27,916 bases of DNA from Candidatus Nanohalobium sp. (GTDB lineage Archaea > Nanohalarchaeota > Nanosalinia > Nanosalinales > Nanosalinaceae): assembly GCA_042216335.1 (NCBI GenBank), contig JBDGTY010000014.1, positions 1 to 27,916 of the forward strand, read 5' to 3'. The notes beneath the pieces are model-generated. The model saw only the letters and a program-made list of their open reading frames with translations, ran no database searches and was not told the DNA's origin. Shown piece after piece: positions 1 to 27,916 of the stretch. How positions within the stretch are numbered: position 1 is the first letter of the stretch; every line of letters starts with the position of its first letter. The translations under genes were made by a program, and so were the position numbers.

Positions 1-81
1 ACTCTTGTCGGATTGCTGTTTCTTCTCCCTGCGATCGCCCTCATGAAATCCTCTTAACCGTTGCGCATTCAACCTTTCTAC

Positions 82-1500
82 ATGGAACTCAACAAGGTAG
101 ACGAAAACATCTACGAGATACCTCAAACCGGAGACATGAATAAACCGGCCAGAGTCTACGCCAACGAAGAACTACTGGAGGAGATCAAACAGGACGACAC
201 TTTACAGCAGGTGAAGAACGTTGCGACGCTGCCCGGCCTGGAAAAGTTCTCAATAGTTATGCCGGACGGCCACCAGGGCTACGGCTTCCCGATCGGCGGA
301 GTAGCAGCAGTAAACAAAGAAAACGGCGTAATAAGTCCGGGAGGAATCGGCTACGACGTGAATTGCGGTGTAAGAGTCCTTAAAACAGATTTAAGCTATG
401 AAGAGATAAGAGGGAAGGAGCAGCAGCTCGCAAACATACTCTTCAACAAGGTTCCCTGTGGGCTTGGAAAAGGAGGCTACATAGATTTGGAAGAGGACGA
501 ACTGGATGAGGTCCTGAGCAAGGGGATGGAGTGGATGCTGGAGAACGGCCATGCTACAGAAGACGACCTGAAGCACTGCGAGGAGAACGGCCGACTGGAA
601 TGCGATTCCTCAAAAGTTCCGGAGGATGCCAGGAAGAGAGGGATCAAACAGGTAGGCAGCCTGGGATCGGGAAACCATTTCCTCGAAGTACAGAGAGTGG
701 AAAACGTGTTCAACGAGGAAAAAGCAGAGGCATACGGGCTGGAAAAAGGACAGATCCTGGTCATGATACACTCCGGTAGCAGAGGCCTTGGCCACCAGAC
801 ATGTACGGAGTACCTAAGGAAGTTCGAGCAAGAGTATCCTGAGATAGTAGAGGATATTCCGGAGAAAGAGCTGATCTACGCACCTCTGGGCGATGAACTG
901 GCGCAGGACTACAAGCATGCCATGTTTGCAGCCGCGAACTATGCGTGGGCGAACAGACAGGGCATAACGGAAGCAGTCAGAGAAAGCCTTGACACGCTTT
1001 TCGGCGATACGGAAACGGAGCTGGTCTACGACGTCTGCCACAACATAGCGAAGGAAGAAACGCATGAAGTCGATGGGGAAGAGAAAGAACTCCTCGTTCA
1101 CAGGAAGGGAGCAACTAGAGCTATGCCGGCAGGGAGAGAGGAGGTGCCGGATGCATACAGCGAAGCCGGGCAACCTGTACTACTGCCGGGGAGTATGGGA
1201 ACTAGCAGCTACATACTTTCAGGAGGACAGAACAGCCTGGAACTCTCCTTCGGGTCGACCGCACACGGAGCTGGAAGACTCAAATCAAGGACACAGTCAA
1301 AGAAGGACTATCGGGCCGCGGATGTACAAAGGGAGCTGAAGCGCGACCAGATATTCGTCAAAGCAGCATCCGGAGAAACCATAGAGGAAGAGGCACCTGG
1401 CAGCTACAAGGACGTCGACGAAGTCATCAAAGTCTCAGATGAACTGGGTATCGGAGAGAAAGTCGTCCAGATGAAGCCGATAGTAAACGTGAAGGGATGA
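82..1500 (+). CDS. rtcB: RtcB RNA/tRNA-splicing ligase
   Basis: Motifs MPDGHQGYGFPIGGV, GYDVNCG, GSLGSGNHFLEVQ, HSGSRG, HRKGATRA, STAHGAGR (His nucleophile) and EEAPGSYKD. ATG at 82 is preferred over TTG at 61; TTAA at 54-57 fits a leaderless promoter. Confidence 0.97.
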   Translation: MELNKVDENIYEIPQTGDMNKPARVYANEELLEEIKQDDTLQQVKNVATLPGLEKFSIVMPDGHQGYGFPIGGVAAVNKENGVISPGGIGYDVNCGVRVLKTDLSYEEIRGKEQQLANILFNKVPCGLGKGGYIDLEEDELDEVLSKGMEWMLENGHATEDDLKHCEENGRLECDSSKVPEDARKRGIKQVGSLGSGNHFLEVQRVENVFNEEKAEAYGLEKGQILVMIHSGSRGLGHQTCTEYLRKFEQEYPEIVEDIPEKELIYAPLGDELAQDYKHAMFAAANYAWANRQGITEAVRESLDTLFGDTETELVYDVCHNIAKEETHEVDGEEKELLVHRKGATRAMPAGREEVPDAYSEAGQPVLLPGSMGTSSYILSGGQNSLELSFGSTAHGAGRLKSRTQSKKDYRAADVQRELKRDQIFVKAASGETIEEEAPGSYKDVDEVIKVSDELGIGEKVVQMKPIVNVKG

Positions 1501-1509
1501 AAAGTTCCT

Positions 1510-2565
1510 TCATCCTCTATTATTGGACTCTCTCTTGTAAAGATTGACTAGTTTATCTGATTTTTTCTTCAAACTGAATTTTTTGGACTCTTTTCGGCAT
1601 TTATTCTCTGTATTTTCATTTTCGAGTTCGTTAAATGCCTTTGCTATATTCGTACTATCTATTTGAGTCAATATTTTCCCTACATTTGAGTTTATTATTT
1701 TCTTGTTTCCTGGTGCATCTGAAGAAATTACGGGTGTTCCGCACGCAAGACTTTCTAATATGACTAGAGGCAATCCTTCGCCCCACCGAGACGGTAGAAT
1801 TAAAGCTTCAGAATTTTGATAGACTTTTCTTAATTCTGAACGGGTTAAATTTTCAAATACTTCTGTATTTTCTAGTTCTTTTATTTCGTTTTCTAGATTA
1901 TTTGTCACAAATTTGTGTTTTATATCAGGATTTTTTCTTGCTGATTCTTTAACGAATTCTATACCTTTTCTCTTGACATTTCTTCCTACAAAAAGTAATC
2001 CTTCTCGACTTTGGTGGCTTGGAGAGAAGAAATTAGTGTTTACTCCATTTCTTACTACTTTTGAATCTATATTTCTGGATTTCAGCGCGTCTTGAACTGC
2101 TTGACTTACTGCGATTATGGAGTGTGAATCTAGCCTATCTAGAATAGTCTTGTGTATGCTTTCTAAGTCCTTCCTAGAGCTTTCGCTCGTGTGAACACTG
2201 AGAAATATTTTTCTATCAAGTAGCTCTGCTACAAGAAGTGTCTGTTTGGCTAAACCTCTTAGGGATAAAGTCATGTGGAGATGTACAACATCTGCCTCCC
2301 GCATCTTTGAGATAAGTTGATTTATAGATTTGTCTGGAGATACTGGAATATGTGTGGTCTCTATCTTATTCTGAAGTTCTGAATAGTAACTATCTTTTTC
2401 CTTAATTTGAGAAATTTCTTCTTTGTCTGTAACAGGATTTTCTTCTGTGTCGTATGTTAAAATTTCTACATTGTGATTATTTGCTATCTCTTTCGAAATT
2501 TCCATTACATGGAAGCTAACTCCTCCTCCAAAATACATGTACTGTGAGATTTGCAGAACTTTCAT
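1510..2565 (-). CDS. Glycosyltransferase family 4 (GT-B, RfaB-like)
   Basis: MKVLQI...GGG N-terminus, NGVN, LLFVGRNVKRKG, and LPSRWGEGLPLVILESLACGTPVISSDAPG (EX7E motif). Confidence 0.93.
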   Translation of the reverse strand: MKVLQISQYMYFGGGVSFHVMEISKEIANNHNVEILTYDTEENPVTDKEEISQIKEKDSYYSELQNKIETTHIPVSPDKSINQLISKMREADVVHLHMTLSLRGLAKQTLLVAELLDRKIFLSVHTSESSRKDLESIHKTILDRLDSHSIIAVSQAVQDALKSRNIDSKVVRNGVNTNFFSPSHQSREGLLFVGRNVKRKGIEFVKESARKNPDIKHKFVTNNLENEIKELENTEVFENLTRSELRKVYQNSEALILPSRWGEGLPLVILESLACGTPVISSDAPGNKKIINSNVGKILTQIDSTNIAKAFNELENENTENKCRKESKKFSLKKKSDKLVNLYKRESNNRG

Positions 2566-3389
2566 AGAACATTATCTACCTCTCTATAAATTTCTTGAGG
2601 AAATCCTTCTATGAACAGATAGTCTACTTCAGAGATCTCTTCCAACCGTGATTTTCTTGATTCTCTGGTTTCATCTGTTTCGAGATTATACGGTGTCAGA
2701 GTCTGGTTCGAAATTAAATAGTCTCCTCTTAGTTTTTCGTCTAGAACTTCCATCAGTTTGAGTCTTCCCATACTAGGTGACAACTCGGAAGATGAGAGTT
2801 CACCGTCCGTAACTTTTGGAAAAACTATTGCCTCTATCTCAGATTGGCTTGCAGCAGGATAAGTTTCATCGACTTCTTCTCTGTTTAAGAATCGCTTAGC
2901 GGCTTCTTCGTCCACATTTAATTTTCGTGAACTAGAAACAATGTCGGAGCCGTCAAAAACCACTTTTTCGCCCCCTGCGAAATTGTATCCATTTTGAACT
3001 CCATAGGCTGTAAGTACTGATTTCCCGGTCATGCTAGGCCCGGCGAATACTACTGCATTCCCGTCTCTTTCAATCCCTCCGGCATGGATAGTATGAAGAT
3101 TATCTTCCGCATTCTGGCGCTCAATTGTCTGTTCAGTAAGATATACGAGGTCCCATTCGAAAAGATCTTCTCCAGGCTTTCCATATCTTCTGATTGTCTT
3201 ATTCTCTACCTCTATATCGTTATTTCCCTCAATGACCTCTATTGTCCATCCTTCTGGATTTGAAGTTTCAACATCCATCTCTGCATCTGGTACTTCGTTG
3301 AGAATATTTTGTCGTATGTTATCAGATAATACTTCTTCGTAGATGCCCTCCCAACTAACTTCTGCGCCGTTTGATCTAATTATCATCAA
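2562..3389 (-). CDS. HPr kinase-like P-loop protein
   Basis: IHAGGIERDGNAVVFAGPSMTGKS matches the H-A...G-x4-GKS signature of HprK-related kinases. It has 4-nt overlaps with both neighbours. Confidence 0.75.
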   Translation of the reverse strand: MMIIRSNGAEVSWEGIYEEVLSDNIRQNILNEVPDAEMDVETSNPEGWTIEVIEGNNDIEVENKTIRRYGKPGEDLFEWDLVYLTEQTIERQNAEDNLHTIHAGGIERDGNAVVFAGPSMTGKSVLTAYGVQNGYNFAGGEKVVFDGSDIVSSSRKLNVDEEAAKRFLNREEVDETYPAASQSEIEAIVFPKVTDGELSSSELSPSMGRLKLMEVLDEKLRGDYLISNQTLTPYNLETDETRESRKSRLEEISEVDYLFIEGFPQEIYREVDNVL

Positions 3390-4087
3390 TCGTTTAACCT
3401 CTCCAACAGTTTTTCATTTTCAGAGATAATGTGGTTTGTATTTCCGTCTATTTCCTCCGCCCATTGAATTGATCTCGTAGCGTCATAATTACGCCATCTC
3501 TCAAGTTTGAGTTCGTCCACAGGAAACTCATAGAACTCTCTATAGTCTCCAAAATTGTATCTATCTGCAAAATTTGCATGAATCGCCAAATCATAGTGAC
3601 GAGGCCCAAATTCTGCCGAACCGAAGTCAATTAACTCAAGATCTTCACCATCAAAAAACAGGTTGGAAGGATTAATGTCCCGATGGCAGTAAACTATATC
3701 ATCATTAAATAGTTCTGAATCAGGTTCTTGGTCAATTTTAGAAAATCTCTGATTTACATAATCTTCAAGGCTCATAGAAAGCCCTTTCCCGGCCTTACTA
3801 GCCTCGAAGCCATGCAGTATATTTATTATATCCCAGAATTCTTGTTTGAGTGTCTCATTTGAGATGTCTTGCTCAGGTACTTGAGAGCCTGAAGCTTCCT
3901 CAGAAACTAGTAATCCTTCTTCTCTGTTAACTTCTACTACAGCCGGGCTGTTGATTCCCAAGTCTTGAGCTAGAGATCTATACAAAAACCTATACATAGA
4001 TTCCTCATTAGTCTCTAAATCATGGATTAACAGGCCGTCATCCTGCTTGTAGACGGTAGAATTGAAGCCGGTTTCAATGACTTCCAT
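3386..4087 (-). CDS. APH/choline-kinase-like phosphotransferase
   Basis: CHRDINPSN (HxDxxxxN), LIDFG, GPRHYDLA. Confidence 0.85.
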   Translation of the reverse strand: MEVIETGFNSTVYKQDDGLLIHDLETNEESMYRFLYRSLAQDLGINSPAVVEVNREEGLLVSEEASGSQVPEQDISNETLKQEFWDIINILHGFEASKAGKGLSMSLEDYVNQRFSKIDQEPDSELFNDDIVYCHRDINPSNLFFDGEDLELIDFGSAEFGPRHYDLAIHANFADRYNFGDYREFYEFPVDELKLERWRNYDATRSIQWAEEIDGNTNHIISENEKLLERLND

Positions 4088-4125
4088 AATTAATTAAATG
4101 TAGGAAAATCATTTGTAATTTACTG

Positions 4126-4776
4126 ATGACTAAATCTCTCGTCAGCTTTGATCTCGATGACACATTGATAGACACTTCAGATGTGGTGTTCAAAGCGTTT
4201 AATGATACTTTAAGAGAGAAAGGAAAGTCTCCTATCAGCAAGGATAAGTATGAGAAAATTAATTTTTGGAGCGGAGATTCAAGGGCAGCACTGCAAAGCT
4301 TAGGTATAGATGAATCGCCAAAGCAGTTCCTAGAGCAATATGATATTCTCTTCAAGCAAGCAACAGAGGAATATATAGAAAATGGTGAAATAAGAAAATT
4401 TCCAAACACTCAAACTGTCATTTCTGATTTTGGTGACAAATTTGATGCCAGGGCTATCGTGACTAATTCGCCCCATGAAGTCGCTATGCTTAAACTAACA
4501 GAATTAAATCTAGAAAGATTTTTTGATCACATAGTGACTCCAAAGCATGTTGACGAAAAAAAGCCTTCTCCAGAAGGCATCAGGAGAGTGATTGAAGAGT
4601 CAGGAGCAAATGAAAACTCTACAGTCCATATTGGTGACTCCTCACACGACTTAGAGGCCGCGAAAAAAGCCGGGGTTATTAGTGTAATTTTGGGTTCGAA
4701 CGATGCTGAAGCAGATTACAGAGTTTCTGAACTAGGAGAGTTATCTGAGCTAAGTGGAAAACTTAAACGCTCCTGA
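4126..4776 (+). CDS. HAD-superfamily phosphatase (Gph/PPase-like)
   Basis: FDLDDTLIDT (motif I), IVTN (II), KKPSPEG (III), HIGDSSHDLEAA (IV). Confidence 0.93.
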   Translation: MTKSLVSFDLDDTLIDTSDVVFKAFNDTLREKGKSPISKDKYEKINFWSGDSRAALQSLGIDESPKQFLEQYDILFKQATEEYIENGEIRKFPNTQTVISDFGDKFDARAIVTNSPHEVAMLKLTELNLERFFDHIVTPKHVDEKKPSPEGIRRVIEESGANENSTVHIGDSSHDLEAAKKAGVISVILGSNDAEADYRVSELGELSELSGKLKRS

Positions 4777-4781
4777 CTTCA

Positions 4782-4818
4782 ACCCATTTATAAAATTTGT
4801 CTTACTTTTCGTATTTAC
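4782..4818 (+). promoter_or_regulatory. Promoter of the uL3 operon (TATA box TTTATAAAA at 4787-4795)
   Basis: Canonical archaeal TATA box about 30 nt before the first leader hairpin. The sequence is closely similar to 18982-19017. Confidence 0.75.
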
Positions 4819-4968
4819 TCGACACGAGTTTTCTCGGTCGGGACAAGCCGGCTCTTGTGGAGTGGGCCTCTGGTGATTGAATTCAGCGGCTAGACACGGT
4901 TACGTCGCTGAGTTTACACAAACTAACTATGCCTCCACTTGTGAGGCCTATAGGAGTTGAATCACACA
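4818..4968 (+). promoter_or_regulatory. Structured 5' leader of the uL3 operon (candidate r-leader)
   Basis: Hand-found stems: 4818-4828/4833-4842, 4843-4847/4854-4858, 4863-4870/4943-4950, 4878-4890/4904-4916, and a crossing stem 4857-4862/4933-4938. Confidence 0.6.
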
Positions 4969-5940
4969 ATGGCAAAGAAGAATAGATCGAGAAGCGGATC
5001 ACTGGCATACAAGCCCAAGGTAAGGGCTGAAAGAATCTACCCAGACGTAAGTACGTGGGAAGATACAGACGAGCAAAAACCATTAGGATACGCAGGATAC
5101 AAGGTCGGAATGACCAGAGTCCTCAGAATAGATGATACAGAAGGAGCAACACAGGGACAGGAGATTGCCACACCTGTGACGATCCTCGAAGCTCCTCCAC
5201 TAAGAGTTTACGGGGCACGCTTCTACGTAGAAGACATCAACTCCGGAAAACAGGTCTTCACAGAGGCATGGACAGAAAGTCCTTCAAAGGAACTTCAGAG
5301 AGCAACAGACATTCCAAAGGAAGGAAACATGGACAACCTGGAGAAAGCAAAGGAAAACTCAGATGAAATAACAGACGTCAAACTACTGGTTCACACTCAG
5401 CCTTCTCGTGCAGGACTTTCGAAGAAGAAGCCTGCCAACTTCGAAATTGGGTTAGGAGGCTCAGTTGAAGAACAGCTTGAATATGCAGAAGAGATGATCG
5501 GAAAAGAGATCGAGTTCTCCGACGTATTCGAGGAAGGAGAATACAGCGACGTTATCGGCGTCACGAAAGGAAAGGGAATGGAAGGACCAGTCCAGAGATA
5601 CGGGATCAAGAAGCTGGACCACAAGACACAGAAAAAACGTAGGAAGGCAGGAAACGTCGGTCCATGGCACCCAGACCAGCTTTCATGGAGAATCCCGCTT
5701 CCAGGACAACAAGGTTACAATAACAGGACGGAGGAGAACAAGAGAATCCTCGCACATGGAGAAGACCCAGAGGAAGTTCAGAGAGATGGAGGTTTCAAGA
5801 ACTATGGAGAAGTCCAGAGCAACTACATCCTAGTCAAAGGATCAGTACCAGGGCCAGCAGAAAGACTTGTCCGACTCAGAACAGCACTCAGAACAGACGA
5901 AAACCCGGGAACACCAGAAATCACCCACATCGAAAAATAA
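4969..5940 (+). CDS. rpl3: 50S ribosomal protein uL3
   Basis: RSGSLAYKPKVRA, GYAGYKVGMT, GVTKGKGMEGPVQRYG, GPWHP, KGSVPGP. ATG at 4969 follows AGGAG. Confidence 0.98.
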   Translation: MAKKNRSRSGSLAYKPKVRAERIYPDVSTWEDTDEQKPLGYAGYKVGMTRVLRIDDTEGATQGQEIATPVTILEAPPLRVYGARFYVEDINSGKQVFTEAWTESPSKELQRATDIPKEGNMDNLEKAKENSDEITDVKLLVHTQPSRAGLSKKKPANFEIGLGGSVEEQLEYAEEMIGKEIEFSDVFEEGEYSDVIGVTKGKGMEGPVQRYGIKKLDHKTQKKRRKAGNVGPWHPDQLSWRIPLPGQQGYNNRTEENKRILAHGEDPEEVQRDGGFKNYGEVQSNYILVKGSVPGPAERLVRLRTALRTDENPGTPEITHIEK

Positions 5941-5955
5941 GAGGTGTAAACGATA

Positions 5956-6714
5956 ATGACAGACTTACCAAACCAGTTCAACGAGAGGATCAGGCCTGAC
6001 ATCATCAAGAGAGCCAACCTCTCGATCAAGAGTAAGAAAAGACAGGACTACGGATCAGACCCGGAAGCAGGTCTCAGACACGTAGTATACTGGAAGAAAA
6101 AACAGAATGCATACAGAGGACAGAAAGGAAAAGGCATGTCTCGTACCCCGAGGAAGATTCGTGTCAGACGAGGAAGCCAGATCTACGGAGACGGCGCAGA
6201 AGCACCGAACACCGTAGGCGGACGCACAGCTCATCCTCCAAAGGCAGAGAAGGACTTTGACGAAGAGATCAACGACAAGGAAAGAAGAAAGGCGATCAGG
6301 TCAGCGATCGCAGCAACATCAGACCAAAGCCTTGTCTCAGAGAAGCATAATTACGAAGGAGACCTTCCGATTGTAGAAGATGGAATCTCCGGAATCGAGA
6401 AAACACAGGAACTCAAGGAAACACTCGAAGACCTTGGACTAGAAGACGAACTCGAGAGAGTCTCCGAGAAAAAGGTCAGAGGAGGCAAAGGAGCCAACAG
6501 AGGAAGGAAATACGTCAGAAAGGTCGGCCCTCTGGTAGTAACCGCAGAAGACGAAGGAATCAGTCAGGCAGCAAGCAACCTGCCGGGAGTAGATTACTCC
6601 AGGGTGGATCAGCTTAACGCCGAGAAACTTGCTCCGGGAGCAGAACCAGGAAGACTGGTTGTATGGAGCACAAAAGCAGTAGAAAAACTTGACGAAGACG
6701 GAATGTACCAATAG
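5956..6714 (+). CDS. rpl4: 50S ribosomal protein uL4
   Basis: IRPDIIKRA, GGRTAHPPK, AIRSAIAAT, LAPGAEPGRL; SD GAGGTG; position after uL3. Confidence 0.97.
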   Translation: MTDLPNQFNERIRPDIIKRANLSIKSKKRQDYGSDPEAGLRHVVYWKKKQNAYRGQKGKGMSRTPRKIRVRRGSQIYGDGAEAPNTVGGRTAHPPKAEKDFDEEINDKERRKAIRSAIAATSDQSLVSEKHNYEGDLPIVEDGISGIEKTQELKETLEDLGLEDELERVSEKKVRGGKGANRGRKYVRKVGPLVVTAEDEGISQAASNLPGVDYSRVDQLNAEKLAPGAEPGRLVVWSTKAVEKLDEDGMYQ

Positions 6715-6726
6715 AGGAGATAATAT

Positions 6727-6996
6727 ATGGAAGTTGATAGAGCATGGGAGGTTATCGAAAATCCACACATGACAGAGCAGGCAATGGACATGATCGACGA
6801 GGAGAACAAACTGGTTCTCATGGTCGACCTGGAAGCAGACAAAGGCCAGGTAGAGGACGCGGTCGAAACTCTGTTCGATGTGGATGTCGAGAAGGTCAAT
6901 ACTAACATCACGTCTTCAGCAAAGAAAAAAGCATACGTAAGGCTAAGTCCAAGCGACAGCGCGATGGACGTCGCGACTGAAATGGGCATGATGTAA
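6727..6996 (+). CDS. rpl23: 50S ribosomal protein uL23
   Basis: PHMTEQAM...ENKLV...VEKVNT...KKAYVRL; synteny. Confidence 0.96.
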   Translation: MEVDRAWEVIENPHMTEQAMDMIDEENKLVLMVDLEADKGQVEDAVETLFDVDVEKVNTNITSSAKKKAYVRLSPSDSAMDVATEMGMM

Positions 6997-7008
6997 GGTG
7001 AACAACAG

Positions 7009-7710
7009 ATGGGAAGCCCACTAAGACAGCAGAGAAGAGGAAAAGGAAGTCCGAAGTTCCAGGCCAACAGGAAAGGCAAGGGAACAGCGGAGCACAAGAA
7101 CGACGAAATCACGGGAACGGTCGTGGATGTAGTCCACGACCCGGCAAGGACAGCACCAGTCGCCAAAGTAGAGTTTGAAGACGGTGAAGTCAGAAACGTT
7201 CTTGCGCCTGAAGGACTTCAGACAGGAGACGAAATTGAAGTAGGTGTCTCAGCGCCTGTAGAGCCAGGAAACGTACTGCCTCTTGGGGAGATCCCGGAAG
7301 GAGTACCGATCAACAACATCGAGATCCAGCCGAACGATGGTGGAAAGATGGTAAAGGCATCAGGAACATACGCTTTCGTCGTAACGCAGGAGCAGGATGG
7401 AGTAAGGATCCAGCTTCCTAGCGGCGACTTCAAGAAACTAGATACTGAATGCAGAGCAACTATCGGAAAGGTTGCAGCCGGCGGAAGAAAGGACAAACCG
7501 TTTGTCAAGGCCGGAAACGCATCCAAGGCTGCAAAGGCTCGTGGAAAACAGTACCCAACTGTCTCCGCAGTAGCCATGAACGCAGTCGACCACCCATTCG
7601 GTGGATCAGCAAAACCAGGACAGCCAAAGACAGTTTCCAAGCACGCTTCCCCAGGAAGCAAAGTTGGAAACATCGGAGCCAAACGCTCCGGCAAGAAGAA
7701 CAACGACTAG
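7009..7710 (+). CDS. rpl2: 50S ribosomal protein uL2
   Basis: QRRGKGS, HDPARTAP, CRATIG, AMNAVDHPFGG. Confidence 0.98.
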   Translation: MGSPLRQQRRGKGSPKFQANRKGKGTAEHKNDEITGTVVDVVHDPARTAPVAKVEFEDGEVRNVLAPEGLQTGDEIEVGVSAPVEPGNVLPLGEIPEGVPINNIEIQPNDGGKMVKASGTYAFVVTQEQDGVRIQLPSGDFKKLDTECRATIGKVAAGGRKDKPFVKAGNASKAAKARGKQYPTVSAVAMNAVDHPFGGSAKPGQPKTVSKHASPGSKVGNIGAKRSGKKNND

Positions 7711-7719
7711 GTGTATATA

Positions 7720-8067
7720 ATGGGAATTGAGGGAAAAAAACATGAAGCAGAAGTATGGGCCAGAGAGATCGTCAGAGACATCAATGAACAGCTCTCGGAC
7801 TCATGGATAGCTGAACTGCCTGCATCTCATGGTATTTTCGGTGAAATTTTTCCATACAAAGTAGCAGATAGTTATGCTGATTTGCCAGAAGAAAAAAGGC
7901 AAAACTTTGAAAGATCACTTGCAGAATACGTCGAAGAGTTTGAGGGAGCAGACCAGGGCTCTATAGCCCGTGATTTAGTGACTGGAGCTATAAACCAACA
8001 CAATTACAAAAACCCATATTTAGCTAAGAAAGCAGCAGAGGGAATCGCTGAAGGTGTAATGCAATAA
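7720..8067 (+). CDS. Hypothetical protein inserted between uL2 and uS19
   Basis: The ORF fills the gap exactly, has an SD AGGTG overlapping the uL2 stop and a TAATG overlap with uS19. Composition is acidic and no family motif was recognised. Confidence 0.8.
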   Translation: MGIEGKKHEAEVWAREIVRDINEQLSDSWIAELPASHGIFGEIFPYKVADSYADLPEEKRQNFERSLAEYVEEFEGADQGSIARDLVTGAINQHNYKNPYLAKKAAEGIAEGVMQ

Positions 8068-8444
8068 TGACAGATGACTTTACTTACAGAGGAAAAACAC
8101 TCGAAGAACTCCAGGATCTGAGCCACGACGAGCTCGCAGAGCTCATGGACGCAAGAGCAAGAAGGAAACTGGAGAGAGGTCTTCGAGAAAACGAGGAAAA
8201 ACTACTGGAAAAACTGGAAGACAAAGACAGAGTACAGACACACCTGAGAGGAATGATCGTTCTTCCAGAGATGGTAGGAAAGACGATCGAAATCTACAAC
8301 GGACAGGGATTCGAGGAAGTCGATATCGAGGAAGAGATGATCGGACACTACCTAGGAGAATTCGCCAAAACCAGGAAAGAAGTATCACACAGCGCACCAG
8401 GACTCGGCGCTACAAGATCTTCAAAGCACGTACCGCTCAAGTGA
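8067..8444 (+). CDS. rps19: 30S ribosomal protein uS19
   Basis: FTYRGKTLEEL, THLRGMIVLPEMVG, MIGHYLGEFA, GATRSSKHVPLK. Confidence 0.98.
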   Translation: MTDDFTYRGKTLEELQDLSHDELAELMDARARRKLERGLRENEEKLLEKLEDKDRVQTHLRGMIVLPEMVGKTIEIYNGQGFEEVDIEEEMIGHYLGEFAKTRKEVSHSAPGLGATRSSKHVPLK

Positions 8445-8451
8445 TGCCTAA

Positions 8452-8874
8452 GTGAACAAGATCGACACCGAAGCACACCAGGCCCGAGCACTCGGCAAGA
8501 ACATGCCGATCTCCTGGAAAGACTCCACAGAAATAGGTCGCTTCATCAGCGGTGACACAGTAGAAAAGGCAGAGAGGAAACTAGAGAAAGTGATCGAGAA
8601 AGAAGTTCCTGTTCCTTACACAAAGTTCGACAGCGACGCAGGACACAAATCCGGTGCAGGGGACTCAGGAAAATACCCTGTCAAAGCAGCAAAACACATG
8701 CTTGAACTAGTACAGGAGGCAGCCCACAACGCAGAACACCAGGGCCTCAACCCGGGATCACTGCACGTGGAGAACGTTGTCACCAACAAGGGCAACGAGT
8801 ACGCAACTCCCGGGAGATTCAGAGGAGAGAAAACCAAGGCAGCACACGTCAACGTAATCGTAGGTGAGAAGTGA
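8452..8874 (+). CDS. rpl22: 50S ribosomal protein uL22
   Basis: PISWKDSTEI, GKYPVKAA, NAEHQGL; GTG start; synteny. Confidence 0.96.
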   Translation: MNKIDTEAHQARALGKNMPISWKDSTEIGRFISGDTVEKAERKLEKVIEKEVPVPYTKFDSDAGHKSGAGDSGKYPVKAAKHMLELVQEAAHNAEHQGLNPGSLHVENVVTNKGNEYATPGRFRGEKTKAAHVNVIVGEK

Positions 8875-8930
8875 TGACCGAAGATCAGAGATCTTCTACG
8901 ATGATTTACACGCAAGGTGAAAATCAATAA
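8874..8930 (+). other. Intercistronic element: hairpin plus an 18-codon mini-ORF (MTEDQRSSTMIYTQGENQ)
   Basis: ATG at 8874 overlaps the uL22 stop (TGATG) and has SD AGGTGA at 8862-8867. TAA at 8928-8930 overlaps the uS3 ATG. Hairpin GAAGATC-AGA-GATCTTC at 8880-8896. Confidence 0.5.
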
Positions 8931-10084
8931 TGCAGGAGAAACAATTTATCGAGAAAGGAGCAAGAAAAGTAAGGCTTGACGAATTCCTATCAGACGAGCT
9001 TGAGGGAGCAGGATACAGTCATGCAGAAATCGAGAGAACACCGACAAGCACAAAGATAGTAGTACACGCACAGAAGCCAGGACTCGTCATCGGAAGAGGC
9101 GGAAGCAGAATCCGCGAACTAACCGAAGACATGGAAGAAGAGTTCGACTTCGAGAACCCTCAGATCGAGGTAAACGAGATCGAGAACCCGGATGCCGATG
9201 CAAAGGTTGTAGCGAAGAGCATCGCGGACTGGCTGGAAAAAGGCGGGCACGCCAAGAGAGTAGGATACACCTACCTCAGAAGGATGAAAGAGGCAGGAGT
9301 AATCGGAGCAGAACTGGAGATCACAGGAAAGCTCTCCGGAAACCGTGGAAGAACGGAGAAGTTCTCCTACGGGTACGTCAAGAGATGTGGAAACACCTCT
9401 AAGGCCAACGTTCAGAAAGGATATGAACTGGCAAGGACCAAGCCAGGAGCCATCGGCGTCAAGGTCAGGATCATGAAAGACCTGCCGGACTTCCTGCACA
9501 GGGACGTAGACGTCAGTGAAGAGATCCTCCACGAAGTACAGCAGGATGAAGAAGCAAGAGAGAAATCCACAAGAATTGAAGAAGTCGTCAGGGAAGCAGA
9601 GAACATGACCTCGGCAGAACTCGAGAGAGCAATCGAGGAAAAGGCTGAAGAAGTCAAGACAGATGACATCTCCAAGGAAGAAATCAGGGAAGCATTTGAC
9701 TCGGCCGACGCAGTAGAAGAACTGGAAGAAAAGGCTGAAGAAGTCGAGGAAGAGGCCGAAGAGATCATCGAAGAAGAATCTGGCGAAGAACAGGAAGAAG
9801 ATGCAGAAGCCACAAAGGAAGAGGCCGAGGAAGTCGAGGAAGAGGCCGAAGAACTCGCTGAAGAAACCGAAAATGAAGAAGTAGAAGAGGCTGCTGAAGA
9901 AGTTGCCGAAGAGATGGAAGAAGTTGAAGAAGACCTTGAAGAAATCGTCTCAGGCACGATCAGCGACGCCAAGGAAGCAATCAACGACATGAGCGAACCA
10001 GACTTCGACGCACTGCTTCAGGCAGAGAAAAGCAGCAAAGACCGCAAAACCTTCAAAGAATGGCTGGAACGCCAGAAGGATTAA
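8930..10084 (+). CDS. rps3: 30S ribosomal protein uS3 with a long acidic C-terminal extension
   Basis: KPGLVIGRGG KH motif, GAELEITGKL, KPGAIGVKVRIM; about 200 extra residues follow. Confidence 0.97.
   Translation: MQEKQFIEKGARKVRLDEFLSDELEGAGYSHAEIERTPTSTKIVVHAQKPGLVIGRGGSRIRELTEDMEEEFDFENPQIEVNEIENPDADAKVVAKSIADWLEKGGHAKRVGYTYLRRMKEAGVIGAELEITGKLSGNRGRTEKFSYGYVKRCGNTSKANVQKGYELARTKPGAIGVKVRIMKDLPDFLHRDVDVSEEILHEVQQDEEAREKSTRIEEVVREAENMTSAELERAIEEKAEEVKTDDISKEEIREAFDSADAVEELEEKAEEVEEEAEEIIEEESGEEQEEDAEATKEEAEEVEEEAEELAEETENEEVEEAAEEVAEEMEEVEEDLEEIVSGTISDAKEAINDMSEPDFDALLQAEKSSKDRKTFKEWLERQKD
9635..9950 (+). repeat. Degenerate 90-nt (30-aa) tandem repeat in the uS3 tail
   Basis: GAAAAGGCTGAAGAAGTC occurs at 9638 and 9728; GAAGTCGAGGAAGAGGCCGAAGA occurs at 9740 and 9830. 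EExEEV recurs every 30 aa, four times. Confidence 0.75.
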
Positions 10085-10108
10085 AAGAACTGAGAGGTGT
10101 ACATAACC

Positions 10109-10297
10109 GTGAAAGCAGAAGAAATCAGAGAAAAGGACACGTCCGAACTGAAGGAACAGCTCGGCGACCTGCAGAAAGAACTTGTACAGGAACGCGGCCA
10201 GATAGAGGTCGGTGGATTCGCCGACAACCCTGGCGAAATCAAGGAGATGAAGAAAACCGTCGCAAGAATCAAAACAGTTCTCAACGAACGCAACTAG
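10109..10297 (+). CDS. rpl29: 50S ribosomal protein uL29
   Basis: KAEEIRE...NPGEIKEMKKTVARIKTVLNE. GTG at 10109 follows SD GAGGTG at 10094-10099. Confidence 0.95.
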   Translation: MKAEEIREKDTSELKEQLGDLQKELVQERGQIEVGGFADNPGEIKEMKKTVARIKTVLNERN

Positions 10298-10303
10298 ATA
10301 ATA

Positions 10304-10609
10304 ATGAGTGAAACATGCCCAAAGTGCGGAATGCCACAGGATCTTTGCGTCTGCGACAGCATCGCACGTGAAGACCAGCAAATCACAGTCAAACTCGACT
10401 CAAGAAGCTACAACAAAGAGATGACCGTTGTCACAGGTCTCGACGACGAAAGCGACATCAAAGACCTGGAATCAACGCTCAAGACCAAACTCGCCTGCGG
10501 AGGCACACACAAAGACGACCAGATAGAACTTCAGGGCGACCACAGAAGAAGAATCGTCGACATCCTAGAAGACGAAGGATTCAGCCGGGAAAACATCGAA
10601 GTCAAATAG
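10304..10609 (+). CDS. Translation initiation factor aIF1/SUI1
   Basis: CPKCGMPQDLCVC, LKTKLACGGT, IELQGDHR; usual position after uL29 in archaea. Confidence 0.96.
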   Translation: MSETCPKCGMPQDLCVCDSIAREDQQITVKLDSRSYNKEMTVVTGLDDESDIKDLESTLKTKLACGGTHKDDQIELQGDHRRRIVDILEDEGFSRENIEVK

Positions 10610-10619
10610 AGGCTCTACA

Positions 10620-10637
10620 TTTTTCTCCTTACTCTCT
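10620..10637 (+). terminator. Possible pyrimidine-rich terminator after SUI1
   Basis: TTTTTCTCCTTACTCTCT just after the stop codon and before a convergent gene. Confidence 0.4.
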
Positions 10638-10655
10638 ACGAGAACCCCGTATTGA

Positions 10656-12104
10656 CTAAGCTGGAGGTTCTGCACCAGGAGCTAACCATTCATCATAAAC
10701 GTCGCTATTTATGATTGCTTCAAATATATCTGCCCTTTTGCATCTTCTAGGATATCCTATTTGAAGCCTCATATCTTCCTCATACTCTTCAATAGCTTCT
10801 TTTAATTGTGAATTGAGTTCTCGGTTTTCTAAGCCTGAGTAAGACTTTGAACTGCTAATCAGTGTATCGATAGATTTATCGACTATTGCGTCTTCTCTAA
10901 GATCAATGCGATCTCTGCCAATTATTTCTCCATTTCCATCTTTTACATAAATTATTGGTGATGTCAGGCTTGCACTTCTTCTAATTGCTCCTGAGTTTCT
11001 AGTATTGTAGTCTTCTTCCCATGTAATTGAGTGACAAGTATCAAATTCATCGCCATATCTCAATCCTTCAATAGGAGAAGCAACATATATCTCGAACTCA
11101 CGACCGCCTATTTCAGCAACCTCTTTACCTAATCCGTTCTTCAAAACTTCTAGTTCTGAGTATTCTAAGCTACTTATTTGATCGTATGATGGACTTGACT
11201 CTCTGAAATAAGACTCTTCTCCATACTTGATAATGTCTTCTAAAATTTCCAAATCTTCGAATCTTTGAGTCATTATATGTGCTCTAACAGCATATAATTC
11301 ATCCTTATCCAGTTCATCTGGTTCTTCACCTGTAATGTTTCTGTAGTGTTTCTTGGCAATTTGTTGTGCCTGTGATTCCAAGGCATCTAGAGTCTTACTT
11401 CGTCTTTGAGTTTCTACTTCAGACTCCAGTCTTCTCCTCAATTCATCTGTATCTATTTCGTCCTGCCAGTTTGGATTCTCCTGCTTCTCTTTCAACCAGT
11501 TAAATGTGTCAAACATTCCTAGATCAGCTCTATAACCACTTATCTCGGCAAGACCAGCAATTTCGGAAATATCTTCTTCAAGCTTTTCATACGCCTGTTC
11601 GGCCGCTTCTCGATACTTCCCACTGAACTCTTCACCTATTTGTTCTTCAATAACGTCGGACTCAGCTTCTAAAATCTCATCTATTTCATTTGCTGCATTC
11701 TCGGCTATTATATCGGCCTCAGGGGTTTCTAGAAAGTTCCAGACATCATGTCCCAAAGAAAAATCCTCTCCAGAAACCCTAAGATTATCCGCAATTTCCG
11801 ATATACTCTCTGAACCATAGTTTTTTCTGTATTTTTCTACTGTCATCAATCGAGAGTCGCTTACTTCTCTTCTACTTCCTTCCTCCTTGAAAGCATCAAA
11901 CTTATCTCTAAAGTCAATGGTCTCCTGAACGGTTAACCCAAAAACATCAGCGACAGCTTCCTCAAACTCAGTAGGACTGAAACGCCCAGTTACTTCAAAG
12001 CCATCTCTAATGACCGAGATACTATTCTCTTTAAAAACTAACTCCATGTCCTCGTCCAGTGACTGTTCTCGAATAAAAGACTCAACAAATTCTGTTGTCA
12101 CCAT
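10656..12104 (-). CDS. Hypothetical acidic protein, 482 aa
   Basis: Long, AT-rich ORF with a TATA-like TATATAAA (minus strand, 12126-12133) 22-29 nt upstream of the ATG. The C-terminal YGDEFDTCHS...IIYVKDGNGEIIGR segment looks like a conserved domain. Confidence 0.85.
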   Translation of the reverse strand: MVTTEFVESFIREQSLDEDMELVFKENSISVIRDGFEVTGRFSPTEFEEAVADVFGLTVQETIDFRDKFDAFKEEGSRREVSDSRLMTVEKYRKNYGSESISEIADNLRVSGEDFSLGHDVWNFLETPEADIIAENAANEIDEILEAESDVIEEQIGEEFSGKYREAAEQAYEKLEEDISEIAGLAEISGYRADLGMFDTFNWLKEKQENPNWQDEIDTDELRRRLESEVETQRRSKTLDALESQAQQIAKKHYRNITGEEPDELDKDELYAVRAHIMTQRFEDLEILEDIIKYGEESYFRESSPSYDQISSLEYSELEVLKNGLGKEVAEIGGREFEIYVASPIEGLRYGDEFDTCHSITWEEDYNTRNSGAIRRSASLTSPIIYVKDGNGEIIGRDRIDLREDAIVDKSIDTLISSSKSYSGLENRELNSQLKEAIEEYEEDMRLQIGYPRRCKRADIFEAIINSDVYDEWLAPGAEPPA

Positions 12105-12236
12105 ATAGTAACATTCTCATCATTCTTTATATATTTAACTAATATCATCCTAGAATACGATAAGAGTAATAACCTTCTATCACCAGACAGACTGAAACAG
12201 GTCAAAAACAGAAAAAACATTAAATCGGGCCTGAAA

Positions 12237-13360
12237 ATGAATTCTCAGTTTCAACTCAAACTTAAGTCACAGGAAACAGGGAAGATCTACACATTTCACT
12301 CGGCCGACGGACTCAATTCGAAAGGCAGTTTCAGGGATGAAGAACTTCTTCTGGCCGATGAAGTAGATATTAAAGAGGATGATAGGGTCCTAGTAGTTCA
12401 GTCAAACTATGGGTTTCTCGGTGTAGTTCTGGGGATAAAGCAGAGGAAATAACGATGTTCGACACTTCTGCAAGAGCCTGCAACTATTCCAGGAAGAACG
12501 CTGAAGAAAATGGCCTGGAGAACTATTCTGTAGAGAATCCACCAGAACTATCTGAAATAGAGGGAGTTTTCGACAAGATTGTCTATGCACCTGCTGACTA
12601 CGAACCGGTCGACCTAGTGAAGAATCGCCTCGCAGATGCAATGAGAAAGCTTGATGAGGAAGGAGAGCTTTACATCGCAGGTAGGAAGAAGTCAGGGCTG
12701 AAAAGATACCGCAAGTATCTAAATAAGTACGGAGAAGTTAAGAAACTGGCCAGAGACGGCTCGACACAGGCCTACTCGTTCCGGAGGAGTGGCCATGTAA
12801 CCATGTCAGGACCAAATCTGGAGAAAAACTTTGAAGCTGAAGTAGATGGTTTAAAGGCAAGTTTCAGGACTTCCAAGGGCCTTTTCTCGGCAGGAAAGCT
12901 CGATGGAGGAACAAGACTTTTACTGGAAAACCTGGATGTTTCCGATTCTGAGAAAGTTCTGGACCTTGCGTGCGGCTACGGTGCGATTTCCGTTTTCCTG
13001 GGAAAGATTTACGACTGTGATCTCTACCTGGCGGATGACGATGTCAGAGCAGTAAAATACGCCCGGAAGAATCTGAAGCTGAATTATATAGAGGATTTTG
13101 AAGTGAAAGCTGCTGACTGCCTGGATGGCTTTGGAGATCAGAAATTCGACTTGGTTGTTTCGAATCCACCGACTCATCAGGGTAGCGGTGTAACCGACAA
13201 GATGTTCAGACAGGTTCACGATTCCCTGTTTGAGGGCGGAGAGTTCTGGCTTGTCTACAACCAGAACATGGGATTCGAGGATCAACTATCTGAGATGTTT
13301 GATCTGGTGGAAGTCGTGGATGAAGGAGATAATTTCCTGGTTGTCAGAACTGTAAAATAG
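12237..13360 (+). pseudogene. RsmC-like two-domain SAM methyltransferase split by a 1-nt frameshift (12237-12452 plus 12455-13360)
   Basis: C-terminal GLFSAGKLDGGTRLL, VLDLACGYGAI, DLVVSNPP. Adding one G to GGGG at 12431-12434 gives a continuous ...NYGFLGVVLGDKAEEITMFDTSARA. Confidence 0.8.
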
Positions 13361-13361
13361 G

Positions 13362-13685
13362 TTATCTATTCCTTTCGTGTTTTCGTGCAAACTCTTCCCA
13401 GTTATCCACTATCTTCCGATACGCTGACCAGTAATCCAGATGTTCAAGAGGTACTTTGTCGTCTTTGAATGGATGTTCCTGGAACTTGAGGTCGATGTGG
13501 ACGAATCCGTGGGCGGTATCCAGAGTCACTACTTCCTCGTTTTCCTCTGTCTCAGGATTCCTGCAGACGAGTGTTATACAGAAGTCATCTGAGTTTTCAA
13601 CGTCTTCAAGTTTGTAGTCTGGCCTGTAGACTACCTCATATGATTTTCCTTTGAATTGTCCCAGAGATAGAGAGTCGCTGGTCAT
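13362..13685 (-). CDS. Small acidic protein with a D-x-x-H-G-x-x-H motif (TumE/DUF6516-like, tentative)
   Basis: EVVTLDTAHGFVHID; SD GAGGT upstream on the minus strand; adjacent to an HVO_A0114-like HTH gene. Confidence 0.6.
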   Translation of the reverse strand: MTSDSLSLGQFKGKSYEVVYRPDYKLEDVENSDDFCITLVCRNPETEENEEVVTLDTAHGFVHIDLKFQEHPFKDDKVPLEHLDYWSAYRKIVDNWEEFARKHERNR

Positions 13686-13793
13686 CTAGTTTACCTCTCT
13701 ACGTGTTGTTTCTAATACATCATTGATAAAGTGTTGAGGTCCGAGGCCATCACCTATTTAAGTTTTCAACAACAATACTGGTTTAGAGGTCTA

Positions 13794-14159
13794 ATGGAGT
13801 CTACTACTCTCAAGTCGGGTGAAATGGCTGTTGAAGAGTCGAAGTCTTACGTTGATGAAGACACACTTGACTTTGTCAAAGAGGTCATTGAGAACAACAA
13901 GGACGTAAGCACGCACGTAGTGCCAGCTGAACTTGCTAGGGAGATAATGACGGAGAAAAGAATAGAGATAATAGAAACTATCAGAGAAGAGGAAATAGAA
14001 TCCAAGAGAGACCTGGCCAGAAAACTTGACAGAGACATCAAGTCAGTCTCCCGAGACCTAGACGTACTATGGAAATATGGGATAGTGGACTACAGGGAGG
14101 AAGGAAACCGGAAGATACCGGAGATCACAGCCGACAAAATAATAATAGAACCTCTGTAA
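13794..14159 (+). CDS. Winged-helix DNA-binding protein (HVO_A0114-like)
   Basis: MTEKRIEIIETI...ESKRDLARKLDRDIKSVSRDLDVLWKYGIV...GNRKIP. TATTTAAG at 13755-13762 and GAGGT precede the ATG at 13794; 13824 is an alternative start. Confidence 0.8.
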   Translation: MESTTLKSGEMAVEESKSYVDEDTLDFVKEVIENNKDVSTHVVPAELAREIMTEKRIEIIETIREEEIESKRDLARKLDRDIKSVSRDLDVLWKYGIVDYREEGNRKIPEITADKIIIEPL

Positions 14160-14168
14160 AAACAACGT

Positions 14169-14696
14169 ATGCCAGGATCAAAGTTTCTAGAAGGTGACAA
14201 AGTTAACCTAAGGACTATCGAAGAAGAGGATGCAGAGTTTCTGAGAGACGGCGTTAATCATCCAGAAGTAAGAGTCTGGATGGGGAATACCAGGCCTCAG
14301 AACTTGGAGGATGAGAAAGGGTTTATCGATGAAGTTGTGTCTTCTGATAGTTCAATAAATCTGATGATATGTAGAGAGGGTTATCCGAAGGGCATTATCT
14401 CCTTGACTGATCAGGAAGATGAAGGAAAGATTGGGGAATTAGGTATCTGGCTTCACCCCGAGTTTCATGGAAATGGTTTTGGCACGGAGGCGGCATGGAT
14501 GCTGACAGATCATGCTTTCAAGCAATTGAACTATCACAAAGTTTATGCTCGGGCGCAAAAGCAGAATCAGCCCTCTATAGGAGTCTGGGAAAAACTGGGA
14601 TTCCAGAAGGAGGGAGAGTTCAGAGACCATACCTATGCACAGGGAGAGTACCAGGATGTGGTTTATCTGGGAATGATTCAGGGTGATTGGGAATGA
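14169..14696 (+). CDS. GNAT acetyltransferase, RimJ/RimL family (copy 1)
   Basis: LRTIEEEDAEFL, ELGIWLHPEFHGNGFGTEA, NQPSIGVWEKLGFQKEG. Confidence 0.93.
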   Translation: MPGSKFLEGDKVNLRTIEEEDAEFLRDGVNHPEVRVWMGNTRPQNLEDEKGFIDEVVSSDSSINLMICREGYPKGIISLTDQEDEGKIGELGIWLHPEFHGNGFGTEAAWMLTDHAFKQLNYHKVYARAQKQNQPSIGVWEKLGFQKEGEFRDHTYAQGEYQDVVYLGMIQGDWE

Positions 14697-15223
14697 AATC
14701 CAAGTTCCTGGAGAAAGGCAATGTGGTTCTCAGGCCCATAGAGAAAGACGATGCGGAGTTTCTAAGGGAATTCATCAAACATCGAGATGTAAGGGATACT
14801 ATAGGAAAACCTCCGAGACCTGTGAATCTGAAACAGGAGGAAGAATTTATCGAGGCTACTTCAGAAGACGATGATGCAGTCAAGTTCCTGATAGAGTACA
14901 AAGATGAGAGAGCCGGCGAAATATCGCTCAATGAATTGGAGAAACCGTACAGAAAAGGAGAGTTAGGTATAAGCATCCACCCGGATTTCCACGGTCAGGG
15001 TATCGGTTCAACCGCAGTCCAGTTAGTTACTAGGTATGCGTTCGAGACACTGAACAGGCACAAAGTCCGTGGAGGATACTTAGAAGGAAACGAGGCCTCG
15101 AAGAGGATAATGGAGAAAGCTGGGATGCAGCAAGAAGGCCGTGACCGCCACTACAAGTACGTAGATGGAGAATGGAAAGATGTCATCTGGATGAGCATAC
15201 TGGAGGAAGAATATTTTGAATGA
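14693..15223 (+). CDS. GNAT acetyltransferase, RimJ/RimL family (copy 2)
   Basis: LRPIEKDDAEFL, ELGISIHPDFHGQGIGSTA, NEASKRIMEKAGMQQEG; ATGA overlap with copy 1. Confidence 0.93.
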   Translation: MKSKFLEKGNVVLRPIEKDDAEFLREFIKHRDVRDTIGKPPRPVNLKQEEEFIEATSEDDDAVKFLIEYKDERAGEISLNELEKPYRKGELGISIHPDFHGQGIGSTAVQLVTRYAFETLNRHKVRGGYLEGNEASKRIMEKAGMQQEGRDRHYKYVDGEWKDVIWMSILEEEYFE

Positions 15224-16199
15224 AGAACTCAGAGAATCATTGGAATCAGAACTAGGCCAGGAGTTCGACTGGCAGGAACTGGAGAAGGGCCTCAACACTA
15301 TCTACCTGCTCTCATCCGAGGGTGAGGAGTACGTCCTGAAGGTTCATACTAATCCGAAGAACAAGGTTCCGTGGTTTAGGGCCGAGCCCAGGATCTACGA
15401 GAAGGTAAGTGATGAGACGGATATTCCTTCGCCGGAGATTGTCTACAAAGATTTGAGCGGTGAGTCGTATCGGGACTTGTTCTATGTGATGGAGAAGCTG
15501 GACGGGGAGAACCCGCAAAACATCAGAGGAGAACTGGGGCAGGAAGAGCTTGAGGAGGTAATCCATCGGTTTGGCAGGATACTCGGTGAGGTCCACAAGG
15601 TACAGATCACCGACGAGTACGGGATAATTGGTTATAGCGGCGGTGTCTTTGGACCTCCTGACTCTGCAGAACAGTGGAACTGGGCATTGGAGGGGTCGAT
15701 GTCTTCCTGGAAGGAGATAACGGAGGATGAATGGGGCGACCCTCCGGAGATAGAGTTCGATTCCGGAAAGGTGAAGGAAAGACTTCCTGAAAAGCCGGAA
15801 TCTGTTCTACTGCATTCGGATAACAGGCTCGACAACCTTCTTGTTGACGGAGATAATATCACAGGCTTTCTTGACTGGAGCCATCCATGGTCCGGACACA
15901 GGATCTACGACCTGGTAAAGACCGAGTACCTCCTCATAGGAAGGGATCTGGGAGAATGGGACAGAGACCTGGATCTGGAGAAGTTGAAGGAGGAGTTCTA
16001 CTCGGCTTACAGGGATGAAACAGGATTTGAGAGAGGAGAGGAGTTCGAAGAACTCAGGCAGATCTACAGGTACGCAGTCACCCTGGAGCTTGCGGCAGGG
16101 TTCGCCAACTGGGGCTCAAAACTGGATGAGAAAGAACACGACAGCACAAGAGAAGAGATAATCGATAGGTTGGAAGCAGAAGAGCCAAAAGTGTTGTAA
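15216..16199 (+). CDS. APH-family phosphotransferase (copy 1)
   Basis: YVLKV, DIPSPEI, LLHSDNRLDNLL, GFLDWS, YDL. Confidence 0.92.
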   Translation: MNEELRESLESELGQEFDWQELEKGLNTIYLLSSEGEEYVLKVHTNPKNKVPWFRAEPRIYEKVSDETDIPSPEIVYKDLSGESYRDLFYVMEKLDGENPQNIRGELGQEELEEVIHRFGRILGEVHKVQITDEYGIIGYSGGVFGPPDSAEQWNWALEGSMSSWKEITEDEWGDPPEIEFDSGKVKERLPEKPESVLLHSDNRLDNLLVDGDNITGFLDWSHPWSGHRIYDLVKTEYLLIGRDLGEWDRDLDLEKLKEEFYSAYRDETGFERGEEFEELRQIYRYAVTLELAAGFANWGSKLDEKEHDSTREEIIDRLEAEEPKVL

Positions 16200-16212
16200 T
16201 CTGAATTAGTTT

Positions 16213-17208
16213 ATGGATGAAGCGCTTCGTGAGCATCTGGAGTCCAGGTTAGGTGATTTTGACTGGGTTGAAGTTGAGCAGGGAGTGAACGATGTCTATA
16301 TCCTGAGTTTGGATGACAGGGATCTGGTTCTGAAGGTGCAGTCCGATCTGGCTGTTGATAGAAGTACGGAGGCCGAACCCGAGATCTACAGGATCATAGC
16401 TGATGAAGCTGATGTTCCGTCGCCGGAGATAGTTTACACCGATTTCTCGCGTGAACAGGCGGGTGATGCGTTCTACGTTATGGAGATGATGCATGGTGAG
16501 AAGGCTGAGGAGGCTTGGCCTGAGATGAGTATGAGGGACAGGAAGGAAGTTGTCTGCCAGTACGGCGAGATACTTGGAAAGATACACGACCTGAGGAGCT
16601 TCACCCAGCACGGGCCTCTCCGACTGAAGCAGGGAAAACTCCAAGTCAGAGATGGGAAAAATTCATGGACTAAAGCCCTCGCCTCCTGGTTTAAGGACTG
16701 GAAAGATAACCTGGAGGATTGGAGAAACCCTCCTGAAGTAGAGGTTCCAGAGGAAACGGAACTGAAGGGATTAGTGCCTGAAGACCCGGAACCGGTGCTG
16801 ATACATGAGGATAACAGGCTGGACAACCTGGTGCTTCAGGGATCTGAGATTTCAGGCTTCCTCGATTGGAGCAGCCCCATTTCTGGACCGAGAAAGTATG
16901 ACCTGGCCAGGGCCGGATACCTGTTAATAGACGGCGACACCACATACGCAGGGAAGGAAATCTTGACGGATAAACAGAAAGACAAGCTCAGAGAAGAACT
17001 CGTCAAGGGCTACAGAAACACTAACTCAATAGACTCTAGCTGGATGGACTCAGAGGAGAGACAAATCTACAGATATGCAGCGATACTGAACATCGCAGCT
17101 GATTTTGAAGAATGGAGCAATCAGATGGAAGAGAAAGATAGACAAAAAGTCAGGAAAGAGCTGATCGATAGATTGAAACAGGAAGAAACTAATTTGAAGG
17201 AAATTTAG
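16213..17208 (+). CDS. APH-family phosphotransferase (copy 2)
   Basis: LVLKV, DVPSPEI, LIHEDNRLDNLV, GFLDWS, YDLA. Confidence 0.92.
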   Translation: MDEALREHLESRLGDFDWVEVEQGVNDVYILSLDDRDLVLKVQSDLAVDRSTEAEPEIYRIIADEADVPSPEIVYTDFSREQAGDAFYVMEMMHGEKAEEAWPEMSMRDRKEVVCQYGEILGKIHDLRSFTQHGPLRLKQGKLQVRDGKNSWTKALASWFKDWKDNLEDWRNPPEVEVPEETELKGLVPEDPEPVLIHEDNRLDNLVLQGSEISGFLDWSSPISGPRKYDLARAGYLLIDGDTTYAGKEILTDKQKDKLREELVKGYRNTNSIDSSWMDSEERQIYRYAAILNIAADFEEWSNQMEEKDRQKVRKELIDRLKQEETNLKEI

Positions 17209-18005
17209 ATTTCCATTCCGTCAAACGCAATGTCTATTTCGAAGCTTGCTTCTTTCTCCAGATCCGAGGCAAATTCCTTTAGCTCTTCATGGTTCATTCC
17301 TCTGTTCTCCTCGATGTGCGTAAAAACCACTCTATCAGGGCCTATCTGTTTCAACTGGCCGAACAATCTGTGGAAATCAGTTATTTCATCGGGTTTTTCG
17401 AACTTCTCCATTTCAAGTCCTCCGAACTCCAGTATGAAGATCTCATGTTCTGAAACCTGTTTTAGGTCAAACTCTGTCAGGTCGCAGGGAGCGTAGAAGA
17501 TCTTTCTCTCATCTTCCAGTGAGTAACCATATGTATTTGACTCTTCTAGAGGTACTGCTTCAATCTTTACTCCATCGAATTTTCTGGATTTGAAATCTTG
17601 TTCCGCTTCCGCTATACCTCTTTCGATGTAGTAGTCCATCATACCTGACATATTCATGTCTCTTAGGTCCTCTAAAACTCCATCAGGAAACAGGACTTCT
17701 ACGGAATCATCGCTTGCATCATAAGAGCCAGCCAGCTGGTTGATCACCATCATGCCCATCGTGTGATCAGGATGGAAATGGGTGTAGAAAATCCTCCTGA
17801 CATCCTTGATTCTCTCTCTGTTCAACTGGAAAGAGATGTCCTGAGAGGTATCAATTAAAGCTTCGATATCTTCAATGTACAGGGCCGGGCCGGTTCTCAT
17901 ATTAGGAGGTGACATCTCCTCTCTAGCTTCCTCACAAACGTCACAGCCGCAGCATGGCTTAGGGATAGGATGAGTCGCGCCTGAGCCAAGGATCTTCAGA
18001 TCCAT
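17205..18005 (-). CDS. MBL-fold metallohydrolase, PhnP-like phosphodiesterase
   Basis: ILGSGA...PKPCCGCDVCEEAR (PhnP-type zinc site), LIDT, THFHPDHTMG (HxHxDH), FTHIEE, AFDGMEI. Confidence 0.9.
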   Translation of the reverse strand: MDLKILGSGATHPIPKPCCGCDVCEEAREEMSPPNMRTGPALYIEDIEALIDTSQDISFQLNRERIKDVRRIFYTHFHPDHTMGMMVINQLAGSYDASDDSVEVLFPDGVLEDLRDMNMSGMMDYYIERGIAEAEQDFKSRKFDGVKIEAVPLEESNTYGYSLEDERKIFYAPCDLTEFDLKQVSEHEIFILEFGGLEMEKFEKPDEITDFHRLFGQLKQIGPDRVVFTHIEENRGMNHEELKEFASDLEKEASFEIDIAFDGMEI

Positions 18006-18057
18006 GTCAATATTTCAAAGACTCACAGTTTTCAAGCTTCACAACGAGTAAATTTCT

Positions 18058-18336
18058 ATGCCACGAACTGCTGAAAACCTTCCGCGCCACGAACTAATCG
18101 GCCTCCATGCAGAGGTCGAAGAACACTCTGACGATAATAAAGAGGATATTTCTGGAGAAGTTCTGGATGAGACCCGTGACATGCTGAGGATCGGAGAAAA
18201 ATGGGTTGAGAAGGAGGGAACTGTCTTCCTGTTTGAATTGGAGGATTCGAAGGTGCGGATCAATGGAGATATCATCCAGAAAAGGCCCGAAGACCGGTTG
18301 AAGATGAAGTTGCCGGGCAAGTGGGAAAGCGTCTAG
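18058..18336 (+). CDS. rnp1: RNase P protein component 1 (Rpp29/Pop4)
   Basis: NLPRHELIGL, GEVLDETRDML, G-x5-RPEDR; normally lies between SUI1 and uS17. Confidence 0.94.
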   Translation: MPRTAENLPRHELIGLHAEVEEHSDDNKEDISGEVLDETRDMLRIGEKWVEKEGTVFLFELEDSKVRINGDIIQKRPEDRLKMKLPGKWESV

Positions 18337-18926
18337 AGTTCAATTATCTTAGAGTCTTGGATGCTTCCATCATAGAACTCATCTGGCTCATATCCAGCGG
18401 ATATCCAGTTAGAAGGATATGAACTCCCAACAGCTCCTTCAACTCCTCTACATCCGTATATAAACTGGCCTGACTCAATTGCTCTATCCTTATCTCTCTT
18501 ATCGCTGTGGAAAGGTTTGTTACTTACATCTTCTATGTTATCTAGGGGTACATCTACCTCTAAGATTATGCTTTTCTCAAGCTTAGGTTCTCCGTATCTT
18601 TCCTTAGTGGCTGTGCCCGCATAACCTGAGGCTGTCTCGAAACTATGTGTTAAATATAGATTGTTTTCGGAAACAATCTCTCCTCCGTTGTTATTCAAGT
18701 GCTCATTCCAATCTTCACGACATGCACCAAAGAAAAGAGATATCGTTTCATCCTCTAAATCAATTCTATTGCCGGCTTTTTCCAAATCATAACCTGATTT
18801 AAGTTCTACTTCGCTCGGTGATTCGGATTTAAGCCAGTCATGCTGATATTCTAATTCCCAGTCAAAAGGCAAATTTTCCACGAGTTCTGCCAGTTCTTCA
18901 TGTCCTTGGTTCTGATCCAGGCTCAC
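18333..18926 (-). CDS. Hypothetical protein, possible degenerate ADP-ribosyltransferase-like fold
   Basis: LFFGA...LYLTHSFETASGYA...IILEVDVP. The GTG at 18926 lies 23-30 nt after TTTATAAA (18949-18956). Confidence 0.65.
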   Translation of the reverse strand: MSLDQNQGHEELAELVENLPFDWELEYQHDWLKSESPSEVELKSGYDLEKAGNRIDLEDETISLFFGACREDWNEHLNNNGGEIVSENNLYLTHSFETASGYAGTATKERYGEPKLEKSIILEVDVPLDNIEDVSNKPFHSDKRDKDRAIESGQFIYGCRGVEGAVGSSYPSNWISAGYEPDEFYDGSIQDSKIIEL

Positions 18927-18981
18927 GTATTTACTTGTTAGTGACAAATTTATAAATATTTCTCTATTCTGGCTCCTTATC

Positions 18982-19017
18982 ACCCTTTTTAAGAGTTGTC
19001 TTCTTTCATTTGTTTAC
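18982..19017 (+). promoter_or_regulatory. Promoter of the uS17-secY transcript (TTTTTAAG at 18986-18993)
   Basis: TATA-like box about 30 nt before the leader hairpin; shares ACCC, TTGTCTT and TTTAC with the uL3 promoter. Confidence 0.7.
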
Positions 19018-19168
19018 GACCTTTGGGTCGTGGTTTTGGATTCCTGCTGAAAGTCGCGTCAAAGCGAAACTGCAGAAAGGAGTCCGGCTTAGGAGGAAAA
19101 CCGCGTTTTTCCGAGAGTCGGGTTTCTGTGGTTGAGGCAGGGATTTATTCCGAGGTGAAACAATAACA
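19016..19168 (+). promoter_or_regulatory. Structured 5' leader of the uS17 operon (candidate r-leader)
   Basis: Stems 19016-19021/19026-19031, 19037-19043/19080-19086, 19044-19047/19072-19075, 19054-19057/19064-19067, 19095-19100/19107-19112, 19122-19128/19138-19144; SD GAGGTGA at 19152-19158. Confidence 0.65.
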
Positions 19169-19441
19169 ATGAGTCAAGAATACGAGGTAAGAGGCGGAAC
19201 GTTCACGGGAACAGTCGTTTCCACGAAGATGCAGAAGTCCGCCACCGTAAGATGGGAGCATACGCAGGAAATTCCAAAATACGAGAGAAAAGAGAGAAGA
19301 AACACCAAGATCTCCGTACACGTCCCCGAAGACATGGAAATAGAAGAGGGCGACACGGTTAAAGTAGGAGAGACACGACCCATCTCAAAAACCAAGAGCC
19401 ACATAGTGATGGAAAAAGTCGAAGACAACGGAGATGAGTAA
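19169..19441 (+). CDS. rps19-like not applicable: 30S ribosomal protein uS17
   Basis: VRGGTFTGTVVSTKMQKS, PKYER, ETRPISKTKS. The gene symbol is rps17. Confidence 0.97.
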   Translation: MSQEYEVRGGTFTGTVVSTKMQKSATVRWEHTQEIPKYERKERRNTKISVHVPEDMEIEEGDTVKVGETRPISKTKSHIVMEKVEDNGDE

Positions 19442-19444
19442 CTT

Positions 19445-19846
19445 ATGAAGCCACTGGGATCCAACATTTCTCGTACGCTTGACATCGGAGCAGAGCTTAC
19501 ATGTGCTGACAACTCCGGAGCAAAGGAACTCAAGATTATCGGAGTCAAGTCCAGGAAAGGAAGAAGAAGCCGAAGAGAAAGCGCAGGAGTCGGCGACATC
19601 GTCAAGGTAAAGATTCTGAGAGGAGACGAGGAAGTCCGACATCAGGTATTCGACGCAGTGATCGTAAGACAGGCCAAGGAATTCCAGAGGCCGAACGGGC
19701 TCAGAGTGAAATTCGAGGACAACGCAGCAGTCCTGATCGAAGAGGAAACCATGCTGCCAAAAGGAAACGTAACAAAAGGACCGATCGCAAAGGAAGTAGT
19801 TCAGAGATTCAGTCCGATCGGGAAAATCGCATCAAAGGTGGTGTAA
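19445..19846 (+). CDS. rpl14: 50S ribosomal protein uL14
   Basis: CADNSGAKEL, AVIVRQ, FEDNAAV, KGPIAKE. Confidence 0.98.
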   Translation: MKPLGSNISRTLDIGAELTCADNSGAKELKIIGVKSRKGRRSRRESAGVGDIVKVKILRGDEEVRHQVFDAVIVRQAKEFQRPNGLRVKFEDNAAVLIEEETMLPKGNVTKGPIAKEVVQRFSPIGKIASKVV

Positions 19847-19849
19847 ATT

Positions 19850-20536
19850 ATGGTAGATAAAACTCAGAACTGGAGCAGGGAATGGAAAGCAAGTGACCAG
19901 CCTCAGAAGCAGAGAAAGTACAGAAGAAATGCTCCACAGCACGTTAAAGACAACATGATTTCAGCAAACCTCTCACACGAACTAAGAGACGAGCTCGATA
20001 CAAGAAATATTCAGCTCAACCTTGGTGACAGGGTCGAAGTGATGAGAGGAGACTTCAAAGGAAGCAGAGGAATCGTCTCGAATATCGACAGGGACAAGCA
20101 GAAAGTATACATCGACGGACTGGAGGCGGAGAAGCAGGATGGAACGACGAGAGAGGTTCCTTTCAAGCCGTCCAACCTGCAGATTCGGGCGCTCAACCTT
20201 GAGAACATCGAGAGGATCGAGAAGTTCGAGGTAGAGGATACCGACGCGATCCAGGTCGACGAGGAAGAAGTTGAGGAAGTCCTTGAGGAAGACGAAGAAA
20301 ACGAGATGATGCAGCAGATGCAGGGCGGCGGCCAGCAACCATCCATGGACGACATGGACATCGACGAGGAAGACATGGAAGAGATCAAGGAAGCAGCAGA
20401 AGAAGCACAAGAATCAGAAGATGAAGATTCCGAAGACGAAGCAGATGAAGAAGTTGAGGAACAAGACGAAACCGAAGCTGAAGAGCTGGAGGAATCTGAA
20501 TCTTCTCAAGAAGACGAAAAGGAGGGAGATAAATGA
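19850..20536 (+). CDS. rpl24: 50S ribosomal protein uL24 with an acidic tail
   Basis: SDQPQKQRKY, GDRVEVMRGDFKG, PSNLQI; about 105-aa acidic extension. Confidence 0.96.
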   Translation: MVDKTQNWSREWKASDQPQKQRKYRRNAPQHVKDNMISANLSHELRDELDTRNIQLNLGDRVEVMRGDFKGSRGIVSNIDRDKQKVYIDGLEAEKQDGTTREVPFKPSNLQIRALNLENIERIEKFEVEDTDAIQVDEEEVEEVLEEDEENEMMQQMQGGGQQPSMDDMDIDEEDMEEIKEAAEEAQESEDEDSEDEADEEVEEQDETEAEELEESESSQEDEKEGDK

Positions 20537-21192
20537 TGACACATCAGAAAAGACTTTCAGCACCTAAGCACTACCCGATCTCCAGGAAGGAGAACACGTA
20601 CATCTCGACGGTCAAGGGAAGCAGAAGTGTAGAAGATGCTATCCCGGCCAACGTATTCCTGAGAGATGTAACGGAGTATGCAGAAACCGACAAAGAAGCC
20701 AAAAAGATAGTAGAGAACGGAGACATCCTCAGGAACGGAGAGAAGCTGAGAGATGCCAAACAGGGTATCGGTGTACTGGACCTGGTCCAGCTGCCGAAAG
20801 CTGGGGAAAACTTCAGGGTACTCAGAGATGGAAAAGACCTGAAGTTCGTCCCGACTGAAGACAAAAGAACAGTGGCCAAGATAGTTGGAAAAAAGGTCGA
20901 GGGCGACGACTTCATCTACCATCTTCACAACGGAGAGAACTTCAGGAGCACAACCGAATACGAGACAGGGAATACACTGCTCCTGAAGGAAGGAGAAGAG
21001 GAAGTCAAGCTTGAGGAAGGATCAGAAGTCCTCGTAATCTCCGGTCAGCACGCAGGAGAGACCGCAGAACTTGAGGAAATCAACGAGAGAGGGATGAATC
21101 CGGATACAGGAACAGTTTCCGAGAACGGGACAGAGTTCGAGACCAAGCTGGAAAACCTTGTAGCAGTAGGAGACCTAGAGGTGACAGAATAA
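20533..21192 (+). CDS. rps4e: 30S ribosomal protein eS4
   Basis: THQKRLSAP, FLRD, LHNGEN, SGQHAG; synteny. Confidence 0.95.
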   Translation: MMTHQKRLSAPKHYPISRKENTYISTVKGSRSVEDAIPANVFLRDVTEYAETDKEAKKIVENGDILRNGEKLRDAKQGIGVLDLVQLPKAGENFRVLRDGKDLKFVPTEDKRTVAKIVGKKVEGDDFIYHLHNGENFRSTTEYETGNTLLLKEGEEEVKLEEGSEVLVISGQHAGETAELEEINERGMNPDTGTVSENGTEFETKLENLVAVGDLEVTE

Positions 21193-21707
21193 TGACTGAA
21201 GCTGAGAATCCGATGAAGCAGATTCAGGTAGCTAAAGTAACAGTAAACATCAGTGAGGAAAACGTTGGTGATGAAGTAGAGAAAGCTCACGACCTGATCG
21301 AGAAGATCACTGGAAGAGAACCTGTAAGGGTAGAATCCTCCGAGAAGGCCAAGACTTTTGGTAACAGGCAGGGCCTGAACATCGGTGCGATGGTGACGCT
21401 TAGAGGAAAGGACGCAAAGGAGTTCCTCGAAAAAGTTCAGCCAGCGATCGAAGAATTGAACGCTTCCTCTTTCAGCGACGGAAACTTCGCATTTGGAATC
21501 AGCGAATACATCGATGTGCCCGGAGTAGACTACGATGCAGATATCGGCATGAAAGGTTTCGAGGTAAACGTCGTACTGGAAAGGCCTGGATACAGGGTCA
21601 AGAAAAGAGACCACAAACCATCCGAGGTCGGAAACGATCACAAAGTTTCCAATGAAGAAGCGATCGAGTTCGCTGAAGAAGAACTCGGATTCGAGGTGAA
21701 CAGATAA
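21192..21707 (+). CDS. rpl5: 50S ribosomal protein uL5
   Basis: [43 protein letters not shown]. Confidence 0.97.
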
Positions 21708-21931
21708 TGAGTTACGAAAAGGTTTTAGACCAGATCAAGCATAAGGAGGGTAAAAGAAAGAAATTTGAGAAGAACAACTCTCCTAAAGAGCGAGATTACG
21801 GAAAAGCCAAGAAAGAATGCAGAAGATGTGGCAGAACAGGAAGAGGAGTCATCAGCAAGTACGGACTCGACTACTGCCGCCAATGCTTCAGAGAAGTCGC
21901 TGAAGAGATCGGCTTCAAACAACTCAAGTAG
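21707..21931 (+). CDS. rps14: 30S ribosomal protein uS14 (zinc type, N-terminally extended)
   Basis: CRRCG...[15 protein letters not shown]. Confidence 0.96.
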
Positions 21932-21987
21932 GTGAGCCGAAAATGCGAGATTTTCTGACAACGACAACACAAGGTGATGACGAGTGA
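21930..21987 (+). other. Intercistronic element: hairpin plus a 14-codon mini-ORF (MRDFLTTTTQGDDE, 21943-21987)
   Basis: SD AGGTGA at 21930-21935, ATG at 21943, and TGA overlapping the uS8 GTG (GTGA). Hairpin GAAAAT-GCGAG-ATTTTC at 21939-21955. Confidence 0.5.
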
Positions 21988-22373
21988 AACATGATACACT
22001 GAGCGACGCATTGAGCGCGATCAACAACGCGGCTCGAAACGACAAGGATTACGCGACAGTCGAGCCGACCAGCAACCTGCTGAAGAACGTACTGGTCGAG
22101 CTACAGCAGAACGGATACATCGGAGTATTCGAACTGGTTGAAGACGGACAGGGAGGCAAGTTCAAGATCGAGGTAACTGACACGATCAATGAATGCAGAC
22201 CGGTCAAGCCGAACTTCTCCGTCCAGAACGATGAGTTCGACAAATGGGCCAAGAGATACCTCCCGGCGCAGGGATTCGGAGATCTCATCGTCACGACTTC
22301 ACACGGAGTTATGACGCATGAGGAAGCCCGTGAAGAAAACCTAGGAGGAAAATTGCTCGGATACGTCTACTGA
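21984..22373 (+). CDS. rps8: 30S ribosomal protein uS8
   Basis: DTLSDALSAINNA, GYIGVFE, YLPAQGFG, TTSHGVMTH, GGKLLGYVY. Confidence 0.98.
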   Translation: MKHDTLSDALSAINNAARNDKDYATVEPTSNLLKNVLVELQQNGYIGVFELVEDGQGGKFKIEVTDTINECRPVKPNFSVQNDEFDKWAKRYLPAQGFGDLIVTTSHGVMTHEEAREENLGGKLLGYVY

Positions 22374-22384
22374 GGAGATCAAAA

Positions 22385-22912
22385 ATGGAACAAGCAACGA
22401 TCGAGATTCCGGAGGACTTCGACGCAAGCTACGAAGATGGAGTGTTCACTCTGTCGAACGGCGAGGAAGTCAGCAAGAAGATGCAGCACGCGATGGTAGA
22501 CGTAGATATCGATGGACAGGAAGTAACGTTCAGCACTCGAAGCACCAAAAAAGATGTCCAGAGCATCGTGCACACGTACAGGAACCATGTAGAAAACATG
22601 ATCGAAGGATTGGAAGACGAACATGTCTACAGAATGAAGGGCGTCTACGCTCACTTCCCGATGACAGTGAAGCAGGAAGGAGATCAGGTAGTGATAGAGA
22701 ACTTCATGGGTGAAAGAAATCCTAGAAAGGTCGACATCATGGAAGGAGTAACGGTCGAAGTCGATGGAGAAGACCTGACGCTTCGAGGCGCGGACAAGGA
22801 CGCAGTAAGCCAGACAGCAGCACGGGTCGAACAGATGTGCCACAAAGGGAATAGGGATCCGAGGACGTTCCAGGACGGAGTCTACATCACGCAGAAAGGT
22901 GATCAAGAATGA
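22385..22912 (+). CDS. rpl6: 50S ribosomal protein uL6
   Basis: YAHFPM, IENFMGE, VSQTAARVEQ, DPRTFQDGVYI. Confidence 0.97.
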   Translation: MEQATIEIPEDFDASYEDGVFTLSNGEEVSKKMQHAMVDVDIDGQEVTFSTRSTKKDVQSIVHTYRNHVENMIEGLEDEHVYRMKGVYAHFPMTVKQEGDQVVIENFMGERNPRKVDIMEGVTVEVDGEDLTLRGADKDAVSQTAARVEQMCHKGNRDPRTFQDGVYITQKGDQE

Positions 22913-23247
22913 GCGATAAATTCGAGAGGCAGATGAAGCACAAACACAGTAAACTGGAGAATACTTCCTGGAGAAACCCGGTAGGAAAGCACTCCAAGGT
23001 AAGACTTGAGAAGAAGCATGCCGCACCGAAGCCGAAGGCAGGATACAGAACTGACAAGGAAGTCAGAGGAAAACATCCTTCCGGCTACGAAGACGTACTA
23101 GTCCACAACACGGACGACCTGGAAGAACTAGATCAGGAGACAGAGGCAGCAAGAATCGGATCCAAGGTCGGCGGCAGAAAAAGAGCAGATATTATCGAAA
23201 AGGCAGACGAAGAGGACATCAAAGTCCTCAACAGAGGTGAAGAATAG
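22909..23247 (+). CDS. rpl32e: 50S ribosomal protein eL32
   Basis: SWRNPVGKHSKVR, RGKHPSG, VGGRKR. Confidence 0.95.
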   Translation: MSDKFERQMKHKHSKLENTSWRNPVGKHSKVRLEKKHAAPKPKAGYRTDKEVRGKHPSGYEDVLVHNTDDLEELDQETEAARIGSKVGGRKRADIIEKADEEDIKVLNRGEE

Positions 23248-23249
23248 AT

Positions 23250-23696
23250 ATGACGGATCTGAAGTCTCAGAAACGGATGGCGGCAGAAGTCATGGATGTA
23301 GGAGAAGACAGAGTATGGATCGACCCTGAAGAACAGGAAAAGGTCTCCGAAGCGATCACAAGGAAAGACATCAGGAACCTTGTAGAAGGAGGCACGATCC
23401 AGAAGAAAGATGAGAAAGGAACATCGAAGGGCCGAGCCAAGGAAATCAAGAAGCAGAAGAAGAAAGGACAGAGGAAAGGCCACGGAAGCAGGAAAGGAAA
23501 GAAATCCGCTAGAAAAAGCGACAAGCAGAAATGGATGGAGAAGATCAGAGCCATCCGCGACAGACTGAAGGAGATGAAGGAAGAGGAGGAGATCACCCCC
23601 GAGCAGTACAGGAAGCTGTACGACATGAGCAAGGGAGGATTCTTCAGAGACACGAAACACCTGGAAAACCACGTAGAGAACAAACTTGAGGGATAA
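23250..23696 (+). CDS. rpl19e: 50S ribosomal protein eL19
   Basis: QKRMAA, RVWIDP, AITRKDIR, GSRKG, YRKLY...KGGFF. Confidence 0.97.
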   Translation: MTDLKSQKRMAAEVMDVGEDRVWIDPEEQEKVSEAITRKDIRNLVEGGTIQKKDEKGTSKGRAKEIKKQKKKGQRKGHGSRKGKKSARKSDKQKWMEKIRAIRDRLKEMKEEEEITPEQYRKLYDMSKGGFFRDTKHLENHVENKLEG

Positions 23697-23699
23697 TTT

Positions 23700-24209
23700 A
23701 TGGCAGAAGATCAAAACACAAAGGTACCGCATAGAAGACGGAGAGAACAGAAGACTGACTACCAGCAGAGAAGGAAGCTTCTACAGTCAGGGAAACCGCG
23801 TGCAGTAGTCAGGACAAGCAACAAGCATACTAGAACCCATCTCGCACACTTCCGGAGAGAAGGTGATGAGAACACAGCTCAGACAATCAGCAAGGAACTC
23901 GAAGAGTATGGATGGGAACACAACACAGGAAATCTTCCTGCAGCATACCTGACAGGATTCCTCACAGGAATGAAGACAGAGGAAGACGAGGCGATCCTCG
24001 ACCTGGGAATCAAGGAAAAGAAGAACGGCGGCAGAATCTTCGCAGCCGTCCAGGGCATGAACGACGCAGGACTCGAAGTCCCGGTAGGAGATGAAGCAGT
24101 ACCGGAAGAAGAAAGACTGAGAGGAGAGCACATCAATGAGATGACAGGAGAAGAAGTACCAGAAAACTTCGAGGAAGTCAAGGAAAACATCAGAGGTGAA
24201 TACGAATGA
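23700..24209 (+). CDS. rpl18: 50S ribosomal protein uL18
   Basis: RRRREQKTDY, NLPAAYLTG, AILDLG, DAGLEVP. Confidence 0.97.
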   Translation: MAEDQNTKVPHRRRREQKTDYQQRRKLLQSGKPRAVVRTSNKHTRTHLAHFRREGDENTAQTISKELEEYGWEHNTGNLPAAYLTGFLTGMKTEEDEAILDLGIKEKKNGGRIFAAVQGMNDAGLEVPVGDEAVPEEERLRGEHINEMTGEEVPENFEEVKENIRGEYE

Positions 24210-24868
24210 GTCAGCAAGAACAGGAGGAGATATGGAAGCCGAAGACAGAACTCGGTGAGATGGTCGCCAATGGCCAGATTACAGATATCCGTGAAGCATT
24301 GAACTCCGACAAGAAGATCATGGAGCCGGAAATCGTTGACCAGCTCGCAGACCTTCAGGAGGAAGTAGTGCTTATCGGAGGAACACCGGGCAAAGGAGGA
24401 GGCAAGACAAGAACAGTCTCCAAGAGAACCGCCAGGATGCACAAGTCAGGAGCACGATACAACAGCAAGGCCATGACAATCCTCGGCAACAAGAACGGCA
24501 TCGTCGGCATCGGAATGGGAGAGTCAGATGACACACGAGCCGCGATCGACGACGCCAACAGAAGAGCAAAGCTAAACCTCATCGAAGTACCAAGAGGAAA
24601 CGGATCCTGGGAAGACCAGGGCAACAACGACACATCCATCCCACTCGCAGTAACAGGAAAAAGTGGTTCAGTAACGGTAGAAGTCAAGCCAGCGCCGAGA
24701 GGAACAGGGCTTGCAGCTTCAGATGAAGTCAAGAAGATTCTCAGGCTTGCCGGAATAGAGAACGCATGGGTCCAGTCCAGGGGAACCACGAGAACACGTG
24801 AAAACCTGATCAAGGCAACGTTCAACGCCCTTGAAAAAATCGGAGAATACCAGAGAGGAGATGAATGA
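24206..24868 (+). CDS. rps5: 30S ribosomal protein uS5
   Basis: WKPKTELG, EPEIVD, GKSGSV, PAPRGTGL, NLIKATFNAL. Confidence 0.97.
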   Translation: MSQQEQEEIWKPKTELGEMVANGQITDIREALNSDKKIMEPEIVDQLADLQEEVVLIGGTPGKGGGKTRTVSKRTARMHKSGARYNSKAMTILGNKNGIVGIGMGESDDTRAAIDDANRRAKLNLIEVPRGNGSWEDQGNNDTSIPLAVTGKSGSVTVEVKPAPRGTGLAASDEVKKILRLAGIENAWVQSRGTTRTRENLIKATFNALEKIGEYQRGDE

Positions 24869-25191
24869 TGTCTAAGATTGTAGCAGTAAAGATCAGAGGC
24901 AGCATCGACGCAAGAGAAAGCATCAAGAAAACTATCGAATCTTTAGGCCTAGAGAAGACTAACAAGGCAGTGGTGATGGAGGACAACGACTCCAACCGAG
25001 GGATGCTGAGGAAGGCCAAGGACTACATCGCTTACGGCGAAGTCGAAGACGATGTAGCCGAAGAAGTCGAGGAAGACTCGAATCTTACACCTCCAAGCGG
25101 AGGATTCAAAAGCACTAAGAAACAGTATCATCAGGGAGGAAGTCTCGGAAAGAGAGACGACATGGAAGAACTCCTTGAAAAGATGCTGTAA
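24865..25191 (+). CDS. rpl30: 50S ribosomal protein uL30 (short form)
   Basis: AVKIRG, GMLRKAKDYIAYGE, LTPPSGGF, LLEKML. Confidence 0.93.
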   Translation: MMSKIVAVKIRGSIDARESIKKTIESLGLEKTNKAVVMEDNDSNRGMLRKAKDYIAYGEVEDDVAEEVEEDSNLTPPSGGFKSTKKQYHQGGSLGKRDDMEELLEKML

Positions 25192-25216
25192 AATAATTTC
25201 CAGGTGAACTTAAGAA

Positions 25217-25642
25217 ATGACTAAGAGAAGATCCAAGAAAAACAAGAGTGGAAGTCACGGCTACGGAAGCTCCAAGAAGAGCCGTGGAGCAGGCAGTCGT
25301 GGTGGACGAGGTAACGCAGGTTCAGGAAAGAAAGGACAGTCCAAGAGGATGACGGAGGACGGCGTCCAGGAGATGGGAGAGACAGGATTCAACTCCCGTC
25401 AGCCGGATCAGGACGGCATCAATCTGCGGGACATCGACCAGAGGATCGAAGAGTTTGTCGAGGCCGGGGTGGCAGAGGAAGACGGCGATGGTTACGTCTT
25501 CTACGCTGAAGAGGCCGGCTACGACAAAGTCCTCGGCGGTGGAGAACTCAGGAAGGATATCGAGATCCATGCCGGTAAGTTCTCGGGTTCGGCCGAGGAG
25601 AAGATTGAGGAAAGCAATGGCGAAGCAGTAAAAGAAGACTAA
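25217..25642 (+). CDS. rpl15: 50S ribosomal protein uL15
   Basis: HGYGS...RGAGSRGGRGNAG, GYDKVLGGG, FSGSAEEKIE. Confidence 0.96.
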   Translation: MTKRRSKKNKSGSHGYGSSKKSRGAGSRGGRGNAGSGKKGQSKRMTEDGVQEMGETGFNSRQPDQDGINLRDIDQRIEEFVEAGVAEEDGDGYVFYAEEAGYDKVLGGGELRKDIEIHAGKFSGSAEEKIEESNGEAVKED

Positions 25643-25699
25643 AAAACACTCTTCCATCATACTTACTTACCGACCGAAACTATCGAGGTTTTCAATTAA

Positions 25700-27091
25700 A
25701 TGTCTAAACTAGTCCAGGCAGCACAGTACCTTCCGAGCATCAGGGAACCGGAGAAAGAGCAGAGTCTCAAGAACATGCTCACCTGGACAGGCATAACACT
25801 TCTACTTTACTTTGTACTTGGATCGATTGATCTCTGGGCTCCGGCGTGGGCATCCGCATCCTTCGGCCGGGCGCTCGGCAATCTTCAGACTTATCAGACA
25901 CTTCTGGGAGCGAACATTGGGTCGCTCATAACGCTGGGTATCGGACCAATCGTCACATCCAGTATCGTACTACAGATGGTGGTAGGTTCGGAACTGCTTG
26001 ACTGGAACACGAATACCGAGGCAGGAAAGCAGAAGTTCCAGTCCGCCCAGAAATTGCTGGCGTACGCACTCGCCATCGTGCAGGGTGTCGGCTACGTGGC
26101 CGCGGGAACTTTCGGAAACATCACTCACCCCGGTGTGTTCGCCATCGTATCCGGCCAGATCGCCATGGGAGGAATACTGATCATCCTCATGGACGACCTG
26201 ATCCAGAAATGGGGCTTCGGAAGCGGTACAGGACTCTTCATCTCCGCAGGAGTCTCAAAAGCAATATACATCGGATTCATATCCCCGCTTGACGCATCAG
26301 GAGTATACGTTGGACTGGCCAGTGAGGCAGCAGGAGCGATACCTTCCTTCCTCGCGACCTCGAACTGGAGCGCACTCGTATCACCTATCTCGACGCTCGC
26401 CGTGTTCGGCGTAGTAGTCTATCTCCAGGCGATGCGCGTCGAGATACCGTTGACCTTCGGAAACGTCAGAGGATTCGGCCAGAAGTGGCCGCTCAAGTTC
26501 CTCTACACCAGCGTGACGCCGGTCATCCTGATCGCAGCACTTGTCACAAACATACAGATAGTAGGAACCACTATCGCTGGAGCAGACAACTGCAGCCCAC
26601 TAGGATGCGTAAACGCACAGGGCCAGGCAGTTAGTGGTTTAATCTCTTGGTTGCAGGCGCCGCAAGGAGTCATTCAGTCGCTCCTGAACGGAACACTTGG
26701 ACTGTTTGGAACAGGCAGCGTCTTCCACATCCTGTTCTACCTGTCGGTGTACATCTTCGGATCGATACTGTTCAGCATATTCTGGATGAAAACCAGTGGC
26801 CAGGACGCAGACTCAGTAGCGGAACAGATCAAACAGACTGGTATGAAAGTACCAGGATTCAGGAAAGACAAAAGGGTAATCAAGAAAGTGCTTAACCGGT
26901 ACATCCCTGGCCTTACAGTGCTCTCCGGAGCCGCGATCGGAGCCCTGGCTGCACTGGCGAACATGACGCAGGCGGCCGGCGGAGGAACAGGTATCCTCTT
27001 GACGGTCATGATTCTCTACCAGATGTACGAGGAACTGGCCCAGAAACACATGGAGGAACTCCACCCGGCGATGAAGGACTTCTTCCAGTAG
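25700..27091 (+). CDS. secY: Preprotein translocase subunit SecY
   Basis: LITLGIGPIVTSSIVLQ, KWGFGSGTGLFI, PLKFLYTS, PGFR, LNRYIP, GTGILLTV; multiple hydrophobic segments. Confidence 0.98.
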   Translation: MSKLVQAAQYLPSIREPEKEQSLKNMLTWTGITLLLYFVLGSIDLWAPAWASASFGRALGNLQTYQTLLGANIGSLITLGIGPIVTSSIVLQMVVGSELLDWNTNTEAGKQKFQSAQKLLAYALAIVQGVGYVAAGTFGNITHPGVFAIVSGQIAMGGILIILMDDLIQKWGFGSGTGLFISAGVSKAIYIGFISPLDASGVYVGLASEAAGAIPSFLATSNWSALVSPISTLAVFGVVVYLQAMRVEIPLTFGNVRGFGQKWPLKFLYTSVTPVILIAALVTNIQIVGTTIAGADNCSPLGCVNAQGQAVSGLISWLQAPQGVIQSLLNGTLGLFGTGSVFHILFYLSVYIFGSILFSIFWMKTSGQDADSVAEQIKQTGMKVPGFRKDKRVIKKVLNRYIPGLTVLSGAAIGALAALANMTQAAGGGTGILLTVMILYQMYEELAQKHMEELHPAMKDFFQ

Positions 27092-27105
27092 AATCTTTCT
27101 TCCTC

Positions 27106-27915
27106 TTACTCTTCCAGTTTCTCCTCTATATCCTCTTCCGCTTTCTCCACTTCCTCTTCGGCACTTTCGATTTCCTCCTCAAGTTCCTTTTCCGCCTTCT
27201 CCAGTTCTTCCTCTATAGGCTCCCTCTCGAAGTACAGGAACTCCAGGAGGAGCAGAGCAGTGAACAGCCCGGCCACAAAGACGAGGACGTGCAACTTGTC
27301 GACGTAGAGATGCCAGACAAGCAGGAGAAAGCTGACGACTGTTCCCAGGAGGCCCGCACCGGTGAGAACCTTCTTTTCAGTTTCTTCGGATTCCCTGAAG
27401 GCCAGAAGGTTCACGACCGAGAAGATGCCTATAAAGGAGATGGAGGCGAAAGTCGTTATCTCCTCCAGGCTGCCGATGAACGTGAACAAACCCGTCAGCA
27501 CACCGATGAACAGGAGACTCCTCGTAGGGACGCCCTCCCTGTTCCTGAAGGAGAAAAGATCGGGTAGTTCGCCGTCCGAAGACATCCGGTTGCTGAACCT
27601 GGCCGTACCGAACAATGTGGCGTTGATAGCGGAGGCAGTGGAGAACAAAGCAGCTGCTGAAACCAGGAAGACGGAGACCTTCCTGACGACAGGGTTGTTG
27701 AATATCTGCGAGGCGGCGAACGCCAGCACAGTTTCCTTGTGCTGGATGATCTGTTCGGGTGAGACCAGGCTGGTCGTGACGGCGGCAACCATGACGTAGA
27801 TCAACGTCGAGATCCCGATAGATGCGATCATACCTTTCTTCAGTGTATCGATCCCGTTCTCCATTTCCGAGTACTCATATGTCAGGAGCTGGAAACCCTC
27901 GAACGAGACAAAGAC
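27106..27915 (-). CDS. APC-family amino acid permease (5' end outside the window)
   Basis: The frame stays open to the window edge (VFVSFEGFQLL...); SAAALFSTASAINATLFG, GELPDLF; many transmembrane segments. Confidence 0.9.
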   Translation of the reverse strand, partial: VFVSFEGFQLLTYEYSEMENGIDTLKKGMIASIGISTLIYVMVAAVTTSLVSPEQIIQHKETVLAFAASQIFNNPVVRKVSVFLVSAAALFSTASAINATLFGTARFSNRMSSDGELPDLFSFRNREGVPTRSLLFIGVLTGLFTFIGSLEEITTFASISFIGIFSVVNLLAFRESEETEKKVLTGAGLLGTVVSFLLLVWHLYVDKLHVLVFVAGLFTALLLLEFLYFEREPIEEELEKAEKELEEEIESAEEEVEKAEEDIEEKLEE

Positions 27916-27916
27916 T

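Follow-up and report, generated by a model that had tools for sequence, protein, structure and literature searches.

What is the short hairpin that stands twice ahead of ribosomal-protein genes in a nanohaloarchaeal genome, each time between the end of one gene and the start of the next? The window, i.e. the whole stretch of 27,916 nucleotides that was analysed (Candidatus Nanohalobium sp., GenBank assembly GCA_042216335.1, contig JBDGTY010000014.1), carries one copy at the uL22/uS3 junction and another at the uS14/uS8 junction, and these gene names are supported by Pfam (Ribosomal_L22, Ribosomal_S3_C/KH_2, Ribosomal_S14, Ribosomal_S8). The original prediction had offered two readings of the repeat, namely an element with a regulatory or processing role that is placed before genes of the small subunit, or a REP-like mini-element that inserts at Shine-Dalgarno (SD) sites and preserves coupling. 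The features of both loci are given below.

Copy 1 (uL22/uS3)
8856..8901, + strand: outer complementarity, ATCGTAG (8856-8862) with CTACGAT (8895-8901), predicted to pair around SD1, the mini-ORF start and H1
8860..8868, + strand: SD1, GTAGGTGAG, within the last uL22 codons; ancestral Shine-Dalgarno site of uS3
8872..8874, + strand: uL22 stop TGA, with one base common to the mini-ORF ATG (8874-8876)
8874..8930, + strand: mini-ORF, 18 sense codons plus TAA; the TAA (8928-8930) overlaps the uS3 ATG (TAATG)
8878..8897, + strand: H1, CCGAAGATCAGAGATCTTCT, palindromic hairpin plus flanking C and T
8902..8926, + strand: H2, second hairpin, -7.5 kcal/mol, z -3.0
8914-8920, + strand: SD2, AAGGTGA, within the H2 loop and 3' arm
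8930..8932, + strand: uS3 start codon

Copy 2 (uS14/uS8)
21928..21936, + strand: SD1, GTAGGTGAG, spanning the uS14 stop TAG (21929-21931), with the 20-mer of copy 2 directly 3'
21937..21956, + strand: H1, CCGAAAATGCGAGATTTTCT, 6-bp stem and 5-nt loop
21943..21987, + strand: mini-ORF, 14 sense codons, its ATG (21943-21945) inside the hairpin
21971-21977, + strand: SD2, AAGGTGA
21985-21987, + strand: mini-ORF stop TGA, overlapping the uS8 GTG start (21984-21986)

The predicted agreement of the two 20-mers at 16 of 20 positions was reproduced. Two of the four differences (positions 6 and 16) make the compensating G-C/A-T stem pair that had been proposed, but the other two (positions 9 and 10) do not both fall in the loop as claimed, one of them lying at the last stem pair. 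In copy 2 the altered last stem base generates the ATG of the mini-ORF. The H1 of copy 1 folds into a 7-bp stem (8880-8886 / 8890-8896) with the loop AGA (-7.3 kcal/mol), and the 96-nt fold around it has a minimum free energy of -21.4 kcal/mol (z -2.9), a stability equalled by 1 of 200 shuffles. The outer complementarity was examined in copy 1 alone.

Both copies are preceded by GTAGGTGAG as described, the 20-mer of copy 1 beginning 9 nt beyond it, but this motif is the ancestral SD and gene end rather than a component of the repeat, because cassette-free relatives retain it. It stands 5-10 nt ahead of the uS3 ATG in such relatives, and likewise 9 nt ahead of the uS8 ATG in genome G001, which is without a cassette at uS14/uS8. 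At copy 1, AGGTGA also lies 6 nt 5' of the mini-ORF ATG. An 11-nt motif of the 16S 3' end had no exact match in the assembly. On the 3' side of both copies the ACAC..AAGGTGA block is present and sets in 10 nt past the 20-mer; its spacing, originally put at 15-17 nt, was approximate, since AAGGTGA begins at 16 nt in copy 1 and at 14 nt in copy 2. The coordinates confirm the 18-codon ORF running from the uL22 stop to the uS3 start, and the coupled mini-ORF noticed at copy 1 has a counterpart in copy 2.

A two-hairpin cassette with a mini-ORF

Scanning the genome with the originally proposed pattern, up to two mismatches being allowed, gave 18 sites against 1 for the reversed control. Further copies therefore exist beyond the two in the window, and 27 compensated cores of H1 (GAARATC-NNN-GATYTTC, a 17-nt palindrome) are found in the 1.02-Mb genome, where arithmetic leads one to expect fewer than 1. 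Between 18 and 19 of the H1 copies here belong to a homologous cassette of ~55-62 nt, in which SD1 and an ATG are followed by H1, by H2 with a second SD, and by the start of the next gene. The 18 copies align end-to-end with a mean column identity of 60%. A model built from them recovered a 19th copy outside the training set at E 1.4e-6; the window copies score 1.1e-7 and 1.1e-6, both being members of that set. A chance likeness of two SD-rich spacers might be suspected, as GTAGGTGAG and AAGGTGA are plain SD sequence common to SD-led genes, but it is refuted by the 18 sites against 1, by the untrained 19th copy, and by the presence of H1 in 53 of the 70 genomes from this phylum, where the reversed control matched nothing. 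The repeat is thus genuine and well outside what chance would produce.

Each of the 18 cassettes sits within an operon and follows a gene of the same orientation, with the end of H1 28-34 nt ahead of the downstream start. A mini-ORF of 13-18 codons is present in 17 of them and stops at -4 to +1 nt of the gene start; each of the 17 has an SD-like motif 4-12 nt ahead of its ATG. H1 sets in 2-8 nt past this ATG in 15 cases and contains it in the other 2, which places the hairpin within the footprint of an initiating ribosome. On the upstream side the arrangement is looser, the stop of the preceding gene being overlapping with or adjacent to the mini-ORF ATG in only 6 of 17. Genome-wide, 41 of 1159 genes have a mini-ORF at coupling offsets, 12 with H1; six control offsets yielded 17, of which 1 with H1. 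These gene calls come from a purpose-made crude caller. Across genomes the mini-ORF recurs in 51 of 57 cassettes, and in 49 it stops at -4 to +1 nt, the stop and start being joined as TAATG, as ATGA or as neighbours (49 of 57). These counts support the coupling-preserving part of the original prediction. The mini-ORF frames relative to H1 are spread 22/22/7 across genomes, and since all three are used, the peptide is not the conserved thing, which speaks against a leader peptide or attenuator. Protein fusions are possible at two copies only, namely the AtpF>AtpA copy, which has no ATG of its own, and a copy outside the set of 18 that is in frame with RpoB'. If the relay reading given below holds, 55-70 nt spacers in nanohaloarchaeal ribosomal operons should not be taken for promoters or leaders by default, and the mini-ORFs in them are systematic.

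The second hairpin, of the GAAA..TTTC type and with the new SD in its loop and 3' arm, exceeds ordinary leaders in stability (mean -7.9 vs -3.65 kcal/mol in 248 control leaders; Mann-Whitney p ~1e-7). Sequestration of SD2 by H2 beyond the ordinary was nevertheless rejected, as on average 46% of the SD bases are paired in cassettes and controls alike, and a strict dependence of the downstream gene on the mini-ORF is therefore unsupported. RNAalifold found no consensus for the 18 H2 segments because MAFFT misplaces their 5' arms, so covariation in H2 rests on per-sequence folds. In most copies the 5' arm of H1 and the 3' arm of H2 form GAAA..TTTC inverted repeats; copy 1 is an exception, its H2 having the opposite polarity and the unit no H1/H2 inverted-repeat ends.

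Conservation of H1 and its tRNA sites

At stem position 4 of H1, 40 sites show A-T 16 times, G-C 11 times and C-G twice, with G-T and A-C at zero. Among the 257 perfect 7-bp hairpins of the genome the commonest stems are GAAAATC (11) and GAAGATC (8). Over 61 copies from five families the outer GAA and TTC are almost invariant and the middle covaries, with 30 compensated cells and a score reached by 0 of 500 shuffles. For example, orthologous copies of G000 and G001 differ by one compensated pair. Selection on a function of H1 and recent spread account equally well for this conservation and for the compensated pair.

H1 is also found at tRNA genes. A sample of 43 H1 sites from five relatives includes 23 linked to tRNA genes; these lie in introns or 3' flanks, and all 23 have the opposite orientation. 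In the 3' flanks, 10 of 11 are bracketed by 12-26 nt direct repeats of the tRNA end. It is possible, and we put it forward tentatively, that H1 is a transposase-less, self-spreading palindrome which targets gene termini of tRNA and protein genes alike. At tRNA genes it would enter the intron or the 3' flank and duplicate the gene end; at protein genes the two-hairpin unit would settle on the start codon and bring its own ribosome-binding site and start, and the displaced original start would then drive the relay mini-ORF. On this tentative view it would be an archaeal mobile element of a new kind, compatible with translation, and a natural experiment on the reach of relayed termination-reinitiation. 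In a variant of the same view, H1 has been adopted as a binding site for a host factor that would co-tune the output of ribosome, RNA polymerase and ATP synthase in these host-dependent cells. The link between the mRNA cassette and the tRNA hairpin bears on the origin of archaeal tRNA introns and of gene-end duplications.

Targets and distribution among relatives

The cassettes stand ahead of genes for ribosomal proteins of both subunits, RNA polymerase, ATP synthase, aIF5A, CDC48 and MsrA. Translation and transcription genes make up 13 of the 18 targets in this genome, and ribosomal-protein genes 15 of the 27 targets in relatives, where cassettes also occur at Top6A, GatB, ProRS and a transketolase-like gene. 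A preference of this kind is not obviously expected of a purely selfish insert.

The cassette family is specific to Nanohaloarchaeota, and within the phylum it is patchy. Model matches number 0-20 per genome; within the same family 20 of 24 genomes have them, as do 3 of 16 from other families. Four same-family genomes have no cassette, three of them being 96-99% complete, and sister genomes carry 5 vs 19-20. Likewise, the uL22/uS3 junction is extended in 9 of 29 cases; the other 20 are short (gaps of -4 to +34 nt). All 9 extended junctions have kept the mini-ORF, and a perfect H1 (at least 6 bp) survives in 4 of them. At uS14/uS8, 4 of 30 junctions are filled, the sister genomes G001 and G003 being empty. 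A shared element at small-subunit genes finds no support in the form first proposed, given this patchy filling of orthologous junctions and given that large-subunit proteins, RNA polymerase and ATP synthase are among the targets. An autoregulatory leader of ribosomal-protein genes (an rRNA mimic) is disfavoured by the same lack of conservation (9/29 and 4/30).

Empty alleles of both window junctions are found in close relatives and in related populations, as the REP-like reading had anticipated. In contigs from related populations, 21936-21984 or 8868-8929 is exchanged for ~9 letters, and in one of them the uL22 end is joined straight to TAATG. Similarly, 54 nt between two ATGs at eL21>RpoF in G000 are exactly missing from G001. 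The filled and empty pairs at uL22/uS3 and eL21/RpoF have ATG or TAATG at both ends, but these are also functionally required and hence no proof of a target-site duplication. The filled and empty alleles of uS14/uS8 differ by replacement of the spacer, with no clean insertion. Genomes G021, G017 and G013 have locus-specific H2 sequences in common at uL22/uS3, and this likeness suggests long persistence at one site.

Alternative explanations

H1 and its cassette could be a selected cis-regulatory RNA module, in which a trans-acting factor recognises the stem of H1, gates initiation on the mini-ORF and thereby co-regulates ribosomal, RNA polymerase and ATP synthase genes. The breadth of H1 in the phylum (53/70 genomes, none in controls), its invariant ends and covarying middle, the compensated G000/G001 pair, the enrichment for translation and transcription targets, and the position of H1 under the initiating ribosome all speak for it. 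The distribution does not, since four genomes of the family are cassette-free, sisters differ several-fold (5 vs 19-20), different genes are occupied in different genomes, and H1 has decayed at 5 of the 9 filled uL22/uS3 junctions, where the mini-ORF is kept. Moreover, the same H1 stands reversed at the tRNA sites (23/23), and no Rfam family matches. In the window Rfam gave zero matches at the gathering score, and at E<=1 a chance-level Cardiovirus_CRE only (18.7 bits vs a gathering score of 37). We consider this module rather unlikely; the hairpin may have some regulatory use.

Less probable still is a signal for RNA processing or stability, by which polycistronic transcripts and pre-tRNAs would be cut near H1, or H1 would cap a new 5' end and so shield the mRNA downstream of it from 5'-3' decay. 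H1 does lie at places where RNA is cut, namely intercistronic regions, tRNA introns and tRNA trailers, and a stem identical in either orientation would suit an RNA-level reader indifferent to orientation. However, what stays constant is the distance to the start codon of the next gene, the mini-ORF persists while H1 decays, and the conservation of SD1, of the ATG and of the stop overlap suggests that ribosomes read through the hairpin and that it is not removed. An intron of the bulge-helix-bulge type, whose splicing from the mRNA would restore the ancestral junction, is very improbable, even though many tRNA introns of the same genomes contain H1 and an ATG or TAATG at both ends would permit exact removal. 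By inspection, the predicted folds of both copies have no two 3-nt bulges separated by 4 bp at the cassette boundaries, the regions around these boundaries lack complementarity to each other, and a conserved SD2 and in-frame stops over three frames would be pointless in an RNA that is removed. Two further candidates were tried and rejected, namely a C/D-box or k-turn (GTGATGA ahead of copy 1), as the box is by eye absent from the other copies, and an intrinsic terminator or promoter, as neither a T-run nor a TATA-like stretch accompanies the GAAGATC variant and the spacing is set relative to the start codon.

A proposed relay of coupling across a spreading insert

The explanation that we favour, with a probability of roughly 0.6, is that the two-hairpin cassette spreads as a palindromic insert and is tolerated as a relay of translational coupling. 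The cassette would have entered closely packed operons precisely at the start codon of the gene that follows, and the ancestral SD and ATG would now initiate a mini-ORF that reads through H1 and H2. Ribosomes, whether coming from the upstream gene or recruited at SD1, would translate the mini-ORF, melt both hairpins in doing so, terminate where stop and start overlap, and initiate again on the gene that follows. Coupling would thereby be relayed over an insert that would otherwise break it. An intergenic distance of ~20 nt almost abolishes termination-reinitiation coupling in Haloferax volcanii and E. coli (PMC10666635). Translation of the mini-ORF, reinitiation and mobility of the element are what we infer; the anatomy and positions of the family, its patchy distribution and the retention of the mini-ORF despite decay of H1 are observed. 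The cassette itself would be a DNA element of the MITE/REP kind, with gains, losses and nesting among close relatives.

If true, a selfish or semi-domesticated repeat is tolerated at start codons within the most essential operons of a minimal, ~1-Mb genome, and tolerated because it brings an SD, a start codon, and a stop codon overlapping the start of the next gene. It would then mark recent genome dynamics in a lineage regarded as streamlined. It would also provide ~150 relay mini-ORFs across genomes on which the distance rules of archaeal termination-reinitiation could be tested. A literature search, with subscription journals outside its scope, found no title or abstract describing such a cassette.

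Comparison with known elements

Huber et al. reportedly described translational coupling via termination-reinitiation at overlapping stop and start codons. The ends of the cassette mini-ORF use the same overlaps, but here a dedicated mini-ORF is interposed between two real genes, and the reinitiation is proposed from sequence.

The link that the original prediction drew to short palindromes of haloarchaea was only partly apt, since we are dealing with a DPANN nanohaloarchaeon and not with a haloarchaeon. Archaeal MITEs are listed for Sulfolobus, Halobacterium and Haloquadratum in a review (PMC10969869). Rickettsia palindromic elements (RPEs), as outlined in the same review, are ~150 bp long and fused in-frame into proteins (PMC10969869). 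Like these, the cassette is palindromic, translation-compatible and must be traversed by ribosomes; unlike them, it holds a mini-ORF of its own that lies between two genes, and the host lineages are unrelated.

As to mobilisation, no gene linked to the element (transposase, integrase or other) was found in searches that covered Y1_Tnp and the TnpB-type domain. The Y1/RAYT transposase (PF01797) had 0 matches in this 96%-complete genome; among 41 relatives, 3 have it and 32 have H1. Mobilisation of the RAYT/IS200 type was therefore rejected. One TnpB-type fragment is present on contig C31.

Set against MITEs and REP/BIME elements, as the review characterises them (PMC10969869), the cassette differs in having no detected parent IS or transposase and no clear target-site duplication, in sitting at operon start codons in place of gene ends or random spacers, and in bringing an SD and reading-frame punctuation. 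The REP-like reading was therefore right in substance, with many dispersed copies (0-20 per relative) at SD sites and coupling preserved, but not in the strict sense of REP, which would imply a Y1/RAYT transposase and sites at gene 3' ends. The likeness to this group is that the cassette is short, gene-free, palindromic and multicopy, has outer arms (the first of H1 and the last of H2) that are inverted repeats of each other in most copies, and shows variable copy number, presence/absence polymorphism and nested copies. For example, in G002 two additional hairpins are nested within the old 5' arm of H1, and the mini-ORF, lengthened to 34 codons, still ends on TAATG.

Two junctions in the ribosomal-protein clusters

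The window carries two copies of a hairpin-bearing cassette, at junctions whose flanking genes (uL22/uS3 for copy 1, uS14/uS8 for copy 2) are upheld by Pfam. The 20-mer claimed to be common to both is correctly placed and identical at 16/20 positions, with a compensated stem pair among the four differences. The coupled mini-ORF noted for copy 1 is present there, and copy 2 has one too, which the original prediction overlooked. The features, in forward-strand coordinates, are as follows.

4969-10609: S10-type ribosomal cluster
8874-8930: copy 1 mini-ORF, 18 codons, ATG (8874-8876) on the uL22 TGA, TAA (8928-8930) on the uS3 ATG
8930-10084: uS3, 384 residues, about 200 of them past the Pfam S3 domains; the open frames of relatives have 238-390 residues
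10656-18983: variable in gene content, as related populations skip 16197-18057 and 18327-18980
19169-27091: spc-type cluster; about 8 kb with other genes, lying on either strand, come between it and the S10-type cluster
21943-21945: ATG of the copy 2 mini-ORF, within the hairpin; 14 codons, TGA overlapping the uS8 GTG start

In copy 1, the flanks of the conserved palindromic hairpin (H1) are self-complementary (8856-8862 with 8895-8901) and the 96-nt fold has a z of -2.9; copy 2 shows no excess stability over its shuffles (z +0.9). The element GTAGGTGAG, shared by both copies, does not belong to the repeat: relatives free of the insert retain it as Shine-Dalgarno (SD) and gene end directly before the uS3 or uS8 start. 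The suggested haloarchaeal link fits only in part, the source organism being a nanohaloarchaeon of the DPANN group and no haloarchaeon.

Anatomy of the cassette family

The genome under study (G000; 1.02 Mb, 74 contigs, 96% complete) has Candidatus Nanohalobium and Nanohaloarchaea MAGs as its nearest named records, with uS8 identity of up to 95%. The genome scan that had been proposed as a check returned 18 sites with the original pattern at two mismatches or fewer; the reversed control gave 1. For the compensated core GAARAT-N3-7-ATYTTC there are 27 sites, where our arithmetic expects less than one, and the variable stem position at 40 sites is A-T in 16, G-C in 11 and C-G in 2, with no G-T or A-C. 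Among the 257 perfect 7-bp hairpins in the genome, the most frequent stems are GAAAATC (11) and GAAGATC (8).

By our own gene calls, eighteen copies share a layout of co-oriented upstream gene, ATG, H1, spacer, second hairpin (H2) and gene start, with 28-34 nt from H1 to the downstream gene. A mini-ORF of 13-18 codons ends between -4 and +1 relative to the gene start in 17/18; the exception (AtpF>AtpA) lacks its own ATG, and there the frame ending at the AtpA start remains open upstream of the cassette. All 17 mini-ORFs have an SD-like motif (SD1) 4-12 nt ahead of the ATG, and H1 begins 2-8 nt past the ATG in 15 of them, the ATG lying within H1 in the other 2. The loop and 3' arm of H2 contain a second SD (SD2). 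The 18 copies align end to end at a mean column identity of 60% and so share a common origin, as opposed to having converged. A covariance model trained on them recovered the training copies and an untrained 19th on contig C41 (E 1.4e-6). Short ORFs (8-30 codons) at coupling offsets precede 41 of 1159 genes, 12 with H1; at six non-coupling offsets, taken as control, there are 17 such genes, one with H1.

A cassette-like unit before RpoB' (C16:49659-49719) matches the model weakly (E 0.39); as no stop precedes the ATG of the gene, translation would make the unit an N-terminal extension.

Target genes

Cassette junctions in the genome under study (upstream > downstream gene)
uL22 > uS3
uS14 > uS8
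histone > aIF5A
Rpo5 > RpoB''
AtpF > AtpA
AtpI > AtpK
PDCD5-like gene > eL39
L7Ae > eS28
eL21 > RpoF
unknown > eL21
intein-bearing T2SSE ATPase > T2SSF
eL44 > eS27
uL1 > uL10
uS13 > uS4
uS4 > uS11
L18e/uL15-family protein > uL13
unknown > CDC48
MsrB > MsrA

Ribosomal proteins make up 10/18 of the downstream genes, and translation or transcription genes 13/18. Both subunits and other genes are among the targets; hence the proposed link to small-subunit genes does not hold as a specificity of the cassette. For the best model matches in relatives, ribosomal proteins account for 15 of 27 downstream ORFs scanned (28 loci were taken, one of them lacking a start codon where the model ends). Other targets there include Top6A (twice), Spt4, aIF2-gamma, GatB, ProRS, prefoldin, an RNase J-like protein, AtpK, a transketolase-like protein and an amino-acid kinase.

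The T2SSE-type ORF directly upstream of one cassette (L134, C35:32831-38662) has 1943 residues with intein splicing and LAGLIDADG/Hom_end homing-endonuclease domains, so that it probably holds at least two inteins.

Gain and loss

The genomes compared are MAGs or representatives, with genes called by our own caller. The exact H1 pattern (GAARATC-NNN-GATYTTC) is found in 32/41 relatives and in 53/70 genomes of a phylum set (control 0/70), and was absent from the one Undinarchaeales and one Aenigmarchaeota genome searched. The H1 matches listed are all compensated, with no mixed G/T form. Full cassettes (model E<=0.001) occur in 24/41 genomes, namely 20/24 of the same family and 3/16 of other families. 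Their number ranges from 0 to 20 per genome, with 20 in G002, 19 in G000, 13 each in G007 and G009, and only 5 in the sister genome G001; four family members have none, three of these being 96-99% complete.

Of 30 uL22/uS3 loci fetched, 29 were usable (L049, a match without its N-terminus, was dropped). Nine junctions are extended (G000, G001, G002, G003, G009, G013, G017, G021 and G024) and the other 20 are short, their gaps running from -4 to +34 nt. The uS14/uS8 cassette is present in 4/30 junctions: G000, G002 and G024 by script, and G007, mis-scored by the script, by eye. This junction is empty in the same-genus genomes G001 and G003. Likewise, contigs of related populations in public metagenomes carry empty alleles at both window junctions, with 9 letters in place of 21936-21984 (two contigs of set X2) and 9 in place of 8868-8929 (set X3), and one X2 contig joins the uL22 end directly to TAATG. 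These empty alleles indicate that the ancestral state was a stop/start overlap. Similarly, at eL21>RpoF, G001 is without exactly the 54 nt that separate two ATGs in G000. At uL22/uS3 of G002, two extra hairpins are nested within the 5' arm of the old H1, and the mini-ORF has grown to 34 codons with its stop still on TAATG.

The comparative presence and absence suggests that the cassette is mobile; neither an enzyme to mobilise it nor a target duplication of fixed length was found. It behaves like a MITE/REP-type repeat that stays translation-compatible, and is comparable in this to the Rickettsia palindromic elements inside genes (PMC10969869). Membership of REP/RAYT fails on the transposase: a Y1 transposase was not found in G000. 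One TnpB-type domain fragment (Cas12f1-like_TNB) lies in an open frame of 134 residues (C31:156-341).

Conserved mini-ORF and probable mode of action

The mini-ORF is retained in 9/9 extended uL22/uS3 junctions, ending at -3 to +1, and a perfect H1 (at least 6 bp) in only 4/9. Between G000 and G001, +1 and -1 indels flank H1 at this junction, shifting the frame through the hairpin and restoring the stop on TAATG. Across genomes, 51 of 57 distinct cassettes have a mini-ORF (57 being those with a recognisable start, after 4 of 61 model matches were dropped), with the stop at -4 to +1 in 49 and lengths of 13-20 codons, most often 18. As their frames split 22/22/7 relative to H1, the peptide is not conserved; what appears to be conserved is reading through to the start codon.

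A study on H. volcanii and E. coli reports that coupling by termination-reinitiation is almost abolished at an intergenic distance of about 20 nt (PMC10666635), so inserting 55 nt where stop and start overlap would uncouple the gene pair. The cassette, which combines such coupling with a repeat, most likely acts as a translation relay across the insert. The old SD and ATG would launch the mini-ORF, translating ribosomes would unfold H1 and H2 and, on terminating at the new stop/start overlap, would pass to the downstream gene, to which SD2 could contribute fresh initiation. The upstream stop and the mini-ORF start overlap or adjoin in only 6/17, and hence the ribosomes must in many cases come from initiation at SD1. 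Compared with ordinary leaders, H2 folds more stably (-7.9 vs -3.65 kcal/mol). Hiding of SD2 by H2 was rejected, as the SD bases are paired at 46% both in cassettes and in 248 control genes.

H1 at tRNA genes and the role of the hairpin

In G000, H1 lies in the introns of tRNA-Arg(CCU), tRNA-Trp and tRNA-Lys(UUU), behind tRNA-Arg(UCU), and, by eye, in three tRNA-like loci, one of which has an anticodon loop resembling that of Gly(UCC). Five relatives were sampled for 43 H1 sites, of which ARAGORN links 23 to a tRNA: 11 fall within the predicted gene or its intron, 11 lie no more than 120 nt from the 3' end, and 1 is on the 5' side. Six of the 20 sites away from tRNAs are leader cassettes by eye, and the model recovered 3 of the 5 supplied. 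Direct repeats of the tRNA end (12-26 nt) bracket H1 in 10 of the 11 3'-flank cases, usually with an inverted T-arm copy between them. Relative to the tRNA, the strand bearing the purine-rich loop is antisense in 23/23; in mRNA cassettes it is the sense strand in 17/18. Along it, the intact gene lies ahead of H1, in mRNA cassettes and the 11 3'-flank cases alike, which suggests that the element acts at the DNA level and is directed towards gene termini.

Where H1 is present its pairing is well preserved: 97.4% of cells are paired, 6/7 pairs have double changes, and 30 cells are compensated against only 3 G-U; none of 500 shuffles scored as high, in an alignment fitted to the model and of mutually related copies. 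Arm-to-arm correction in a DNA palindrome could, in our view, mimic this covariation without RNA selection. It is possible that H1 has a selected regulatory role, given its conserved sequence, the compensated change between orthologous copies, the target bias towards translation genes and the long persistence at uL22/uS3. Regulation as the primary explanation is opposed by the patchy occurrence with some genomes lacking any copy, by the loss of a perfect H1 from junctions that retain the mini-ORF, and by the copies at tRNA genes. H1 or the cassette might also be an RNA processing, stability or intron element; removal from the mRNA is opposed by the conserved translational punctuation. Rfam returned no family matches, and a search of titles and abstracts (subscription journals outside its coverage) found no such cassette described in Nanohaloarchaeota or elsewhere.

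Other hairpin-bearing loci

A foldback unit is found behind many tRNA genes, comprising a spacer, an inverted T-arm copy, H1 and a perfect direct repeat of the tRNA 3' end (12-28 nt, sometimes with trailer bases). It occurs at C48:2092-2180 of G000 and at L052, L074, L075 (two units in tandem), L077, L078, L081, L082, L084, L085, L086 and L090. ARAGORN predicts only 21 tRNA genes in G000, with introns modelled in 14, mostly of 26-258 nt (a tRNA-Pro model with a 2070-nt intron is implausible), and missed intron-bearing tRNAs on C38, C58 and C74. Several of the introns have GAAA..TTTC hairpins with UUCG, CUUG or GCAA tetraloops. About 530 nt without genes at C5:16120-16660 contain a G-rich block repeated twice and no fewer than five GAAA..TTTC hairpins, one of them a perfect H1; the stretch may be a structured RNA or a pile-up of the repeat. 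Likewise, L053 (G007) and L071 (G010) carry an ACA-loop H1 in a stretch of about 120 nt, similar by eye across two genera and not adjacent to a predicted tRNA or gene start, which may be part of a structured RNA.

What the first reader, a model, noticed from the sequence alone, without database searches (positions are those of the whole stretch)
19016..19168. uS17 operon leader appears to mimic 16S rRNA helix 21
Seen: the central irregular hairpin reads CCUGC-UGAAAG-UCGC-GUCAAA-GCGA-AACUGCAG (19043-19075), closed by 19037-19043/19080-19086. Further stems run up to the SD, and one alternative pairing (19084-19090/19115-19121) overlaps the closing stem. Known, quoted from memory: the distal part of E. 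coli helix 21 is GAUG-UGAAAU-CCCCGG-GCUCAA-CCUGGG-AACUGCAUC, with the same UGAAA, UCAA and AACUGCA elements in the same order. Helix 21 lies at or near the uS8, uS17 and eS4 sites, all encoded on this transcript. The classic uS8 core bulge is not matched exactly. Inference: a candidate undescribed archaeal autoregulatory leader acting by rRNA mimicry.
Basis: partly seen in the sequence, partly recalled or inferred. Interest (0 to 1): 0.78.

Follow-up and report, generated by a model that had tools for sequence, protein, structure and literature searches.

The report
Archaeal uS8-site mimic before uS17
The RNA in front of this archaeon's ribosomal-protein operon carries a hairpin that copies the spot on 16S rRNA where protein uS8 binds, so it is probably a feedback sensor for ribosomal-protein production.

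Summary
The 153-nt leader folds better than all 200 shuffles (z -3.5). It is one member of a conserved, single-copy RNA with its own TATA/BRE-like box. I found it upstream of uS17 in 35 genomes of one family of about 1 Mb salt-lake archaea, and in none of 20 genomes of the four sister families.

The conserved part is not the distal UGAAA/UCAA/AACUG. It is the proximal uS8 core: A-G-U-C on one strand, G-A-U-A-C-U with a 2-nt bulge on the other, with covarying flanks. The 16S rRNA of 5 of 5 relatives has the same core. The window itself has GAAACU (A at position 641).

My best reading (0.55) is a uS8-binding autoregulatory leader, with uS8 encoded 2.8 kb downstream. It looks like a two-state switch, because both strands of the uS8-like stem have downstream complements.

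Points against: the bulged A595 is not kept, 5 of 35 leaders have C597, 19 of 35 relatives have a second promoter-like box, and there are no binding or expression data.

Rfam has no match and my four literature searches found no archaeal uS8 leader. I class it as a new variant of a known kind, interest 0.62.

The parts
18983..18993 (+). Promoter-like box P1: CCC plus TTTTTAAG (BRE/TATA-like). The transcript is predicted to start near 19016.
   Evidence: CCCTTTT(T)AA(A/G) lies upstream of the element in 33 of 35 loci. It resembles the boxes 30-40 nt upstream of tRNA genes in this genome. The start site is inferred from the usual archaeal TATA-to-start spacing (general knowledge), not measured.
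19016..19031 (+). 5' hairpin ACGACC-UUUG-GGUCGU at the predicted 5' end of the RNA.
   Evidence: Predicted. In the genus it is 96% paired with one double change. Deeper relatives, whose uS8-like hairpin starts about 10-20 nt after the predicted start, do not keep it.
19038..19085 (+). uS8-site mimic hairpin.
- Closing stem 19038-44/19079-85.
- CUG/CAG 19047-49/19073-75.
- Internal loop A50 A51 / G72.
- A52-U71 (position 596-644) and G53-C70 (597-643).
- Bulge A68 A69 (641, 642).
- UCGC/GCGA 19054-57/19064-67 (598-/-640).
- Loop GUCAAA.
   Evidence: Model R1 hits 19043-19080 at 30.2 bits, E 5e-6 (this sequence was in the seed). The core is invariant across 20 leaders and RNAalifold recovers it. 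The stem covaries. The core matches the 16S uS8 site of relatives.
19084..19121 (+). Stem B hairpin (19084-90/19115-21). It encloses the conserved GAAAACC motif (19096-19102), an inner A/U helix (19095-19101/19105-19111) and a T5 run (19106-19110).
   Evidence: 95% paired in the genus with one double change. GAAAA is invariant in 20 of 20 leaders. Its function is unknown. The T5 run is not conserved even within the genus.
19123..19133 (+). Segment complementary to the 3' strand of the uS8-like stem (pairs with 19068-19078 in the MFE fold).
   Evidence: Duplex -12.6 kcal/mol, p 0.015 against shuffles for this window. 12 of 34 loci reach p<=0.05. Own-versus-foreign strand control: median rank 0.12. 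Weak in 2 of the 4 genus members (p 0.64 and 0.71; 0.10 in the fourth).
19136..19147 (+). Segment complementary to the 5' strand of the uS8-like stem (pairs with 19037-19048). It ends 4 nt before the Shine-Dalgarno sequence.
   Evidence: Duplex -15.0 kcal/mol, p 0.027 here. The same-genus genome L004 has 13 bp (p 0.000). 12 of 34 loci reach p<=0.05. GCAGG is invariant in the genus.
19152..19171 (+). Shine-Dalgarno GAGGUGA (19152-19158) and the uS17 start codon (19169-19171).
   Evidence: GAGGTGAA is invariant in the genus. uS17 matches Pfam PF00366 at E 7e-24.
21984..22373 (+). uS8 gene, the proposed ligand. It is the seventh gene of the same tightly packed, same-strand cluster.
   Evidence: Pfam PF00410, E 4.5e-23. 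Gene order. uS8 lies 2.6-3.0 kb downstream of uS17 on the same strand in 5 of 5 complete relatives.

Best explanation
Window 19016-19168 is the 5' leader of the uS17-uL14-uL24-eS4-uL5-uS14-uS8-... transcript. It starts from its own TATA/BRE-like box at 18983-18993.

Its main hairpin (19038-19085) imitates the core of the uS8 binding site of 16S rRNA helix 21. Free uS8, made from the same transcript, is proposed to bind this hairpin once 16S rRNA is saturated, and so feed back on expression of the operon.

The leader can adopt two nearly isoenergetic folds:
- one with the uS8-like hairpin formed;
- one in which both strands of that hairpin's lower stem pair with downstream segments (19123-33 and 19136-47) that end just before the Shine-Dalgarno sequence.

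uS8 would tip the balance toward the first fold.

Shown here: conservation, structure, synteny, identity of the core with the lineage's own 16S site, and the existence of the alternative pairings.

Inferred: uS8 binding, the sign of the effect (repression, by analogy with bacterial r-protein leaders), and the route (translation, decay or early termination), which my calculations could not resolve.
For: 1. Conservation and synteny.
- In family f1 the Rpp29-uS17 spacer is 160-280 nt, against 20-45 nt in families f3/f4.
- Model R1 finds one hit per genome in 31 of the 49 other f1 genomes and two hits in one more (32 of 49 in all), and none in 20 genomes of f2-f5.
- All 30 fetched hit loci carry uS17 130-260 nt downstream.

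2. Core identity across 35 loci from 35 genomes.
- A596, U598, C599, G639, A640, A642, C643 and U644 are in 35 of 35.
- G597 is in 30 and U641 in 30.
- The exact AGUC/GAUACU is in 26.
- 16S helix 21 of 5 of 5 complete relatives reads AAGUC...GAUACU.
- PMC4176348 (passages read) names (G597-C643)-U641, the invariant A642 and A596-U644 as the uS8 recognition core, shared by bacterial and M. jannaschii complexes.

3. Structure.
- RNAalifold recovers exactly this helix with a 2-nt 3' bulge.
- 82.9% of cells are paired against 71.8 +/- 1.3 in shuffles (0 of 500 as high).
- 15 of 22 pairs have double changes.
- Slid controls give 34-48%.

4. uS8 is on the same strand 2.8 kb downstream here, and 2.6-3.0 kb downstream in 5 of 5 complete relatives.

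5. Switch.
- Downstream complements of the 3' strand: 12 of 34 loci at p<=0.05; own-versus-foreign median rank 0.12.
- Downstream complements of the 5' strand: 12 of 34 at p<=0.05.
- Energies of the two states: -54.9 against -56.0 kcal/mol here, and means of -66.0 against -68.8 over 16 loci.

6. It is not a housekeeping RNA: RNase P, SRP and 5S RNAs lie elsewhere, and Rfam 15 gives nothing even at E<=10.

7. Only 5 of the 19 loci with a second promoter-like box have a T5+ run between the hairpin and that box. P1 transcripts therefore probably read into uS17.
Against: - No binding or expression data. No RNA run holds the stretch.
- The bulged A595 of the rRNA site, and hence the A595-(A596-U644) triple, is not kept. 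Position 595 pairs with 645 in 29 of 35 leaders.
- 5 of 35 leaders have C at 597, which breaks the G597-C643 pair.
- This window and its genus have A or G instead of U at 641.
- Model R1 picks up helix 21 in only 2 of 5 16S genes, and weakly (9.8 bits at E 1.7; 7.3 bits at E 8.5).
- 19 of 35 relatives, though not this genus, have a second tRNA-promoter-like box 33-57 nt before the uS17 start. That box could make uS17 mRNA without the element.
- Forcing either fold gives no consistent change in Shine-Dalgarno or start-codon accessibility (7 less and 10 more of 34; 3 less and 4 more of 16).
- Within the genus the long-range pairings are less well kept (82% and 75%) than the uS8-type fold.
- The loci are related, so counts across them overstate independence.
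Confidence: 0.55

Rival explanations
1. It is a stand-alone small RNA gene, not a leader. P1 makes an abundant RNA of about 100-170 nt that carries a uS8 site and acts in trans, for example as a buffer or decoy for free uS8 or as an assembly factor. The uS17 operon would then be transcribed from the second promoter.
For: - P1 is very well conserved: 33 of 35 loci.
- 19 of 35 relatives have a second box that matches tRNA promoters, for example GGTTTAAAAGATT, 33-57 nt before uS17.
- Family members that lost the element (L012, L015) still show two promoter-like boxes in tandem.
- A T4-T6 run often follows the GAAAACC motif.
Against: - This genus has no second box, so here the element must sit in the only 5' UTR.
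- Only 5 of 19 loci have a T5+ run before the second box.
- The element is always glued to uS17: 30 of 30 hit loci.
- The complement of the 5' strand sits right before the Shine-Dalgarno sequence or the second box, which suggests the transcript continues.
Confidence: 0.2
2. It is a conserved structured leader or RNA that does not bind uS8. The match to the helix 21 core is a coincidence of a short motif. The element works through another protein, or purely through RNA folding (stability, processing, co-transcriptional folding).
For: - The core is only about 10 nt. By my estimate, a bare AGUC...GANACU hairpin descriptor would occur tens of times per megabase by chance; I did not run this scan.
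- The A595 bulge is missing, C597 occurs in 5 of 35, and A/G641 occurs in this genus.
- The CM cross-hits to helix 21 are not significant.
- Two other conserved motifs, the GAAAACC loop and the CCUUUUGUC apical loop, have no rRNA counterpart by regex. Something else is also under selection.
Against: - Ten core positions stay fixed over 35 diverged leaders while the flanking pairs covary.
- They are exactly the nucleotides named as the uS8 core in PMC4176348 and present in the lineage's own 16S.
- The element heads the operon that encodes uS8.
Confidence: 0.17
3. One reading: the hairpin imitates the distal part of helix 21 (UGAAA, UCAA, AACUGCA) and is read by eS4 or uS17.
For: The three short elements do occur in that order in the window.
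Against: - None of the three is conserved in the 31 leaders outside the genus.
- The apical loop is variable or replaced by a 40-50 nt hairpin.
- The lineage's own distal helix 21 3' strand lacks AACUGCA.
Confidence: 0.03

Closest known systems
E. coli / Gammaproteobacteria uS8 operator in spc operon mRNA (S8-interacting RNA)
   Same: The principle is the same. A hairpin in the mRNA of the operon that encodes uS8 copies the helix 21 core, and there the same protein surface binds both (passages read in PMC10931766 and PMC4176348). Both keep the equivalents of G597-C643, U641/A642 and A596-U644.
   Different: - The bacterial site overlaps the start of the third cistron (rplE, uL5) and blocks it directly. 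This element lies 80-130 nt upstream of the first cistron (uS17), which in bacteria belongs to the S10 operon.
- There is no sequence homology or Rfam match.
- The bacterial mRNA site keeps the A595-type triple (PMC4176348). These leaders mostly do not.
- This element is in a different domain of life, and it has a two-state layout plus an extra stem B.
16S rRNA helix 21 uS8 site of the same lineage
   Same: AAGUC / GAUACU with a 2-nt bulge. In this genus the 3' strand GCGAAACUGCAG matches GCGGAUACUGCAG at all but the 641 position, apart from one G absent from the leader.
   Different: - The leader lacks the bulged A595 in most genomes.
- Its upper helix and apical loop are unrelated to distal helix 21.
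- It is not embedded in a three-way junction.
Archaeal r-protein leaders already described: uL1 (Methanococcus), uS15 in Halobacteria and Methanomicrobia, and eL15 (Eckert & Weinberg 2020, PMC7247131)
   Same: These are archaeal mRNA leaders proposed to imitate the rRNA site of a protein encoded downstream.
   Different: The ligand and fold differ. In PMC7247131 the terms S17, uS8, rpsH and Nanohaloarchae occur 0 times in the main text. I could not see its supplementary tables.

Membership tests
uS8 binding site of the helix 21 type (core as defined in PMC4176348) | G597-C643 Watson-Crick pair | tested here: met
   Window G19053-C19070. Present in 30 of 35 leaders; 5 have C597. 18 of 20 in alignment A2.
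uS8 binding site of the helix 21 type (core as defined in PMC4176348) | Invariant bulged A642, preceded by residue 641 (U in the (G-C)-U triple) | tested here: inconclusive
   A642 is in 35 of 35. U641 is in 30 of 35, but the window has A641 (its genus: A in 3, G in 1). I cannot judge here whether G-C with A641 is isosteric enough.
uS8 binding site of the helix 21 type (core as defined in PMC4176348) | A596-U644 pair and U598-A640 pair flanking the bulge | tested here: met
   35 of 35 for both. Window: A19052-U19071 and U19054-A19067.
uS8 binding site of the helix 21 type (core as defined in PMC4176348) | Unpaired A595 forming the A595-(A596-U644) triple (odd-sized internal loop) | tested here: not met
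   Position 595 pairs with 645 in 29 of 35 leaders (G-C 18, A-U 11). In the window A19051 faces G19072 and could stay unpaired, so the window is closer to the rRNA on this point than most relatives.
uS8 binding site of the helix 21 type (core as defined in PMC4176348) | Specific binding of uS8 | not testable with these tools
   No protein-RNA prediction or assay was available.
Autoregulatory r-protein leader (cis) | Lies in the 5' UTR of an operon that encodes the ligand | tested here: met
   P1 at 18983-93, no second box in this genus, and uS8 at 21984-22373 on the same strand. The start site is inferred, not mapped. 19 of 35 relatives have a second promoter-like box.
Autoregulatory r-protein leader (cis) | Ligand binding changes expression (occlusion of the ribosome binding site, a structural switch, or decay) | tested here: inconclusive
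   Alternative pairings exist. No consistent change in Shine-Dalgarno or AUG accessibility was computed.
E. coli spc S8 operator (S8-interacting RNA of Fu et al. 2013, PMC3616713) | Overlaps the rplE (uL5) start within the spc mRNA | tested here: not met
   The element is upstream of uS17. uL5 starts at 21192, overlapping the eS4 stop codon by one base.
Rfam families (release 15) | Match to any covariance model | tested here: not met
   0 matches at gathering scores over the whole window, and 0 at E<=10 over 18900-19300.

The most novel reading that the evidence does not exclude
The P1 product is a discrete, abundant small RNA that acts as a dedicated sponge or sensor for free uS8. This would be a 6S-like protein-titrating RNA for a ribosomal protein. 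It would set the output of the downstream operon through the tandem promoter, for example by uS8-dependent read-through from P1 occluding P2. In these host-dependent, ~1 Mb-genome archaea it could be the main device that couples ribosomal-protein supply to rRNA supply.
Probability: 0.12. Interest if true: 0.8.

Novelty: new variant of a known kind. Interest (0 to 1): 0.62.

Why it matters
Feedback control of ribosomal-protein operons by rRNA mimicry is textbook for E. coli. According to the 2024 review I read (PMC10931766, passages), its phylogenetic spread is poorly known, including for the uS8/spc case. In archaea only a handful of leaders are described or proposed: uL1 has been tested, and uS15 and eL15 are candidates.

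A uS8-type mimic at the head of the archaeal uS17-to-uS8 cluster would show that the same protein-RNA recognition was recruited independently for regulation in a second domain of life, at a different place in the operon.

It also gives a compact natural series for study. There are short and long forms, variants at positions 597 and 641, and versions with and without the 595 bulge. These can be used to ask which parts of the helix 21 core uS8 really needs.

Finally, it gives a ready covariance model for annotating these genomes, where the region is currently blank.

Tried and rejected
- RNase P RNA. The element sits next to the Rpp29 gene and contains GAAAGUC. I rejected this because full-length RNase P RNA candidates lie elsewhere in 5 of 5 genomes (G000:C48:1305-1644).
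- SRP RNA and 5S rRNA. Both lie elsewhere in 5 of 5 genomes.
- A 56-aa ORF at 18996-19166. Rejected as coding, because indels of 1, 2, 4 and 5 nt among the 4 genus members break the frame.
- K-turn / L7Ae site. No tandem G-A pairs (reading).
- rRNA counterparts of the GAAAACC loop and the CCUUUUGUC loop. A regex over five 16S and two 23S genes found one GAAAACC in one 16S and nothing else. A GAAAAC 6-mer occurs in 3 of 3 printed 16S segments but is too short to mean anything.
- Expression. No RNA holder is listed among 22 runs for 18900-19900.
- Shine-Dalgarno occlusion as the output. Two accessibility calculations gave no consistent direction.
- Whole-genome search of this genus with R1. The tool's first-look filter missed even the window's own 30-bit hit, so the 0 of 3 for genus g1 is a filter artefact.
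- The phylum-level search returned the same 70 genomes as the order-level search and added nothing.
- Two older uS8 papers (PMC308050, PMC1370587) are not held.
- I did not run a genome-wide descriptor scan for the bare core. I only estimated that it would not be rare.

Full report
**Context**

The window carries the archaeal ribosomal-protein cluster uS17 (19169-19441), uL14, uL24, eS4, uL5, uS14, uS8 (21984-22373), uL6 and onward. All genes are on the + strand with overlaps or gaps of a few bases. Upstream lie Rpp29 (18058-18336, +) and a 216-aa minus-strand ORF with no Pfam match (18333-18983). That ORF occurs only in this genome among the 30 loci compared. The assembly is about 1.02 Mb in 74 contigs and holds no 16S gene. 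DNA runs that hold the stretch are labelled salt-lake or hypersaline metagenomes, and the best holder may be the source sample.

**Observation**

The quoted hairpin, its closing stem and the second stem are at the stated coordinates. The 153-nt leader folds at -57.7 kcal/mol, z -3.5, and none of 200 shuffles folds as well.

Its closing stem is 100% paired with one compensatory change. The two long-range helices are paired in 82% and 75% of cells. Four sequences do not give significance in either case.

**What it is**

In 38 of 41 related genomes uS17 was found. In family f1 the Rpp29-uS17 spacer is 160-280 nt, and in families f3/f4 it is 20-45 nt. The long spacers share four features:
- a box CCCTTTT(T)AA(A/G);
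- a hairpin whose two strands read ..GGAGUCG.. and ..CGAUACUC..;
- a second hairpin with a conserved GAAAACC;
- a conserved UUCU.

In 20 aligned leaders the invariant columns are A-x-U-C-G and C-G-A-x-A-C-U. RNAalifold returns exactly this helix with a 2-nt bulge on the 3' strand. For a 22-pair model:
- 82.9% of cells pair, against 71.8 +/- 1.3 in 500 shuffles (none as high);
- 15 pairs show double changes;
- slid controls give 34-48%.

A covariance model (R1) finds one hit per genome in 31 of the 49 other f1 genomes, two hits in one more, and none in 20 genomes of four sister families. All 30 fetched hit loci have uS17 130-260 nt downstream.

The 0 of 3 for the window's own genus is a prefilter artefact. 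A direct search scores the window at 30.2 bits, although that sequence was in the seed. Three f1 loci (L012, L015, L017) lack the hairpin.

RNase P, SRP and 5S RNAs lie elsewhere. Rfam 15 gives nothing, even at E<=10.

**Mimicry**

16S genes of 5 complete family members all read ..AAGUC(C/U)GCUG...CAG(C/U)GGAUACUGCAG.. in helix 21. PMC4176348 (passages read) defines the uS8 recognition core as the (G597-C643)-U641 triple, the invariant A642 and A595-(A596-U644). It reports the same contacts in the rRNA, the spc mRNA and the M. jannaschii complex.

Over 35 leaders from 35 genomes:
- A596, U598, C599, G639, A640, A642, C643 and U644 are present in all 35;
- G597 is present in 30 (C in 5);
- U641 is present in 30 (A in 3, G in 1, C in 1);
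- 26 have the exact AGUC/GAUACU.

The window has AAGUCGC / GCGAAACUGCAG. This is the same-genus 16S 3' strand except for one missing G and A in place of U at position 641.

It aligned UGAAAG, GUCAAA and AACUGCAG with distal helix 21. Those elements are not conserved in the orthologues, and the lineage's distal helix 21 differs.

The imitation has limits:
- Position 595 is base-paired with 645 in 29 of 35 leaders, so the A595 triple is not copied.
- Model R1 finds helix 21 in only 2 of 5 16S genes, at non-significant scores.

**Promoters**

Boxes 30-40 nt upstream of tRNA genes in this genome look like GGTTTAAAAGATTA or CCCTTTTTAGAAAC. P1 matches this type in 33 of 35 loci. In 19 of 35 loci, though not in this genus, a second such box lies 33-57 nt before the uS17 start. 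Only 5 of those 19 have a T5+ run between the hairpin and the second box. P1 transcripts therefore probably continue into uS17, but a separate small RNA is not excluded.

**Switch**

The 3' strand of the uS8-like stem has a complement 38-67 nt downstream. In 12 of 34 loci the duplex beats 95% of dinucleotide shuffles. A locus's own strand pairs better than strands from other loci, with a median rank of 0.12.

The 5' strand has its own complement further down, just before the Shine-Dalgarno sequence or the second box. Here too 12 of 34 loci reach p<=0.05, and the same-genus genome L004 has 13 bp.

The two folds are close in energy: -54.9 against -56.0 kcal/mol here, and means of -66.0 against -68.8 over 16 loci. 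I could not derive the output. Accessibility of the Shine-Dalgarno sequence and the start codon does not change consistently across loci. In the window itself, both are less accessible in the uS8-type fold (0.60 against 0.79 for the Shine-Dalgarno sequence, 0.59 against 0.80 for the start codon).

**Literature**

I ran four full-text searches and read passages of four papers.
- uS8 regulation is described for E. coli and Vibrio at the rplE start.
- The 2024 review states that the phylogeny of spc regulation has not been advanced.
- The 2020 survey of 20 new leaders lists archaeal uS15 and eL15 motifs. It does not contain S17, uS8 or rpsH in its main text.
They include that paper's list of 35 known leaders, which could bear on the novelty claim.

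**Verdict**

This is a real, conserved, family-restricted RNA at the head of the uS17-uS8 operon, and its core copies the uS8 site of helix 21. It is most likely a uS8-responsive leader (0.55). A stand-alone uS8-binding small RNA (0.2) and a non-uS8 structured leader (0.17) remain open. I class it as a new variant of a known kind.

Noticed in passing
window 18333-18983 (-): A 216-aa ORF with no Pfam match lies between Rpp29 and the uS17 leader. It is found only in this genome among 30 related loci (tblastn). It splits the usual Rpp29-uS17 adjacency, and its start abuts the P1 box.
   Followed up: partly
window 19169-19441 and loci L001-L030: uS17 of this genus and its nearest genera has a short N-terminus (MSQEYEVRGG...). 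Deeper family members and the sister families keep an N-terminal extension with a C-x-D-x2-C-P-F-H-G motif.
   Followed up: no
window 19850-20536: uL24 carries a C-terminal tail of about 100 aa that is very acidic (D/E-rich).
   Followed up: no
G000:C48:1305-1644 and relatives: RNase P RNA candidates align full-length but score 30-74 bits against the Rfam cut-off of 84. These genomes hold a divergent RNase P RNA that standard annotation would miss.
   Followed up: no
loci L010, L013, L014, L018-L022, L024 and others (19 of 35): There are two promoter-like boxes in tandem before uS17. The second is 33-57 nt from the start codon, which would give a very short or absent 5' UTR. Family members without the uS8-like hairpin (L012, L015) still show both boxes.
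   Followed up: partly
long-form leaders, e.g. L018:1247-1317, L020:1262-1334: 20 of 35 leaders extend the uS8-like hairpin by a 40-50 nt arm that ends in a covarying stem with a conserved loop CCUUUUGUC. A regex search found no counterpart in 16S or 23S. Its function is unknown.
   Followed up: partly
window 19096-19102 and all aligned leaders: The GAAAA(A)CC motif in the second hairpin is invariant at GAAAA in 20 of 20 leaders. A GAAAAC 6-mer occurs in the 16S of the 3 relatives printed, about 30 nt before GGGGAGUACG. It is too short to call mimicry.
   Followed up: partly
window 21932-21983: A 52-nt spacer between uS14 and uS8 is the only sizeable gap inside the cluster. It holds a small hairpin, GAAAAUGCGAGAUUUUC, ahead of the uS8 Shine-Dalgarno sequence.
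   Followed up: no
window 10656-18005: About 7 kb of ORFs lies between a run of + strand ORFs at 4957-10609 and Rpp29. I took these to be non-ribosomal, and the upstream run to be part of the ribosomal-protein cluster, from reading translations only; no family search was run.
   Followed up: no
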